Shown here piece by piece: positions 1-64,000 of a stretch of 64,000 bases of DNA. The stretch spans positions 1,300,861 through 1,364,860 of the forward strand of contig OZ244850.1 in the NCBI GenBank assembly GCA_965220895.1. Reading direction: 5' to 3'. This stretch comes from Gammaproteobacteria bacterium. GTDB lineage: Bacteria; Pseudomonadota; Gammaproteobacteria; UBA4575. How positions within the stretch are numbered: the stretch's first letter is position 1; every line of letters begins with the position of its first letter. A program made the position numbers and the translations under genes. The notes below the pieces were generated by a model. The model was given only the letters and a program-made list of their open reading frames with translations. It did no database searches and was not told the origin of the DNA.

Positions 1-165
1 GAGGAGAAAAAAAGGCTGTTGCTGGACTTGTGGAAAACGGCCTATGCCGATCGCAGGCTCGACAAGTACGAGGAGTACCAGATTCGAAAGATCGCCGATC
101 TGCTGTACCTGCCGCACAGCACCTTCATTCAGACCAAGCTGGAAGTGTTGGAGGACCTAGAGTAG
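1..165 (+). CDS. C-terminal fragment of a TerB-like (tellurite-resistance / DjlA N-domain-like) protein; 5' end lies outside the window
   Basis: Open frame from position 1 to TAG at 163-165. Translation ...KKRLLLDLWKTAYADRRLDKYEEYQIRKIADLLYLP... resembles the acidic helical TerB fold consensus. Call is from memory only. Confidence 0.3.
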   Translation, partial: EEKKRLLLDLWKTAYADRRLDKYEEYQIRKIADLLYLPHSTFIQTKLEVLEDLE

Positions 166-198
166 GAGCAGCAGACGGCCACTTCCGTGGCCATCCTG

Positions 199-522
199 TC
201 AGACCATGCTTTTGAGCTTCTTCAAGGGCAGGACCCGTACCGACTTGCTGGCCGGTTTGGCCTTAAAAGTCATCTCTTCACCGGTAAAGGGATTGATGCC
301 CTTGCGTGCCCTTTTGGCCGGCTTCTTGACCACCTTGATTTTCAGCAGGCCGGGGAGGTTGAAACAGCCTGCACCCCGTGGCTTCAACTCCTTTGCGATC
401 ATGCCTTCAAGCGACTCAAGTACGGAGGCGACCTGTTTGCGGGATAGGTCCGTCTCTTTCGCAATCCCGCTTAAAATTGCTGTTTTTGTAGGGGGTTTCT
501 TATCAGGTCTGGAAGTGGCCAT
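199..522 (-). CDS. HU/IHF-family histone-like DNA-binding protein with a short basic N-terminal extension
   Basis: 107 aa. C-terminal ...NPFTGEEMTFKAKPASKSVRVLPLKKLK is the HU arm/beta-ribbon signature. N-terminal extension MATSRPDKKPPTK is lysine/proline-rich. Confidence 0.75.
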   Translation of the reverse strand: MATSRPDKKPPTKTAILSGIAKETDLSRKQVASVLESLEGMIAKELKPRGAGCFNLPGLLKIKVVKKPAKRARKGINPFTGEEMTFKAKPASKSVRVLPLKKLKSMV

Positions 523-823
523 GTAGTGTCATCCTTTGTCATCAGTAAATGAGATTGGGCTCAGTTCCACAATCAGGCATCGAATAGCTGGCGGTGACCA
601 TGATCGGAATGTAGGAACAGTAAATTTTTGTTGCATTGTAATGAAAAACCATCGCTTTATCATCTGATCCGGTCGCATGTTTTTGCGCGAGTATCTGTAA
701 ACTCGGGAAGAGGCATCGATGAGAGATGTGGAGCGGCCCGGTGGGGTTCTGTCCGTGGGCAAATACAGAAAACCGGGGGCTGCAGGGAGGTTCCGCACTG
801 TCCGTCCTTGCAGCACGCAGGCG

Positions 824-1438
824 CTAGGAGCCGGATTTGCAGAATCGGTAAATCGCGCTTTCTCCGAACAGGTTGGGCCACAGGCGGGTTTTTTGCCCAG
901 TTCGGCTGGCATGGGTGACCGCCGCCCGCTGGAGAATCCTGATACCCCTTTTATCGCACAGGGCTTCAAAATCCTGGATCGAGCACAGATGAATGTTGGG
1001 GGTGTCGTGCCATTCATGGGGCAGGGCCCGCGTGACCGGCATATACCCGCCCAGTCCGAGCTGAACGCGGCTTCTCCAGTGGGCAAAATTGGGAAATGTC
1101 ACGATCCCTTCCTGTCCGATACGCAGCATCTCATCGAGAAGATCACCGGGCTGATGGATGGCCTGCAGCGTATGAGTCATGACTACGTAGTTGAACGAGT
1201 GCTCCTCAAAGAACTCGGTGATTCCCTTGTCCAGATTGGTCTGGATGACGGGTATTCCGCTGTCGATACATTGCTGTACGTTCGCGATATCGATTTCCAG
1301 GCCATAGCCTGTCACATTGCGGGTCTGTCGCAGGTGCGTAAGCAAGGTGCCGTCCCCGCAGCCGAGATCCAGGATGTGGGCACCGGGCTGGATCCATTCG
1401 CAGATAATTTCCAGATCAGGTCGTAAGGATATGCTCAT
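824..1438 (-). CDS. metW: Methionine biosynthesis protein MetW
   Basis: 204 aa. GDGTLL SAM-methyltransferase-like motif [11 protein letters not shown]. Lies immediately downstream of metX with a 4-nt overlap, the canonical metXW arrangement. Confidence 0.85.
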
Positions 1439-2571
1439 GTCTGAAGGGTATTGATATAGCTGCGCAAGACATTGTGGTATTCGGGAATCGGGGTCAGGAA
1501 GGCGTCGTGCCCGAGTTCGGCTTCAATTTCCACGTAACTGACCTTCTTTTTTGCCGCAATCAGCGCACGCACGATCTCACGCGAACGTGCAGGGGAAAAC
1601 CGCCAGTCTCCGGTGAAGGAAACTACCAGGAAATCCGCACTGGTGCGCTCGAAGGCCCGGCCCAGGTCATTGTCACAATTCAACCCGGGGTCGAAATAAT
1701 CGAGGGCCTTGGTCATGATCAGGTAGGTGTTGGCATCAAACCGGTCGACGAAGGATTTTCCCTGGTAGCGCAGGTAGCTCTCGACCTGGAATTCCACGTC
1801 GAAACCGAAATTGAGGGTTCCTTCGCGCAAGTCACGACCAAATTTTTCCCGCATGGCATGGTCAGAGAGGTAGGTGATATGCCCCAGCATGCGTGCCAGC
1901 ATGAGTCCCCGGCGTGGCAGGGTACCGCGCTCGTAATAGTGTCCCTGGTGGAAATCGGGATCAGAAAATATGGCTTGGCGCGCCACTTCGTTAAAGGCGA
2001 TGTTCTGTGCGGTCAGCTTGGGTGCTGCAGCGATCACCACCGCCTGGCGCAAGCGGTCCGGATAGTCGATCGCCCACTGCATGACCTGCATGCCCCCCAG
2101 GCTTCCACCGATCACCGCAGCCCACTGCTCGATGCCCAGTGCATCCGCAAGGTGGCTTTGGCTCACAACCCAGTCGTGGACGGTGACCAGCGGAAAATCT
2201 GGCCCGAACGGTTTGCCGGTGTCCGGGTTGACGCTGGTGGGCCCGCTGCTGCCTTTGCAGCCTCCCAGATTGTTGGGGGAGACGACGAAAAAACGGTCCG
2301 TGTCAAAAGGTTTGCCGGGACCAATGCAGTTGTCCCACCAGCCTGGCTTGCGGTCATCGACACTGTGGTACCCCGCTGCGTGCTGATCGCCCGAGAGCGC
2401 ATGGCAGATCAGCAAGGCATTGCTTCGCTCCGGGTTCAATTCGCCGTACGTCTCGTAGGCCAGCGTAAATTCCGGAAGCGTGCGACCGCAATCCAGATCG
2501 AGTGGCTGCTGGATGGTAACGAACTGGGTCTCGACCAGACCAACAGAATTCGCAGGAATTGAGTCAGGCAC
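1435..2571 (-). CDS. metX: Homoserine O-acyltransferase (MetX family)
   Basis: 378 aa. Alpha/beta-hydrolase with GGSLGGMQ nucleophile-elbow motif. Full-length similarity to MetX and is followed by metW. Confidence 0.9.
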
Positions 2572-2659
2572 TTTGCAGGGATTTATCGTTTAAATGGGTA
2601 AGTGTAATGAGTGCATGTTCAGCACACAATGATACGGCAGGCGGATGTGTCCTGCCCGG

Positions 2660-3211
2660 TCACAGTGAGTGCAGGAATATTTTTGCGCAGAACAGTGCCA
2701 GCAGTACGGCCGAGGTTGAAAAGTCAAACATTCCAACCCGTGGAATCATCCTTCGGGCCGGATGCAGGAGAGGTGCCGTGATGGAATGCAGCACCGATAC
2801 AAACGGATTGTTTTGACCATGGAGGTGGGGAGCAAGCCAACTGATTGCAACCAGTGCAATGATCGCAAAGATGTAGAGGTTAAGTGCCAGGTCAATGACC
2901 CCGAATACAGCCGCAAGAAGCAGGGTTCCGGTATCGACGGCTCTCCCAATGAGAAGCCCGCGCAGCGCCAACTCGGCGAACTTGACTGCGACCATCAACA
3001 GCAGGGCAGCTGTGTCCACGCGGCCTGCATTGGGGATCCACTTGTGCAGTGGCCGTAGCGCAGGGCTCGTCAACGTCAGTATGGATTGTGAAAAGGGATT
3101 GTAGAAATCCGCCCGGGTCAATCCCAGCAGCATGCGGATCATGAGTGCGTACACGTACAGGGTAAACAGGACATGAACCAGGAAATCAGCGATGCTGAGC
3201 AAGGCGTTCAT
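2660..3211 (-). CDS. yggT: YggT-family integral membrane protein
   Basis: 183 aa, hydrophobic, with two YGGT-like repeats. Position yggS-proC-yggT matches conserved synteny. Confidence 0.7.
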   Translation of the reverse strand: MNALLSIADFLVHVLFTLYVYALMIRMLLGLTRADFYNPFSQSILTLTSPALRPLHKWIPNAGRVDTAALLLMVAVKFAELALRGLLIGRAVDTGTLLLAAVFGVIDLALNLYIFAIIALVAISWLAPHLHGQNNPFVSVLHSITAPLLHPARRMIPRVGMFDFSTSAVLLALFCAKIFLHSL

Positions 3212-4089
3212 GGTTTATTCGTACCCACACCGCGGGGATTGTTGTCCACGGATGATGAAGTTGACCGGGAAAGCTGCTCGGCTTTTTGTGCAGCGCGGCT
3301 GATCGCGGCACCGAAGATTTCTTTCACACCCTCTTGCTCGAGAATTTCAAGGGCCGCTTCCGTGGTCCCTCCCTTTGAGGTTACGGCCCGGCGCAATGCA
3401 TACGGGTCCTGGTCGCCTTGCTCGACAAGCCTGGCTGCGCCAAGGGCGGTGTGAACAGTCAACTGGTGCGCCTGGTCCGAGCTCAGGCCCAGGGACTGGC
3501 CGGCTTCCAGGATGGCTTCGATCAGAAAGAAAAAATATGCCGGGCCGCTGCCGGACACGGCTGTCACCGCATCCAGCAAGGTTTCCTTTTCCAGCCACAC
3601 CGTAAAGCCCACACTGGCAAGAATGCTCTCTGCCAGTGCCTGTTGTGTCTCGGACACATCCGGTCCGGCAAACAGGCCCGTAGCCCCGCAACGCATCAGA
3701 ACCGGCAGATTTGGCATGCAGCGCACGACCGGGAATGTATCGCTCAGCCAGATACTAATGTCCCGGAGCATCGTGCCTGCGGCAATGGAAACAATCAGGG
3801 GCCGGGTCGATTGGTAATGTGCGGAAATCTGCTCGCAGACAAGGCGAATCACCTGGGGCTTTACCGCAAGTACAACCGCTTGCGCCGATGCCGGGGCGGC
3901 CTTGGCCTGCGCACAGATGCGGCATTGCGGGAAATTTTTCTCCAGCAGGGAACCTGTCGAGGGGTCGGTGTCGACGACTGCAATCTGATCGGGTGGCCAG
4001 CCGCTGTCCAGCAGTCCGCCGATCAGGGCCTGCCCCATGTTTCCGCCTCCGAAGATCACGATTTCCTGTTTTTCTGAAGGCTGATTCAT
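3208..4089 (-). CDS. proC: Pyrroline-5-carboxylate reductase
   Basis: NAD(P)-binding motif IFGGGNMGQALIGGL. Start trimmed to MNQPSEK (ATG at 4087-4089), 1 nt after the yggS stop. The ORF track extends it to 4113. Confidence 0.85.
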   Translation of the reverse strand: MNQPSEKQEIVIFGGGNMGQALIGGLLDSGWPPDQIAVVDTDPSTGSLLEKNFPQCRICAQAKAAPASAQAVVLAVKPQVIRLVCEQISAHYQSTRPLIVSIAAGTMLRDISIWLSDTFPVVRCMPNLPVLMRCGATGLFAGPDVSETQQALAESILASVGFTVWLEKETLLDAVTAVSGSGPAYFFFLIEAILEAGQSLGLSSDQAHQLTVHTALGAARLVEQGDQDPYALRRAVTSKGGTTEAALEILEQEGVKEIFGAAISRAAQKAEQLSRSTSSSVDNNPRGVGTNKP

Positions 4090-4090
4090 T

Positions 4091-4816
4091 TTATTTGGCC
4101 GTTCGTGCACCAAAAATAGCAGTACCTATTCGAACAATGGTTGCACCTTCTGCTACTGCCGCCTCGAGATCGTCACTCATCCCCATCGACAAGGTATCGA
4201 GCCCGAAACCCGACTCGTTCAGTTGTTCCAGCATCTCTCGCAGTTGCGCAAAACGCCAGCGTCGATGAATAGTATCACTAGTTTGCCGCGGGATGGTCAT
4301 CAGGCCGCGTAATTCCAAACGGGGAAGTTTTTGCAAGGCACTTGCGAGGTCCTGTACCTGTTCGCACTGCACTCCGGACTTGGAACGTTCGCGGTCAATG
4401 TTGACCTGCAGACAGACCTGCAGGGGAGGCAGGTGGGCCGGACGCTGTGTACTCAGGCGCTCGGCAACGATCAAGCGTTCAATGCCGTGTACCCAGTCGA
4501 AGTGTGCGGCAATTTGCCGGGTCTTGTTTTTTTGTATGGGGCCGACGAAATGCCAGCAGAGGTTTTCGTTCTCCAGTGCGGTGATCTTTTCCAGGGCTTC
4601 CTGCAGGTAACTTTCACCGAAATCACGCTGTCCGGCACTGGCTGCAGAGACGATGTCCCCGACACTCTTTTTTTTGCTGACTGCCAGCAGACGCACACTG
4701 CCGGGGCTGCGCCGGTACCGGTTCTCCAGGCAGCGGATCGTTTCCTTCACCTGTAGAAGGCGTGTCGCCGATGTCCTCTCAGAAGATGTTGGCTGCATTA
4801 AAGACTGGCCCATCAA
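4091..4816 (-). CDS. yggS: YggS-family PLP-binding (PLP homeostasis) protein
   Basis: 241 aa, ...RLLAVSKKKSVGDIV... alanine-racemase-N-like fold typical of YggS/PLPHP. Start could instead be M7. Confidence 0.8.
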   Translation of the reverse strand: MMGQSLMQPTSSERTSATRLLQVKETIRCLENRYRRSPGSVRLLAVSKKKSVGDIVSAASAGQRDFGESYLQEALEKITALENENLCWHFVGPIQKNKTRQIAAHFDWVHGIERLIVAERLSTQRPAHLPPLQVCLQVNIDRERSKSGVQCEQVQDLASALQKLPRLELRGLMTIPRQTSDTIHRRWRFAQLREMLEQLNESGFGLDTLSMGMSDDLEAAVAEGATIVRIGTAIFGARTAK

Positions 4817-5648
4817 CGCACACCCGCTTCATGGCCACCGTGCGGTTGTTCTCCCGGTAAGGTACGACGCAACCGGCACAGCCCCCGACGGCACATGCCA
4901 TGTATTCTTCCAGGCACACCTGGCAGGGAAGTGCGTGCCGGTGACAGAATTCAGAGACCGCTTCCAGCATCCGGTTCGGCCCGCAGGCGAATACCTGTAC
5001 GCCTTGCTGTGCTGCGTGGTCCAGGTTCAAAAACCAGTGCTCGGCCAGCTCGTGTACGTAGCCTTGGAAACAGCCGGGATATCCCTGCAGGCTGGTGAGC
5101 CTTGATGCGATGCCCCAGTCATCGAGCAACGGCATGGCTGCAATGACATCCTTCGGGACATCCGGCGTCAGTATTTTTGAGGGTCGGGTCGGGAAAGGAA
5201 AGGGAATTTCAGAACCCAGAACGGCCAGTGGATGCAATCCCGGATTTCCCCTGAGTGTTTCTGCCAGGAAAATCATGGGAGGAATCCCCACGCCCCCACC
5301 AAGCAGCAATGGATGGGTGGTATTCTCATGCACCCTGAAGGTGTTCCCAATCGGCCCCAGGCTCTGCAGCATATCCCCGGGGTTGCGTGCTGCCAGCTCA
5401 GCACTTCCCCGCCCTACAATCTTGTACAGGATTTCGACCCAGCCTGCGGCGGGATCACTGCGCATAATGGAAAAAGGCCGGCGCAGGGCTCTTTGGGGGT
5501 CGCACTGCAGGTGCAGGAAGTTACCGGCTTTTGCGTGGCGGGCACACTCGGATACGCTCAGCCTGAGGACAAACTGTTGTGCCGCCAGCGCATCATGACG
5601 GATCACACGGGCGCACTCCTCGAAGATCGGGTTTGGCTCGGTTTCCAT
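4779..5648 (-). CDS. PyrK-like FAD/NAD(P)-binding oxidoreductase with C-terminal 2Fe-2S cluster (dihydroorotate dehydrogenase electron-transfer subunit family)
   Basis: RPFSI flavin-binding motif and LLLGGGVGIPPM dinucleotide loop. C-terminal CAVGGCAGC...VCVDGPVF matches the PyrK Cys4 2Fe-2S signature. Confidence 0.6.
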   Translation of the reverse strand: METEPNPIFEECARVIRHDALAAQQFVLRLSVSECARHAKAGNFLHLQCDPQRALRRPFSIMRSDPAAGWVEILYKIVGRGSAELAARNPGDMLQSLGPIGNTFRVHENTTHPLLLGGGVGIPPMIFLAETLRGNPGLHPLAVLGSEIPFPFPTRPSKILTPDVPKDVIAAMPLLDDWGIASRLTSLQGYPGCFQGYVHELAEHWFLNLDHAAQQGVQVFACGPNRMLEAVSEFCHRHALPCQVCLEEYMACAVGGCAGCVVPYRENNRTVAMKRVCVDGPVFNAANIF

Positions 5649-5675
5649 GCCTTGCGTTGCTGGACGGCGCAGGGC

Positions 5676-6959
5676 TCACTCGGGTCCAAGTTGGAAGACC
5701 GGATTGCCGTCCAGAATCGTGTGCGTAACTCGGCCTTTGAATTGGCGCCCCAGCAAGGGGGTGTTTTTGCCCCGGCTGAGCAGGGTTTCATGGCTCAGGG
5801 TCCAGTTCAGGTCGGGATCGACAACGCATGCATCGGCCGGACTGCCCGCAGACAGGCTGCCTGCTGCGATCCCGAGGATCTCTGCAGGTTGCTGGGTCAC
5901 CCGGCGCACGGCTTCCTTCAAGCCAAGTATGCCGTCATCCACCAGTTGCAGGACCAGGGGCAGCAGGGATTCCAGGGTGGAACTGCCAGGCTCCGTGGAC
6001 TGGAAGGGAGCCAGCTTGGCTTCGATTTCATGCGGCTGGTGGTCTGCGCAAACAGCGGACAGTGTGCCGTCTTGCAGGCCCTTTCGAAGGCCGTCACGGT
6101 CCTGTTGTGTACGGTAGGGGGGAAGGTTGTGACACCGTCCATCAAAGTCCTGGAGGTCGTGGTCGGTCAGGAACAGATGCAAGATACTGGCATCGGCGGT
6201 GACCGGCAAGTGGTCCTTGCGGGCACGTGCAATCATGTTCACCGCACGCGACGTCGAAAGATGGCAGAAATGGGTGCGGACATTGAGTTCCTCGATCAGT
6301 GCCAGGTGAAAGGCCAGTGCCGCCGTTTCCGCAGCAGCGGGTATGCCGGGAAGGCCGAGGCGCAGGCTGGTGAGACCTTCGTGAACACAGCCGTTGTTGG
6401 CCAGATGATGGTCGAGCGGGTACGTGAAGACGGTGAGGCCCTGACTGGATGCATATTCCATGGCACGCCTCAGTACAAGCGGGCTTTTCAGGGGCAGCAG
6501 GACGTTGGTGACCCCGACGCAGCCGGTCGCTTTCAGTGCGGCCATTTCGCTTAGATTTTCCCCTTTCAGGCCTTTCGTCAATGCTCCGATCACGTGCACC
6601 TTGCAGCGACCGCTATCCTGTGAAAGCTGCTCGATCAACTCGACCTCGGCGGGTGAGTCGACGACCGGGCTGGTCGTCGGCAGACATGCCAGGCTGGTGA
6701 TCCCTCCCGCTGCAGCGGCTCGGGTTTCCGAGCGTATGGTGGCCTTGTGCTCCTGTCCCGGCTGGCGCAGGCTGGCGGAAAGTTCAACGAGTCCTGGCAA
6801 GACCAGCTTGCCGGCTGCATTGATCGTATGTTCAGCCTCCCAGGCAGAAGGGGGTTTGTGTACGGCAACCACCTTTCCGTCCGCCATGAAGATGTCTGCG
6901 GACTGATCGATTTCATTGGCGGGATCGACAAGATGGCCGTTCAGTATCTCAAGCTTCAT
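5676..6959 (-). CDS. pyrC': Dihydroorotase-like protein PyrC' (non-catalytic, aspartate-transcarbamoylase-associated)
   Basis: Dihydroorotase fold, but the N-terminal metal-binding HxH (D-V-H-V-H-L-R in active enzymes) is replaced by VELSASLR. Start trimmed to MKLEILNG (ATG 6957-6959), which overlaps the pyrB stop by 11 nt. pyrR-pyrB-pyrC' order. Confidence 0.8.
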
Positions 6960-7890
6960 GGTGCTCTCCATGCTCGCCGGTGCTGATCGCGAGCGACAGG
7001 ATGGCCATGCGAACGGCAATGCCGTACTTCACCTGTTGCAGAATCACAGACTGGGGGCCGTCGGCAACTTCCGAACTGATCTCCACGCCGCGGTTGATGG
7101 GACCTGGGTGCATGACGATCGCCTCCGGGCTGGCCAGTGCCAGTCTTTCCGGAGTCAGTCCGTACAGCTGGAAGTACTCGTGCTCACTCGGGATAAATGC
7201 CCCCTGCATGCGCTCTTTTTGCAGTCGCAGCATGATGATGACATCGACATCACGCAATCCTTGCCAGCAATTCTGAAACACCTGTACGCCCAGCTGTTCA
7301 ATATTCGCAGGCAACAGCGTTCGGGGTGCGATCACGCGGATCTCCTGGGTACCAAGGATATTGAGTGCCTCGATCTGGGAACGGGCGACACGTGAATGCA
7401 GGATATCGCCCACGATCGCAACGCGCAGCTTGGAAAAATCCGGGTGGTGTTCACGAATCGTGAAGACATCGAGCAGGGCCTGGGTCGGATGGGCATGACG
7501 CCCGTCACCGGCATTGATGATGCTGACATGGGGGGCTATGTGCTTGGCGATGAAATCCGCCGCCCCACTTTCCGGGTGCCTGACAATAAAGATGTCTGTG
7601 TTCATGGCCTCCAGGCTGAACAGCGTGTCCAGCAGGCTTTCTCCCTTGACGGTAGCCGAGGTGGCAATACTGATATTCAGGACATCGGCAGACAGCCGTT
7701 TGGCAGCAAGCTCAAAAGTCGTACGGGTTCGGGTACTGGGCTCAAAAAAGAGGTTCACTATGGTTTTGCCGCGCAGCAGCGGCACTTTCTTGACCGCCTG
7801 GCCATCCACGCTGGTGAATGACTTGGCAGTATCAAGAATATGGATCAGTGCCTCGCGGTCCAGTCTGCCAATGTCCAGAAAATGTCTCAT
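6949..7890 (-). CDS. pyrB: Aspartate carbamoyltransferase catalytic subunit
   Basis: ATCase/OTCase fold with STRTR carbamoyl-phosphate motif (FEPSTRTR) and HPxQ (HAHPTQ). Start trimmed to MRHFLDIG (313 aa); the ORF track extends it to 8061. Confidence 0.9.
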
Positions 7891-7900
7891 GCAAGAAGGC

Positions 7901-8398
7901 TCAGTCCATGATCTCCAGAACGATCGGCTGCGGGCCGCTGAGCTGCACCTGCTGCCTGGCATCCAGGTTGAGCCGGGTACCAACGACATCCGCCTGGATC
8001 GGCAATTCCCGGCCATTTCTCTCCACGAGGATGGCCAGGCTGACCGATGCAGGGCGGCCATAGTCGAAAATCTCGTTCAGGGCCGCGCGCACCGTGCGCC
8101 CGGTATACAGCACATCGTCGATCAGGATAATGTGCCGGTCCGTTACGTTCAGGGGCAGGTGGGAAGGCTTCACGGTCGGCTGGATTCCCGCACGACTGAA
8201 GTCATCCCGGTAAAAGGTGATGTCGAGCACCCCCAGTTCATCCTTGACTTCAAGCATCGACTGAATCTGCTCCGCGACCCATACCCCGCCAGTGCGGATT
8301 CCCACAAGCAAGGGCTGGGTGATGTCCCGTTCACGCATGAAAACCCCGAGACCCTGCCCCAGCTTGTCGATCAGTTGCCTGGCATCCAGGTCCGTCAT
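7901..8398 (-). CDS. pyrR: Bifunctional pyrimidine operon regulator / uracil phosphoribosyltransferase PyrR
   Basis: 165 aa. PRPP-binding motif [13 protein letters not shown]. Immediately upstream of pyrB. Confidence 0.9.
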
Positions 8399-8844
8399 GG
8401 CGCGACCCTTTTCACGCAGGGATCATCGTGACACGCAAGCCAGGTCTGCAAAATGATGGCCGCCGAGGCCTTGTCGATGTCGGTTTTACGGATTTTTTTG
8501 CGTTGTCCCTGCGCCCGCATGTCCTTGAGCACGGCGTACGCGCGGGCTGAAGAAAATGACTCATCCACGGTTTCAACGGGCAGGCCGTAACGGTCTCGCA
8601 GGGCCTTGCAGAAATTTCGAACACGCTGCTTGATGCGACCATGGTCCTGCGTTTGATGCTCGACCCTGCCCACAACCAGGGCATCAGGATGCCATTGCCC
8701 GATGATCTCATCAATCTTGTCCCAGGGCATCCCTGAACTCGGGACGACCAGTGTCGTCAGGGGGTTTGCAGTCCCGGCGCTTGGCACGCCAATGGCAACC
8801 CCTATCCTGCATTCTCCATAATCAAACCCGATCACGTTGGACAT
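8395..8844 (-). CDS. ruvX: Holliday-junction resolvase-like protein RuvX (YqgF)
   Basis: RNase H-like YqgF family. Starts MSNVIGFDYGECRIGVAIG. 4-nt overlap with pyrR. Confidence 0.85.
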   Translation of the reverse strand: MSNVIGFDYGECRIGVAIGVPSAGTANPLTTLVVPSSGMPWDKIDEIIGQWHPDALVVGRVEHQTQDHGRIKQRVRNFCKALRDRYGLPVETVDESFSSARAYAVLKDMRAQGQRKKIRKTDIDKASAAIILQTWLACHDDPCVKRVAP

Positions 8845-8898
8845 GGGCAGCAATTGGACAGGTAGCCTGGGACTTCGCACAGATTGGCAAGCATGTCC

Positions 8899-9462
8899 TT
8901 AGGCATGTCCGGCCTCGCTTGAAATCAGGTTCAGGTCGATTCCCAGTTTACTGGCGGCACTCTGCCATCGTTTTTCAACCGGCGTGTCAAATACGATCTT
9001 GGCCTGGTACGGGACCGTCAGCCAGGCGTTGTCTTTCAGTTCCTGTTCCAGTTGTCCGGGTCCCCATCCGGCATACCCCAGCGCGACGATCGCATTCTCG
9101 GGCCCCGAGCCCCTGCCGATATCCAGGAGAATGTCCTCCGATGTGGTCAGTTTCAGGTCATCGTCAATCGTGTAGGTGGATGTCCACTTGCGGTCTGAAT
9201 CGTGCAGGACGAATCCCCGGTTGGCATGTACGGGCCCACCCGCATACACCGGACTGTGCACGGACGCGGTCCCCTGATCATCGGCATCCACGTCCAGGTA
9301 GCGGATCAGTTCATCGACACCCAGAGTGATCGGCTGGTTCACGACAATGCCCATCGCACCGTGCTCGTTGTGTTCGCAAATCAGGGTCACCGTATGTGAA
9401 AAATTTGGGTCATGCAGGGCGGGCATCGCCACGAGCAGTTGTTTGGTAAGGCTCTCTGACAT
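8899..9462 (-). CDS. yqgE: YqgE/AlgH-family protein (UPF0301)
   Basis: ...LLVAMPALHDPNFSHTVTLICEHNEHGAMGIVVNQP... is diagnostic of YqgE/AlgH. Sits upstream of ruvX, as in many proteobacteria. Confidence 0.8.
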   Translation of the reverse strand: MSESLTKQLLVAMPALHDPNFSHTVTLICEHNEHGAMGIVVNQPITLGVDELIRYLDVDADDQGTASVHSPVYAGGPVHANRGFVLHDSDRKWTSTYTIDDDLKLTTSEDILLDIGRGSGPENAIVALGYAGWGPGQLEQELKDNAWLTVPYQAKIVFDTPVEKRWQSAASKLGIDLNLISSEAGHA

Positions 9463-9600
9463 GGTTGACCGGGCACGCAAAGGGACGTTTTCAAAAACAT
9501 CCGGACACGGGTAACTGCCAATATACCGCAGTTGCTGCCCATTTTTCAGAAAATGATGGGATATGTGAAGGCCCCAACGCCATTTTTGGCCGATCCCGGT

Positions 9601-10566
9601 TCAATCGGGTTGATGTGCCTGCCCAAGCCTTTCTTCGATTCTGTCAAACAGGATTGCGGCAATATTGAGACCGCACATCTTGTCGAGTTCCCGGATGCCG
9701 GTCGGGCTGGTCACGTTGATTTCCGTCAGGTAGTCACCGATCACGTCGATTCCCACGAAGTCCAGTTGCCGGGCCTCCAGTTCGGGCCGGATTTGTTCAC
9801 AAATCCATCGGTCCCGTTCGGTCAGGGCGGCGGCTTTTGGCGTGCCTCCCTTGGCTAGGTTGGCGCGCAGTTCCCCTGCGGCGGGAACCCGCACCAGGGC
9901 CTGCGGTACGGGCTCCCCGCCAATGAGCAAAATCCGTTTGTCACCTTCGCGGTACTCGGCAATCAGTTTCTGTGCCATCACCGAGCGGGTACCGTGCTGG
10001 GTTGAGGTTTCTAGGATCACGGCCCGGTTCGGGTCATCGTGTCGCACGCGAAAGACCAGGTCGCCTGCCATGCCGTCCAGAGGCTTGACCACGGCCTCCT
10101 TGTGTTCGTCGACGAAATGCTCCAGCGCCTGACGGTTGCGGCTGACCACATAGGGTACGGTGCACTCTGCGAAGCAGGTGGCGAACAACTTCTCATTGGT
10201 ATCCCGCAGGCTGGCGGGATTATTTATCACCAGTACCCCGCTTTGCTGTACGCGCTCCAGCAAAAAGGTCGTATAGATGTACTCCATGTCGAACGGCGGG
10301 TCCTTTCGCATCAGTATCACGTCGAACTCATCCAGTTTCTCGGTCGTTCGCGCCTGCACCTCGGCCCAGTTGACCGGGTCGTCCCTCACCGTGATGCGGG
10401 CCGTGTGTCCCAGGATTTCGCCGTCTTGCAGAAAAATGTCGGACGGTTGCAGATAATGGATGTGCCAGGCCCGGCACTGTGCTTCCAGCAGCATGGCGAA
10501 GGTGCTGTCCTTGTGAATATTGATGCCCTCTACAGGGTCCATGACTACACCGAGTTTAATGGTCAT
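9601..10566 (-). CDS. gshB: Glutathione synthetase (prokaryotic ATP-grasp type)
   Basis: Full-length similarity to GshB with N-terminal substrate domain and ATP-grasp region. Start trimmed to MTIKLGVVMDP. Confidence 0.9.
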   Translation of the reverse strand: MTIKLGVVMDPVEGINIHKDSTFAMLLEAQCRAWHIHYLQPSDIFLQDGEILGHTARITVRDDPVNWAEVQARTTEKLDEFDVILMRKDPPFDMEYIYTTFLLERVQQSGVLVINNPASLRDTNEKLFATCFAECTVPYVVSRNRQALEHFVDEHKEAVVKPLDGMAGDLVFRVRHDDPNRAVILETSTQHGTRSVMAQKLIAEYREGDKRILLIGGEPVPQALVRVPAAGELRANLAKGGTPKAAALTERDRWICEQIRPELEARQLDFVGIDVIGDYLTEINVTSPTGIRELDKMCGLNIAAILFDRIEERLGQAHQPD

Positions 10567-10692
10567 CGAAAGGCACTGCCTCGTCTGTACTGGCTGTCCA
10601 CAGGATACCATCCCAGATCGGGATTTCCGGCAGGAAAAATGGGCTGAGCCCTGCGGGACCGTGCAAGGGGGCAGGGTCGCACAGGTGACCTG

Positions 10693-11442
10693 CTAGCAAT
10701 CGTCATGCTGCGACAAGTCTCCCCACAGCATCTGTGCACTGACGACGGCCGTCAACGCGGCCGTTTCGGTACGCAATGTCCGCGGACCCAGGGCGATGGC
10801 CTCAAACCCCTGGGCCAGGATCCGGTCCGTCTCAGTTTCGGTCAGGCCACCCTCCGGGCCGATCACAAGCCAGACTTTTGCCAGGGGATCCCGGGCGAAG
10901 TGCGCCAGCCCGTGACCTGCGCCAATGTCGAGGACGAATCCCCGTGCATCTTCGCCGGGCGGACGCAGGCTGCCCAAATCCTGTGCCTCGTGCAGCACCG
11001 GAAGCACTGCGCGTCCACACTGTTCGCAGGCGCTGATGATGATGTTCTGCCAGTGCCGTCGCCGGTTTGCCCGGACCTGGTCCGAGAACCGGGTCACCGT
11101 GCGTTCGGTGATGACCGGGTGTATTTCGGTCACGCCCGCCTCGACGGTCTTCTGGATGGCGAAGTCCATATGTGTATTTCTCGATATGCCGAGCACCAGG
11201 TGGGTTTGCAGTACGGATTCCTTTCTGGCAGGGGTCCGGTCCGTGATCCGGACCGTCGCCGCTTTCTTGTGAAAGGTAACCGGCTGGCCGGGGTAGTCGT
11301 AGCCGTCTCCGTTGAACAGGATCAGCGGCGAGTGCTTGTCGATGCGAAGTACGCGGGCCGCGTGATGGCGCGTGCTGTCATCCAGACTGACTTCGCCGTG
11401 CACGGTCAACTCTTGAGGGGTGTACAGACGAATGGCCTGCAT
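10693..11442 (-). CDS. rsmE: 16S rRNA (uracil1498-N3)-methyltransferase RsmE
   Basis: 249 aa. PUA-like N-domain plus SPOUT C-domain (...LVIGPEGGLTETE...). Confidence 0.85.
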   Translation of the reverse strand: MQAIRLYTPQELTVHGEVSLDDSTRHHAARVLRIDKHSPLILFNGDGYDYPGQPVTFHKKAATVRITDRTPARKESVLQTHLVLGISRNTHMDFAIQKTVEAGVTEIHPVITERTVTRFSDQVRANRRRHWQNIIISACEQCGRAVLPVLHEAQDLGSLRPPGEDARGFVLDIGAGHGLAHFARDPLAKVWLVIGPEGGLTETETDRILAQGFEAIALGPRTLRTETAALTAVVSAQMLWGDLSQHDDC

Positions 11443-11469
11443 GGTGCCGAAGGCAAGTGAGCGCCGGGT

Positions 11470-12807
11470 TCAGTAGCGGTAGTAATCCGGTTTAAAGGGC
11501 CCGTTCAGATCTACCCGGATGTATTCCGCCTGTTCCGGGGTCAGACGGGTCAGTTTCGCACCGATTTTGTCCAGATGCAGGCGCGCAACTTCCTCGTCGA
11601 GCATCTTGGGCAGCACGTAAACCTTGTTTTCGTACCGGTCAGGATTTTTCCACAGTTCCATTTGTGCGAGCACCTGGTTGGTAAAGGAGTTCGACATCAC
11701 GAAGCTCGGGTGTCCTGTAGCGCAGCCCAGATTCACGAGGCGGCCTTCTGCGAGGAGGAGGATGCGCTTGCCGTCCGGAAAGAGGATGTGATCCACCTGT
11801 GGCTTGATGTTCTCCCACGGGTACTGCCTGAGGCTTGCGACATCGATTTCATTGTCAAAGTGCCCGATGTTGCAAACAATGGCCTGGTCCTTCATGGCTC
11901 GCAGATGATCATGGCTGATGACATGGTAATTACCGGTTGCGGTCACAAAAATGTCTGCACTTGAGACCACTTCCTCCAGGGTGACCACACGGTACCCGGC
12001 CATGGCAGCCTGCAATGCGCAAATGGGATCAATCTCCGTGATGAGGACGTTCGCCCCGAGGCTGCGCAGGGATTGCGCACAGCCCTTGCCCACATCGCCG
12101 AAGCCGAAGACCACCGCGGTTTTTGCCGCGATCATGACATCGGTGGCGCGCTTGATTCCGTCCACCAGGGATTCACGACAGCCGTACAGGTTGTCAAACT
12201 TGGACTTGGTCACGGAATCGTTCACGTTGAATGCCGGGACTTTGAGGTCATTGTTTTTTTCCATTTCCAGCAGGCGGTGAACCCCGGTGGTCGTCTCTTC
12301 GGATAGTCCCTTGACCTGGTCCAGCAGCTCGGGAAAGTTTTCGTGCATGATCTTGGTCAGGTCGCCGCCGTCGTCGAGCAGCAGGTTCGGATGCCAGCTG
12401 TCGGGTCCGTGGATGGTCTGTTCAATGCACCAGACGTAGTCCTCCTCGGTTTCGCCTTTCCAGGCAAACACGGGAATACCACTAGCCGCCATGGCCGCGG
12501 CCGCATGATCCTGGGTGGAGAATATGTTGCAGGAGGACCATCGGACCTGGGCACCCAGTGCCGTCAGGGTTTCGATCAGTACGGCGGTCTGCACCGTCAT
12601 GTGCAGGCAGCCCGCGATGCGCGCACCGGCCAGCGGTTTCTCATCACCGTACTTCTCGCGCAGGGCCATCAGGCCAGGCATCTCGGTTTCGGCAATGGCG
12701 ATCTCCTTGCGCCCCCAGTCTGCCAGGGCGAGGTCCGCCACCTTGAAATCCGCTACCACTTTCTGCGCAGGTTGAATGCTCATGATCTTATCTTGCCGTT
12801 CAGCCAA
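11470..12807 (-). CDS. ahcY: Adenosylhomocysteinase
   Basis: Characteristic SAHH motifs ([12 protein letters not shown]-binding [10 protein letters not shown]). Real start may be the internal MSIQPAQ. Confidence 0.9.
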
Positions 12808-12816
12808 TTTGCGGCA

Positions 12817-13989
12817 TTATACCATTGCGCCCAGTCCAGCCCGTTCCTTGAGTTCGTCCACCCGGTCCGTACGCTCCCAGCGAAAACTGTCCTCGCTGCG
12901 GCCAAAATGCCCGTAGGTGGCCGTGGCCCGGTAGATCGGGTGAAGCAGGTCCAGCATGGTCAGAATTCCATACGGAGACAGGTCAAACATGTCCCGGATG
13001 ATGGCCTCGATCCTGTCATCTGCGATGATCCCCGTGCCGAAGGTATTGATCGAGATGGAAGTCGGTTGCGCCACGCCGATGGCGTACGAGATCTGGATTT
13101 CGCAGCGTTCTGCCAGTTCGGCCGCGACCACGTTCTTGGCAACATAGCGTCCCGCATATGCTGCCGAGCGATCGACTTTTGAGGGGTCCTTGCCTGAGAA
13201 GGCACCGCCGCCATGGCGCGCCATGCCCCCGTAGGTATCGACGATGATCTTGCGTCCGGTCAGCCCGCAATCCCCGACCGGGCCTCCTGTCTCGAACCGG
13301 CCGGTCGGATTGATGTGAATCTTCGTGTCTGCCGTCATCCATTTTTCCGGCAGCACCGGCTTGATGATCAGTTCCCGGACCGCTTCGTGCAGGTCTTCCT
13401 GGCTGACTTCCGGGTCATGCTGGGTGGAGAGCACCACCGCCTCGATGCAACAGGGTATTTCGTCCTCATAGGCAAAGGTGACCTGACTCTTGGCATCCGG
13501 GCGCAACCAGGCCAGTTGTCCGGCTCGCCTGACTGCGGACTGTTGCTGTACCAGGCGGTGCGCATAGGTGATTGGTGCCGGCATGAGTACATCGGTCTCG
13601 TTGCAGGCGTAGCCGAACATCATGCCCTGATCCCCCGCACCCTGATCCTCCCTGCTTTCGCGGTCGACCCCGCGTGCAATGTCGGGCGACTGCTTGCCCA
13701 GCGCATTGATGACAGCACAGGTATGTCCATCAAAACCGATTCTGGAGTGGTCATACCCAATCTCGTTCACAGTCCGTCTCACGAGGGACTCGAGGTCCGT
13801 GTGGGCCGTGGTGGTGATCTCACCGGCCAGTACGACCATGCCGGTTTTCACAAGGGTCTCGCAGGCTACGCGGGCATCGGGATCCTGCTCGAGAAGGGCA
13901 TCGAGCACGGCATCGGAGATCTGGTCTGCCATCTTGTCCGGATGTCCCTCGGATACGGACTCGGAGGTGAAAACGCGTGTCGCAGGCAT
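12817..13989 (-). CDS. metK: S-adenosylmethionine synthetase
   Basis: [26 protein letters not shown] and GGGAFSGKD motifs; 390 aa. Confidence 0.95.
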
Positions 13990-14092
13990 GGGCCTCTTCG
14001 GGTCTGGTATGGCCTGTCAACGGTTAACAGGCGCCTTGAATCGCGCTATTCTACGCAATTCGAGTACATTTAAGAAATGCATTCCTGATTCC

Positions 14093-14650
14093 ATGGCGCG
14101 CACACCTTCCAACATGATGCCCTTGGGTACCCCGGCCCCGGAATTTTGCCTGCCGGATACGGTTTCCGGGAAGGAAGTGTGCCTGTCGGATATGCGTGGC
14201 GAGATTGCGACCGTGGTCATGTTCATATGCAACCACTGCCCCTTTGTAAAGCATATCCAGGATGAACTGGTCCGGCTCGGTCAAGAGTATCCTGCCCGCG
14301 GTGTCTCGCTGGTTGCTGTCAGTTCCAACGATGCCGTCCAGTATCCCGAGGACTCACCGGAAAACATGAAGGCCCTGGCGGTGTCCCTCGGATATACCTT
14401 TCCTTATCTGTATGACGAGACCCAGCAGGCGGCGAGGCTGTACGATGCGGCCTGCACACCCGATTTCTATGTCTTTGATCAGGCACTGGAGTGCGTATAC
14501 CGGGGACAACTGGACGATTCGCGACCGGGCAATGACATCCCTGTCACCGGTGAAAGCCTGCGCCTTGCCCTTGATGCCCTGCTGGCGGGTCAAAGTGTCG
14601 ATCCCGAACAGAAACCCAGTATAGGGTGCAACATCAAGTGGAAGGCATGA
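14093..14650 (+). CDS. Thioredoxin-fold redoxin-family protein (CxxC = CNHC)
   Basis: 185 aa. CNHCPF active-site-like motif in a thioredoxin-like context. Start chosen at ATG 14093; the ORF track's longer 13679 start is antisense to metK. Confidence 0.55.
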   Translation: MARTPSNMMPLGTPAPEFCLPDTVSGKEVCLSDMRGEIATVVMFICNHCPFVKHIQDELVRLGQEYPARGVSLVAVSSNDAVQYPEDSPENMKALAVSLGYTFPYLYDETQQAARLYDAACTPDFYVFDQALECVYRGQLDDSRPGNDIPVTGESLRLALDALLAGQSVDPEQKPSIGCNIKWKA

Positions 14651-14808
14651 CATCTTGCTAGGAATAAGCCAAAAGGGAAGGTTCACCGGCTGAACCAGAG
14701 CAGTGGGAATGGCCGGACCGCCTGTTCTGGATGATGGCGCAGCGACCGACAATCTCTGTCCGAGTCGATGCGGGCTCGATGAAGAGGTCGCTGATCAGAA
14801 GTTTCCGC

Positions 14809-14827
14809 ATCGCATCCGTAATGCGAT
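14809..14827. promoter_or_regulatory. 7-bp perfect inverted repeat ATCGCAT-N5-ATGCGAT immediately upstream of the efflux operon start; candidate operator or 5'-UTR hairpin
   Basis: Seen directly: atcgcat ccgta atgcgat at 14809-14827, 8 nt before the proposed ATG of the outer-membrane factor gene. Confidence 0.3.
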
Positions 14828-14834
14828 AGGCTGC

Positions 14835-16412
14835 ATGGTAATGGCAACTGTTTCAGGAAGATTGACAACGCACCGGCGCTACCCCGCACCGGCGGTGCTG
14901 CTCCCAGTCATTGCCGGATTTCTAATGGCCGCATGTTCACAAAAATCATTCCTGCCAGTCCAGGAACCCGTGCCGCAGTTGCCCGGGGAATTCACCGGGG
15001 AGGCGGTGGCCGAGGCCTACGCGCCGCTGGAGTGGTGGAAAACATTCAACGATCCGGTACTCGACCGGGTCGTTGAAGCCGCACTTGCCTCCAACTTCGA
15101 CCTAGCGGGGGCCGTGGCACGTGTGGAACAGGCCCGGGCCCGGGCACGCATCGCGAATGCAGCCCGGTACCCTGCGCTTCAGCCAGCAGCGGTTGCCGAG
15201 GACACGGATTCACCGACCAATGCCGGGGTGGGCCAGCAGATTGAAGAGGTCGGGTTGAGCCCGGAACTCAAACAGGAGTTTGGCATTTCTGTACCGGACC
15301 GCCTGGCGGTAACCACATACTCCCTGAGTGCAGAATTCTCCTACGAGGCCGACTTCTGGGGCCGCAACCGCAATGATGCACAGGCGGCCCGTGCCAAGTA
15401 CCTGGCTTCCGAGTGGGACCACCGTGCAGCCCGTATCGGGGTTGTTGCGGAAACTGTGCGCACCTACATTGAAGTCGCCTGGCTGCGCCGACAACTTGGA
15501 CTGTCAGACGAGATCGTCGGAATCCTGAAGGAGCGCGAGAAACTCACCACGGCACGCTATCACCGTGGTCTGAATACGGCGCGCGAGCTCTACACAGCGC
15601 GCCTGCAGCTGTGGAATTCGCAGGCTGAACTGCCTGCCGTCAGGGGTCAGCTGGCCGACGCACAGGGACGTCTCTGGGTACTGCTGGGAGGATACCGGTC
15701 GGACCTGGCCGGTATGCTGCCCGATTCCCTGTCGCCGTCGATGACGTACGAGCGTGTTCCGGTGGGTATCCCGGCGGACCTTCTCGCGCAACGCCCCGAT
15801 GTGGGTGCGGCCCGCCAGCACATGGAAGCGGCCCGCTATGCAGTCGGCGCCCGTCGGGCTGAACTTCTGCCGTCTCTGTCTTTGTCCGGTTCCATCGGCC
15901 TGCAGGGTTCGGACACTGATCAGTGGTTTGATGCGGACCAGTGGTTCAAAAACCTGAGCCTGAATCTGGTAGGACCGGTATTTCAGGGCAAGCGCCTGCG
16001 CCACAACGTGACCCTCGCAGAGACCCGGCTGGAAGAAGCGGTTTCGGCTTACAGGCACTCTGTGGTGACTGCGGTCAACGAGGTCGAGGCGGTGCTGGCC
16101 CAGCTGGAAACCAGCCACCATCGCCATGTCCTGTTGAGTTCCTCCGTCGAGGAGGCCCGGGCGGAGGCCGCCTTTCAGGAGCGGCGCTACCGGTCCGGGG
16201 TCGGGGACTATGATGACTTTCTTGCCGCCTTGGAAACCCTCACCAGCATGAGGTCCTCGCTGGTTGCGGCAGAGCGTGATCTGGGCTACATGCGGCTCGC
16301 GCTGCACCGCGCCCTGGGCGGTGTGTGGACGGTTTCTGACCCTGGCGCCGTACAAATTGACGATTCTCCACAGGTTGCAGGCCCGCAAGTTGCAACCTTA
16401 CCCCCTGAGTAA
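14835..16412 (+). CDS. RND efflux system outer-membrane factor lipoprotein (NodT/TolC family)
   Basis: Lipobox ...VIAGFLMAAC-S after a basic n-region. TolC-family coiled/beta architecture. First gene of an OMF-MFP-RND triplet. Start chosen at ATG 14835; 14841 is also possible. Confidence 0.8.
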   Translation: MVMATVSGRLTTHRRYPAPAVLLPVIAGFLMAACSQKSFLPVQEPVPQLPGEFTGEAVAEAYAPLEWWKTFNDPVLDRVVEAALASNFDLAGAVARVEQARARARIANAARYPALQPAAVAEDTDSPTNAGVGQQIEEVGLSPELKQEFGISVPDRLAVTTYSLSAEFSYEADFWGRNRNDAQAARAKYLASEWDHRAARIGVVAETVRTYIEVAWLRRQLGLSDEIVGILKEREKLTTARYHRGLNTARELYTARLQLWNSQAELPAVRGQLADAQGRLWVLLGGYRSDLAGMLPDSLSPSMTYERVPVGIPADLLAQRPDVGAARQHMEAARYAVGARRAELLPSLSLSGSIGLQGSDTDQWFDADQWFKNLSLNLVGPVFQGKRLRHNVTLAETRLEEAVSAYRHSVVTAVNEVEAVLAQLETSHHRHVLLSSSVEEARAEAAFQERRYRSGVGDYDDFLAALETLTSMRSSLVAAERDLGYMRLALHRALGGVWTVSDPGAVQIDDSPQVAGPQVATLPPE

Positions 16413-16418
16413 ATCAGC

Positions 16419-17648
16419 ATGAATAGACTGAAGAACAAACTGAAAGCTTACCTGGTTGCCGCAGGGATCTTGGCCGGCGCGGTGGCGCTGGCCGCCATTC
16501 TGGTGTCACTCGCCCCTGAGCCGGAGCGTCGTGAACAACCGCCCCAGATTCCATTTGTCCAGTCGGCTCGGGTGATGTCCGGGGAGGGGGCCATCCCCGT
16601 ATACGGTGCCGGCACGGTGCGGCCCAGTGCAGAGATCGATGTCACCCCGCAAGTCAGTGGCAGGGTCGACTGGGTGAATCCGAGTTTCCACAGCGGCGGG
16701 CGACTCAAGGCGGGCGATACGATGTTCCGCATTGAACAGGCGGACTACCAGCATCGCCTTCGCGAAGCCATGGCCGACCTTGAAGACCGCAAGGTGGCAC
16801 TTCTCGAGGCCCAGGAACTGGCGGCAGTGGCGCGCAGTGAATACGAGCAGTATTCAGGGCGACAGCTTGAGTCCGGGGCCACGGTAGATCAGGCCAGCCC
16901 CTTGGTTTTGCGCGAGCCCCAGCTGAAGGCAGCTGAAGCGGCACTCAAGCGTGAGGAAGCCAGGGTGGCGGAAGCCAGGCTGGCTTTGTCCAGAACGAAG
17001 GTGAATGCACCCTTTGATGGCTATGTGCGAGAAGAGTCCGTGGACAAGGGACAGTTCCTGTCGGTGGGCAAGTCGGTGGGGCGACTGTTCGCCGCCGATG
17101 CTGTCGAAGTGGTGATCCCTCTTTCCGATGCCAGTACGGCCTTGATTCCCGGGCTGTGGAAACTGCAGGAGGGAAATGGCAAACGGCAGGTGCCTGCGCG
17201 CGTGATTGCCCGGTACGGCGATGAAAGCTTTGCGTGGAACGGCTACGTCGATCGGGCCGAAGCCTCGCTGGACAAGCAGACCCGAACCATTGACGTGGTC
17301 GTGCGGGTTCCGGACCCCTTTTCCGCGGGCGAACAGGTGCAGGGGACGGCGCGTCCTGAGCATGCCCCCCCGCTGTTGATCGGCAAGTTTGTGGAAATAG
17401 AGATCCAGGGCATCACACCCGAAAGCTATTTCCAGGTACCGCGTTCCGCACTGCAGTCGAACAACGAGTTATGGGTGATTCGCGAAAACCAGTCAGTCGG
17501 AATTGTCCCGGTGCAGGTGCTGCAGCGCGGCGACGATGAAGTTTTTGTAACGGGTGCCTTGGAGAAAGGTCTTGCGGTCATCACCGGGGGAATCCAGTTT
17601 GCGACCGAAGGCATGATGGTTCGCAGCGAGACCGGCTTGAAACCATGA
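16419..17648 (+). CDS. RND efflux periplasmic adaptor (membrane fusion protein, HlyD/AcrA family)
   Basis: N-terminal TM anchor, coiled-coil hairpin, lipoyl/beta-barrel domains typical of MFPs. 4-nt overlap with the downstream RND pump. Confidence 0.8.
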   Translation: MNRLKNKLKAYLVAAGILAGAVALAAILVSLAPEPERREQPPQIPFVQSARVMSGEGAIPVYGAGTVRPSAEIDVTPQVSGRVDWVNPSFHSGGRLKAGDTMFRIEQADYQHRLREAMADLEDRKVALLEAQELAAVARSEYEQYSGRQLESGATVDQASPLVLREPQLKAAEAALKREEARVAEARLALSRTKVNAPFDGYVREESVDKGQFLSVGKSVGRLFAADAVEVVIPLSDASTALIPGLWKLQEGNGKRQVPARVIARYGDESFAWNGYVDRAEASLDKQTRTIDVVVRVPDPFSAGEQVQGTARPEHAPPLLIGKFVEIEIQGITPESYFQVPRSALQSNNELWVIRENQSVGIVPVQVLQRGDDEVFVTGALEKGLAVITGGIQFATEGMMVRSETGLKP

Positions 17649-20600
17649 GCCGCAACGCGAGTCATCCAGGGGAGCCAGGCGGGCCGATCGCCTATATGGC
17701 GAGCAACAGCGTCGCTGCCAATCTGTTCATGGTCGCCATACTTGCGGCCGGCCTGGTAGCGTTGACCGGTCTTGAACGTGAGGCCTGGCCCACCTTGCCC
17801 TTCAACACGATCGAGGTGTCCATGGCCTATCCGGGTGCCACGCCTGAGGAGGTGGAAGAATCGATCGTCGTCAAGATTGAGGAGCAGGTCAACTCGCTGA
17901 ATGACATCAAGAGAGTGAAGTCTGTGGCGGCTCCGGGGATGGCATCCATCCGGATTGAGCTGAAATCGGGTACGGATATCGGCCGGGCACTGGATGATAT
18001 CAAGTCTGCAGTAGGCCGGATCCAGTCCTTCCCAGGCGGGGCAGAGCGTGCGGAATTCAGGGAGATGACCAATCGGCAAAGCGTGATTCGTCTCATTGTC
18101 TACGGAAATGTCTCTGAACGCTCACTCAAGGAGCTGGCACACCGGGTCGAGGATGAACTCGCTTCGCTTGATGCCGTGTCATCGGTGGAAACCAGCGGTG
18201 TTCGGGATTACGAAATCTCCATCGAAGTGCCACAGCAGCGCCTGCGTGCTCTGGGGCTGACCCTGACAAGCATCGCAGACGTCATTCGCCATGGCTCCTT
18301 GGACCTGTCGGCGGGCAGTATCGAAACACAGGAGGCGCAGGTGCGGGTGCGCACGCTCGGACAGCGCTATGACCAGCAGGATTTTGAAGACATTGTGGTT
18401 TTGAGCCGCAGTGACGGTACCGTCGTTCGCTTGGGTGATATTGCCGTGGTCCGCGACGGCTTCCAGGATACGGACCTGATCGTCCGGCACCGGAATCAGC
18501 CAGGCGCTTTCGTCGAGGTCTACCGGTCCGACGGGGAACAGGTGATGGATGTTGCGACCGCCGTACAGGACCATGTCGCCAAGGTGATCATTCCCTCCCT
18601 TCCAGACGGTGTGGGGGTCACTATCTGGAACGATGAATCCCAGTCCTACGCGGAACGTGTCGACCTGCTTGTAAAAAACGGCTCGCTTGGGCTGCTCCTG
18701 GTATTCATTGCTTTGGCCCTGTTCATGGAAATCCGGCTCGCCGTGTGGGTTGCCGCGGGTCTTGCGGTTTCCGGTATTGGCGCCCTGGCAGTCATGCTGA
18801 CGCTCGATATTGCGATCAACACCATATCCCTGTTCGCATTTGTTCTTGCGATCGGCATCGTCGTCGATGATGCGATCGTGGTGTCCGAACATATCCACTA
18901 CGAACGCAAGCGCGGCACACCGGGGGTTGCGGCAGCCATTCGCGGGGCACGGCGAATCAAGATCCCCCTGACATTTGCCGTCCTCACCTCGGTCGCGGCG
19001 TTCACCCCGCTGCTCTTTATTCCCGGGGGGATCGGGGAAATCTGGGGCGCCCTGCCCGTGATCATCATTGCCATGCTGCTGATTTCCCTGGTCGAGTCAT
19101 TACTGATCTTGCCCAATCACCTCTCCCATCTGCATGGACCGGATCATGTGCCCACGGGTCCCGTTGAACGCTTCTTTGCCCAGGCCCAAGGCCTGGTCGA
19201 TCATATGGTCAGCACATTTCTGAAAGGCCCGCTGGACCGTGCCCTGCATTTTGCAACGGCCCAGCCCGTGGTGACCGTTGCAGGCGCCATCGGGCTGCTC
19301 ATTATCAGCATATCGCTGTTGCCTGCGGGGATCGTCAAGACAACCTTTGCTGATGTGGTCGAAGGAGACTTCGTGACGGCCAGCCTGGAAATGCCTGATG
19401 GCACGACTGCACAGAGGACGTACGAGGTGGCAAGAGAACTTGAGATCGCGGGTCACCGGGCGATCGAACGGCTTTCTCGTGAGCGACCCGAGGGTTCGCC
19501 TTCCCTGCTTTCCGGAGTAACCGTGACCGTGGGACAGGGGCCGCGTGTAGAGGGCGGCGGACTGGTACCAGAGCCCACACTCAATCCGCAAGCCAACATT
19601 GCCACCATAGAATTCAAGCTGCTGGGTGCACAGCAGCGCGAGATCTCTACCAGCGCGGTGGTGGATGCGTGGCGGGAGGAGGTCGGTGTGCTTCCCTATG
19701 TCCGGGGCCTCGCCTTCAGTGGCGAGATCATTGATCTTGGCAATCCTGTCGAAGCCGTATTGTCGCATCCCGACCCGATGCGCCTGGCCGATATTGCGAG
19801 CTCCATGGTCGCCAGCCTGCGCGCAATCGGCGGAGTCTTTGACGTACGTTCCGACCACTCGCCTGGAATCCGGGAAATCCAGATTGAGTTGCGCCCTGAG
19901 GCACGAACGCTCGGGCTCACACTGGAGGAGCTGGCCCAGCAAGCCCGTTCTGCATTCTTCGGCGCCGAGGCCTTGAGGGTCCAGCGGGGCCGCGAAGAGG
20001 TCCGCGTGTATGTACGCCTGCCTGCCAGTGAACGCAATGCCATTACCGACATCGAAGGGCACCTGATCCACACCCCGAGCGGCGCGGAAGTCCCGTTAAG
20101 CCAAGTGGCTCAGCTCAAGTCGGGTATCTCACCGCCCTCGATTCGGCGCAAGGACGGGCAACGCGTCGTTACCGTGACCGCGGACGTGGATCCAACCATG
20201 ATATCCAGTGGCGAAGCTAACAGTATTCTAGCGAACTCAATCCTCACGGATCTCACGGCAGAGTACCCTGATCTGACGTACACGTTTGGAGGCGAGCAGC
20301 AGCAACAGATGGAATCCCTGGACTCGCTGAATCGTGGTTTCGTGCTCGCTTTGCTGATGATCTTCGCACTGCTCGCCATCCCCCTCCGCTCCTATACCAG
20401 GCCGTTTATCATCATGGCCGTAATCCCTTTCGGACTGATCGGTGCGATCCTCGGCCACTGGGTGCTGGGGGTTGCCATGAGTGCCGCTTCATTCATGGGC
20501 ATCTTCGGCCTCAGCGGGGTGGTGGTGAATGACTCGCTGGTGATGATCGACTTTATCGACCAGAAGCTCGATGAAGGTTCGCCTGCCCGAAGCGCAATCA

Positions 20601-20812
20601 TTGAGGGTGCAAAAGGGAGGTTCCGCCCGATTTTGCTAACCTCCGTGACCACATTTCTCGGCTTCACGCCGCTCATTCTTGAACGCTCCATTCAAGCCCA
20701 GTTCCTGGTCCCTTTTGCCGCATCGCTCGGCTTCGGGATCATGATCACTACGGCCATCCTGATGATGGTCATCCCTGCGCTGATGTCGATCCACCTGCGC
20801 AGGCGGATGTGA
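17645..20812 (+). CDS. RND efflux transporter permease subunit (AcrB/CzcA superfamily)
   Basis: 1055 aa, 12-TM RND topology with two large periplasmic loops. Substrate class cannot be read from sequence alone. Confidence 0.9.
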   Translation: MSRNASHPGEPGGPIAYMASNSVAANLFMVAILAAGLVALTGLEREAWPTLPFNTIEVSMAYPGATPEEVEESIVVKIEEQVNSLNDIKRVKSVAAPGMASIRIELKSGTDIGRALDDIKSAVGRIQSFPGGAERAEFREMTNRQSVIRLIVYGNVSERSLKELAHRVEDELASLDAVSSVETSGVRDYEISIEVPQQRLRALGLTLTSIADVIRHGSLDLSAGSIETQEAQVRVRTLGQRYDQQDFEDIVVLSRSDGTVVRLGDIAVVRDGFQDTDLIVRHRNQPGAFVEVYRSDGEQVMDVATAVQDHVAKVIIPSLPDGVGVTIWNDESQSYAERVDLLVKNGSLGLLLVFIALALFMEIRLAVWVAAGLAVSGIGALAVMLTLDIAINTISLFAFVLAIGIVVDDAIVVSEHIHYERKRGTPGVAAAIRGARRIKIPLTFAVLTSVAAFTPLLFIPGGIGEIWGALPVIIIAMLLISLVESLLILPNHLSHLHGPDHVPTGPVERFFAQAQGLVDHMVSTFLKGPLDRALHFATAQPVVTVAGAIGLLIISISLLPAGIVKTTFADVVEGDFVTASLEMPDGTTAQRTYEVARELEIAGHRAIERLSRERPEGSPSLLSGVTVTVGQGPRVEGGGLVPEPTLNPQANIATIEFKLLGAQQREISTSAVVDAWREEVGVLPYVRGLAFSGEIIDLGNPVEAVLSHPDPMRLADIASSMVASLRAIGGVFDVRSDHSPGIREIQIELRPEARTLGLTLEELAQQARSAFFGAEALRVQRGREEVRVYVRLPASERNAITDIEGHLIHTPSGAEVPLSQVAQLKSGISPPSIRRKDGQRVVTVTADVDPTMISSGEANSILANSILTDLTAEYPDLTYTFGGEQQQQMESLDSLNRGFVLALLMIFALLAIPLRSYTRPFIIMAVIPFGLIGAILGHWVLGVAMSAASFMGIFGLSGVVVNDSLVMIDFIDQKLDEGSPARSAIIEGAKGRFRPILLTSVTTFLGFTPLILERSIQAQFLVPFAASLGFGIMITTAILMMVIPALMSIHLRRRM

Positions 20813-21041
20813 GACACAGAAGCCGGAATTCCTGCCGCTGCACCCGCAACCCGCACCGCGGATTAAATTTTGTAGGGGGTCCTGCATTGTGCTTCTCGCA
20901 GGCACGGGTAGTGCAGTGATCCGGACAGGAAACGGGCAAACGCTGCCATGGAGTCGCGCTCTTGGGTATCATGGATGTGGTATCCTTAGCTGATGGCAGG
21001 GTCTGGATGAGATTGCCAAACTGTTAGGCATCCAATGAAAT

Positions 21042-22117
21042 ATGCAGGTAACTCAAGCCGAGAGCACTGATACTCCATTGCTGTTCCCATTTCCCGAAGG
21101 CTGGTATTTCGTGGCCAGCCGCCAATTCATTACCAAGAAGAAGTTGATTCAGAAAACTTGGCTGGGTCAGGAAATTGTTGCCTGGTGTGATACGGAAGGG
21201 CGCATATGCGTAGCTGAATCCGTGTGCCCGCATCTGGGTTCGGAACTGGGGCCGGAGGTCGGAGGCAAAGTGCGAAATGGCTGTCTCGTTTGTCCGTTTC
21301 ACGGATTTGAATATGATGCAAGCGGCCAGTGTGTGGCCACCCCCCCTTTGCCCCTGCACCCCGGTCCGTGAAACTTAAGGTGTTCGAGACGCGTGAACTT
21401 CTTAGGCCTTGTGTTCGCCTGGTGGGGAAATCATGGGCAGTCTTCATCATGGAGCCTTCCCGAAGACCCTCCAACCGGCTCCGACTGGAGCGAGTTGGAA
21501 TTCAGGGGCATGCGATTTCCCGGCCACCCTCAGGAAACCACTGAAAACGCGGTGGACCTGGCACACTTGCGTTATGTGCACGGCTACGACAATGTACGCC
21601 GGACCGCATCGGTATTCGTGAATGGCCCACACCTTGAAAGCTGCTTTGATTTCAAGCGAACCCGAAACATCGCCGGCATCCTGAATTTCGTATTTGATGT
21701 CTCCGCCATCACGCATGTCTTCGGGCTGGGTTACTCGTTTGTGCAGATTCATGAACGCACTCTGGGCATGGATGCAGGCTGTGGGTCCTGGCTACGCCCG
21801 TTGACGGGAAACTCATCGACTTGATGCTGGTTGGACAGTTGCGGGAAACGCGCAGGCCGAAGCGCCCGATTATCGGCATGCGCTTCCTTCCCGTGGGCTT
21901 GCGGACAAAAATCTATAACAAGATCATCGCATCGACGCAAAAACGCGATGTCTTGAAGGATGTCGTGATATGGAGTCGAAAACGGTATCGATCCCGTCCG
22001 CAACTATGCCGCGCTGACGGCGAGATTGCACTCTATAGAAGATATTGCGAGCAGTTCTATCCGCAGCACCAGGATTTGCACCCGCAGCAAAGGAACCTGC
22101 GCTCAGTGGAGGTATAG
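21042..22117 (+). pseudogene. Rieske non-heme-iron oxygenase (PAO/Tic55-like or aromatic-ring-hydroxylating alpha subunit), disrupted by an in-frame TGA at 21369-21371 and a frameshift near 21755-21790
   Basis: Rieske 2Fe-2S motif CPHLG...CLVCPFHGFEY in the 21042-21371 segment. After the TGA, the same frame carries the mononuclear-iron motif ENAVDLAHLRYVH (D-x2-H-x4-H). The C-terminal ~100 aa continue in the +2 frame (21755-22117). Total span of about 358 codons fits a single-subunit Rieske oxygenase. Confidence 0.6.
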
Positions 22118-22182
22118 ATTCTTTGCAGACATGGATTCTGTTTTGCTTTAAAGTTTCGGATTCCCGGAAGAGGGCATGAGTC

Positions 22183-24183
22183 ATGCGATTTGCTGAAGAA
22201 ATACTCCTGTTACTGCTGAGCGAAAAGACGGGCTTTTTCATTCCCATCCCGGAGTGGAAAATGTCGTGCGTACTGGCCGGCAGCGTGCTGATCGACCTTT
22301 CCTTTGAAAACCGGATCGATTCGGACCTCGAAACGCTCACCCTGCTCGATTCGACGCCTCTCGGAGATTCTTTGCTGGATTCCACGCTGGAAGAAATCGC
22401 CCAGGAAAAGCAGGTGCATTCTCCCCAGTACTGGGTCGAACGCATCGCCAAGCACTCGGATGAGATCAGCAACATGACGCTTGATCGCCTGGTGAAGAAG
22501 GGCATCCTCAATACCGATGAGGGCGGGTTCTGGTCCCTGTCGGGCAAGGTGGCCCGCTCACGGCGCTACCCGACAGTCGATGGCAAAACCGGCGAAGAAA
22601 TCAAGAGCAGGATCTCGCGGGCACTGCTGGATGACGAGATCCCGGATCCACGCGACTTTGCCATCATCGGCCTGATGAACAGCTGTGACGGCATGCGTGC
22701 CTTGCTGGAACCCGAGGAATACGAACTCGCGGAGAAACGTATCGAACTTTTCAGCAGGATGGACCTGATCGGCCGGACCATCGCATCCGCCGTTCGCAGT
22801 TCCTATCGCCCCCCTGCAAGTATACGTTCCGTACAGCGTCCGCCGCTGCCGACTTTCGGACTGTACGGCATGCTCTCATCCAAGACCTTTCGTTCCGGAA
22901 ACCTGCCGAAGTTCATGGCGGAAAAAGCCAGGGAACTGGGGCCGGTTTTCAGAATCAATGCAGGCGGACGCGACATGGTGGTGTTTGCCAGTGCAGAGTT
23001 GAATCGCTGGGTCGGGCACAAGGGTCGCCTTTATCTTCGCACCCAGGATTATATCGGCGGCTTTCAAAAAGAATGGGGAACCGCGCGGTCGATTGCCAGC
23101 ATGGATGGTGCAGATCATTTTCGCATGCGCAAGGCTGTGCAGGCGGGCAATTCCCGGGCGGTGGTTGAGGATCGGCTGGAAGAAGTACTGGCTATGGGCA
23201 GACGATCGTTTGCAAACTGGGGGGTGGGTAACGTGATCGCCGGGGAGATGGCATCCCAGCGCCTGATCGGTGAACAGATTGCCCAGCTCAGTGTCAGCAT
23301 CGATCCCGGCGACATCCTTGATGCGCTGCTGGCCTTTGAATACCGCGCCTTGCTCGTTCACGTGTTCCGGATCCTGCCCAAGTTCACATTACGTACCCCG
23401 GCCATGAAGCGGGCCCATGCGCGCGTTCTGGACCTGTATGCCCAGATCCATGCGTCGCACACACCCGCGCAGCGGGAGGGCAAACGCCGGGACCTGGTGG
23501 ATGACCTGATGGAGTTGCACCAGGGTGACCCTCAGTTCCTGCCGGAAACCGACCTTGGGTTTGCGTTCATCGCACCGATCATTGCCGGACACTATCTGGG
23601 AAGTGCGATGGCTTTTGCAATTTATGAAATGCTGGCGAATCCGGATTTACATGCCCAGCTCGTGGATGAGGCGGATGCGCTCTTTGATGACGGAGACCCG
23701 GATGCCGAAAAACTCAATCCGTCGACGATCGACGTGGCACGCCGTTTCGTGATGGAGGTGTTACGTCTGCATGTGGTGATTCCCATGCACCTGCGTACCG
23801 CCATGAATGCATTTGTGGTCGAGGGTATGGAAATACCAGCCTACAGTACAATTTTAATTGCCTTTCCCTCGGTTCATTTTGACGAGAAATACTTCAAGGA
23901 CCCGAATACCTTTGATATTGAAAGGTATGCGCCGCCGCGGAACGAGCACAAGCAATCCGCAGGTGTGTACGTACCCTTCGGGGTCGGCACGCACATGTGC
24001 GGGGGAGCCCGCTGGACCGAATTGCAGATGGCCATCAACGTGCTCCTGGTTGCACGTCATCTGGAATTGGAGATGGTACCGGCCGATTACAAGCTCAAGA
24101 TCAATCCGCTGCCCAAGCTCAGTCCCGACAAGAATTTTAAATTCAGAGTGGTGCGACACCGGCATCCGCTTGATCCAGCCTGA
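22183..24183 (+). CDS. Fusion protein: N-terminal GPP34/GOLPH3(Vps74)-like domain (about aa 1-220) plus C-terminal cytochrome P450 domain (about aa 235-666)
   Basis: N-terminus MRFAEEILLLLLSEKTGFF...LAGSVLIDLSFENRI matches the bacterial GPP34-family consensus (LAEELLLLALDDETGK...ALAGAvLaEL). C-terminal half has P450 hallmarks: ELGPVFRINAGGRDMVVFASAELNRWV, ExxR (EVLRLH), PERF-like FDIERY, and heme-thiolate loop FGVGTHMCGG. The I-helix reads IIAGHYLGSAMA and lacks the usual acid-Thr pair. RBS-like agaggg lies 9 nt upstream. Confidence 0.75.
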   Translation: MRFAEEILLLLLSEKTGFFIPIPEWKMSCVLAGSVLIDLSFENRIDSDLETLTLLDSTPLGDSLLDSTLEEIAQEKQVHSPQYWVERIAKHSDEISNMTLDRLVKKGILNTDEGGFWSLSGKVARSRRYPTVDGKTGEEIKSRISRALLDDEIPDPRDFAIIGLMNSCDGMRALLEPEEYELAEKRIELFSRMDLIGRTIASAVRSSYRPPASIRSVQRPPLPTFGLYGMLSSKTFRSGNLPKFMAEKARELGPVFRINAGGRDMVVFASAELNRWVGHKGRLYLRTQDYIGGFQKEWGTARSIASMDGADHFRMRKAVQAGNSRAVVEDRLEEVLAMGRRSFANWGVGNVIAGEMASQRLIGEQIAQLSVSIDPGDILDALLAFEYRALLVHVFRILPKFTLRTPAMKRAHARVLDLYAQIHASHTPAQREGKRRDLVDDLMELHQGDPQFLPETDLGFAFIAPIIAGHYLGSAMAFAIYEMLANPDLHAQLVDEADALFDDGDPDAEKLNPSTIDVARRFVMEVLRLHVVIPMHLRTAMNAFVVEGMEIPAYSTILIAFPSVHFDEKYFKDPNTFDIERYAPPRNEHKQSAGVYVPFGVGTHMCGGARWTELQMAINVLLVARHLELEMVPADYKLKINPLPKLSPDKNFKFRVVRHRHPLDPA

Positions 24184-24478
24184 GCTCTCCAGATCGTCCG
24201 AAACGTTCTGCAATCCGGCTCTTTTTGATTCGGCCAATCTCGCACGGGCCACGCCAGCACCGTGGCAGTAATCTCCTTGTGCTCCATCCATGTTTCCATC
24301 CCGGCGCCTTGGTTTCAAAAATCTTCATACGGGATATTTACTTTAAATCGGGCATCTGGCTTGATGCCGCGGTGAGAGAAGTTTCAGCTCTATTTGAGGG
24401 TTCAGCAGGGGGCGATCAAGTGACTATTGCCCTGCTTGGGCAAGTATTTCACAATAGCGCCCCCGGAAATGGGATTAC

Positions 24479-24511
24479 AGGGTCCTGTGGCATGCAGGAC
24501 CTTTTCTATTT
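24479..24511 (+). terminator. Possible rho-independent terminator hairpin
   Basis: ggtcctg-tggcatg-caggacc followed by ttttctattt. Lies 300 nt downstream of the P450 fusion stop and 70 nt upstream of tkt. Confidence 0.3.
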
Positions 24512-24580
24512 AGGACATTGACGATCACAAGAGCGGTTTTGATGGACATCTGGCTGTACAGGTCGGCGGGAATCTCCTAG

Positions 24581-26581
24581 ATGGAGAATCGGTTGGAACT
24601 TGCCAATGCCATCCGTGCACTGAGCATGGATGCCGTGCAGTGTGCAAACTCCGGTCATCCCGGCATGCCGATGGGCATGGCCGACATTGCCGAAGTGCTG
24701 TGGAACGACTATCTGAAGCACAATCCGAATGACCCCCGGTGGCCGGATCGCGACCGCTTCGTCCTGTCCAATGGCCATGGCTCCATGCTGTTGTATTCGG
24801 TGTTGCATCTGACCGGGTACGACGTCCCCATGGAAGAGATCAGGAACTTCCGGCAACTGCATTCGAGGACTCCGGGGCATCCGGAGTACGGGGACACCCC
24901 GGGCGTGGAAACCACGACCGGCCCGCTGGGACAGGGCCTGGCCAATGCGGTAGGTATGGCACTGGCGGAAAAGGTTCTGGCCGCGACGTTCAATCGGGGT
25001 GATCTGAACATTGTTGACCACTACACCTACGTGTTTGCAGGTGATGGCTGCCTGATGGAGGGAATCTCGCACGAGGCATGCTCCCTTGCAGGGACGCTCG
25101 GGCTGGGCAAGCTGATCATGTTTTACGATGACAACGGGATCTCCATAGACGGCGAGGTCGAGGGCTGGTTCACTGACGATACCCCGAAACGGTTTCAGTC
25201 CTATGGATGGCATGTCATTGCAGACGTAGATGGTCATGATACTGCCCAGATCAAAACAGCGATCGAGAATGCAAGGGATGCGCTGACGCGCCCCACGCTG
25301 ATCTGCTGCAAAACGGTGATTGGCTGGGGTGCACCAAACAAGCAGGGCACGGCAGCCACCCACGGCGCTCCACTGGGCGAGCAGGAGATTGAACAGGCGC
25401 GTGCCCGGATCGGCTGGGAGCACCAGCCTTTCCATATCCCCGAGTCCGTGTACAGTCAATGGGATGCTACGGAAAAGGGCAGTGCACGGCAGGCGATATG
25501 GGAAGAACGATTTGGACACTACCAACAGCAGTACCCGGAGCTTGCCGCCCAGTTTTCTAGAAGAATGCAAGGGGTCTTGCCCCCGGAGTGGGATACGGAA
25601 TCGGACAAGGTGGTCAGCAAGGCGGTTGCCGAAGAACAGACCGTGGCCACACGCAAGGCCTCGGAACTTGCCCTGGAAGGGTACGCGAACCTGCTGCCCG
25701 AAATCATCGGAGGTTCGGCGGACCTGACCGGCTCCAATAATACCTGGTGGTCCGGTTCGGTGGCCATCAGTACGGAGCAGGTGCCCGGAAACTACATCTA
25801 CTATGGTGTGAGGGAGTTCGGGATGTCGGCGATCAACACTGGCATTGCCCTGCATGGCGGGTTTATCCCCTATAGCGCCACCTTTCTTGTATTTTCGGAG
25901 TACGCACGCAACGCCCTGCGCATGGCGGCCCTGATGGGGCAGAGAAACATCTTCGTGTACACCCACGATTCAATCGGACTCGGGGAAGACGGTCCGACGC
26001 ACCAGGCCGTGGAACAGCTTGCCACGCTTCGATATATCCCGAACATGTCGGTATGGCGTACTGCGGATACGGTAGAAACCGCGGTCGCATGGAAATATGC
26101 AATCGAACGAGACAACGGGCCCACCAGCCTGGTCTTTTCGCGCCAGAACCTGCCTTTCATACCGCGAAGTGCAGAACAGGTCGCCCGGATTGCCAGGGGC
26201 GGCTATGTCCTGCTCGATTGCGCCACCGTCCCTGAGATCATACTGATTGCGACCGGGTCTGAGCTCGGGATTGCGCTGCAGGCTGCAGAAGAACTAAGCA
26301 GCCGGGGCCGGAAAGTGCGTCTGGTTTCCATGCCAAGTACGGATGTATTCGATGCCCAGGACGAGACGTACAGGGAATCGGTGCTGCCCGGTACCGTGCG
26401 GACGCGTTTGGCCGTTGAGGCGGGCGTGTCCGATTACTGGCTGAAGTATGTAGGCCTTGAGGGGGATGCCATTGGAATTTCCACGTTCGGGGCATCTGCA
26501 CCCGGTCCTGCCGTGATGCAGCATTTTGGCTTTACCCGCGATCGTATCGTCGAGCACGCCCTGGCCATGCTTGACGGTTAG
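24581..26581 (+). CDS. tkt: Transketolase
   Basis: 666 aa. ThDP motifs (...[11 protein letters not shown]..., GDGCLMEG) throughout. Confidence 0.95.
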
Positions 26582-26615
26582 ATGTTTTGTTTTCGAGATA
26601 AGTACGGAGAATGTG

Positions 26616-27620
26616 ATGACTATAAGACTTGCGATTAATGGTTACGGGAGGATCGGCAGAAATATCATGCGGGCACTGTACGAGTCGGGCCGCAACAAGG
26701 AAATTCAGGTGGTTGCCATCAATGACCTGGGTGATGCGAACACCAATGCACACCTGACCCGATTTGACACCGCACATGGGAGGTTCAATGGCACGATCGA
26801 GGTTGATGGCGAGTACATGATCATCAATGGAGACCGCATCCGTGTATGTGCCGAGCGCGACCCGAGTCAGCTCCCCTGGGGTGATCTGGACATCGATGTC
26901 GTGCATGAGAGTACGGGCTTTTTTGCCAGCAAGGAGAAGGCATCAGGCCATCTGCAAGCCGGGGCAAAGAAGGTCATCATTTCTGCACCCGGAGGCTCGG
27001 ATGTGGATGCCACGATTGTGTACGGTGTCAATCACGACATCCTGAGCGCCAAGGACACGGTGATCTCCAACGCTTCATGCACTACCAACTGCCTGGCACC
27101 GATGGTAAAGCCGTTACATGAGAAAATCGGTGTCGAAAATGGAGTCATGACCACGGTGCATGCCTACACCAATGACCAGGTGCTGACCGATATCTACCAT
27201 ACCGATTTGCGGCGTGCACGCTCGGCAACCATGTCGATGATCCCCACCAAAACCGGTGCGGCCTCTGCAGTCGGCCTGGTGTTGCCCGAGCTGAACGGCA
27301 AGCTTGACGGCTTTGCCATCCGGGTTCCGACCATCAATGTTTCGCTGGTGGACCTGACATTCCTGGCGGCCCGGGATACCAGTGTTGAAGAAGTCAATTC
27401 CGTCATGCGCGATGCGGCCGACGACAAGGTGCTGGGGTATGTGGATGCGCCACTGGTGTCCGTGGACTTTAACCATGACGCCCACTCCTCCAACTTCGAT
27501 GCATCCCTGACCAAGGTGATGGGCGGGCGCAATGTGAAGGTCTGCTCCTGGTATGACAACGAGTGGGGCTTTTCCAACCGCATGCTGGATACGACACTTG
27601 CACTGATGAGTGCCAAGTGA
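26616..27620 (+). CDS. gap: Glyceraldehyde-3-phosphate dehydrogenase
   Basis: INGYGRIGR Rossmann motif and [10 protein letters not shown] catalytic Cys. Start at ATG 26616 with ggaga RBS 8 nt upstream. Confidence 0.95.
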
Positions 27621-27687
27621 CAAGCCATCCCGGCGGCCACCGTTCAGAAACGCCCAGGCCATCCACCGGGTCCCGTCCGTGCTGAGC

Positions 27688-28851
27688 ATGACTGACCTCG
27701 ATCTCGCGGGTCGCCGTGTGCTGATCCGTGAGGACCTGAACGTACCCGTGAAAAACGGACGGGTTACCAGTGCCGCGCGAATCGAAGCGGCCCTGCCCAC
27801 CATACGTTTGGCCATGGAACAGGGCGCCAAGGTCATCCTGCTCTCTCACAGGGGACGGCCCGAAAAGGGGTGTCATGACGAGGATTTCACTCTTCTGCCG
27901 GTTGCAGAGTATCTTGAAGCAAACTGCGGCCTTGAAGTGCATTTCGAGAAAGACTGGCTGGATGGCATCGAGGCACAGGCCGGCCGGGTCACGCTGTGTG
28001 AGAACGTTCGTTTCCAAGCCGGTGAACTCAGCAATGATGAACGGCTCGCGCGAAAGATCGCGGGCTTGTGCGACATCTACGTGATGGATGCGTTTGGAAC
28101 CGCCCACCGTGCCCAGGCTTCGACCCATGGTGTCGCGAAGTACGCTCCCGTTGCCTGTGCGGGCCCGCTGCTGGAGAAGGAGCTGCATGTACTGGACAAG
28201 TCCCTGGCCAGCCCGGACCGGCCGTTGGTCGGAATCGTGGGAGGTTCGAAAGTCTCAACAAAGCTGAAAATTCTGGAATCGTTGCTGGACAAAGTGGACC
28301 AGCTGATCGTTGGCGGGGGGATCGCCAACACATTTCTGGCCGCGGCGGGGAAGCCGGTCGGAAATTCCCTGTATGAGAAAGACCAGGTGGGCATCGCCAG
28401 GGATTTACTGGCGGAAGGCCGTCGTCGGGAGATGGAGATTCCGCTGCCAACGGACGTGGTTTGCGCAACCGAGGTATCCGAGCTTGCAACGGCCACGACG
28501 AAGTATGTGGACAAGGTCGGTCGGGAGGACATGATTCTGGACTTTGGCCCCGACTCGTCGAAAAGACTGGCATCCTGCCTGTCCAATGCAGGTACAATCA
28601 TATGGAATGGCCCGGTTGGAGTATTTGAGCTTGAAACCTTTTCGCAGGGTACGGAGGTTGTCGCCAGGGCCGTTGCCAAGAGCCGGGCGTTCTCGATCGC
28701 TGGAGGCGGTGATACGCTGGCCGCTATCGACCTGTATGATCTGGGGGACCAAATTTCATACATCTCCACCGGAGGCGGTGCATTTCTTGAATATCTGGAA
28801 GGGAAAGTCCTGCCCGCCGTTGGCATTCTGGAACAAAGAGCAAATCGCTAG
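27688..28851 (+). CDS. pgk: Phosphoglycerate kinase
   Basis: [21 protein letters not shown]-terminus aligns with the E. coli Pgk start. An upstream GTG (27679) is also possible. Confidence 0.9.
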
Positions 28852-28914
28852 TGCGTAGAATCACCCGCAGTATACTCATCGGCCCATGCACGTTGTGTTG
28901 GGCAGCGCAACCCG

Positions 28915-30408
28915 ATGCCGGAAACTGACATGGAGTCAACTGCAGGAGTCCGTGACAGGAAAACAATTTTCCGGCATACCAAGATTATTGCAACCCTTGG
29001 CCCTGCCACAGACAGTGAGCAGATCATGGCCGGTCTGATCGATGTCGGCATCGATCTTGTACGCCTTAATTTTTCACACAGTACCTACAAGGAGAATCGA
29101 TGGCGCATTGATACCTTGCGCAGGCTGAGCAAGGAAAAACACCACGAGGTCGGCGTGTTGGGAGACCTTCAGGGCGCAAAAATCAGAATCGGGGCATTCA
29201 AGGACAAACGGGTTCATCTGGATGCCAGGCAGACATTCTGTATCGATCCGAACCTGCCTCTTGACCAGGGGGATGAGACGATAGTCGGCGCTACATACCC
29301 GGGGTTGGCGGATGATGTGAGCGCAGGTGACAGCCTGTTGATCGATGACGGAAGGATCGTGCTCAAGGTTACCAACGTGGCCGAGGGCAAGATCCATAAT
29401 GAAGTCGTGATGGGAGGGGAGTTGCTGAGCAGCAAGGGCATCAACCGCCAGGGCGGAGGGCTGGCCGTTGCCACGCTGACAGACAAGGACCGGCAGGACA
29501 TTCGTGATGCCGTGAGGCTGGACATTGACTATCTGGCCGTTTCGTTCCCCCGCTCGGCGGAAGATGTCCGACAGGCCAGAAGGCTGTTCGAGGAAGCCGG
29601 TGGTCGCGGCGGGATCATTGCCAAGATAGAGCGCACTGAAGCGCTGGATGCCATTGATGAAATCCTGGATGAGTGTGACGCGATCATGATCGGCCGGGGA
29701 GACCTCGGTGTCGAGATCGGCGATGCGGAAGTCCCCGGCGTGCAGGAGTCGCTGATTGACCAGGCGCATGCCAAAAACCGCATTGCGATCACGGCCACAC
29801 AGATGATGGAGTCGATGACCTTCAGTCCGATCCCGACCCGCGCCGAAGTCTCGGATGTGGCCAATGCCGTGCTGGACGGAACCGATGCGGTGATGCTTTC
29901 AGGCGAGACCGCGGTTGGGAAATATCCTGTTCAGTCGGTCAAGGCCATGCATCGCACCTGCCTTGCCTCGGAGCGGCGGATTTTGAATACGGTATCGGAT
30001 CATCGCATGTATTCAAGATTTGAAAGGGTCGACGAGGCCATTGCCATGTCGGCGATGTACACCGCGAACTATTTGAACGTGACCGCCATCGCCGCACTGA
30101 CCGAATCGGGTTCCACGGCCCTGTGGATGTCCCGGATCAGTTCGGAAATTCCCATTTATGCATTGACGCAGCATAAGAAAACCCTGCGCAGGGTGACCTT
30201 GTACAAAGGGGTCTATCCGGCGCCCATGGAAATCCTCAGCCGCTCCCATGCGGAGGTCAACAAGAATGCAATCGATGTGTTGCTCCGCTGCGGGGTTGTG
30301 CAGGAAAACGACCTGGTTATCATTACCAAGGGCGATTTGATCGGGGTGGACGGGGGTACGAATGCGCTGAAAATCGTTCGTGTCGGACATTTGATAGAGC
30401 CGGAATGA
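28915..30408 (+). CDS. pyk: Pyruvate kinase
   Basis: ...TKIIATLGPA..., ...MVARGDLG-like IMIGRGDLGVEIG. 497 aa. An alternative start at ATG 28930 is possible. Confidence 0.9.
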   Translation: MPETDMESTAGVRDRKTIFRHTKIIATLGPATDSEQIMAGLIDVGIDLVRLNFSHSTYKENRWRIDTLRRLSKEKHHEVGVLGDLQGAKIRIGAFKDKRVHLDARQTFCIDPNLPLDQGDETIVGATYPGLADDVSAGDSLLIDDGRIVLKVTNVAEGKIHNEVVMGGELLSSKGINRQGGGLAVATLTDKDRQDIRDAVRLDIDYLAVSFPRSAEDVRQARRLFEEAGGRGGIIAKIERTEALDAIDEILDECDAIMIGRGDLGVEIGDAEVPGVQESLIDQAHAKNRIAITATQMMESMTFSPIPTRAEVSDVANAVLDGTDAVMLSGETAVGKYPVQSVKAMHRTCLASERRILNTVSDHRMYSRFERVDEAIAMSAMYTANYLNVTAIAALTESGSTALWMSRISSEIPIYALTQHKKTLRRVTLYKGVYPAPMEILSRSHAEVNKNAIDVLLRCGVVQENDLVIITKGDLIGVDGGTNALKIVRVGHLIEPE

Positions 30409-30480
30409 TGGTTGGCATCGGTGGGCTTGCGAACCTGCCTGCCGGTTCCGAGTTTTGTGATCCGTATGAGGAGAAACCGT

Positions 30481-31506
30481 ATGAATATTGAGGAACTGAA
30501 CAAGATCGCCCATGCCATGGTGGCGCCCGGTCGCGGGATTCTTGCCATGGATGAAAGCCATCCAACCTGCAACAAGCGCTTTGAGAAGCTTGGAATCCCT
30601 ACCACGGAACCGATGCGCCAGGCCTATCGGGACATGCTGGTCACCGCACCCGGTCTGTCCGACTATGTCAGTGGTGCAATTTTATTTGATGAGACCATCC
30701 GCCAGAAAACCCTGGATGGAGCCCCGTTTGCGGACCATCTGTCGGATCTCGGCATTATCCCCGGCATCAAGGTGGATGCCGGCGCAAAGCCTCTGGCCGG
30801 GTCCGAGAACGAGAAGGTCACTCATGGACTGGACGGGCTGGCCGAGCGCTGTGCCGAGTACTATGAGATGGGTGCACGGTTTTCCAAGTGGCGTGCGGTC
30901 ATCACGATCAGAGAGGGGCTTCCCAGCTGGGCCTGCATCGAGGCCAACGCCCATGCCCTGGCCCGCTATGCACGCATAAGCCAGGAGGCGGGGCTGGTTC
31001 CCATCGTGGAACCGGAAGTGCTCATGGACGGGGATCATTCCATCGCGCGCTGCTACGATGTCACGGAGCTCACCCAGCGGGTGGTCTTCTACCAGCTCAA
31101 GAATCAGGGTGTTGCCCTGGAAGGGATAGTGCTCAAGCCCAGCATGGTGATTTCGGGCGCTACTGACAGTGCCCGTGCCGATGTGGAAACGGTGGCAGAA
31201 CAGACGGTGCGTTGCTTGCAGAACACGGTGCCTGCGGCCGTACCCGGCATCGCTTTTTTATCGGGTGGGCAAACCGACCAGGAAGCCAGCCAGCATCTCA
31301 ACGCAATCAACTTGTCGGAACGCACCAAGCCCTGGGCCTTGACATTTTCCTACGGGCGTGCCCTGCAGCAGACGGCGATGCAAGTCTGGAAAGGCGACAG
31401 CGAGAATGTGAGAAAGGCCCAGCAGGCCCTGCTGTGGCGTGCCCAATGCAATGGTTCGGCGGCTCTCGGGAAGTACTCGGATGCCCTGGAAAAACAGGCG
31501 GCCTAG
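30481..31506 (+). CDS. fba: Fructose-bisphosphate aldolase, class I
   Basis: Class I (Schiff-base) aldolase family: ...GILAMDESHPTCNKRFE..., Lys-containing ILLKPSMV-type region. Start at ATG 30481 with gaggag RBS. Confidence 0.9.
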   Translation: MNIEELNKIAHAMVAPGRGILAMDESHPTCNKRFEKLGIPTTEPMRQAYRDMLVTAPGLSDYVSGAILFDETIRQKTLDGAPFADHLSDLGIIPGIKVDAGAKPLAGSENEKVTHGLDGLAERCAEYYEMGARFSKWRAVITIREGLPSWACIEANAHALARYARISQEAGLVPIVEPEVLMDGDHSIARCYDVTELTQRVVFYQLKNQGVALEGIVLKPSMVISGATDSARADVETVAEQTVRCLQNTVPAAVPGIAFLSGGQTDQEASQHLNAINLSERTKPWALTFSYGRALQQTAMQVWKGDSENVRKAQQALLWRAQCNGSAALGKYSDALEKQAA

Positions 31507-31674
31507 ACGTCGGGCTGGTGCACGGTGTGCCGAGAACACCGGCATGCACTGCTGCATGAGTGCGCCGGTATACCAGTTTACCTATAATTTCCAGTGCTCG
31601 GGAGCGCAAGCCAGTTCAGTCGCCTAATGAATGCAGCAACTTTATACATATTATTGTAGAAAACACCTACGTGA

Positions 31675-32025
<351 letters not shown>

Positions 32026-32044
32026 GCGCTACCGGGGACAAGCA

Positions 32045-33343
32045 ATGAGAACCATACATAAAAGCCTATATCTTTTTGCCGTTTTGCTCTGTGTGCTGCC
32101 GACGGCCGTACTGGCCGAGTCCGCCCTGGATACCGGGGATACCGCCTGGATACTGACTTCCACGGCACTGGTGCTGTTCATGACCATCCCGGGACTGTCA
32201 CTGTTTTATGCCGGCTTGGTGCGCAGCAAGAATGTGCTGTCGGTGCTGATGCAGTGTTTTTCGATTACCTGTCTGGTCTCCCTTTTATGGCTGGTGTTCG
32301 GTTACAGCCTGGCGTTCAGTGACGGCGGCAGCCTGAACAACTGGCTGGGAGGACTGGCCAATGCATTCCTGTCGGAGGTTACACGGGACTCGATGAGCGG
32401 CACCATCCCGGAAACCGTGTTCGTCATGTTTCAGTTGACCTTTGCCATCATTACCCCTGCGCTTGTCGTCGGCGGTTTTGCAGAGCGCATGAAGTTCTCT
32501 TCCATGCTGTGGTTTACGACATTGTGGCTGCTGCTAGTCTATCTCCCGGTCTGTCACTGGGTATGGGGGGGCGGCTGGCTAGGCGAGAAAGGCATCCTGG
32601 ATTTTGCGGGGGGCCTGGTCGTACACTTGACGGCAGGAACGGGTGCGATTGTTGCCGCCATGGTGCTCGGCAAAAGGAGAGGGTTTCCGAGGACCGCCAT
32701 GCCGCCCCATAACCTCACCATGTCGGTGACCGGGGCCGGGATGCTGTGGGTCGGATGGTTCGGTTTCAACGCCGGAAGCGCGGTGGCTGCCAACCAGGAT
32801 GCGGGAATGGCCATGCTGGTCACGCATCTCAGCGCTGCCACGGCATCCTTGGTATGGATGTTTGCGGAATGGATTCGCTACGGCAAGCCCAGTGTCCTGG
32901 GTATCGTTACGGGCATGGTAGCAGGTCTTGGCAGCATCACGCCGGCCTCCGGTTTTGTCGGCCCGCTGGGGGCACTCGTCATCGGGGCGGTTGCCGGTTT
33001 CGTCTGCTTTGCAGCGACCAACTACATCAAGCGCGTCCTGCAAATCGACGACTCACTGGACGTATTCCCAGTGCATGGAATCGGCGGAATCTTGGGCACA
33101 TTTCTCTGTGGCATTCTGGTGGCCGAGCAATTTGGAGGGGCCGGCCTGGCAGAGGGCGTGACCATGGGTCAGCAGCTGTGGGTCCAGCTTCAGGGCATTC
33201 TCGCAGTGCTGGTCTGGACGGCCGCTGCGACCTTTGTGATCCTGCAGATCATCAAGGTCATTACCGGGCTGCGCGTTGACGACCAGCAGGAAACGGAAGG
33301 CCTGGATATCACTCAGCACGAGGAAGCCGGCTACAACATGTAG
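32045..33343 (+). CDS. amtB: Ammonium transporter AmtB
   Basis: Signal peptide, 11-TM Amt/MEP family with conserved DFAGG and twin-His region. Start at ATG 32045. Confidence 0.9.
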   Translation: MRTIHKSLYLFAVLLCVLPTAVLAESALDTGDTAWILTSTALVLFMTIPGLSLFYAGLVRSKNVLSVLMQCFSITCLVSLLWLVFGYSLAFSDGGSLNNWLGGLANAFLSEVTRDSMSGTIPETVFVMFQLTFAIITPALVVGGFAERMKFSSMLWFTTLWLLLVYLPVCHWVWGGGWLGEKGILDFAGGLVVHLTAGTGAIVAAMVLGKRRGFPRTAMPPHNLTMSVTGAGMLWVGWFGFNAGSAVAANQDAGMAMLVTHLSAATASLVWMFAEWIRYGKPSVLGIVTGMVAGLGSITPASGFVGPLGALVIGAVAGFVCFAATNYIKRVLQIDDSLDVFPVHGIGGILGTFLCGILVAEQFGGAGLAEGVTMGQQLWVQLQGILAVLVWTAAATFVILQIIKVITGLRVDDQQETEGLDITQHEEAGYNM

Positions 33344-33391
33344 GTTGGGTTGAGAATAAGGGGTTCGCGGGCGAGGGTCCGGGGCCCCTAT

Positions 33392-34078
33392 TCAGTGACT
33401 CCTGATCGCCTGCAGGATCAAGACAGCCTTGCGGGCGGCCTTTTGCAGCGTTTCCTGATGAGAAAGAGTGAACACCGGAGCTTCAAGCAGCAGGCTCAGG
33501 TCTTCGCAGTTGTTCATTGCGGGTGTTTCACACGCATTCCTTTGGCTCAGGATCACTGCACACACGGATAGCCCGTGAGAGTGAATCGCCTCGATCGTCA
33601 GCAAGACGTGGTTGATGCAGCCAAGCTTGTCATTCGCAACCAGCAAGACCGGCAGGCCAAGTCTTTTGGCCAGACTTGAATTCATGCCATCTTCGCAAAG
33701 CGGCGAGTAAAATCCTCCTGCGCCTTCGACCACCAGGAAATCGTCACGCCCCGTTCCCTGGATGCATTTCGCATAGACCTCTTCTGTGTAGGCTGGCTGG
33801 CTGGCCAGGCGTGCTGCGCGTTGCGGCGAGATCGCCGGCTCAAAGCGAAAAGGACAGACCTCGGAAAGCGCGAATTTCCGGTTGGCAGCCTCGTAGTACT
33901 GGTACGCATCTTGTGGCACCAGTTCATCGCGTACGCGCTTGCATCCGGATTCGATGGGTTTGCGTGGTACGGCATTGATGTTGTTCTCGTGCAGCAAGGC
34001 CACGACCTGAGTGCCGACGTAGGTCTTGCCGGCGTCGGTGTCCGTGCCCGTGATGAATATTCCTTTGCGCGGGATCAT
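33392..34078 (-). CDS. bioD: ATP-dependent dethiobiotin synthetase
   Basis: P-loop GTDTDAGKT and overall BioD similarity; 228 aa. Confidence 0.85.
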   Translation of the reverse strand: MIPRKGIFITGTDTDAGKTYVGTQVVALLHENNINAVPRKPIESGCKRVRDELVPQDAYQYYEAANRKFALSEVCPFRFEPAISPQRAARLASQPAYTEEVYAKCIQGTGRDDFLVVEGAGGFYSPLCEDGMNSSLAKRLGLPVLLVANDKLGCINHVLLTIEAIHSHGLSVCAVILSQRNACETPAMNNCEDLSLLLEAPVFTLSHQETLQKAARKAVLILQAIRSH

Positions 34079-34090
34079 GATGAGGGATGA

Positions 34091-34975
34091 TCAGATTCGG
34101 GTCCCGGTCAATTGTTCGCAGGCTTCCCGGTATTTTTCACTGGTCTTCTCGATGACTTCCCGGGGCAGTCTTGGTCCCGGTTTCTGCTTGTCCCAGTCCA
34201 GCGTTTCCAGATAGTCGCGGACAAACTGCTTGTCGAGGCTTTTCGGATTTTTGCCCGGAACATAGGAAGCCCTGGGCCAGAACCGTGACGAGTCCGAAGT
34301 AAGTATCTCGTCCATCAAGACGATGTTCTCCTCGCTGTCCAGACCAAATTCAAATTTCGTGTCCGCAACGATGATGCCGCGCTGCAAGGCATATTCAGCC
34401 GCGCGGCTGTATATCTGGATGCTGAGATCACGCACGTGCTCGGCAATTTCCCGGCCGACCAGATTGACAACTTCGTAGAACTGGACGTTTACGTCGTGCT
34501 CCCCCACCTGGGCCTTGGTCGATGGCGTGAAGATGGGCTCCTCGAGTTCTTGCGCCAGTTTCAGGTTTTCGGGCAAGGGCACCCCGCAGATCCTGCCGGT
34601 CTGCTGGTATTCCTTCCAGCCGGATCCGATGATGTAGCCGCGTACGATGGCTTCAAATGGCAGTGCCTTGAGCTTTTGCACGATAATGCTTCGCCCGGCA
34701 AGAATCCTCAATTCCTGCTCGTCCTTGATGACGGCTTCAAGAGGGATTTCGCTGAGGTGGTTATCCACCAGGTTTGCAAACCGGTGAAACCAGAAGTTGG
34801 ACACGGTGGTCAGTGCAATACCTTTTTTTGGGATCAGGTCGGGTAAGATCACATCGAAGGCAGAGATACGGTCGCTGGTTACAATCAGCCAGTGCCTGTC
34901 ATCGATCTCGTAAATATCTCGAACTTTGCCCTGGTATATTTTATTCAGGGATTTCAATCCGGGTTCTAGCAACAT
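34091..34975 (-). CDS. purC: Phosphoribosylaminoimidazole-succinocarboxamide synthase (long form)
   Basis: 294 aa SAICAR synthetase: ...YQGKVRDIYEIDDRHWLIVTSDRISAFD... Confidence 0.9.
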   Translation of the reverse strand: MLLEPGLKSLNKIYQGKVRDIYEIDDRHWLIVTSDRISAFDVILPDLIPKKGIALTTVSNFWFHRFANLVDNHLSEIPLEAVIKDEQELRILAGRSIIVQKLKALPFEAIVRGYIIGSGWKEYQQTGRICGVPLPENLKLAQELEEPIFTPSTKAQVGEHDVNVQFYEVVNLVGREIAEHVRDLSIQIYSRAAEYALQRGIIVADTKFEFGLDSEENIVLMDEILTSDSSRFWPRASYVPGKNPKSLDKQFVRDYLETLDWDKQKPGPRLPREVIEKTSEKYREACEQLTGTRI

Positions 34976-35079
34976 TTCGGAATTTCGGCAGCCAATTGTC
35001 TAGCGCATACTGGTTTTATTGACCTGTCTCAGCCAAAATGCGCGTTTGTTTCCATAATCCGCACGGGGGAACAGACGTA

Positions 35080-35568
35080 ATGGCCAATCCAACAGTAAGC
35101 CTGATCATGGGGAGCAGTAGCGACTGGTCGGTCATGCACGCAGCTGCAGACATCCTGGACCAGTTCGGCATATTGTACGAGAAGCGCGTGATTTCTGCAC
35201 ACCGAACCCCGGATCTGATGGCAGAGTTTTCGCAATCCGCATCATCGCGCGGCATTCGGTGCATCATAGCCGGTGCAGGCGGTGCCGCTCACTTACCCGG
35301 GATGGTGGCTGCAATGACTCCTGTACCCGTTCTTGGAGTGCCTGTTCCAGGCAAACACCTCTCGGGGCAGGACTCGCTGTATTCGATCGTACAGATGCCC
35401 AAGGGCATTCCCGTTGCAACATTTGCCATCGGGGAGGCCGGTGCCGCCAATGCCGGGCTCTTTGCGGTTTCTATCCTGGCCAACAGCGACAAGGATCTGA
35501 AAGCAAAGCTGGATGAGTTTCGCGCAGAGCAGACCTCCAGGGTGCTGGCTGCCCGGTTGCCCGACTGA
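35080..35568 (+). CDS. purE: N5-carboxyaminoimidazole ribonucleotide mutase
   Basis: ...[10 protein letters not shown]... and ...[16 protein letters not shown]... PurE motifs. Start at ATG 35080. Confidence 0.9.
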
Positions 35569-35569
35569 A

Positions 35570-36691
35570 ATGGTTTTGCCAGGGGCCACACTTGGCATGC
35601 TGGGCGGTGGCCAGCTCGGGCGCATGTTTGTCCATGCCGCAACGGCCATGGGCTACCGTGTGATGGTACTCGACCCCAGCCCTGACAGCCCGGCCGGGGA
35701 AATTGCCCACTCGCATCTGCAGGCGGACTACACGGATGAGCAGGCCCTGGATGCGCTGGCCCGGGAATGCGCTGTCGTGACCACAGAATTCGAGAATGTG
35801 CCGGCACAAGTGCTGCAATACCTGCGAGACGGCTGCAGCGTGTACCCAAGCCCGGATGCCGTAAGTGTCGCGCAATGCCGGATCAGGGAAAAGCAGTATG
35901 CGCGGTCCCTTGGCATTCCCTGTACGGCCTTTCAGCCTGTGCGCAGCGACCGGGACATCCAGCAGGCCTTTGAGGAAATTGGTCCGGATCTGATTCTCAA
36001 AACTGACCGTTTCGGGTATGACGGCAAGGGTCAGGTCTCTGTATCCAGTGTCGAGCAGGCCATGGAAGCGTGGATGGGTTTGGACAAGATAGAGTGCATT
36101 CTGGAGAAAAGGATTGATCTGAAGACAGAAATTTCCAGTGTGCTGGCGCGCTCCTCGAGCGGCGAGACAAGTTTTTTCAGGATTGCCGAAAACCTGCATC
36201 GCGACGGCATCCTGTTCACCAGTACGGTTCCAGCGGGCGTGGACGAAGCTATCCAGGATCTGGCCCGGTCCTACGCAAAGAAAATTGCCGAGGACCTGGA
36301 TTATTGCGGTGTACTGGCTGTTGAGTACTTTGTCGATCAGGACAACCACCTCTACTTTAATGAGATGGCGCCGCGCACGCATAACAGCGGGCATTACACG
36401 ATTGATGCCTGTTACACGTCCCAGTTTGAGCAGCAGGTACGCGCGGTCTGCGGCCTGTCTCTGGGCAGTGCCGCCACGCACAGTGCCATTACCATGGTGA
36501 ACCTGCTGGGGGATCTTTGGCAGCCGGGAGAGCCTCGCTGGGATGACCTCATGGAGGATCCCGGTGTCAAACTGCATCTGTATGGCAAGAAGCAGGCACG
36601 CCCGGGGCGAAAAATGGGACATTTTTGCGTGCTCGCACCCCCCGGCGAGGACACCCGGGCCCGGGCAGAGCAGCTGTACTCAAGACTGTAG
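35570..36691 (+). CDS. purK: N5-carboxyaminoimidazole ribonucleotide synthase
   Basis: ATP-grasp. LGMLGGGQLGRM N-terminal motif. ATG 35570 lies 1 nt after the purE stop. Confidence 0.9.
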   Translation: MVLPGATLGMLGGGQLGRMFVHAATAMGYRVMVLDPSPDSPAGEIAHSHLQADYTDEQALDALARECAVVTTEFENVPAQVLQYLRDGCSVYPSPDAVSVAQCRIREKQYARSLGIPCTAFQPVRSDRDIQQAFEEIGPDLILKTDRFGYDGKGQVSVSSVEQAMEAWMGLDKIECILEKRIDLKTEISSVLARSSSGETSFFRIAENLHRDGILFTSTVPAGVDEAIQDLARSYAKKIAEDLDYCGVLAVEYFVDQDNHLYFNEMAPRTHNSGHYTIDACYTSQFEQQVRAVCGLSLGSAATHSAITMVNLLGDLWQPGEPRWDDLMEDPGVKLHLYGKKQARPGRKMGHFCVLAPPGEDTRARAEQLYSRL

Positions 36692-36715
36692 TCCGCCTTG
36701 AACCTGCCATCTTCC

Positions 36716-37711
36716 ATGGAAAAGTTTTCCGCGTTTCGTATTCACACGGACGAGCGCGGAACCCGTGCCGGAGTCGAGTCGCTGGGGCTGGAGCAGTTGT
36801 CCGAAGGCGATGTCATTATTCGCGTACATTACTCCAGCGTGAACTACAAGGATGCGCTGGCGGCCACCGGTACATCAAAAATTCTCAGAAAATCACCCCT
36901 GGTGGGTGGAATTGATCTTGCGGGCGAGGTGGTGGAGTCCTCCAGCCCCCGGTTTTCACAAGGTGATGCGGTCATTGTGAACGGAAGCGGTCTCAGTGAA
37001 GTGCACGATGGAGGCTATGCAGAATATGCGCGGGTTCCGGCCGACTGGATCGTACCCCTTCCGGCCCGGTTGCGCCTGGACCAGGCCATGGTGATCGGAA
37101 CGGCGGGCTTTACCGCTGCTTTGTGTATCCATCTGATGCAAGAAAATCACCAGCAAACAGTCGATGGGCCCGTGGTGGTAACCGGTGCCAGCGGAGGAGT
37201 CGGGAGTTTTGCAGTGGATCTTTTGCATAAACTCGGCTTTGAGGTTACGGCGGTCACGGGATCCTCGCGAGCGTCGGACTACCTGCGTGAACTGGGGGCG
37301 AACGAGGTGGTGACCAGGGACTGGGTAGAGTCTGGAGGGGGCATGCTGGAGAAGGCCCGCTGGGCCGGTGCCATCGACAACGTAGGCGGGGAGACGTTAA
37401 GCCACCTGGTGCGTGCGACCCGGCCCTGGGGCAATGTCGTGAGTGTGGGGATTGCAGGAGGCACCGGGTTTCATCTGTCGCCGATGCCCTTCATCATCCG
37501 CGGAGTCAACCTGCTGGGAGTCAGCTCATCCAATTGTCCACAGGAACTGAGAAAACAAATCTGGCAGCGCTTGGGCAGTGACCTTTACCCCAATCATATT
37601 GCCAGCATTCATGCACGAACCGCGTGTCTGGAGGAGTTGCCCGATGTGTTCGAACAGCTTTTGTGCAATGAAATTCAGGGACGGGTCCTGGTCAGTCTAC
37701 TGAAGGATTAG
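36716..37711 (+). CDS. YhdH/YhfP-family NADPH:quinone/acrylyl-CoA reductase-like MDR oxidoreductase
   Basis: Zinc-free MDR fold: ...FRIHTDERGTRAGVESLGLEQL...GASGGVGSFAV.... Start chosen at the first ATG (36716); the ORF track's TTG 36698 is less likely. Confidence 0.7.
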   Translation: MEKFSAFRIHTDERGTRAGVESLGLEQLSEGDVIIRVHYSSVNYKDALAATGTSKILRKSPLVGGIDLAGEVVESSSPRFSQGDAVIVNGSGLSEVHDGGYAEYARVPADWIVPLPARLRLDQAMVIGTAGFTAALCIHLMQENHQQTVDGPVVVTGASGGVGSFAVDLLHKLGFEVTAVTGSSRASDYLRELGANEVVTRDWVESGGGMLEKARWAGAIDNVGGETLSHLVRATRPWGNVVSVGIAGGTGFHLSPMPFIIRGVNLLGVSSSNCPQELRKQIWQRLGSDLYPNHIASIHARTACLEELPDVFEQLLCNEIQGRVLVSLLKD

Positions 37712-37742
37712 AATGGCCCGGTTGCTGGGCCGCGGCATGGAA

Positions 37743-38972
37743 TCAGGCGAAAAACCAATAGCCAACAGCAATGGCGGCGGTGACACCCGCTAGATCCGCG
37801 AACAGGCCACAGCCGATGGCGTGTCGTACACGCTGTATGCCAACGCTCCCAAAGTAGACAGCCAGCACATAAAAAGTGGTTTCCGTACTGCCCTGGATGG
37901 TCGCGGCCAGATTGGCTGCAAATGAATCGACCCCGTAGGTATTCATGGTTTCCAGCATCATGGCGCGGGCGCCGCTGCCCGAGAAAGGCCGCATCAGGGC
38001 CGTGGGCAAGGCTGCGACAAAGTCCGTATTCAACCCGAAAACGCCCAGCACGCCTGCAATGATGGCCAGGACCTGATCCAGGACCAGGCTGGCGCGCAAA
38101 ACCCCGATGGCCACCAGCATAGCCACAAGATAGGGAATGATTTTCACGGCCACCTCAAAGCCCTGTTTGGCCCCGTCGATAAAGGCGTCGTACACATTGA
38201 CCTTGCGCACATAGCCCAGCGCCAGGAATGAAATGATGACCAGCAACAGCAAAAGGTTGCCGAGCAGACTCGATCGCGCGGTCAGGCCGTCAGAGGGACC
38301 GTTCAGCAGAAAACCGAGCAGCAGCAGGATCAACAGCCCGAGCCCGGCCAGGTACGCCAGCACGGTCTTGTTGAGCAGGTTCAAGCCCTGGATGTAGGCG
38401 ACCAGCAGCAGGCCAGCCAAAGTCGATGCCGAGGTCGCGAGCAGAATCGGAATGAAGACGGCGGCCGGGTCCTCGGATCCCTGCTGTGCACGAAACAGGA
38501 AGATGGTCACCGGCAGCAGAGTCACGGATGATGTGTTCAGCACCAGAAACAGGATCTGTGCATTGCTTGCAATGGATTTGCTCGGATTGAGTTCCTGCAG
38601 GTCCTGCATGGCTTTCAGGCCCAGCGGGGTGGCCGCATTGTCAAGGCCCAGCATGTTTGCCGCCATATTCATGGTGATGGAGCCGATGGCGGGATGGTTG
38701 CTTGGCACCTCGGGCATAAGGTGCCTGAACAAGGGACGAAAAATTCTTGCCAGCAGGTCCACAAAACCGGCACGTTCTGCAATGGTGAAAAACCCTAGCC
38801 AGAGACAGAGCACGCCGATGAGTCCCAGTGCAATTTCAACGCTCAATGCCGCCATGTCAAACGTGGCCTGGATCACTTGCGCAAATATCGCGCCGTTATC
38901 ACGCACGAGGGCCTGATAGATGCAGCTCAGAAAGCCGGCAATAAAAAAACTGAGCCAGATGAGGTTAAGCAT
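37743..38972 (-). CDS. Nucleoside-recognition (Gate) domain membrane protein (SpmA/SpmB-like, YjiH/YjiG family)
   Basis: 409 aa polytopic membrane protein. Duplicated Gate-domain-like halves (...AANMLGLDNAATPLGLKAM...). Confidence 0.55.
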   Translation of the reverse strand: MLNLIWLSFFIAGFLSCIYQALVRDNGAIFAQVIQATFDMAALSVEIALGLIGVLCLWLGFFTIAERAGFVDLLARIFRPLFRHLMPEVPSNHPAIGSITMNMAANMLGLDNAATPLGLKAMQDLQELNPSKSIASNAQILFLVLNTSSVTLLPVTIFLFRAQQGSEDPAAVFIPILLATSASTLAGLLLVAYIQGLNLLNKTVLAYLAGLGLLILLLLGFLLNGPSDGLTARSSLLGNLLLLLVIISFLALGYVRKVNVYDAFIDGAKQGFEVAVKIIPYLVAMLVAIGVLRASLVLDQVLAIIAGVLGVFGLNTDFVAALPTALMRPFSGSGARAMMLETMNTYGVDSFAANLAATIQGSTETTFYVLAVYFGSVGIQRVRHAIGCGLFADLAGVTAAIAVGYWFFA

Positions 38973-39197
38973 GGGAAAAGCCTAGGCTTGGTTCTGCCTC
39001 ATCGGGTAGGCAGCAGGCGAGGTCGGGTGCAGCAGGTCGATGGTATGCCGGCAAATCCATTTTTAGCGTTCTCTTTGCTGTCGCTCGCCCGGTGGGGAAG
39101 CGACAGGCGTCGAACAGCCAAAGTTTACTGGAACCGGGCTGCAAATTACATGGTTATAAGCTAAAGTGCGGTTCCCTGAAACGAGCGTTTTGAAACC

Positions 39198-39869
39198 ATG
39201 CAAACTGACTGGATTGCACCCTCGATACTGTCGGCGGACCTTGCACGTCTTGGCGAGGATGTCGCCACCGTGCTGGATGCGGGTGCGGACATCATCCATC
39301 TGGATGTGATGGACAACCATTACGTCCCCAACCTCACGTTCGGCCCGGTGGTGTGTGAAGCCCTGCGCAACTACGGCGTCCAGGTGCCGATCGATGTCCA
39401 CCTGATGGTCAAGCCCGTGGACCGGATCATCACCAGTTTTGCACAGGCGGGGGCGAGCTACATCACGTTCCATCCCGAGGCATCGGAGCACATCGACCGG
39501 AGCCTGCAACTGGTCCGAGACTCGGGATGCAAGTCGGGGCTGGTATTCAATCCGGCCACTCCCCTGGATTTGCTGGAGTACGTGATGGAGAAAGTCGACA
39601 TGGTCCTGCTGATGTCGGTCAACCCGGGGTTCGGAGGGCAGAAATTCATCCCGTCCGTGCTGGACAAAATCCGGGCTGCCCGGGAATTGCTGGACCGTTC
39701 GGGTCTTGCCATTCGCTTGGAGGTGGATGGGGGGGTGAAAGTGGACAACATCGCCGAGATCAAGTCTGCGGGAGCGGATACCTTTGTGGCTGGCTCTGCG
39801 ATTTTCGGTGCGCCCGATTATGCGCACACCATTTCACAAATGCGCGAGCAGCTGGCAGGCGTGGAATAA
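39198..39869 (+). CDS. rpe: Ribulose-phosphate 3-epimerase
   Basis: ...[17 protein letters not shown]...[18 protein letters not shown]... full-length Rpe. Confidence 0.9.
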
Positions 39870-39914
39870 GCCTGCCTGACTTTCAAGACCCTCAACAGAC
39901 ACCCTGGAGATGAC

Positions 39915-41381
39915 GTGCAACTCACCGAGTTTGATGCGCTGAAAAAGCAGGGATATACCCATATCCCGCTGTTGAGGGAAGTCCTGGCCGATCTCTATAC
40001 CCCTTTAAGCGCCTACCTGAAGCTGGCCAACCGGCCGTTCACCTACCTGTTTGAATCCGTTCAGGGGGGAGAGAACTGGGGGCGGTATTCCGTCATTGGC
40101 CTGTCGTGCAACGAGCGCATCAAGGTTCTTGGAGAAGAGATCCTGCACGAGCGGGACGGCTGCCCTGAAACATCCACACGGAACCAGGACCCGCTCAGCT
40201 GGATACGCGAGTTCAAGCGGCAGTTTCGCGTGCCGGATATTCCCGAGTTGCCGCGCTTTACCGGAGGCCTGGTAGGCTATTTCGGCTACGACACGGTCAA
40301 GTACATCGAGCCCAGATTGGCTGGCATCACCAAGCCCGATGTCCTGAAGACACCCGATATTTTCCTGATGGTCTCCCGGGAGCTGGTGGTTTTCGACAAC
40401 CTGAGCGGCAGGATGTTCCTGATCGTGCATGCTGACCTGGGCGATGAACAGGCTTACCAAAAAGGTCAGCGGCGCCTGGATGAACTGATACGGACCTTGC
40501 GAGAGCCCGTGCCCGTTCCGGAGAGAACCTGCACCCAAAGGCAGCCGCTGAGCTTTACTTCGGAATTTCCGGAAAGCGCCTTCAAGCAGGCGGTGGAACG
40601 CACGCGCGAGTACATTCGCGCGGGAGACGTCATGCAGGTCGTGCTTTCGCAGCGCCAAAGTGCGGTCTTCGAGGATCCGCCGATCAACCTGTACCGGGGC
40701 TTGCGAAGCGTCAATCCCTCTCCCTACATGTACTATCTGGACATGGGCGATTTCCAGATCGTTGGCTCCTCTCCCGAAGTCCTGGTGCGCCTCGAGGACC
40801 GCGAGATCGCGGTGCGGCCCATTGCCGGAACCCGGCCTAGAGGGAAAGATCACGATCATGATCTAAGGGTTGAGCAGGAACTGCTGCAGGATCCCAAGGA
40901 ACTGGCCGAGCACCTGATGCTGATCGATTTGGGGCGCAATGACGTCGGCAAGGTCGCGAATACCGGCTCGGTGACCCTGACGGACAAGATGATCATCGAA
41001 CGCTATTCGCATGTCATGCACATCGTTTCGAATGTCACCGGGAAACTCAAGGAGCCGTTTGATGCGATCGATGTGATCCGGGCGGTGTTCCCGGCAGGTA
41101 CGGTGAGCGGTGCACCCAAAATCCGCGCCATGGAAATTGTCAACGAGTTCGAACCCGTGAAAAGAGGCATCTACTCGGGAGCGATCGGCTACATTTCCTG
41201 GGACGGAAACATGGATACGGCGATCGCAATCCGCACGGCCGTGATCAAGGATCGAAAACTGTACATCCAGGCCGGGGCGGGAATCGTTCATGATTCCGTA
41301 CCGGACAACGAGTGGGATGAAACGAACAACAAGGCAGGCGCCCTGATGAGGGCTGCGCAAATTGCGACATCGATCATCTGA
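39915..41381 (+). CDS. trpE: Anthranilate synthase component I
   Basis: Chorismate-binding enzyme with the LLES/FESVQGGEN Trp-feedback region. 488 aa, GTG start in track. Confidence 0.9.
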   Translation: MQLTEFDALKKQGYTHIPLLREVLADLYTPLSAYLKLANRPFTYLFESVQGGENWGRYSVIGLSCNERIKVLGEEILHERDGCPETSTRNQDPLSWIREFKRQFRVPDIPELPRFTGGLVGYFGYDTVKYIEPRLAGITKPDVLKTPDIFLMVSRELVVFDNLSGRMFLIVHADLGDEQAYQKGQRRLDELIRTLREPVPVPERTCTQRQPLSFTSEFPESAFKQAVERTREYIRAGDVMQVVLSQRQSAVFEDPPINLYRGLRSVNPSPYMYYLDMGDFQIVGSSPEVLVRLEDREIAVRPIAGTRPRGKDHDHDLRVEQELLQDPKELAEHLMLIDLGRNDVGKVANTGSVTLTDKMIIERYSHVMHIVSNVTGKLKEPFDAIDVIRAVFPAGTVSGAPKIRAMEIVNEFEPVKRGIYSGAIGYISWDGNMDTAIAIRTAVIKDRKLYIQAGAGIVHDSVPDNEWDETNNKAGALMRAAQIATSII

Positions 41382-41412
41382 GCCCGGCGATTGCGTATAA
41401 TCCGAAGCTGCC

Positions 41413-41997
41413 ATGATATTGATGATCGACAACTATGATTCCTTTACCTACAACCTGGTGCAATACCTGGGAGAAATCGGTGAAGACGTTAAGGTGGTGC
41501 GCAATGACCAGATCGGTATCGGGGACATCAAGACGATGCGTCCGGACCATATCGTCATTTCACCCGGTCCCTGTACGCCCAACGAGGCGGGAATTTCGAT
41601 GGACGCCATTGCCTCGCTGGAGGAACAGATTCCGATCCTCGGCGTTTGCCTGGGGCATCAGAGCATCGGGCAGGTCTATGGTGGGAATATCATCCGGGCA
41701 CGCGAAGTAATGCATGGCAAAACTTCCAGGGTCTACCATAACGGCACGCATGTCTTTGAACGGTGTGACAACCCGTTCACGGCCACCCGCTACCATTCCC
41801 TGGTGATTGAAAAAACCAGCGTGCCCGAATGCCTGGAGGTGACGGCCTGGACGCAGACTGAATCGGGGGATATCGACGAGATCATGGGCGTGCGCCACAA
41901 GGAGCATGCCGTGGAGGGGGTACAGTTTCATCCGGAATCGATCCTGACCGACTTCGGCCATCACCTGTTGACCAACTTCGTTCAGCAGAATCGATGA
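41413..41997 (+). CDS. trpG: Anthranilate synthase component II (glutamine amidotransferase)
   Basis: Class I GATase: ...[10 protein letters not shown]..., catalytic Cys-His-Glu. Confidence 0.9.
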
Positions 41998-41998
41998 G

Positions 41999-43030
41999 AT
42001 GAGCACGCAAGCTCCAACGATCCAGCAGGTCCTCCCGGGCGTGATCGAGGAACAGGACCTGACCGCGGAACAGATGAACTCCGTGATGCACGAGATCATG
42101 TCCGGCAAGACCAGCCCCGCCCAGATGGCGGCCTTCCTGACTGCCCTGCGCATGAAAGGCGAGACCGTAACCGAGCTGTCCGCAGCGGCGGCCGTGATGC
42201 GCGAGCTTTCCACCCGGGTGAAGGTGTCTGCGGACTTCCTGGTAGACACCTGCGGCACCGGGGGGGATGCTAGGGAAACCTTCAACATCTCCACGGCCGC
42301 GGCATTTGCCGTGGCCGCCGCGGGCGGTTCGGTCGCCAAGCATGGCAACCGCTCGGTGTCGAGCAAAAGCGGCAGTGCGGACGTACTGGAAACCGCAGGC
42401 GCCAATCTGCAACTGACCCCGGGACAGGTGGCGCAGTGCATCGAGGAGCTCGGCGTCGGATTCCTGTTCGCACCCGCGCACCACAGCGCCATGAAACATG
42501 CGGTGGGCGTGCGCAAGGACCTGGGGGTGCGCACGATGTTCAACCTGCTGGGTCCGTTAACCAACCCGGCCGGTGCACCCAATCAGTTGCTAGGGGTGTT
42601 TGCGGGCCAGTGGGTCGAGCCGCTGGCACAGGTGCTGCACCTCCTCGGAAGCAAGCATGTGCTCGTCGTGCATGCCGAGGACGGACTCGATGAAATCAGC
42701 ATTGGCGGAGAAACGGAAGTGGCTGAATTGAAGGCCGGGGAGGTGACCCGCTACCGGATTTCGCCGGTACAGTTCGGGATAGACCCGTACAGCCTGGATG
42801 ATCTCAGGGTACAGGACTCCCGGCAAAGCCTGTCGATGGTGAAGGCAGCGCTCAGTGGCGAGGCGGGTGCCGCTGCCGGTATCGTCCGGCTCAATGCCGG
42901 TGCGGCGCTGTATGCATGCGACAAGGCGCAGACCCTGGAAGAAGGTGTGGAGATAGCAGCCTCGGTACTGGCGAGCGGGGCGGCCTGGAAGAAATTCCAG
43001 CAGTATGTGGAATACACGAACGATGTCTGA
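41999..43030 (+). CDS. trpD: Anthranilate phosphoribosyltransferase
   Basis: ...DTCGTGGD..., ...KHGNRSVSSKSGSADVLE... TrpD motifs. Confidence 0.9.
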   Translation: MSTQAPTIQQVLPGVIEEQDLTAEQMNSVMHEIMSGKTSPAQMAAFLTALRMKGETVTELSAAAAVMRELSTRVKVSADFLVDTCGTGGDARETFNISTAAAFAVAAAGGSVAKHGNRSVSSKSGSADVLETAGANLQLTPGQVAQCIEELGVGFLFAPAHHSAMKHAVGVRKDLGVRTMFNLLGPLTNPAGAPNQLLGVFAGQWVEPLAQVLHLLGSKHVLVVHAEDGLDEISIGGETEVAELKAGEVTRYRISPVQFGIDPYSLDDLRVQDSRQSLSMVKAALSGEAGAAAGIVRLNAGAALYACDKAQTLEEGVEIAASVLASGAAWKKFQQYVEYTNDV

Positions 43031-43032
43031 GG

Positions 43033-43830
43033 ATGCCTGAACAGCCCGAAATCCTTGCAAAGATCATAGCGCACAAGAAGGATGAACTGGTCGAGCGCAA
43101 AAGGCACATTTCCGAGCAGAACATGCAGGAGTGGGCCCGGGAGGCTCCAGCATCCAGGGGATTCGAGTCTGCCTTGCGCGGCGCGCAGCAGGCGAAGCGC
43201 CCAGGGGTGATCGCAGAAATCAAACGCGCGTCTCCAAGCCGCGGCGTCCTGCGAGAGGATTTCGATCCGATGCGAATTGCAGCCAGTTACCAGATGCATG
43301 GGGCCACCTGTATTTCCGTACTGACGGACGGACATTTCTTCAAGGGCTCCTGTGCCATACTCGAACTGGCCCGCAAGGTTAGCCCCCTGCCGATCCTGCG
43401 CAAGGACTTCATCATCGACCGCTACCAGGTGTACGAGACCCGCGCCGTCGATGCCGATTGCGTGCTGCTGATCGCCGCGGCCTTGGAGGACGGGAAAATG
43501 GCGGAACTGAACGGCTTGGCCAGGGAGCTGGGTCTGGATGTCCTGGTCGAGGTGCACAACCGGGAAGAGCTGGAACGTGCGCTTGTGATGGAACCGGGTC
43601 TGCTGGGAATCAACAACCGGGACCTGCACAGTTTCGAGACCACCCTGGACACGACCTTGGAACTATTGCCTGAAATTCCGGCGTCCTGTCATGTCGTGAC
43701 CGAAAGCGGGATCCAGACAAGAGAAGACATTGCCCTGATGACGGAAAAAGGGGTCAACTCCTTTCTCGTCGGCGAAGCCCTGATGGTCGCCGAAGAACCG
43801 GGAGCGCGGCTGAGGGAGTTGTTTTTCTAG
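43033..43830 (+). CDS. trpC: Indole-3-glycerol phosphate synthase
   Basis: ...VIAEIKRASPSRGVL..., ...LLIAAAL... TrpC. Start at ATG 43033, 2 nt after the trpD stop. Confidence 0.9.
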   Translation: MPEQPEILAKIIAHKKDELVERKRHISEQNMQEWAREAPASRGFESALRGAQQAKRPGVIAEIKRASPSRGVLREDFDPMRIAASYQMHGATCISVLTDGHFFKGSCAILELARKVSPLPILRKDFIIDRYQVYETRAVDADCVLLIAAALEDGKMAELNGLARELGLDVLVEVHNREELERALVMEPGLLGINNRDLHSFETTLDTTLELLPEIPASCHVVTESGIQTREDIALMTEKGVNSFLVGEALMVAEEPGARLRELFF

Positions 43831-43912
43831 GGATGCGGCCTCTTCTGGCACTCATCCGGCTATTCCTTTCTGCTAGCGGCCTGGCCGGGCGCGTAAAATA
43901 GTCGCTGGATTC

Positions 43913-44929
43913 ATGTCGAACCGAAAGAAAAGCATGCGCGCCATGGTACTGAACGCCGTCGGCCATCCCCTTGAGCAGGTTGAATTGCCGGTTCCCGAAC
44001 CGGGCGCAAACCAGGTGCTGGTTAGGGTGTTGGCCTGCGGGGTCTGCAGAACGGACTTGCACCTGGTGCACGGCGAATTGCCCGATATCCGCACCCCGGT
44101 GATCCCCGGGCATGAGATCGTGGGGGAGGTTGTAAGCGTCGCTCCGGATGTGCCCATGGCGCCTGGTACCCGGGTCGGTATCCCGTGGCTGGGCTGGACC
44201 TGCGGGGACTGCGGATTCTGCCAGATGGATCGGGAAAACCTGTGCGACCGTGCACGCTTCACAGGCTACCACCTTGATGGCGGTTATTGCGATTACACTG
44301 TCGCCGACTACCGGTATTGTATTCAGCTTCCCCGTGAAGGCAGTGCTGTCGACATGGCGCCGTTGCTGTGCGCGGGGCTGATCGGCTACCGGAGCCTGAA
44401 AATCGCGGATTCGCTATGTCGGCACAACAGGAAAGTCGGCCTGTTCGGTTTTGGCGCGGCAGCCCACATCCTTGCGCAAATCCTCGTTGGTCTTGGGCGG
44501 GAGTTCTGTGCATTTACAAGGCCGGGTGATCTTGATGCCCAGCAGTTTTCAGGCGACCTGGGGGCGGTGTGGGCGGGAGGCTCGGACCAACTGCTGCCGG
44601 ATGTGCTGGACAGTGCCATCATTTTCGCGCCGGTAGGGAACCTGGTGACGCAGGCCCTGCAAAGTGTGCGCAAGGGGGGTGCGGTCGTGTGCGGCGGGAT
44701 ACACATGAGCGATATCCCGTCCTTTCCGTATGCGACGCTCTGGGGCGAGCGCCAAATCAGTTCGGTTGCCAACCTGACCCGGCGCGACGGCGTCGAGTTC
44801 TTCGAAACGGTCACCCAGATGCCGGTCCACACCCACGTCCATTCCTATCCGCTGACCGAGGCCAATCAGGCGCTGGAAGACCTGCATGGCGGCAGGCTAA
44901 GAGGCGCTGCCGTGTTGCAGATTCAATGA
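43913..44929 (+). CDS. Zinc-dependent alcohol dehydrogenase (MDR family)
   Basis: GHEIVGEV zinc-ligand motif, structural-zinc Cys cluster CGDCGFCQMDRENLC, GxGxxG NAD site. Confidence 0.85.
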   Translation: MSNRKKSMRAMVLNAVGHPLEQVELPVPEPGANQVLVRVLACGVCRTDLHLVHGELPDIRTPVIPGHEIVGEVVSVAPDVPMAPGTRVGIPWLGWTCGDCGFCQMDRENLCDRARFTGYHLDGGYCDYTVADYRYCIQLPREGSAVDMAPLLCAGLIGYRSLKIADSLCRHNRKVGLFGFGAAAHILAQILVGLGREFCAFTRPGDLDAQQFSGDLGAVWAGGSDQLLPDVLDSAIIFAPVGNLVTQALQSVRKGGAVVCGGIHMSDIPSFPYATLWGERQISSVANLTRRDGVEFFETVTQMPVHTHVHSYPLTEANQALEDLHGGRLRGAAVLQIQ

Positions 44930-45149
44930 CCGGAACCCGCCGCACCGGAACTATGTGCACAACCTGAGGGCCTGCGAGGGCAATACGCCGCCTGCCAGTG
45001 CCTGGCTGGTCCGTGTCTGGAAAATCCCCGGCAAGTGCCTTGCCCTGTAGTGCCATCGGTACTGATCCGGCAGAGCTTGCTTTTTTTACACGAAATCCCG
45101 GGTTAAGCTAGAGGAATGCGAACCTCCGTACAGAAGATGTACACGCCTC

Positions 45150-45692
45150 ATGGAAGCTATACTTCAAAAACTGCATGACGACCACATTAATTTCGACAAG
45201 CTTCTAAATGTCCTGGAAGGGCAGCTGCATTTGCTGGAAGACTGTGAGGTGCCGGATCTCGATACAGCCCTGGATGCGGTCCGGTATATGAAGGAATACC
45301 CCGATCATGTTCATCACCCGATGGAGAACACCATTTTCAGGTATTTCCTGGAGCATTACGAGCCGACGCACGAGCGAATACATGACCTGCTTCTTGAGCA
45401 TGATGACATGCCCCAGCTTACGGACAGGCTTTTCGAAGTGCTGCAAAATGCTCTGGCAGCGGTTCCCCAGGAAAGGCAAGAGCTTTGCGCAATTCTGGAA
45501 GAATACATCTCCATACAAAGAAAGCACATTGACCGCGAAGAGGCCCACGTATACCCCATGCTGGATTCCAAACTCGGCAAGGAGGACTGGCAGCAAATCG
45601 ATCGCGTCATCGCCAAGGTCGAAGACCCGCTGTTTGGAAAGGATGTCCACGAATCCTATGAAAGGCTGCTGTCACAGATCATGAGTCGATAG
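45150..45692 (+). CDS. Hemerythrin-like (HHE cation-binding) domain protein
   Basis: Repeated H...HHP...E...H...E spacing (DHINFDKLL..., HVHHPMENTIF..., IDREEAHVYPML) typical of hemerythrin-like di-iron domains. Confidence 0.65.
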   Translation: MEAILQKLHDDHINFDKLLNVLEGQLHLLEDCEVPDLDTALDAVRYMKEYPDHVHHPMENTIFRYFLEHYEPTHERIHDLLLEHDDMPQLTDRLFEVLQNALAAVPQERQELCAILEEYISIQRKHIDREEAHVYPMLDSKLGKEDWQQIDRVIAKVEDPLFGKDVHESYERLLSQIMSR

Positions 45693-45806
45693 CGAGTTGC
45701 GGATTTCATGCCACGGGTTTTATCTGGCAATTTCGATCCTGTCCGACGAGGCGAGCTCAAGCCAGTCATTCCCATGTTTTTGTAAGTAAACAGGCAGGCA
45801 GAAAAA

Positions 45807-46235
45807 GTGAAAGTACGAGTACGATGGACTGACCACATGAGATTTGAGGCCGAAACCGGCAGCGGACATACGGTTGTCATGGACGGCCCTCCGGATCATG
45901 GGGGTCAAAATCTGGCGGCACGCCCCATGGAAATGATACTCGTGGGCATGGGCGGGTGCAGCGCCTTCGATGTGGTGCATACCCTCAAGAAGGCAAGACA
46001 GCCTGTGGACAGCTGTGAGGTTGATCTGCGGGCAGAGCGTGCAGATGCCATCCCTTCGGTCTTCACCAAGATACACCTGCACTTTGTTGTTGCAGGGCCG
46101 GACCTGGATCACCGGCGCGTCCACCGGGCCGTGGCATTGTCCGTTGAGAAGTACTGCTCGGTGATCATGATGCTGCGCGACAGCGTGGATATCACCTACG
46201 ACTATGAAGTCCTTGCAAAGGATACGGGTGTGTAG
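45807..46235 (+). CDS. OsmC/Ohr-family peroxiredoxin-like protein
   Basis: ...GGQNLAARPMEMILVGMGGCSAFDVV... with the two conserved Cys of OsmC. GTG start. Confidence 0.8.
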   Translation: MKVRVRWTDHMRFEAETGSGHTVVMDGPPDHGGQNLAARPMEMILVGMGGCSAFDVVHTLKKARQPVDSCEVDLRAERADAIPSVFTKIHLHFVVAGPDLDHRRVHRAVALSVEKYCSVIMMLRDSVDITYDYEVLAKDTGV

Positions 46236-46273
46236 GGAATCCGTCTCTTGCCCGCATTGTTGCCGAGTCGTAC

Positions 46274-47089
46274 ATGAATACAGATCACACAAAAATCAAA
46301 CTTCACGGTTTTAACAACCTGACCAAAACCCTGAGTGTCAATTTCTACAATATTCGTTATGTGCACACCCTGGCAGACCGGCAGGATTACCTGCGGCATA
46401 TCGATGAGGCGTACAGCACAAAACGCCTGCAGCAGGCACTTTGTGAGGTGGTAGACATCATCGGCGCAGACATCCTGAATATGTCGGCGTACGACTATGA
46501 GCCACGCGGCTCCAGCGTTGCCTGCCTGATTGCAGAAGGACCCGTGTTATCGGACACAGCCGTGCCCGGCCTGCATGCGGGGAATCAGGGTATCGCCGTG
46601 CAGCAGTCCACCGTCGCGCATCTAGACAAGAGCCATGTGACTGCACACACCTACCCAGAAAGTCACCCGGATGATGGCATTCACACGATTCGTGTGGACA
46701 TGGACATCTCCACCTGCGGCGAGGTGTCTCCACTCAACGCACTGGATTACCTCATTGAAGCCTTCAACGAGGATATTGTCGTCCTGGATTACCGGGTTCG
46801 CGGTTTTACCCGGGATGTTCTGGGACAAAAACACTACACCGACCATGAAATTGCATCCATCCAGGAGTTCTTGTCTGAGAAAGCCAGGCACCACTACCGG
46901 ATGGCCGATATGAATGTGGTGCAGACAAACACCTTCCACACCCGGATGAAGCGGCTGGACTTCAGGGTGGGCGACTACTTGTTTGGGGACGACACACACC
47001 GGTTCCAGAAGGATGAGCTGGATGCCTTGGAACTGCAGTTGAAAAAAGAGATGGATGAAATTTACTTCGGGGCGGGCCGCCTCGGGTAA
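46274..47089 (+). CDS. speD: S-adenosylmethionine decarboxylase proenzyme (E. coli SpeD type)
   Basis: KLHGFNNLTK...VAHLDKSHVTAHTYPESHPDDG...IDYRVRGFTRD closely parallels E. coli SpeD, including the processing-site serine region. Confidence 0.85.
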   Translation: MNTDHTKIKLHGFNNLTKTLSVNFYNIRYVHTLADRQDYLRHIDEAYSTKRLQQALCEVVDIIGADILNMSAYDYEPRGSSVACLIAEGPVLSDTAVPGLHAGNQGIAVQQSTVAHLDKSHVTAHTYPESHPDDGIHTIRVDMDISTCGEVSPLNALDYLIEAFNEDIVVLDYRVRGFTRDVLGQKHYTDHEIASIQEFLSEKARHHYRMADMNVVQTNTFHTRMKRLDFRVGDYLFGDDTHRFQKDELDALELQLKKEMDEIYFGAGRLG

Positions 47090-47731
47090 TCAAGCCCAGT
47101 AGGCGGTTCTGGTCATCACCTTGGAGGCCGCCCGCATCGCATGGCGGGCGAATTTAGGCAGTTCGTGAACTCCGGCATTCTGCGCATTTTCATCATGCTT
47201 GGCCTCGTCCTCTCGTATTCTTCGCAAAATATCCTGACTCCTCGCATCGTTTTCCGGCAGGCGGGAGAGGTGCTTGTCCAGATGCCGCACCACCTGTTTT
47301 TCCGTTTCTGAAACAAAGCCCAGGCTCCATTGGTCACCGAGCAATCCGACAGAGGCGCCGATTGCATACGAGCCAAGATACCATGCAGGCGCCAGGGTGC
47401 TTGGACGGTCATTGAGTTCGGCGAGTCTTTTCTTGCACCAGTCCAGGTGGGCCTGCTCTTCTCGTGCACAGTCTTGCATGTGCTGCCTGACTTCCTTGTT
47501 GCGTGCAGTCAACGCCTGTCCGTGATAGAGGCCCTGTGCGGCGACTTCTCCGGCATGGTTGACGCGCATGAGGCGGGCAGACGTTTTTTTTTCATGGGCC
47601 TGTAAACCGTCCTCAGTGAGTCCATGATCGTCAGCGTTGGTGTCGGGCCCCATCCCGAGCAGGGTAAACATGGCCCGGATGCCGCTTTCGGTATGGGACA
47701 AGAAGTGATCAAGTGTGCTGTGGTCGCGCAT
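47090..47731 (-). CDS. coq7: Demethoxyubiquinone hydroxylase (di-iron Coq7 family)
   Basis: MRVNHAGEVAAQGLY plus a second E-x-x-H repeat (EDEAKHDE); 213 aa. Confidence 0.85.
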   Translation of the reverse strand: MRDHSTLDHFLSHTESGIRAMFTLLGMGPDTNADDHGLTEDGLQAHEKKTSARLMRVNHAGEVAAQGLYHGQALTARNKEVRQHMQDCAREEQAHLDWCKKRLAELNDRPSTLAPAWYLGSYAIGASVGLLGDQWSLGFVSETEKQVVRHLDKHLSRLPENDARSQDILRRIREDEAKHDENAQNAGVHELPKFARHAMRAASKVMTRTAYWA

Positions 47732-49031
47732 CTCCTGAGTATATCAATTGCCTCGCGAAAAGTTGTATGGGATGACAAACCACAACGGCTGCATTGGTTT
47801 TTGAGAGTTGTGCCTGCAGATGCATGGCACAGCCGATGTTGGGCGTTACCAGATAGGCGGCATCGCCGTTCACGACCTCGGAGATCAGGTTCTTGCCGAG
47901 GCAGTCCGCATGCCGGGTCTGGAAAAGTACATTCAAGCCCCCCGCCCCGCAACATGCCGAAGTGTCCTGAAAGGTTTCAAGTTGAATTCCTGGGATCGTA
48001 CCGAGCAGCTTTTCGACCACGTGTACATCATCGCTAACCTGTTTTTGCGTGCAGGGGACGTGGACGAACACTTTTTGCGGCAGCGGCTGCAAATCCAGGT
48101 CCTGCCTTTCGAGCTGCTCGACGGCAAACGAACAAATATCTCTGTGACGGTCTGCCAGCTCAGTGGAAAGCGGATCATCCAGCAGTTGCGGATATCGATG
48201 GATCTGCGAGGCGCAGCCGGTAGCCAGGGAGACCAAGGCATCGACATCCTGGTCCCTGAACGTGTCGCAGAATTCCTGGATCAGTTTTCTCGCTGTGCGC
48301 GAGTCCCCATTGTGTTGGTGCAAGGCACCGCAGCAGTGCGTCTGCGGGAAGCGTACGGTTTCAAATTGCAGCGCCAGCAAGACCGCCTCGGCCGCTGGAA
48401 GTGTCGTGTCAGAAAAAATGTCACCGGCACATGACTGAACCAGTGCGACCTTTTTTTTCGGCAAGTGGGCAGGCACGGACGGGGGGGTAGTGCGGGTCCT
48501 ATGAGGTCGCGGGATCAAGGTGATGACACGAAGCAGGCGGGGAAACCGCAGGGCAACTTTTTTCAGCAGACGGTCCATTCTCAGGGCATGGTAGATACGC
48601 AACATGCCCTTTATGAATTTCCGCACCCCGGTCTTACTCAATGCCCCTAGCAGCAGGGATCGTCCCAGCCGGTAACGCAATGTATGCTGTTGGTTCGTGA
48701 TGTCGCGACCGGCATCAAGAATTTTTGCGTAGTCCACCTTCGCCGGGCAAACGGCCATGCAGTTCATGCATGCCAAGCATTGATCAAGATGGCTGATCAG
48801 GGCAGGACCCGGGGATAATTTGTCTTCCTGCAAGGCGCGCACCAGGGCAATGCGGCCACGCGGCGACTCTGCTTCATTTTTTGTAATGGAGTACGTCGGG
48901 CAGTGAGGCAAGCACAGCCCACACATCACGCATTTGTCTGTTGCAGCGATGATGTCTTTGTCGTTCAACGGGGTGGGTAGCATGATGCTTTTGCGAAAAC
49001 TTGAAAGTCTCAGGGTAGCAGAGCTTGGCAC
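47709..49031 (-). CDS. CCG-domain iron-sulfur protein (GlcF / heterodisulfide-reductase-D-like)
   Basis: Two 4Fe-4S ferredoxin motifs (CVMCGLCLPHCP, CLACMNCMAVCP) followed by two Cys-rich CCG repeats (...HCCGA..., ...ACCGAGG...). Overlaps the coq7 start by 23 nt. Confidence 0.7.
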   Translation of the reverse strand: MPSSATLRLSSFRKSIMLPTPLNDKDIIAATDKCVMCGLCLPHCPTYSITKNEAESPRGRIALVRALQEDKLSPGPALISHLDQCLACMNCMAVCPAKVDYAKILDAGRDITNQQHTLRYRLGRSLLLGALSKTGVRKFIKGMLRIYHALRMDRLLKKVALRFPRLLRVITLIPRPHRTRTTPPSVPAHLPKKKVALVQSCAGDIFSDTTLPAAEAVLLALQFETVRFPQTHCCGALHQHNGDSRTARKLIQEFCDTFRDQDVDALVSLATGCASQIHRYPQLLDDPLSTELADRHRDICSFAVEQLERQDLDLQPLPQKVFVHVPCTQKQVSDDVHVVEKLLGTIPGIQLETFQDTSACCGAGGLNVLFQTRHADCLGKNLISEVVNGDAAYLVTPNIGCAMHLQAQLSKTNAAVVVCHPIQLFARQLIYSGDARPQHT

Positions 49032-49142
49032 ATGTCTTGATTGCGGACAGTCAAACCTGAACGGGAAACGGGTAACAGTTTAGTGTGGATACAAGTGTAT
49101 AATTAAATGTTCGTTATGGATAATCTGTGACCGAGCTCAACA

Positions 49143-49448
49143 ATGTCATTTTATAAACGTCATCTCTTCATGTGCGTGAATCAACGAGAGGACAAAGCCT
49201 GCTGCGAAGACCATGGGGCTGCCGAGTTGCGCACGTATGCCAAAAACAGGACCAAGGAACTGGGCATTGCAGGACAGGGTGGGGTGCGCGTGAACAGGGC
49301 AGGTTGCCTGGACCGTTGCGATGAAGGCCCTGTGGCAGTGGTTTATCCCGATGCCGTTTGGTACACCTACAGGGATGAAAGTGATCTTGACGAAATCATT
49401 ACCAGGCACCTCATGGACGGCGAAATCGTTGATCGTCTGAGAATCTGA
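49143..49448 (+). CDS. Thioredoxin-like [2Fe-2S] ferredoxin
   Basis: 101 aa. Cys pattern C-x-x...CC...C...C (FMCVNQREDKACCEDHG...GCLDRCDEGP) of the NuoE-like/thioredoxin-like 2Fe-2S ferredoxins. Confidence 0.65.
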   Translation: MSFYKRHLFMCVNQREDKACCEDHGAAELRTYAKNRTKELGIAGQGGVRVNRAGCLDRCDEGPVAVVYPDAVWYTYRDESDLDEIITRHLMDGEIVDRLRI

Positions 49449-49606
49449 TCGCTTCCGTATACCCATATCGGGGTGTATGGCGAAAATCCCCCAAAAATCC
49501 CCCAAAAATTAGTTGACTGTAATATAGAAATATTAGAAAATGCGCATATTCTGATAGTTTGAATGCAAACTAAGAGCTCCTCCATCTACCTCTCTGGTAG
49601 TTAGCT

Positions 49607-49641
49607 AAGCGTAGGCCGCAAAAGCCTACGCTTTTTTTTGC
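49607..49641 (+). terminator. Rho-independent terminator
   Basis: Perfect hairpin aagcgtaggc-cgcaaa-gcctacgctt followed by a T8 tract. Confidence 0.75.
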
Positions 49642-49711
49642 CCAAAAACTGGCTTGTCAGCGTACTATGATGTCCGTTACTATTCTCCGCTTTGCGGAAT
49701 GAAAATCCAAG

Positions 49712-50149
49712 ATGAATCCAATGGCCACAGTCAGCGCTAAGCCTGCACAGATACAGCGAAGCTGGTATCTGGTGGATGCCACCGACAAGACGTTGGGGCG
49801 CATGGCAAGTGAAATTGCAGCCAGACTGAAAGGCAAGCACAAACCGATTTACACGCCGCATGTGGACACTGGTGATTTTATCGTCGTCATCAATGCCGAG
49901 AAGGTACGTGTCACAGGCAATAAAATGGAAGACAAGAGGTATCACCGCTACACGGGCTATGTGGGCGGCCTCAAGTCCACCAAACTCAAGGAAATGCTTA
50001 CGAAATCCCCTGAGCGCGTTATTGAGAATGCCGTAAGAGGGATGTTGCCGAAGAACCCGATGGGGCGCGCAATGTTTCGAAAACTGAAAGTCTATGCAGG
50101 CTCAGAACACAAGCATTCTGCCCAGAAACCCCAACCGTTGGAGTTTTAG
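49712..50149 (+). CDS. rplM: 50S ribosomal protein L13
   Basis: ...[27 protein letters not shown]... full-length L13. Confidence 0.95.
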
Positions 50150-50156
50150 CCAAGCC

Positions 50157-50549
50157 ATGCCACAAGAACAGTTTTATGGGACTGGACGAAGAAAAAGTTC
50201 GACTGCGCGCGTTTATCTGCGTCCCGGTTCAGGCCAGATCACGGTCAATATGCGCGCTTTTGATCAATATTTCGGCAGAGAAACGTCATGCATGATCATT
50301 CGCCAGCCACTCGAGCTCACCGAGTTGACAGATAAATTTGATATCGATGTCAAGGTCAAGGGGGGTGGCTCGAACGGCCAGGCCGGTGCGGTACAGCTGG
50401 GCATCGCCCGGGCCCTGCTGGTATATGATCAGAATCTGCGTGCGTCGCTGCGACAGAACGGATTTCTTACCCGCGATGCGCGTGAAGTGGAACGCAAGAA
50501 AGTCGGTTTGCGCAAGGCGCGCAAGAAAGAACAGTATTCCAAGCGCTGA
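50157..50549 (+). CDS. rpsI: 30S ribosomal protein S9
   Basis: ...[12 protein letters not shown]...[10 protein letters not shown]...[16 protein letters not shown] 50157 with ggag RBS. Confidence 0.95.
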
Positions 50550-50700
50550 TCTGCCACTGTTCCAGGCACAGCTTTCCGGGGCACTGAACAGCTCGACGAT
50601 GCCGGTAGCCCCTTGATACCCGCAGGTGGGATACGGTATCTGAACTTCCCCCAACCTGCCTCAGGGATATCAGTCAGGTTCGCCGCCCAGTGAGTTCCTG

Positions 50701-51354
50701 TCAGACGATCCGAAGGCCCAATTCTTCGCCCAAAACCAGGATGTCGGCGGGCCTTAATGCAAATATCCCGACCGTGACAACCCCCGCAATATTGTTTAGT
50801 TCACGCTCTTTGTCTACGGGATTCAGGATTTCCAAATTGTGCACATCGAGAATAAGATTGCCGTTATCGGTTTGATACCCTTCCCTCAACTCGGGGACGC
50901 CGCCATGTTTGACAAGCTGTCTTGCCACGTGACTTCTTGCCATGGGGATCACCTCGACAGGTAAGGGGAAAGCGCCCAGCGTGTCGACCAGTTTGGTATC
51001 GTCAGCAATGCACACGAATTTTTCACTCACTCCTGCAACGATTTTTTCACGCGTCAATGCGCCACCGCCGCCCTTGATCAAGTGTTTGTGGCGGGTCGCC
51101 TCGTCGGCACCATCGACGTACACAGGCAGGCTGGATACGCTATTCAGGTCCAGCACCTGTATGCCGTGCTCCTTCAATCTCCGTGCTGTGGCCTCTGAGC
51201 TTGCCACGGTGCCATCGATTTTTCCCTTGATGCCTGCAAGTGCATCAATAAAATGATTTGCGGTAGATCCCGTACCAACGCCGACTATGTCGCCGGCTTG
51301 TATATAGTCCAGGGCGCCCATGGCGGCAGCCAGTTTTTTTTTCTCCAGTGACAT
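50701..51354 (-). CDS. rpiA: Ribose-5-phosphate isomerase A
   Basis: ...[16 protein letters not shown]..., ...DGADE... RpiA motifs; 217 aa. Confidence 0.9.
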
Positions 51355-51430
51355 TGCATGAAAACAGTTTGAGTTTTATAAATGATACCGGTACCCGATG
51401 CGGAAAGCATGATCTATCGCAATTTCTACC

Positions 51431-52948
51431 ATGGAAAACAAAAAACTTGTAAGCAAAATTGAAAATGCCAAGGTGTATGACGTTGCTGTCAAGTCTGCAC
51501 TTGATTTTGCATCGACCCTGTCCAGCCGGTTTGCTAATCGTATTTTTCTGAAGAGAGAAGACCAGCAAAGCGTTTTTTCCTTCAAGCTTAGAGGTGCCTA
51601 CAACAAAATCGCGCGCTTGCCGGATGCCGAAAGAAAACGAGGAGTGATCGCTGCATCGGCAGGAAATCATGCCCAGGGCGTAGCACTTGCCGCGAAAAAA
51701 CTGGGCATTCACGCCACGATCGTGATGCCCTGTACTACCCCGTCCATCAAGGTGCAATCGGTCACCAGCATGGGGGCGAATGCTGTTTTACACGGTGACA
51801 CCTATGATGAGGCCTTTTTGCGTTCCCAGGAACTTGCAGAAGATCAGGGGCTGTCCTACGTGCATCCCTATGACGATGAAGATGTTATTGCGGGACAGGG
51901 AACTGTGGCAGTGGAAATCCTGCAACAAATTCCGTCTGGCATAGACGCGATCTTTGTTCCGGTTGGAGGCGGTGGACTTATTGCCGGCATGGCATCCTAT
52001 ATCAAGCACTACCGGCCCGACATCAAGGTGATCGGGGTCGAGCCGCAGGACGCGTCGACCATGCATGCCGCGTTGTTGGCCAAAAAAAGGGTGGAACTGG
52101 ATTCGGTCGGGATTTTCGCAGATGGGGTTGCCGTGCGATGCGTAGGCAAAAAAACTTTCGAAATTGCAAGACAACATGTCGATGAAGTGTTGTTGGTAAG
52201 TACAGATGAAATCTGTGCTGCCATCAAGGACCTCTTCGATGAGACACGCACCCTGTTCGAACCTGCAGGGGCTTTGGCTTTGGCAGGGATCAAACAGTAC
52301 GTCGACCGAGAAAGGGTCACAGACAGATTGCTGGTAGCGGTCAATAGCGGCGCAAATATGAATTTTGATCGTTTGCGTCACGTAGCAGAGCGCGCGGAGC
52401 TTGGCGAGCGAAAGGAGTGCCTGTTTGCGGTAACGATTCCTGAACAGCCGGGCAGTTTTTTGGCTTTCTGCCGATTGCTTGGGTCCCGGGGGGTTACGGA
52501 GTTTAACTATCGTTATGCAGATACAGAGGAAGCCCAGATTTTTCTGGGCGTGAACGTAGAGGATGCGGGAACTGAAAAAAATCAGCTGCTACAAACATTG
52601 GAAGGGTCCGGATATCCTGCATTAGATATCTCGGACAATGAAGTCGCGATTCTCCATTTGCGGCACATGGTAGGGGGTCGTAGCCCAGCCCTGGAGAATG
52701 AAATTTTATTTCGCTTTGAATTTCCAGAGCGGCCAGGTGCATTGCTGGACTTTCTAGAAATGATCGGGCAGGAATGGAATATCAGTCTATTTCACTACCG
52801 CAATCACGGTGCAGCTTATGGGCGTGTGTTGGCCGGGATCCAAGTGCCTGCAGAACACAGAGAGCGCTTCGATCAGTTCTTGGCGGAGCTGGGGTACCGC
52901 TGCTGGGAGGAAACTGGGAATCCAGTATACAAATTGTTCCTAGGCTGA
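51431..52948 (+). CDS. ilvA: Biosynthetic threonine dehydratase with tandem C-terminal regulatory (ACT-like) domains
   Basis: PLP motif SFKLRGAYN, 505 aa, with two C-terminal regulatory repeats. Confidence 0.9.
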   Translation: MENKKLVSKIENAKVYDVAVKSALDFASTLSSRFANRIFLKREDQQSVFSFKLRGAYNKIARLPDAERKRGVIAASAGNHAQGVALAAKKLGIHATIVMPCTTPSIKVQSVTSMGANAVLHGDTYDEAFLRSQELAEDQGLSYVHPYDDEDVIAGQGTVAVEILQQIPSGIDAIFVPVGGGGLIAGMASYIKHYRPDIKVIGVEPQDASTMHAALLAKKRVELDSVGIFADGVAVRCVGKKTFEIARQHVDEVLLVSTDEICAAIKDLFDETRTLFEPAGALALAGIKQYVDRERVTDRLLVAVNSGANMNFDRLRHVAERAELGERKECLFAVTIPEQPGSFLAFCRLLGSRGVTEFNYRYADTEEAQIFLGVNVEDAGTEKNQLLQTLEGSGYPALDISDNEVAILHLRHMVGGRSPALENEILFRFEFPERPGALLDFLEMIGQEWNISLFHYRNHGAAYGRVLAGIQVPAEHRERFDQFLAELGYRCWEETGNPVYKLFLG

Positions 52949-53002
52949 AATCATTGAAGTTTCAGGCAAAACGGATCCCTGAAAAGGGGTTTCTTGCCCG
53001 CA

Positions 53003-53033
53003 TAAAAAAGGCTCAATAAAGAGCCTTTTTTAT
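53003..53033. terminator. Bidirectional rho-independent terminator between convergent ilvA and the H1-like gene
   Basis: aaaaaaggctc-aataaa-gagcctttttt: a hairpin flanked by an A-tract upstream and a T-tract downstream. Confidence 0.6.
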
Positions 53034-53053
53034 ATGGTGCGGTTGGTTCTGCG

Positions 53054-53488
53054 TCAGCGGCGCTTACGTTTGACAGCTCTTTTAGCAGTCTTGCGTTTTG
53101 CAGTTTTACGCTTAGCAGCTTTTTTGACGGTCTTGCGTTTTGCAGTTTTACGCTTAGCAGCTTTTTTGACGGTCTTGCGCTTAGCAGTTTTACGCTTAGC
53201 AGCTTTTTTGACGGTCTTGCGCTTAGCAGTTTTACGTTTGACAGCCTTTTTAGCAGTCTTGCGTTTTGCAGTTTTACGCTTAGCAGCTTTTTTGACGGTC
53301 TTGCGCTTGGCGGTTTTGCGTTTGACAGCCTTTTTAGCAGTCTTACGTCTGGCAGTTGCAGCGGTCTTACGCTTAACAGCTTTCTTAGCAGTCTTACGTC
53401 TGGCAGTTGCAGCGGTCTTACGCTTAACAGCTTTCTTAGCAGTCTTACGTCTGGCAGTTGCAGCGGTCTTACGTTTCTTGATGGCCAT
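53054..53488 (-). CDS. Histone H1-like lysine/alanine-rich nucleoid-associated protein built from tandem AAKRKTAKRKTVKK-type repeats
   Basis: 144-aa product is almost entirely K/A/R/T repeats (...KKAVKRKTAATARRKTAKKAVKRKTA...). Strong RBS aggggag 5 nt upstream of ATG 53488. Resembles Bordetella BpH1 and Pseudomonas AlgP-type H1-like tails. Confidence 0.75.
   Translation of the reverse strand: MAIKKRKTAATARRKTAKKAVKRKTAATARRKTAKKAVKRKTAATARRKTAKKAVKRKTAKRKTVKKAAKRKTAKRKTAKKAVKRKTAKRKTVKKAAKRKTAKRKTVKKAAKRKTAKRKTVKKAAKRKTAKRKTAKRAVKRKRR
53060..53470. repeat. About ten tandem 42-bp direct repeats (coding the H1-like repeats)
   Basis: Units such as gcagttttacgcttagcagcttttttgacggtcttgcgtttt recur head-to-tail, with point variants (gcgtttg/gcgctta, tttgacag/tctggcag). 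Confidence 0.85.
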
Positions 53489-53625
53489 CAATACTCCCCT
53501 CCAAACAATAAACGTTGAGTTGTAGTCGCGCTAAAGTATATACGTTTGATATATAAATACTAGTTTTTTCGCGATGTTTTTAATTTTAAAAATACATACA
53601 AAAACTGAAGTCGTCGAACGTCAAT

Positions 53626-54078
53626 TCACTCCAATGACAAAATATAATCCCAGTGCTTTTTGCTTACCGGCATGACTGAAAGTCGGTTGCCGGGTCTCAA
53701 GAGTTGCAAGCCATCAAGTTTTTTTTGTTGCCTGAGTTCTGACAGCGTGATGGTGCGTTTCAGTTTTCGTTTGTAACGGACATCGACCATGAACCAGCGC
53801 GGATTCTCGGGATCACTTTTGGGGTCATAGTGCTTGTCCTCCCGGTCGAAGGCGGTATAGTCCGCATACGACTCGCGTGCGACCGTCATAATGCCCACGA
53901 TTCCAATTTCATCGCAATTCGAGTGGTACATAAAGGCCAGGTCACCTTTTTTCATGTCATCGCGCATCATGTTGCGTGCCTGGTAATTTCGTACCCCGTC
54001 CCAGGGTTCCACCCTGTCCCGTTTCAGGTCATCGATACTGTATTCACCGGGCTCGCTTTTCATTAACCAATACTGCAT
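53626..54078 (-). CDS. EVE (PUA-like) domain protein
   Basis: MQYWLMKSEPGEYSIDDL... is the diagnostic EVE-domain N-terminus; 150 aa. Confidence 0.8.
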   Translation of the reverse strand: MQYWLMKSEPGEYSIDDLKRDRVEPWDGVRNYQARNMMRDDMKKGDLAFMYHSNCDEIGIVGIMTVARESYADYTAFDREDKHYDPKSDPENPRWFMVDVRYKRKLKRTITLSELRQQKKLDGLQLLRPGNRLSVMPVSKKHWDYILSLE

Positions 54079-54117
54079 GGCGGTCTACCCTACGACTTGT
54101 TTGAATATTGATTTTAG

Positions 54118-54340
54118 TAAAGAACCGAGAGCGTAGTACGCGGATACACTCCACGAATACTGTGGTCGCTATAGCCCTTGAACCAGAGGTTCAAGTGGGA
54201 GAACTGAAAAATGCATCAGGCTTCCCATTTTCCGGGACTGCACAACAACATTTTTTACAGCATTGTCCCTGAGTAAAAAAATAGGCTCAAGGTATGTATC
54301 TAGCTACTCACCTGTACCGCAGAGGTATCCGGTTTCAGTA
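54118..54340 (-). ncRNA. ssrS: 6S RNA (SsrS), RNA-polymerase sigma70-holoenzyme regulator
   Basis: Minus-strand sequence contains ...gggaagccu...cacuugaaccucugguucaagggcuauagcg.... This parallels the E. coli 6S 3'-half ...GAGAAGCCUUAAAACUG...CACCUUGAACCAAGGGUUCAAGGGUUACAGC.... It also carries the GGUGAG element and 5'/3'-end complementarity (cggauac / guauccg). It sits immediately downstream of zapA, as in gamma- and beta-proteobacteria. Ends approximate to within about 15 nt. Confidence 0.7.
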
Positions 54341-54356
54341 TGAGTTTAGCAGATTC

Positions 54357-54671
54357 TCAAAGCTCAAGCTGTCGGGTATTTTCCAGGGCGGAATCAATTC
54401 GATCCTGAAGGTCACGAACGCGGGTACAGAAACTTTTGCTTACCTGATTCTGCTCATCGGTTTGTGAAAGCAGGGAGTGGGCTAGGTTCAATGCGGCCAT
54501 CACCGCTACGCGGTCCGCACCGATGACCTTGCCTCCATTGCGCACTTCCTCGATGTGCGTATTCAGCAGTTCCGCAGATGCCTGCAAGGACTCTTCTTCA
54601 CCCTCCCCACACACCACACGATATTCCTTGTCCAGGATACTGAGCGCAATGGGAGAATCCTGGGTACTCAT
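54357..54671 (-). CDS. zapA: Cell division protein ZapA
   Basis: 104 aa. ...ALSILDKEYRVVCGEGEEESL... ZapA N-domain plus C-terminal coiled coil. Confidence 0.85.
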   Translation of the reverse strand: MSTQDSPIALSILDKEYRVVCGEGEEESLQASAELLNTHIEEVRNGGKVIGADRVAVMAALNLAHSLLSQTDEQNQVSKSFCTRVRDLQDRIDSALENTRQLEL

Positions 54672-54901
54672 ATGCTGACCTCCATCGACTTAAGCCGGGT
54701 TATCATGGCCTCGACTCGTTTGCGTGCCTGCTCGTTTTTATCAATCAGGCTCGCCCTTTCAGCCGTGTACGTGTCCTGCTGCGCCTTCAGAAGGCCGTTC
54801 TCTTTCTTGAGGTCTTCGTAGGCCTGGATAAGGTTGTTTACACGACTTTCAAGTCGCTTTAGCTCCTGTTCATTGAGCAGGCCTGACTCTGTCTTCCCCA
54901 T
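54668..54901 (-). CDS. Small coiled-coil protein upstream of zapA (ZapB-like / TIGR02449-type)
   Basis: 77 aa, entirely heptad-like (LKRLESRVNNLIQAYEDLKKENGLLKAQQ). 4-nt overlap with zapA. Confidence 0.5.
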   Translation of the reverse strand: MGKTESGLLNEQELKRLESRVNNLIQAYEDLKKENGLLKAQQDTYTAERASLIDKNEQARKRVEAMITRLKSMEVSI

Positions 54902-55158
54902 TCCAAAATGGTAGGATGATGAAACTTTATCGTCAACTCAAATTTAAGAAATATGCCTTGATATGCTGAAAAAGTTGAAGATATTTCATACGGCGCGGCG
55001 TCTTCGCAGGAGTCTGGCGCACCGGGTCTCGGCTACGGGTACAGCGGGCCAATTTTCAGAGACTTGTCTGGCAATTGCTGTATATACTGGCAGGATTCAC
55101 CTGCAGATGACCGGGCCGTCTGGCCTGTACCCCGTAGAGTTCGCTACTGGAACATGAC

Positions 55159-56469
55159 ATGAACACGAAAGAGCTGGTCAAGCGACGCAAAATGCTGATG
55201 CGCATGGTGGGCCCAAAGGGGGTCGCCATTGTGCCTTCTGCAAACTTGGTCCCCAGGAATCGGGACGTGGATCATGTCTTCCGCCAGGACAGCGACTTCC
55301 TGTACCTGACGGGTTTTGACGAGCCCAATGCCCTAGCCCTGTTGATGCCGGACAAGGAAGGTGATCGGTACATACTGTTCTGTCGGGAGCGTGATGCCGA
55401 GCAGGAAGTCTGGAGCGGGCGCCGGGCCGGTCTGGAAGGCGCTTTGAAGGATTATCTTGCAGACAAGGCCTATGCGATCAATCAACTGGATGAAGTATTG
55501 CCACGGCTCCTTTCGGATCGTGAAAGAATTTTTTACCCGATGGGCCGTGATGCAGGTTTTGACCGCAAGGTCATCAGCTGGGTGAATCAGTCCCGTGGCT
55601 CTTATCGGGCCAGAAAGCACACGCTCCATGAACTGCTCTCGCTGGATTACCCTTTGCACGACATGCGTTTGTACAAGTCACGCGGCGAGGTAAGTCTGAT
55701 GCGCAAGGCGGCCAAGGTTTCCATTGCTGCCCATCTGCGCGCCATGCAGGCTTGTGAGCCGGGCAAGCACGAGCATGAAATTGAAGCCGAGCTGCTCTAT
55801 GAATTCAGGAAAGCAGGCTGTGTCCCGGCTTATCCTTCTATCGTCGGCGGTGGAGGCAACGCCTGTATATTGCACTACATCGAAAACAGCCAGGTACTCA
55901 ACGATGGCGATTTGTTGCTGATCGACGCGGGTGCGGAGTACCAGGGTTATGCCAGTGATATCACCCGTACCTTTCCTGTAAACGGAACCTTTTCCAGGGC
56001 CCAGCGGGAGGTGTACGAGCTGGTGCTGGAAGCCCAGACCGCTGCGATCCGGAAGGTAAAGCCCGGCAACCACTGGAACGACCCGCACAATGAAGCCGTG
56101 AAGGTGCTTACCAAGGGCTTGGTGGAACTGGGTTTGTTGAAAGGCAAGCCCGCCAAGCTGATCAAAGACGAGAAATACAGGCAGTTTTACATGCACCGTA
56201 CCGGTCATTGGTTGGGTATGGATGTCCATGACGTCGGCGACTATCGTTTTGATGAAGAATGGCGTCTGCTGGAGCCGGGCATGACATTGACAGTCGAACC
56301 GGGTTTGTACATTACCCGGACAAAAGGCGTACCCAAATCTTACTGGGATATGGGAGTCCGTATCGAGGACGATGTGCTGGTCACCAAGGATGGAAACCAG
56401 GTGCTCACAGAAAAGCTCACCCGGGATCCGGGCGAAATTGAAGCCCTGATGGCAGGATCCGTACATTGA
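55159..56469 (+). CDS. pepP: Xaa-Pro aminopeptidase (aminopeptidase P)
   Basis: M24B pita-bread fold with metal ligands (DAGAEYQGYASDITRT, HRTGHWLGMDVHD, EPG...E). pepP-ubiH-ubiI synteny. Confidence 0.9.
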   Translation: MNTKELVKRRKMLMRMVGPKGVAIVPSANLVPRNRDVDHVFRQDSDFLYLTGFDEPNALALLMPDKEGDRYILFCRERDAEQEVWSGRRAGLEGALKDYLADKAYAINQLDEVLPRLLSDRERIFYPMGRDAGFDRKVISWVNQSRGSYRARKHTLHELLSLDYPLHDMRLYKSRGEVSLMRKAAKVSIAAHLRAMQACEPGKHEHEIEAELLYEFRKAGCVPAYPSIVGGGGNACILHYIENSQVLNDGDLLLIDAGAEYQGYASDITRTFPVNGTFSRAQREVYELVLEAQTAAIRKVKPGNHWNDPHNEAVKVLTKGLVELGLLKGKPAKLIKDEKYRQFYMHRTGHWLGMDVHDVGDYRFDEEWRLLEPGMTLTVEPGLYITRTKGVPKSYWDMGVRIEDDVLVTKDGNQVLTEKLTRDPGEIEALMAGSVH

Positions 56470-56484
56470 GTTTCCCTGTACGTT

Positions 56485-57702
56485 ATGCCGCGTCACTATG
56501 ATATTGCGATTGTAGGCGGTGGTTTCGTTGGTGGCACGCTGGCTTGTGCCTTGGCAGCTACACCCCGCCGGATTGCCCTGATCGAAAGCCGGCCCGTTTC
56601 TTCGGTAAACGGTACGGGTGCCCACAGGGATGAACGCAGTATTGCACTGGCCCTGACTTCCAAAAGGATGTTCGATGCTCTGGGCGTATGGGAGCAGATT
56701 GGTGCACATTCCATCGCAATCCGGAAAATTCATATTTCAGATCGGGGGCGATTCGGTGCCATGCGTATGGACTGTCGAAATCATGAATCTGAGGGTTTCG
56801 GCTACATGGTTCCCGCTGAAAAGCTCGTATTGTCCTTGCAGGAACATCTCCGGCACCATGAGAATATCCAGTGCATCCAGCCCTACAAGGTATCCGATAT
56901 TGAAAGTCGTGCGGATCGGGTCATCCTGCACGGTGAGGGAGAACCCATACAGACTGATTTGTTGATTGCCGCTGATGGAACACATTCTTTCATTCGCAAC
57001 AAGCTGGGCATCCCTGTCAACGAGAAGAAATACCATCAGACGGCCATTGTCGGCAATGTCGGTGTGGATGGTGATCATCAGTTTACGGCCTATGAGCGGT
57101 TCACCCGGCAGGGTCCCCTGACGCTGCTGCCGCATGCAGGTAACAATTGCGGGTTTGTCTGGGTGCTCCCGGACAATATTGCAGGAGAGCTCATGACGCG
57201 TACCAGTGAGGATTTCCTGCTGCAGTTGCAACAAGCCTTTGGCTACCGCTTGGGCTATTTCTCCAAAATAGGCAAACGTTCTGCCTTTCCCTTGTCATTG
57301 TTGGTGAGTCAGCGGCGTGTACAAGAACGTGTAGTGTTGATCGGTAATGCAGCCCAAACACTGCATCCGATCGGCGCCCAGAGCCTGAATCTCGCATTGC
57401 GGGATGTCGCGGAACTCAGTGAAGCGCTGAACGCGGACCACGACGGGCCTGATGGCATCAGCGAGAGACTCTGTGCCTATGCGTCCGGACGTCAATCGGA
57501 TATCAAGCGCACCATACGGCTTACCGATATCTTCAATTTTTTGTTCACTACAAACGATCCGGTGCTGTCTCGTACAAGGGGGATTGGCCTTGCGCTGCTG
57601 GGCGCGATCCCGCTTTTGGAAAACATCGTTCTGCGCCAAAGTTCGGGTGTTCCCAGCTCTATGGCAAATCCTCTTCACGGCAACCCCCCGCAGTCTGCAT
57701 GA
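56485..57702 (+). CDS. ubiH: 2-octaprenyl-6-methoxyphenol hydroxylase (flavin monooxygenase)
   Basis: FAD GxGxxG (IAIVGGGFVGG), DG and GD motifs. Position after pepP. Confidence 0.85.
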   Translation: MPRHYDIAIVGGGFVGGTLACALAATPRRIALIESRPVSSVNGTGAHRDERSIALALTSKRMFDALGVWEQIGAHSIAIRKIHISDRGRFGAMRMDCRNHESEGFGYMVPAEKLVLSLQEHLRHHENIQCIQPYKVSDIESRADRVILHGEGEPIQTDLLIAADGTHSFIRNKLGIPVNEKKYHQTAIVGNVGVDGDHQFTAYERFTRQGPLTLLPHAGNNCGFVWVLPDNIAGELMTRTSEDFLLQLQQAFGYRLGYFSKIGKRSAFPLSLLVSQRRVQERVVLIGNAAQTLHPIGAQSLNLALRDVAELSEALNADHDGPDGISERLCAYASGRQSDIKRTIRLTDIFNFLFTTNDPVLSRTRGIGLALLGAIPLLENIVLRQSSGVPSSMANPLHGNPPQSA

Positions 57703-58916
57703 CTGCACAAGCCGCACAGGTCGATGCCATTATCGTAGGGGCTGGCATCGCTGGCCTCACATTGGCCAACCTGCTGGCAAAGCAAGGCAAATCATTGGCC
57801 ATTGTTGACCGTGTGCTGCCACCGGAGTTTGACCGTGAACAGCCTTATGATGTGCGGGTCACTGCCGTCAGCCCCGGTTCAAGGGCAATTTTCGAGCACA
57901 TTGGAATCTGGCCGCAAGTTCAGGCGAAACGGACAAGTGCCTTTGATGCCATGGTTGTCTGGGATGCCGCCAGCAGTGCAAAAATTCACTTTCGTGCAGG
58001 AGAAATTCGCCAGCCTGTCTTGGGCTATATCGTGGAAAACAAGGCGATTTTGTCAAGCTTGCATGAACCCCTTCGCAAGGTACCCGGTGTTCACTGGTTC
58101 GTGCCCGGGAGCGTGACCGACATCATCCACCGCGACGATGGGATTGAGGTGATTCTGGAAAACAAGCAATTGCTCAGGGCGAAACTGCTGGTGGGAGCAG
58201 ACGGGAGCCGCTCGGGCGTGCGCGGTCTCGCAGAAATTCCCTATGTTGAAAAGCCGTATCTGCAACAGGGCATCGTGGCAAATGTACAAACAGAATTTCC
58301 ACACCAGCGCACTGCATGGCAGCGTTTTCTCAAGACGGGCCCACTGGCCCTGTTGCCCGTTGGAAGTGACAAAAAGCAGCGTGAATGTTCCATCGTCTGG
58401 TCAGCCGACCATGAATATGCGAAGCGGCTGATGCAAATGGGAGAAAAGGAGTTTTCCCAGGAAATCACCACAGCCAGCGATTCACGGCTGGGCAAGGTCC
58501 GTCTGCTGTCGGAGCGTGCGGATTTCCCGCTGATTTCTGGTCAGGCCGGCAATCTGGTCAAGCCCCGGATCGCACTGGTCGGGGACGCTGCCCACACCTT
58601 GCATCCGTTGGCGGGCCAGGGAGCCAATCTTGGATTGACCGATGTCGCGATTTTGGCCGATCTCCTCGGGCACACAAAGCGGGATCTAGGCAGTCTTCGG
58701 GTGTTGCGAAAATATGAGCGTGCCAGGGCAGGAGAGGTCCAGGTCATGCAGTCTGCGATGCATGCATTCGTAGCCGTATACGGTTCTTCTTCCAAACCCG
58801 TAGTCGCGGCACGCAGTGTTGCGCTGAGCATCGCGGAGCACACACCTTCCATGAAAAGGTTTTTCATGGAGCATGCAATGGGGTTAAACAGGGACAGGCC
58901 GGTTTTTACCAGATAG
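57699..58916 (+). CDS. ubiI: 2-octaprenylphenol hydroxylase (UbiI/VisC-type flavin monooxygenase)
   Basis: Paralogous flavin monooxygenase (IIVGAGIAGL...GDAAHTLHPLAGQGANLG). 4-nt overlap with ubiH. Confidence 0.8.
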   Translation: MTAQAAQVDAIIVGAGIAGLTLANLLAKQGKSLAIVDRVLPPEFDREQPYDVRVTAVSPGSRAIFEHIGIWPQVQAKRTSAFDAMVVWDAASSAKIHFRAGEIRQPVLGYIVENKAILSSLHEPLRKVPGVHWFVPGSVTDIIHRDDGIEVILENKQLLRAKLLVGADGSRSGVRGLAEIPYVEKPYLQQGIVANVQTEFPHQRTAWQRFLKTGPLALLPVGSDKKQRECSIVWSADHEYAKRLMQMGEKEFSQEITTASDSRLGKVRLLSERADFPLISGQAGNLVKPRIALVGDAAHTLHPLAGQGANLGLTDVAILADLLGHTKRDLGSLRVLRKYERARAGEVQVMQSAMHAFVAVYGSSSKPVVAARSVALSIAEHTPSMKRFFMEHAMGLNRDRPVFTR

Positions 58917-58968
58917 AGCCACCTTGGTTCGACCGCACAGATTCAAGGTTGCAGTGCAAGCGAAGTTG

Positions 58969-59793
58969 CTACTGCAGTGCGTTCGGGAAAAACAGCTGCT
59001 GGCCGTTTAAGGTAAAGCTGGCAATCATCTGCTGGCCTTCACTGGAGGCCAGCCAGTCTGTGAACAGAGCGGCTTGCTTGGATTTCGTATGCGGATGACG
59101 CTCGGGATTGATCTCAATGATGCTGTACTGGTTATGCAAGAGGGGGTCATTCTCAAAAAGTAAAGTCAGTCCGTTGCGATTTTTAAATGAGAGCCAGGTC
59201 CCCCTGTCTGCGAGCACGTATGCACCCATTCCATTCGCAATGTTCAGTGTAGTGCCCATCCCTGCGCCGGTTTCATGGTACCAGCTGCCGCTGTACTGCT
59301 GAACATCCACACCAAGCGAGGCCCATAACTCCATTTCTTTTTTGTGTGTACCACTTTCGTCGCCGCGCGAAACAAACGGCATCTTGTGGTCGTAAATAAG
59401 GGTAAGCACACGCTCTACACTGTCTTCTTTTCTTATATCCAGTGGATCTTCGCGTGGCCCGGCGATGATAAAGTCGTTGTACATGACCTCTTGACGCTTG
59501 ACACCAAAACCTTTGGATACAAATGCTTCCTCGGAGGGTCGGTGGTGCACAAGTATCAGGTCTGTGTCGCCTGTCTCACCCAGTTTCAGCGCTCGACCCG
59601 TGCCCACGGATACCACCCGTACGTCAATGCCAGTGCGGTCTCTGAATCTCGGGATCAGGTAATCCAGCAAACCTGAATTTTCGATTGAAGTGGTGGAGGA
59701 CAGGGTGATGAAAGGCGGTTTTTCTGCCGGCACCGAGGCCAGTGCTACACCCAGTGCCACCAATGCGATGGCTTTGACCCAAAAATATTTCAT
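58969..59793 (-). CDS. Tungstate/molybdate-type ABC transporter periplasmic substrate-binding protein (TupA-like)
   Basis: Signal peptide, PBP fold, TupA-like segments (...TTSIENSGLLDYLIP..., ...VSRGDESGTHKKE...). Assignment to tungstate vs molybdate/sulfate is not secure. Confidence 0.6.
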   Translation of the reverse strand: MKYFWVKAIALVALGVALASVPAEKPPFITLSSTTSIENSGLLDYLIPRFRDRTGIDVRVVSVGTGRALKLGETGDTDLILVHHRPSEEAFVSKGFGVKRQEVMYNDFIIAGPREDPLDIRKEDSVERVLTLIYDHKMPFVSRGDESGTHKKEMELWASLGVDVQQYSGSWYHETGAGMGTTLNIANGMGAYVLADRGTWLSFKNRNGLTLLFENDPLLHNQYSIIEINPERHPHTKSKQAALFTDWLASSEGQQMIASFTLNGQQLFFPNALQ

Positions 59794-59799
59794 GATTTT

Positions 59800-60567
59800 T
59801 CAGCCCGTGTCAAGCAACTTGCCGGCCAGGAAATCTGCGGCGAGACGGGTTCTAGGCTGGGCAAAATACACTTTTGCCGGAGTGTGTTCAATCAGCCTGC
59901 CCCGGTGCAGGAACACAATGTCGTGTGCCAGTCTTCTCGCCTGATCGAGGCTGTGGGTAGTCATGACTATCTTGGTGTTGAGTTGCGCAATTTTCCGGAT
60001 CAGCATTTCCATGGTTGCAACACCCGAAGGGTCCAGTTCCGCCGTAGGCTCGTCCAGCAGCATCACTTTAGGTTCAAGCACCCAGGCCCGGGCGACGTTC
60101 AGGCGTTGCTGCTCGCCACCGGACAGGGTGCGTGCACTTTGTTTCGAGAGTTGTATGAGCCCGGTATGGCGCAGTGCCTGCTGGATAAGCTGGTCCTGCC
60201 CGGCCTTGACCACCTTGTGCAGGGAAAGCACGTATTCAAGGTTGGCCTGTACGCTGCGCTGCAGGAAGACCGGTTTCTGGAACACGAAGGCGCGCCAGGG
60301 TTCCTGGGGCCTCGGGATGTGCTGATTCCACGTCAATGAGCCGCGATCCGGTGTTTCCAGGCCATGCGCGATGTGGAGCAGCAAACTTTTTCCTGCCCCG
60401 TTTGGGCCCAGGATGATGGTGATCCCGGCCGAACTGATGGTGGCATTCACATCGTCCAGCAGCGGCTTGCCCCGCCTGGAAACACTCAGGTGCTGAATTT
60501 TCAGTGGTAGGGGTGATGCAGGAATCACGGGGCTAGGCATAAATTTTGTGAGCCGCCTGACGTGCAC
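59800..60567 (-). CDS. ABC transporter ATP-binding protein
   Basis: Walker A GPNGAGKS, signature LSGGEQQR, Walker B LLDEP. Confidence 0.85.
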   Translation of the reverse strand: MHVRRLTKFMPSPVIPASPLPLKIQHLSVSRRGKPLLDDVNATISSAGITIILGPNGAGKSLLLHIAHGLETPDRGSLTWNQHIPRPQEPWRAFVFQKPVFLQRSVQANLEYVLSLHKVVKAGQDQLIQQALRHTGLIQLSKQSARTLSGGEQQRLNVARAWVLEPKVMLLDEPTAELDPSGVATMEMLIRKIAQLNTKIVMTTHSLDQARRLAHDIVFLHRGRLIEHTPAKVYFAQPRTRLAADFLAGKLLDTG

Positions 60568-61237
60568 TCATGACAGCCGAGGTCACGATCAAGGAAAGCG
60601 TGATCAGTATCACGCCCAGTGCCAGTGCCAGCTCAATGTTCCCCTTGCTGGTCTCAAGTGCGATAGAGGTCGTCATCACACGGGTATTGTGATTGATATT
60701 TCCACCTACGATCAGGACCGCACCCACTTCCGCGATTGCCCGGCCGAATCCTGCAAACACATTGGTGACCAGGCTGTACCGGGTCTCCCACAGGAGGGTG
60801 TTCATCATGCTTTGGGGTTTGGCGCCAAGTGCCCGCAGTTGTGCATGGAACTCATCGTTGGCATCCATTACGGTTTGACGTGTCAGCGCGGCGATAATTG
60901 GTGTGACCAGGCACACCTGTGCAATGATCATGGCCGTGGGTGTGAACAGCAGTCCCAGTGCTCCCAGCGGGCCTGAGCGGGAAAGAACCAGGTAAACCAC
61001 CAGGCCCACGACGACGGGCGGCAGGCCCATGAAGGTATTCAGTATAGCGACCAGCAGACCCCGTCCAAAGAACTTGTACAAGGCAAGCGCTGCACCCAGC
61101 GGCAACCCGATCAGCCCGGCAATGAATACGGCGGTGAGGCTTACCTGCAGGGACAGCGCAACGATCTCTATCAGGCCGGGGTCGAGTTGTATGATGAGTT
61201 GAAGGGCTTTTTGAAAAGCTTGTGAGAAATCGTTCAA
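60533..61237 (-). CDS. ABC transporter permease
   Basis: 234 aa. 5-6 TM with EAA-like loop. First gene of the permease-ATPase-SBP operon. Confidence 0.8.
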   Translation of the reverse strand: MNDFSQAFQKALQLIIQLDPGLIEIVALSLQVSLTAVFIAGLIGLPLGAALALYKFFGRGLLVAILNTFMGLPPVVVGLVVYLVLSRSGPLGALGLLFTPTAMIIAQVCLVTPIIAALTRQTVMDANDEFHAQLRALGAKPQSMMNTLLWETRYSLVTNVFAGFGRAIAEVGAVLIVGGNINHNTRVMTTSIALETSKGNIELALALGVILITLSLIVTSAVMSARQAAHKIYA

Positions 61238-61597
61238 AATGAATGCTGTATTGCCTTGCTTGTTACGAAATAACTCCGGCTGGACTGTTCAGGGCCCCGC
61301 GTACCGCAGTTGTATCATTCAGTACGCACTGTCTGAGCAGAAGATGATCATGATCCCTGCATTTCATGCATGATGTGCACCGTCGGCAAGGCCTCTGGGA
61401 TTCAGGCATCCCGTACTGTGATCGGTTGCTCCTGAGCACAAGATCCAGGCTGGTAAAAACCCGGAAAAGCCGCTGATCAGTGCACTGGAGTGGTCACTTT
61501 GTTGGCGGTTTTCCGATGTGTACAATACCCGGTTCTAAAACCATGTCAAACAGTAATTCGACAACAATTAAAAAGCGATTGGCCCGGGAGGTTGCTG

Positions 61598-61993
61598 ATG
61601 GATGCCGTACCCGTTGACCGTGTCTATTCGTCTCGGCACGTCTGGTTGAAGATGCAGGATGACAATACGGCAATAATAGGCATCACGGAATTTGCCCAAT
61701 CTGAACTGGGGGACATCGTCTACGTTGAGCCCCCTGACCTGGATCGTGAGTATCAGGCAGACGAGGCCTGTGCGGTCGTTGAATCGGTCAAGACCGCCAG
61801 TGACGTGCATATGCCTGTAGGCGGTAAAGTCGTTGAAATCAATGAAGATCTGCTGGATTCTCCGGAAATGATGAACGAATTTCCCTACGAGCAAGGTTGG
61901 CTTTGCAAGATCGAGTTGCCGGGCATCACGGTAATTGACAGCCTGCTTGATGCAAGCCAATATGAAGATTCCATAGCGTCATCACCGGAGTAA
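61598..61993 (+). CDS. gcvH: Glycine-cleavage-system H-protein-family lipoyl carrier
   Basis: ...VVESVKTASDVHMPVGGKVVEINE... lipoyl-lysine motif (ESVKTA). ATG 61598 with gggagg RBS. No gcvT/gcvP adjacent. Confidence 0.8.
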   Translation: MDAVPVDRVYSSRHVWLKMQDDNTAIIGITEFAQSELGDIVYVEPPDLDREYQADEACAVVESVKTASDVHMPVGGKVVEINEDLLDSPEMMNEFPYEQGWLCKIELPGITVIDSLLDASQYEDSIASSPE

Positions 61994-62106
61994 TAAACTT
62001 ATCCTACAGAGCAAGGTCACTTTTTTGTGAACCTCGTAGAAGCTGGCGACATCGCCTAGGACGTTGCCCAGCCAATACGTATGCGCCTGTTACTGGAGAA
62101 ATAAAA

Positions 62107-62616
62107 ATGGCAAAGATCACCCTGCAAGGAAATGAGATTCACACCAATGGGAACCTGCCAGGCATTGGTTCAAGTGCACCAGACTTCACGCTGGTGAACA
62201 AGGATCTGGAGGACGTATCCCTTTCGGCTTTCCCGGGCAAAAGAAAAATACTGAACATTGTCCCCAGCCTGGACACACCGGTCTGTGCAATGTCTACAAA
62301 GAAATTTGATGAGTTTGCAAAGGAACATGACGATACGGCGATATTGACCATTTCTGCAGACCTGCCCTTTGCAATGTCTCGGTTTTGTGTTTCCGAAAAT
62401 CTGGAGCATGTCATTTCACTTTCCATCATGCGCTCACAGGATTTCTCCAGGGATTACGGCGTACTGATCGAAGATGGGCCGCTCGCTGGGATTACAGCGC
62501 GTGCCATCGTGGTTTTGGACCAGAAGAATGTGGTCGTTCACACGGAACTGGTTGGCGAGATTGCGCACGAACCGGACTATAAGGCAGCCATACAGGCACT
62601 CGGCAGCGTGTCCTAG
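62107..62616 (+). CDS. tpx: Thiol peroxidase
   Basis: ...SLDTPVCAMSTKKF... peroxidatic Cys and resolving Cys spacing of Tpx; 169 aa. Confidence 0.9.
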   Translation: MAKITLQGNEIHTNGNLPGIGSSAPDFTLVNKDLEDVSLSAFPGKRKILNIVPSLDTPVCAMSTKKFDEFAKEHDDTAILTISADLPFAMSRFCVSENLEHVISLSIMRSQDFSRDYGVLIEDGPLAGITARAIVVLDQKNVVVHTELVGEIAHEPDYKAAIQALGSVS

Positions 62617-63359
62617 CCGGATTCATCGACCACCTTGGCCACCGAATTTCTTGCCAGCTGGGCAAGCTGTTTTCTCGGCTGGTCTTCACTCGAAATGGGC
62701 TCGCATAGCGTCAGTTCAGCAGGGGTGCGCTTGGCAGACATGATGCGAAAAGCATGTTTTACCAGGTTGCGGTTGTTGACGAACGGCACCATTGGGTTGA
62801 CGCCATCGGTATGCGGGTAGCGAAGTGCTACCGGCTGGATCGTGGACTTTGTTTCAATGGCGGCTGCAAACAGACGGGGATGGAACGCATGCACACAGGT
62901 GCCATCGGTCGTCTTGGCTTCAGGAAAGGAAGCCACGCTATGCCCTGAACTGAGCCTTTCCCGCATCAGGTGAATCGCTTCCATCGCACCGGTTTTGGAT
63001 CCCCGGTGGATAAAGAGGGTGCCGGATTTAGCGGCAAGGAGGCCTACCACGGGCCACTTGCGAACTTCCACCTTGGACAGAAACGAAACGGGCAGTACTG
63101 AGGCGACGATCACGATATCCAGCCAGGATACGTGGTTCGCGACCACAAACGCCGGTGATTTTTGTAGTGTGCCATGCACGGTAAGATCAATGCCGATGAT
63201 TTTTGCGACCTTGTACAGCCAGTCTTGGATGATCCTGTGCTGTTTCTCATCCAGGTCGAACTTCTCTACATCCCCCAATGCGGTGTAGCAAATGTGAATC
63301 CCCTTGACGAGGTGGACCAACAGGCGGAATAACCGAAATGTCCCTCTGATTATATTCAT
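62613..63359 (-). CDS. Lysophospholipid (1-acyl-glycerol-3-phosphate) acyltransferase-family protein
   Basis: HX4D motif NHVSWLD and PlsC-family downstream blocks. Start trimmed to MNIIRG (ATG 63357-63359) to avoid a 70-nt overlap with the upstream gene. Confidence 0.65.
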   Translation of the reverse strand: MNIIRGTFRLFRLLVHLVKGIHICYTALGDVEKFDLDEKQHRIIQDWLYKVAKIIGIDLTVHGTLQKSPAFVVANHVSWLDIVIVASVLPVSFLSKVEVRKWPVVGLLAAKSGTLFIHRGSKTGAMEAIHLMRERLSSGHSVASFPEAKTTDGTCVHAFHPRLFAAAIETKSTIQPVALRYPHTDGVNPMVPFVNNRNLVKHAFRIMSAKRTPAELTLCEPISSEDQPRKQLAQLARNSVAKVVDESG

Positions 63360-63388
63360 CGAATCAGCCGCGATGACGTGCTGCAGTC

Positions 63389-64000
63389 TTATCGGTGGGT
63401 TCCGGTATCCGGCATGGCACTCTGCAGTTCGGCCAGGCTCGTGACCGGAGGTCTGCACTGCAAGCCTTCACAGATATAGGCAGCGGCACCTTCCGGGCTC
63501 GACATGGAATATTTCTTTTCTGCCAGTCCTGCCGGCAAATCTTCTTCGTCGGCAGGGATGGCAAATACCAGTCGCCCGGGGGTATAACCCCGTGTGCATT
63601 GCTGTTGCCATTTTTCAAGAGCACCCTTTTCTCCCCGCAAAATAATGATCTGCAGCGGATAGTATCTCTCTTCAAACGCGGTGATCAGGCTGGCATGTCC
63701 CATGGGAGCCTGCGTGACGGCCTGGCCTGCAAACTGCAATACGCGTTCTGCGGCCTCAAGGTACTCTGTTTTCCCCAGCAGGTAACCCAGGCGGGCCAAT
63801 GCCGTGGCAGCAATTCCGTTGCCGGAAGGCATCGCCTCATCGCTCAGTGTTTTGGATCGCTGTATAAGTCGCTCATGATCTGTGGATGTGAAGTAGAAGC
63901 CACCTGAGGCGTGGTCCTCGAATTTTTCCAGCAATACGTCGGCAATTTCACAGGCCCAGCTCAAATCCTGGCTGCACCAGCGCACTTGCAGGATCTCCAA
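63389..64000 (-). CDS. C-terminal part of a thioredoxin-domain / six-hairpin-glycosidase-like protein (YyaL/DUF255 family); N-terminus beyond the window
   Basis: ...PSGNGIAATALARLGYLLG... and ...DEEDLPAGLAEK... resemble the C-terminal region of YyaL-like proteins. Open to the window edge. Confidence 0.5.
   Translation of the reverse strand: MEILQVRWCSQDLSWACEIADVLLEKFEDHASGGFYFTSTDHERLIQRSKTLSDEAMPSGNGIAATALARLGYLLGKTEYLEAAERVLQFAGQAVTQAPMGHASLITAFEERYYPLQIIILRGEKGALEKWQQQCTRGYTPGRLVFAIPADEEDLPAGLAEKKYSMSSPEGAAAYICEGLQCRPPVTSLAELQSAMPDTGTHR

Follow-up and report, generated by a model that had tools for sequence, protein, structure and literature searches.

Gene content and organisation of the locus

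We analysed a 64,000-nucleotide stretch of DNA (the window) from a gammaproteobacterial genome, in which a single open reading frame encodes a protein joining a GPP34/GOLPH3-fold domain to a cytochrome P450 (Table 1). The genes of a tripartite efflux system lie upstream on the same strand. The nearest solved structures of its RND permease are MdtB, MexK and AcrB (190-246 bits), and the permease is 72-80 % identical to the RND proteins found beside related fusion genes in other phyla. Directly upstream of the fusion gene, and absent from the initial annotation of this DNA, is a frameshifted Rieske [2Fe-2S] gene. It carries +2, +1 and -1 indels relative to the intact 345/356-aa orthologs of the nearest syntenic relatives, the Gammaproteobacteria MAGs L025 (96 %) and L006 (91 %), and is either a pseudogene or an assembly error. 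A peroxiredoxin-like (AhpC/TSA) gene at 13679-14650 flanks this group of genes. A promoter and terminator scan of the region returned site counts no higher than shuffle expectation. Among the window genes we found no SMT (ERG6-type methyltransferase), FAD oxidoreductase, second fusion paralog or sterol-synthesis gene; of the cassette described below, only the pump, the frameshifted Rieske gene and a single fusion gene are present here. The initial annotation had reported that no ferredoxin or reductase gene is adjacent, and we likewise found none among the annotated genes between approximately 11.5 kb and 34 kb of the window.

Table 1 Features of the GPP34-P450 locus, in window coordinates (residue invariance refers to the 51-sequence family alignment)
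Feature	Position	Strand	Remarks
Outer-membrane efflux protein (OEP) of efflux system	14703..16412	+	PF02321; syntenic in relatives
Membrane-fusion (periplasmic adaptor) protein of efflux system	16419..17648	+	HlyD_3/HlyD_D23; syntenic in relatives
RND permease, HAE-1 type, 1055 aa	17645..20812	+	PF00873, 525 bits
KshA-like Rieske oxygenase gene, three frames (21042-21371, 21393-21824, 21821-22117)	21042..22117	+	PF00355 and PF19298 on fragments
GPP34-P450 fusion gene	22183..24183	+	ATG start, 666 aa; clade 1 of 'GPP34_L'
GPP34/GOLPH3-fold domain, aa 4-205	22192..22797	+	Pfam PF05719
Linker and proline-rich hinge, aa 206-235	22798..22887	+	Contains RPPASIRSVQRPPLPTFGLYGML
Cytochrome P450 domain, aa ~236-660	22888..24162	+	PF00067; best PDB matches CYP51
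I-helix motif IIAGHYLGS, aa 466-474	23578..23604	+	Tyr/Leu replace acid/Thr
ExxR motif (EVLR, aa 525-528)	23755..23766	+	E525 and R528 invariant in 51 sequences
Heme Cys-ligand loop FGVGTHMCGG, aa 599-608	23977..24006	+	C606 ligand; G600 and C606 invariant in 51 sequences
Terminator-like hairpin between fusion gene and tkt	24479..24503	+	11-bp stem then T-run; weak evidence

A single-chain member of a published protein family

The initial annotation described one polypeptide combining the two domains, and this description holds: the ORF is as quoted and intact, and Pfam places both GPP34 (PF05719, E=1.9e-33, 116.6 bits against a cut-off of 29.1, covering profile positions 2-199 of 201) and p450 (PF00067, E=1.4e-37, 130 bits against a cut-off of 22.8) in the same 666-aa protein. 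A full-length AF2 model has a pLDDT of 91.9 and a pTM of 0.88, with pLDDT falling to 62 at aa 211-220 of the linker. Each of the 120 best homolog clusters (65-96 % identity, 633-690 aa) has both domains, as do approximately 47 further full-length representatives at 26-51 % identity. The dN/dS of the fusion gene is 0.056, measured against the 96 %-identical ortholog and at the same level as that of transketolase (0.058), and the gene is under strong purifying selection. The uniformly full-length homologs together with purifying selection rule out frameshift or mis-assembly as the source of the fusion. The protein has neither an N-terminus resembling a signal peptide nor a transmembrane segment. 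Since its heme motifs are in addition all intact and its dN/dS is low, the protein is most likely a cytoplasmic, intracellular heme-thiolate P450. In NCBIfam searches with the fusion protein, its paralog, the Rieske partner and the FAD oxidoreductase, no match approached the cut-off of the model concerned.

The domain architecture, initially thought to be unrecognised, has already been published. Ferreira et al. 2025 (Microbiome 13:4; PMC11706023) described 656 'GPP34_L' proteins forming a monophyletic group from sponge symbionts, with an N-terminal GPP34 and a C-terminal P450 domain in approximately 665-675 aa, an architecture from which the window protein shows no structural difference. We infer that the window protein is a member of this clade from its 65-96 % identity to more than 120 two-domain clusters, beyond which there are dozens of divergent ones. 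Homologs are therefore abundant (>120 clusters, 656 proteins), although not characterised: the study is based on bioinformatics alone and puts forward a secreted effector that binds PI4P (PMC11706023). In that study the family is reported from sponge (and coral) symbionts only and is expressed in situ, and its census places the GPP34-P450 fusion among the most widespread symbiosis-specific gene families of sponge microbiomes (PMC11706023). The related loci that we retrieved, in part with an alignment of eight family sequences, all stem from symbiont MAGs or sponge metagenomes, including Ca. Porisulfidus and the APA, RHO and COS sponge bins; motif counts given below refer to a 51-sequence family alignment. 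The efflux, Rieske and SMT cassette, the loss of pocket residues and the affinity to CYP51 described here are not part of the published account (PMC11706023).

The GPP34 domain lacks the GOLPH3 lipid pocket

The N-terminal domain has the three-dimensional fold of GOLPH3/Vps74. We take the PI4P pocket of GOLPH3 to consist of W81, R90, R171 and R174 (human numbering). HMMER and HH-suite profile alignments concur in placing A32 of the window protein at R90, D93 at R171, S96 at R174 and either P23 or I22 at W81. Across the family, the R90 position is Ala in 41/51 members and Lys or Arg in none, the R171 position is Asp or Glu in 36/51 and the W81 position is Pro in 29/51. The proposal that the domain is a phospholipid- or PI4P-binding module thus loses its footing, as the pocket that belongs to GOLPH3/Vps74 itself is not conserved in the fusion family. 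In further contrast to GOLPH3/Vps74, the GPP34 domain of the window protein is bacterial, net acidic and covalently joined to its enzyme. Conserved residues include R44, R102, R143 and R186, and there is a conserved RxRRYP hairpin. Most tentatively of all the roles discussed here, and by analogy, the domain might position the enzyme at a membrane-bound substrate or partner by a route other than a GOLPH3-type PI4P pocket, since it sits where eukaryotic microsomal P450s have their membrane anchor. The P450 domain that follows starts with a proline-rich hinge aligning to the CYP51 N-terminus.

A P450 domain with affinity to CYP51

The initial assignment of the C-terminal part to the P450s, made on its ExxR motif and Cys loop, is borne out by the PF00067 match and by the invariance of E525, R528, G600 and C606. 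When a family profile was compared with solved structures, Methylococcus CYP51 ranked first with 249 bits over the whole P450 domain, followed by CYP120 (213 bits), the 'putative cytochrome P450' 7wzl (209 bits), other CYP51s and taxadiene 5-alpha-hydroxylase. A single-sequence search of the PDB also placed CYP51 at the top, with 96 bits over aa 189-426 only of a 457-aa query, the best such alignment being limited to the C-terminal half of the P450 domain. The family consensus of the hinge, 'IPxxxGLPxLGN', matches the N-terminal PPVKPGGLPLLGH of Methylococcus CYP51 in the profile alignment. A Foldseek search of the full model against the PDB returned CYP3A, BM3, CYP17, CYP90B1 and CYP51, all at approximately 1e-16 to 1e-15, and CYP51 was not set apart.

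The protein is nevertheless not itself a CYP51. Membership by the P450 nomenclature rule requires an identity of at least 40 %, whereas alignment of the window protein with the true CYP51 of locus L076 gives 24 % over 424 aa. We searched the window protein for the CYP51 signatures, namely the B'-helix YxxF/LxxPxFGxxVxYD and the I-helix (Q/H)HTS, and found neither; the CYP51 of L076 has YQFTVPIFGRGVAYDAS and FAGQHTSA where the window protein has DYIGGFQKEWGTARSIASMDG and AGHYLGS. Since the cluster at L076 contains a genuine CYP51 alongside a fusion gene, the fusion protein is not the 14-demethylase. What it has in common with CYP51 is the proline-rich N-terminal hinge, an I-helix starting 'AGH' without an acidic residue and an association with sterol genes; unlike CYP51 it carries a GPP34 domain. 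P450 BM3/CYP102 and the Methylococcus CYP51-ferredoxin likewise combine a P450 with an auxiliary domain in one polypeptide, and the heme domains of CYP102 rank fairly close to the fusion P450 in the structural comparisons. In contrast to both, the partner domain here precedes the P450 and is no redox domain; electrons must come from separate proteins.

O2-activating monooxygenases typically carry an acid-alcohol pair, (A/G)Gx(D/E)T, in the I-helix. This pair is indeed missing from the window protein, as had been noted initially, with Tyr at the acid site and Leu at the Thr site of AGHYLG; the motif lines up with 'AGHHTSS' of CYP51 and with the canonical 'AGxDT' of the family. Among orthologs of at least 65 % identity, however, 49 have AGHYTG and so keep the Thr, against 48 with AGHYLG, and most of the other fusion subfamilies have a canonical AG[LI][DE]T. 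CYP51 is an ordinary O2/NAD(P)H monooxygenase despite its non-acidic I-helix position, and the redox partners of bacterial P450s are ordinarily encoded at separate loci. Because half of the orthologs keep the Thr and the sister clades are canonical, the missing pair argues only weakly for the peroxygenase or rearrangement chemistry previously read from it.

The fusion gene in a recurrent cassette

Gene context was surveyed by reference-based tblastn in a roughly non-redundant set of 50 loci, each at least 8 kb long and carrying the fused gene. An efflux pump lies within 10 kb of the fused gene in 42 of the 50 loci (37 RND, 5 MFS) and a Rieske gene is present in 26, with a median gap of 75 bp. 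Less frequent are a second fusion paralog (8/50), an FAD oxidoreductase (7/50) and an SMT (6/50). Between the Gammaproteobacteria locus L025 and the Acidobacteriota locus L004 the fusion proteins are 67 %, the RND proteins 74.5 % and the Rieske proteins 61 % identical, which indicates that the cassette genes moved together. The fusion gene belongs to a horizontally spread cassette comprising a pump, a Rieske gene and less often a paralog, SMT or FAD oxidoreductase, a setting reported here for the first time. No secretion-system gene was found among the conserved neighbours of the fusion genes. The neighbourhoods of the standalone P450 relatives (L068, L072) contained nothing relevant.

Links to sterol metabolism

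Several of the recurrent neighbours resemble sterol-acting proteins. The best PDB match of the intact Rieske ortholog is the 3-ketosteroid 9-alpha-hydroxylase KshA (81 bits). Its best NCBIfam match is the 4-beta-methylsterol monooxygenase SdmA, at 36 bits against a cut-off of 600, and orthology with SdmA was dropped on this score. A recurrent 344-aa neighbour combines Methyltransf_11 with Sterol_MT_C (PF08498); a furan/cyclopropane fatty-acid pathway, considered from COG2907/CMAS-type neighbours, was abandoned as the methyltransferase carries Sterol_MT_C. Sampling from the SMT side placed a GPP34-P450 gene within 10 kb in five of six contexts, and fusion genes of the window clade directly adjoin an SMT in L022 and L028. 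A Nitrospira MAG carries a clade-2 fusion gene, whose product shares only 43 % identity with the window protein, in one cluster with two SMTs, an ERG4/ERG24 reductase, a true CYP51 and a gene joining squalene epoxidase to oxidosqualene cyclase. At two loci an MMPL/Patched-type transporter has a match to Sterol-sensing (PF12349).

Sponge-symbiont SMTs methylate sterols in vitro (PMC10070321) and an RND-family protein has been implicated in bacterial sterol transport (PMC10942540). The same neighbour classes, namely a Rieske oxygenase, an ERG6-type SMT and an RND-family transporter, are found in bacterial sterol and hopanoid pathways (SdmAB for C-4 demethylation; BstABC and HpnN for transport; the sponge-symbiont SMTs of Brown et al. 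2023; PMC10070321; PMC10942540), and in some of the genomes surveyed here the cassette genes are physically linked to OSC, CYP51 and ERG24. Unlike SdmAB and HpnN/BstA, the Rieske partner here is no SdmA ortholog and the usual pump is a tripartite HAE-1 RND system. The contigs listed by Brown et al. differ from the present loci, and identity with their sterol clusters was discarded.

A number of observations weigh against a sterol reading. An SMT is adjacent in only 6 of the 50 fusion loci and the fusion within the sterol cluster is the clade-2 paralog; the window itself has none of the SMT, FAD oxidoreductase, second paralog or sterol-synthesis genes, and its Rieske gene is frameshifted. HAE-1 pumps are generic exporters of hydrophobic compounds and no redox partner is linked. 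The CYP51 signature motifs are absent and Foldseek does not single out CYP51.

A candidate sterol-tailoring enzyme and its alternatives

With a probability of roughly 0.5, we consider the fusion protein a cytoplasmic sterol-tailoring monooxygenase coupled to export, with a sterol or related polycyclic isoprenoid lipid as its most likely substrate. We infer both the substrate class and the coupling to export. In outline, a sterol, made by the symbiont or derived from the host sponge, would reside in the inner membrane, where the CYP51-related P450 domain would oxygenate it with O2, drawing its electrons from an unlinked ferredoxin system. The partners, where present, would work on the same scaffold; these include the KshA/SdmA-like Rieske protein, the second GPP34-P450 paralog, the ERG6-type SMT and the FAD amine-oxidase-like oxidoreductase. 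The adjacent exporter, a tripartite HAE-1 RND system here and an MMPL/sterol-sensing-type RND or MFS transporter elsewhere, would deliver the product to the outer membrane or the cell exterior.

The cassette could instead serve in defence against xenobiotics or host toxins, the P450 and Rieske proteins oxidising sponge metabolites such as terpenoids and brominated alkaloids in a phase-I manner and a multidrug-type pump expelling the products, with sterols not a specific substrate. We regard this as unlikely, though the pump is of the HAE-1 AcrB/MdtB/MexK type, or in another clade an MFS transporter of TRI12/drug type, pump linkage (84 %) is far commoner than SMT linkage (12 %), the window retains just the pump, broken Rieske gene and P450, and horizontal transfer of the cassette among co-resident symbionts recalls that of resistance modules. 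Sterol_MT_C methyltransferases, an OSC/CYP51/ERG24 cluster and sterol-sensing-type MMPL transporters would be unexpected neighbours of such a system, both oxygenases are nearest to steroid-acting families, and sequences so strongly conserved from phylum to phylum suggest one defined substrate.

The secreted eukaryote-like effector of Ferreira et al. 2025, in which GPP34 binds PI4P of the host phagosome and halts its maturation with the P450 as an accessory, draws on the GOLPH3/Vps74 fold of the N-terminal domain, on the reported restriction of the family to sponge (and coral) symbionts with expression in situ (PMC11706023) and on the symbiont or sponge origin of every related locus retrieved. 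It appears improbable to us, as substitutions affect three of the four PI4P-pocket residues throughout the family and reverse the charge at R171, the N-terminus does not resemble a signal peptide, the conserved neighbours include no secretion-system gene, and the protein is a heme enzyme requiring bacterial redox partners whose gene is tightly, probably operonically, linked to a Rieske oxygenase, methyltransferase and efflux pumps. GPP34 domains are also fused to a Rieske domain and to an ABC ATPase, and an intracellular adaptor therefore fits better than an effector. About as improbable is the reading of the initial annotation, in which an atypical, partner-independent P450, whether a peroxygenase or a CYP74/CYP152-like hydroperoxide isomerase, acts on phospholipids or lipid peroxides delivered by GPP34. 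The Tyr and Leu of the I-helix, the lack of an adjacent redox partner and the flanking AhpC/TSA gene are in its favour; against these stand the even split between Thr and Leu among orthologs and the AGxDT of most other subfamilies, a similarity to CYP152 that is marginal (27 bits against an NCBIfam cut-off of 600), the precedent of CYP51, the nearest family, as a classical monooxygenase without the acid, the usual separation of redox partners from bacterial P450s and a lipid-headgroup pocket that is not conserved. The suggestion of a membrane-lipid-directed enzyme remains a reasonable one; its phospholipid and lipid-peroxide part is not supported, as the neighbours indicate sterols rather than acyl lipids.

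Implications for sponge symbionts

The GPP34-P450 architecture was already known (PMC11706023); what is new is the cassette context, the paralog in the Nitrospira sterol cluster and the identification of CYP51 as the closest solved P450s. On a wider view of the sterol-tailoring reading, which we consider possible but doubtful, the fusion together with the ERG6-type methyltransferase, KshA-like Rieske protein, FAD oxidoreductase and exporter would make up a 'sterol remodelling and export' module that symbionts of more than a dozen phyla share by horizontal transfer and use on host-derived or self-made sterols, GPP34 would be a bacterial adaptor in place of the membrane anchor of eukaryotic P450s, and the PI4P-effector model would be wrong. 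The gene context offers a testable biochemical model, comprising a sterol oxygenase, SMT, steroid-type Rieske protein and exporter, in place of speculative host manipulation, and the cassette is a defined gene set for heterologous expression. On the wider view, bacteria would contribute directly to the unconventional sterols of demosponges and hence to 'sponge' sterane biomarkers. The biochemical model, if true, would bear on who makes or remodels demosponge sterols and on the reading of 24-isopropylcholestane-type biomarkers, as well as on bacterial sterol handling and trafficking and on the role of the GOLPH3 fold before its use in the eukaryotic Golgi.

Architecture of the fusion protein and its family

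We identified the GPP34-P450 gene as a single ORF of 666 aa in which PF05719 (GPP34) matches aa 4-205 (E=1.9e-33, 116.6 bits vs a Pfam cut-off of 29.1) and PF00067 (p450) matches the same chain (E=1.4e-37, 130 bits vs 22.8), bearing out the one-chain reading of the initial annotation and the sequence it quoted. An AlphaFold2 model, built from a 51-sequence alignment, has a pLDDT of 91.9 and a pTM of 0.88, the sole pLDDT dip (to 62) falling in the linker at aa 211-220. When 1.84 billion representatives were searched exhaustively, 413 proteins matched at E<=1e-30. Homologs are fused rather than split, both domains being present in 120/120 of the best homolog clusters (65-96% identity, 633-690 aa) and in ~47 more full-length representatives at 26-51% identity. 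The fusion gene is under purifying constraint, with a dN/dS of 0.056 against a 96%-identical ortholog compared to 0.058 for the neighbouring transketolase; this value and the uniformly two-domain homologs rule out an artefactual junction. One protein of 872 aa (P0125) is a variant with two GPP34 domains in tandem ahead of the P450 (GPP34-GPP34-P450), and its I-helix reads 'GIDTAG', the canonical form.

The novelty at first claimed for this architecture falls, since GPP34 plus cytochrome P450 has been defined as 'GPP34_L', a monophyletic group of 656 proteins that occurs only in sponge-symbiont MAGs (65% of Gammaproteobacteria genomes from sponges have it, for example) and whose expression is documented in Aplysina aerophoba (Ferreira et al. 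2025, Microbiome 13:4, PMC11706023). Rare GPP34+Rieske and GPP34+PotA fusions are also known; the study reports neither biochemical nor structural work and is silent on efflux pumps and on adjacent Rieske genes (PMC11706023). The window protein belongs to this described family and to both superfamilies, P450 and GPP34; its architecture is known, and the fusion is uncharacterised as a biochemical entity. Relatives in species-representative genomes were Gammaproteobacteria MAGs including Ca. Porisulfidus and APA/RHO/COS bins, and a scan of JGI metagenome records yielded 40 related loci. The MKWU01 record set represents A. aerophoba. The sets LXNJ01, LXNI01 and Ga0209021 represent Petrosia ficiformis, Sarcotragus foetidus and Aplysina aerophoba, respectively (Brown et al. 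supplement). This distribution agrees with that of Ferreira et al.

The GPP34 domain

The domain has the GOLPH3 fold but does not conserve its PI4P lipid pocket. HMMER (E=7e-20) and HH-suite (probability 97.4%), each independently aligning profiles with human GOLPH3, gave identical placement of the pocket residues: R90 corresponds to Ala32 (Ala in 41/51 family members, Lys or Arg never), R171 to Asp93 (Asp/Glu in 36/51), R174 to Ser96 (Arg in 21/51) and W81 to Pro23 or Ile22 (Pro in 29/51). The window protein thus lacks the pocket that defines the GOLPH3/Vps74 functional class, and the domain is net acidic (27 K/R vs 37 D/E). The fusion protein has no signal-peptide-like N-terminus, aa 3-11 being the first helix of the GPP34 fold, and no transmembrane segment, the most hydrophobic 19-mer being the buried I-helix. 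The Pro-rich hinge after the GPP34 domain (family consensus IPxxxGLPxLGN) aligns with the extreme N-terminus of Methylococcus CYP51, which would, by topological analogy, put the domain in the exact place of the membrane anchor of eukaryotic microsomal P450s.

GOLPH3 and Vps74 serve enzymes as membrane adaptors. This precedent, the replacement of the P450 anchor in position, the published fusions to three different membrane-proximal enzymes and the tandem variant all favour a role for GPP34 as a membrane or partner adaptor, while the lost pocket and acidic charge weaken it, and we advance such a role only tentatively.

The P450 domain

Across 51 aligned full-length members the ExxR residues E525/R528 and G600/C606 of FGVGTHMCGG are invariant, and all are intact in the window protein. 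The I-helix takes two forms in this alignment. Most subfamilies carry the canonical AG[LI][DE]T. In the window's clade, as in several of its sisters, the motif is one residue shorter and Tyr is conserved where the 'acid' would stand (AGHY[T/L]G, ASVYLGD, ASIYLGS). Clusters of the window's clade divide almost evenly at the 'Thr' position, 49 having Thr and 48 Leu. The alignment upholds the initial observation that the acid/Thr pair is missing from this protein. The peroxide or rearrangement chemistry deduced from it is weakly founded, because orthologs at ~70% identity keep the Thr and because CYP51, a normal O2/NAD(P)H enzyme, likewise has no acid at the equivalent position ('AGHHTS' and 'AGQHTS'). 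CYP51 is the nearest characterised family, but the identity of the window protein is too low and the CYP51 signature motifs are absent, so that, judged from its sequence, it is not a CYP51.

The locus in the window

The fusion gene lies downstream of genes for an RND efflux system and a KshA-like Rieske oxygenase, and is followed by tkt-gap-pgk-pyk-fba.

Features of the window at and around the fusion gene
Feature	Position	Strand	Remarks
ahcY (SAM cycle)	11470-12807	-	immediately upstream of cassette
metK (SAM cycle)	12817-13989	-	immediately upstream of cassette
AhpC/TSA-like gene	13679-14650	+	immediately upstream of cassette
OEP gene	14703-16412	+	upstream of fusion gene
Membrane-fusion protein (MFP) gene	16419-17648	+	upstream of fusion gene
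HAE-1 RND permease gene	17645-20812	+	upstream of fusion gene
KshA-like Rieske oxygenase gene	21042-22117	+	split over three frames; adjoins fusion gene upstream
GPP34-P450 fusion gene	22183-24183	+	single ORF, 666 aa
6S/SsrS RNA	54144-54328	-	Rfam RF00013, 70.4 bits

The window is syntenic with two MAG chromosomes/contigs, L025 (96%) and L006 (91%), in both of which the inserted cassette has the same position, between the AhpC-like gene and tkt. Relative to their intact Rieske genes the window copy carries indels of +2 in a C-run near 21340, +1 near 21395-21400 and -1 near 21790. Its substitutions are still constrained (dN/dS 0.09), so the breaks are either very recent, making it a pseudogene, or assembly errors. 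In L006 a second GPP34-P450 paralog of 704 aa (7777-9891), transcribed in the divergent direction, lies between the Rieske and fusion genes; it is absent from L025 and from the window (at 22118-22182). The window cassette is reduced: it has no sterol-type methyltransferase (SMT), FAD oxidoreductase, second paralog or sterol-synthesis gene, and its Rieske gene is broken. The fusion gene, intact and under constraint, evidently works in the absence of these partners here.

The window RND permease has 1055 aa, its end (20810-20812) falling 18 residues earlier than that of the 1073-aa L025 ortholog (5458-8679), a shortfall confined to a non-conserved C-terminal tail. The remaining annotated window is housekeeping, including metK, ahcY, rpiA, ilvA, pepP and ubiH-like genes, with no tRNA genes in the annotated part. 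G+C is lower (0.48-0.52) at ~48-56 kb, and this stretch contains the 6S RNA gene together with rpiA and ilvA.

The cassette across loci

Neighbours were counted by reference-based tblastn within a 10-kb radius of the fused gene in 50 roughly non-redundant loci of >=8 kb. An efflux pump co-occurs in 42/50 (37 RND, 5 MFS; 14 within 300 bp), and several of the eight pump-less loci are truncated contigs still carrying an OEP or MFP gene. A Rieske gene is present in 26/50 (median gap 75 bp), a second fusion paralog in 8/50, a FAD amine-oxidase-like protein of ~460 aa in 7/50 and a 344-aa methyltransferase in 6/50. The cassette is conserved across phyla: between L025 (Gammaproteobacteria) and L004 (Acidobacteriota) identity is 67% for the fusion, 74.5% for the RND permease and 61% for the Rieske protein. 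These high values contrast with the 190-246 bits that the cassette pump scores against any solved RND structure, which indicates transfer of the whole module between phyla.

In a divergent clade with the canonical I-helix (~33-37% identical to the window protein) an MFS pump (MFS_1/TRI12-like) follows and RND is absent; these MFS-type loci are L058-L063 and L071 (e.g. L058 13167-15029). Two loci, L079 (5136-7430) and L081 (4685-6967), have in place of the HAE-1 pump an MMPL/Patched-type RND transporter with a Pfam Sterol-sensing (PF12349) match, each adjoining an outer-membrane beta-barrel gene. Seven Ca. Porisulfidus/Chromatiales-type loci (L009, L011, L013, L014, L016, L027, L050) share a conserved gene set downstream of the fusion gene, whose products, judged by eye, resemble a TonB-dependent-receptor-like protein (~900-1070 aa), a peptidase/TPR protein, a ferredoxin-reductase-like protein with 4Fe-4S motifs (~372 aa) and a molybdopterin oxidoreductase (763 aa). 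The searchable literature yielded no account of the cassette or its mobility, of its link to sterols, of three exporter types that can replace one another, or of a lost PI4P pocket.

Links to sterol metabolism

The best solved match of the family profile is Methylococcus CYP51 (249 bits over the whole P450 domain), followed by CYP120 (213 bits), 7wzl, a 'putative cytochrome P450' (209 bits), other CYP51s (180-196 bits) and taxadiene 5-alpha-hydroxylase (185 bits); CYP51, CYP120 and the taxadiene enzyme act on isoprenoid lipids. The intact Rieske partner is nearest to KshA 3-ketosteroid 9-alpha-hydroxylases (81 bits vs 61 for SxtT or DdmC), and its top NCBIfam model is the sterol C-4 enzyme SdmA, at a score far under the model cut-off. 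Sponge-specific, horizontally transferred KshA-like clades were noted by Holert et al. 2018 (PMC5790920).

The recurrent methyltransferase has a Sterol_MT_C domain (PF08498, 56.7 bits vs a cut-off of 21.7) and, as with the fusion, its copies in MAGs of Nitrospira, Gemmatimonadota and Gammaproteobacteria are 63-72% identical. Sampling from the methyltransferase side found GPP34-P450 within 10 kb in 5/6 contexts. The methyltransferase gene directly adjoins window-clade genes in L022 and L028, and in L077 and L080 the full array OEP-MFP-RND-fusion-SMT-FADox-Rieske spans ~12 kb, with the Rieske gene on the opposite strand. In a sponge Nitrospira MAG (L075/L076) a fusion of the paralogous clade 2 lies inside a bona fide sterol-biosynthesis cluster containing an ERG4/ERG24 reductase, two SMTs, a FAD oxidoreductase, a true CYP51 carrying YQFTVPIFGRGVAYDAS and FAGQHTSA, and a single 1131-aa gene (2226-5621) joining squalene epoxidase (SE/FAD_binding_3) to oxidosqualene cyclase (SQHop_cyclase_N/C). 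In vitro methylation of sterols has been shown for SMTs of sponge symbionts, and Chromatiales MAGs associated with sponges contain the genes of complete sterol pathways (PMC10070321). In Methylococcus, the RND-family BstA is implicated in the movement of sterols to the outer membrane (PMC10942540).

In L078 the SMT call (P0299, 477 aa, 4413-5846) also takes in a KshA_C segment, and downstream of it is another KshA_C fragment, of 54 aa; these look like a decayed or mis-called Rieske gene beside the SMT. A FA_hydroxylase (PF04116) gene and MMPL fragments lie near this SMT.

Proposed function and alternatives

We propose that the fusion P450 would be a cytoplasmic, heme-thiolate enzyme catalysing O2-dependent oxygenation of a membrane-resident sterol, that tailoring by the Rieske oxygenase, SMT, FAD oxidoreductase and second paralog may accompany this step where these genes are present, and that the adjacent pump would export the product. 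A sterol is the probable substrate class (probability about 0.6), and coupling of oxygenation to export is equally probable. A generic detoxification-plus-efflux module, which the multidrug-type pumps and horizontal transfer would fit, leaves the sterol-specific neighbours unexplained, and we consider it unlikely.

In the proposal of Ferreira et al. the protein is an effector, secreted to bind PI4P of the host and stop phagosomes from maturing (PMC11706023). This is improbable: the PI4P pocket is lost, no secretion signal is present, heme and redox partners are required, and the gene is linked in operon-like fashion to genes of metabolism and efflux. No more credible is the peroxygenase acting on phospholipids put forward in the initial annotation, founded as it is on an I-helix feature that is unconserved even between orthologs. 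The fusion gene offers concrete experimental access to the question of who remodels sponge sterols, and also to the role of the GOLPH3 fold in bacteria.
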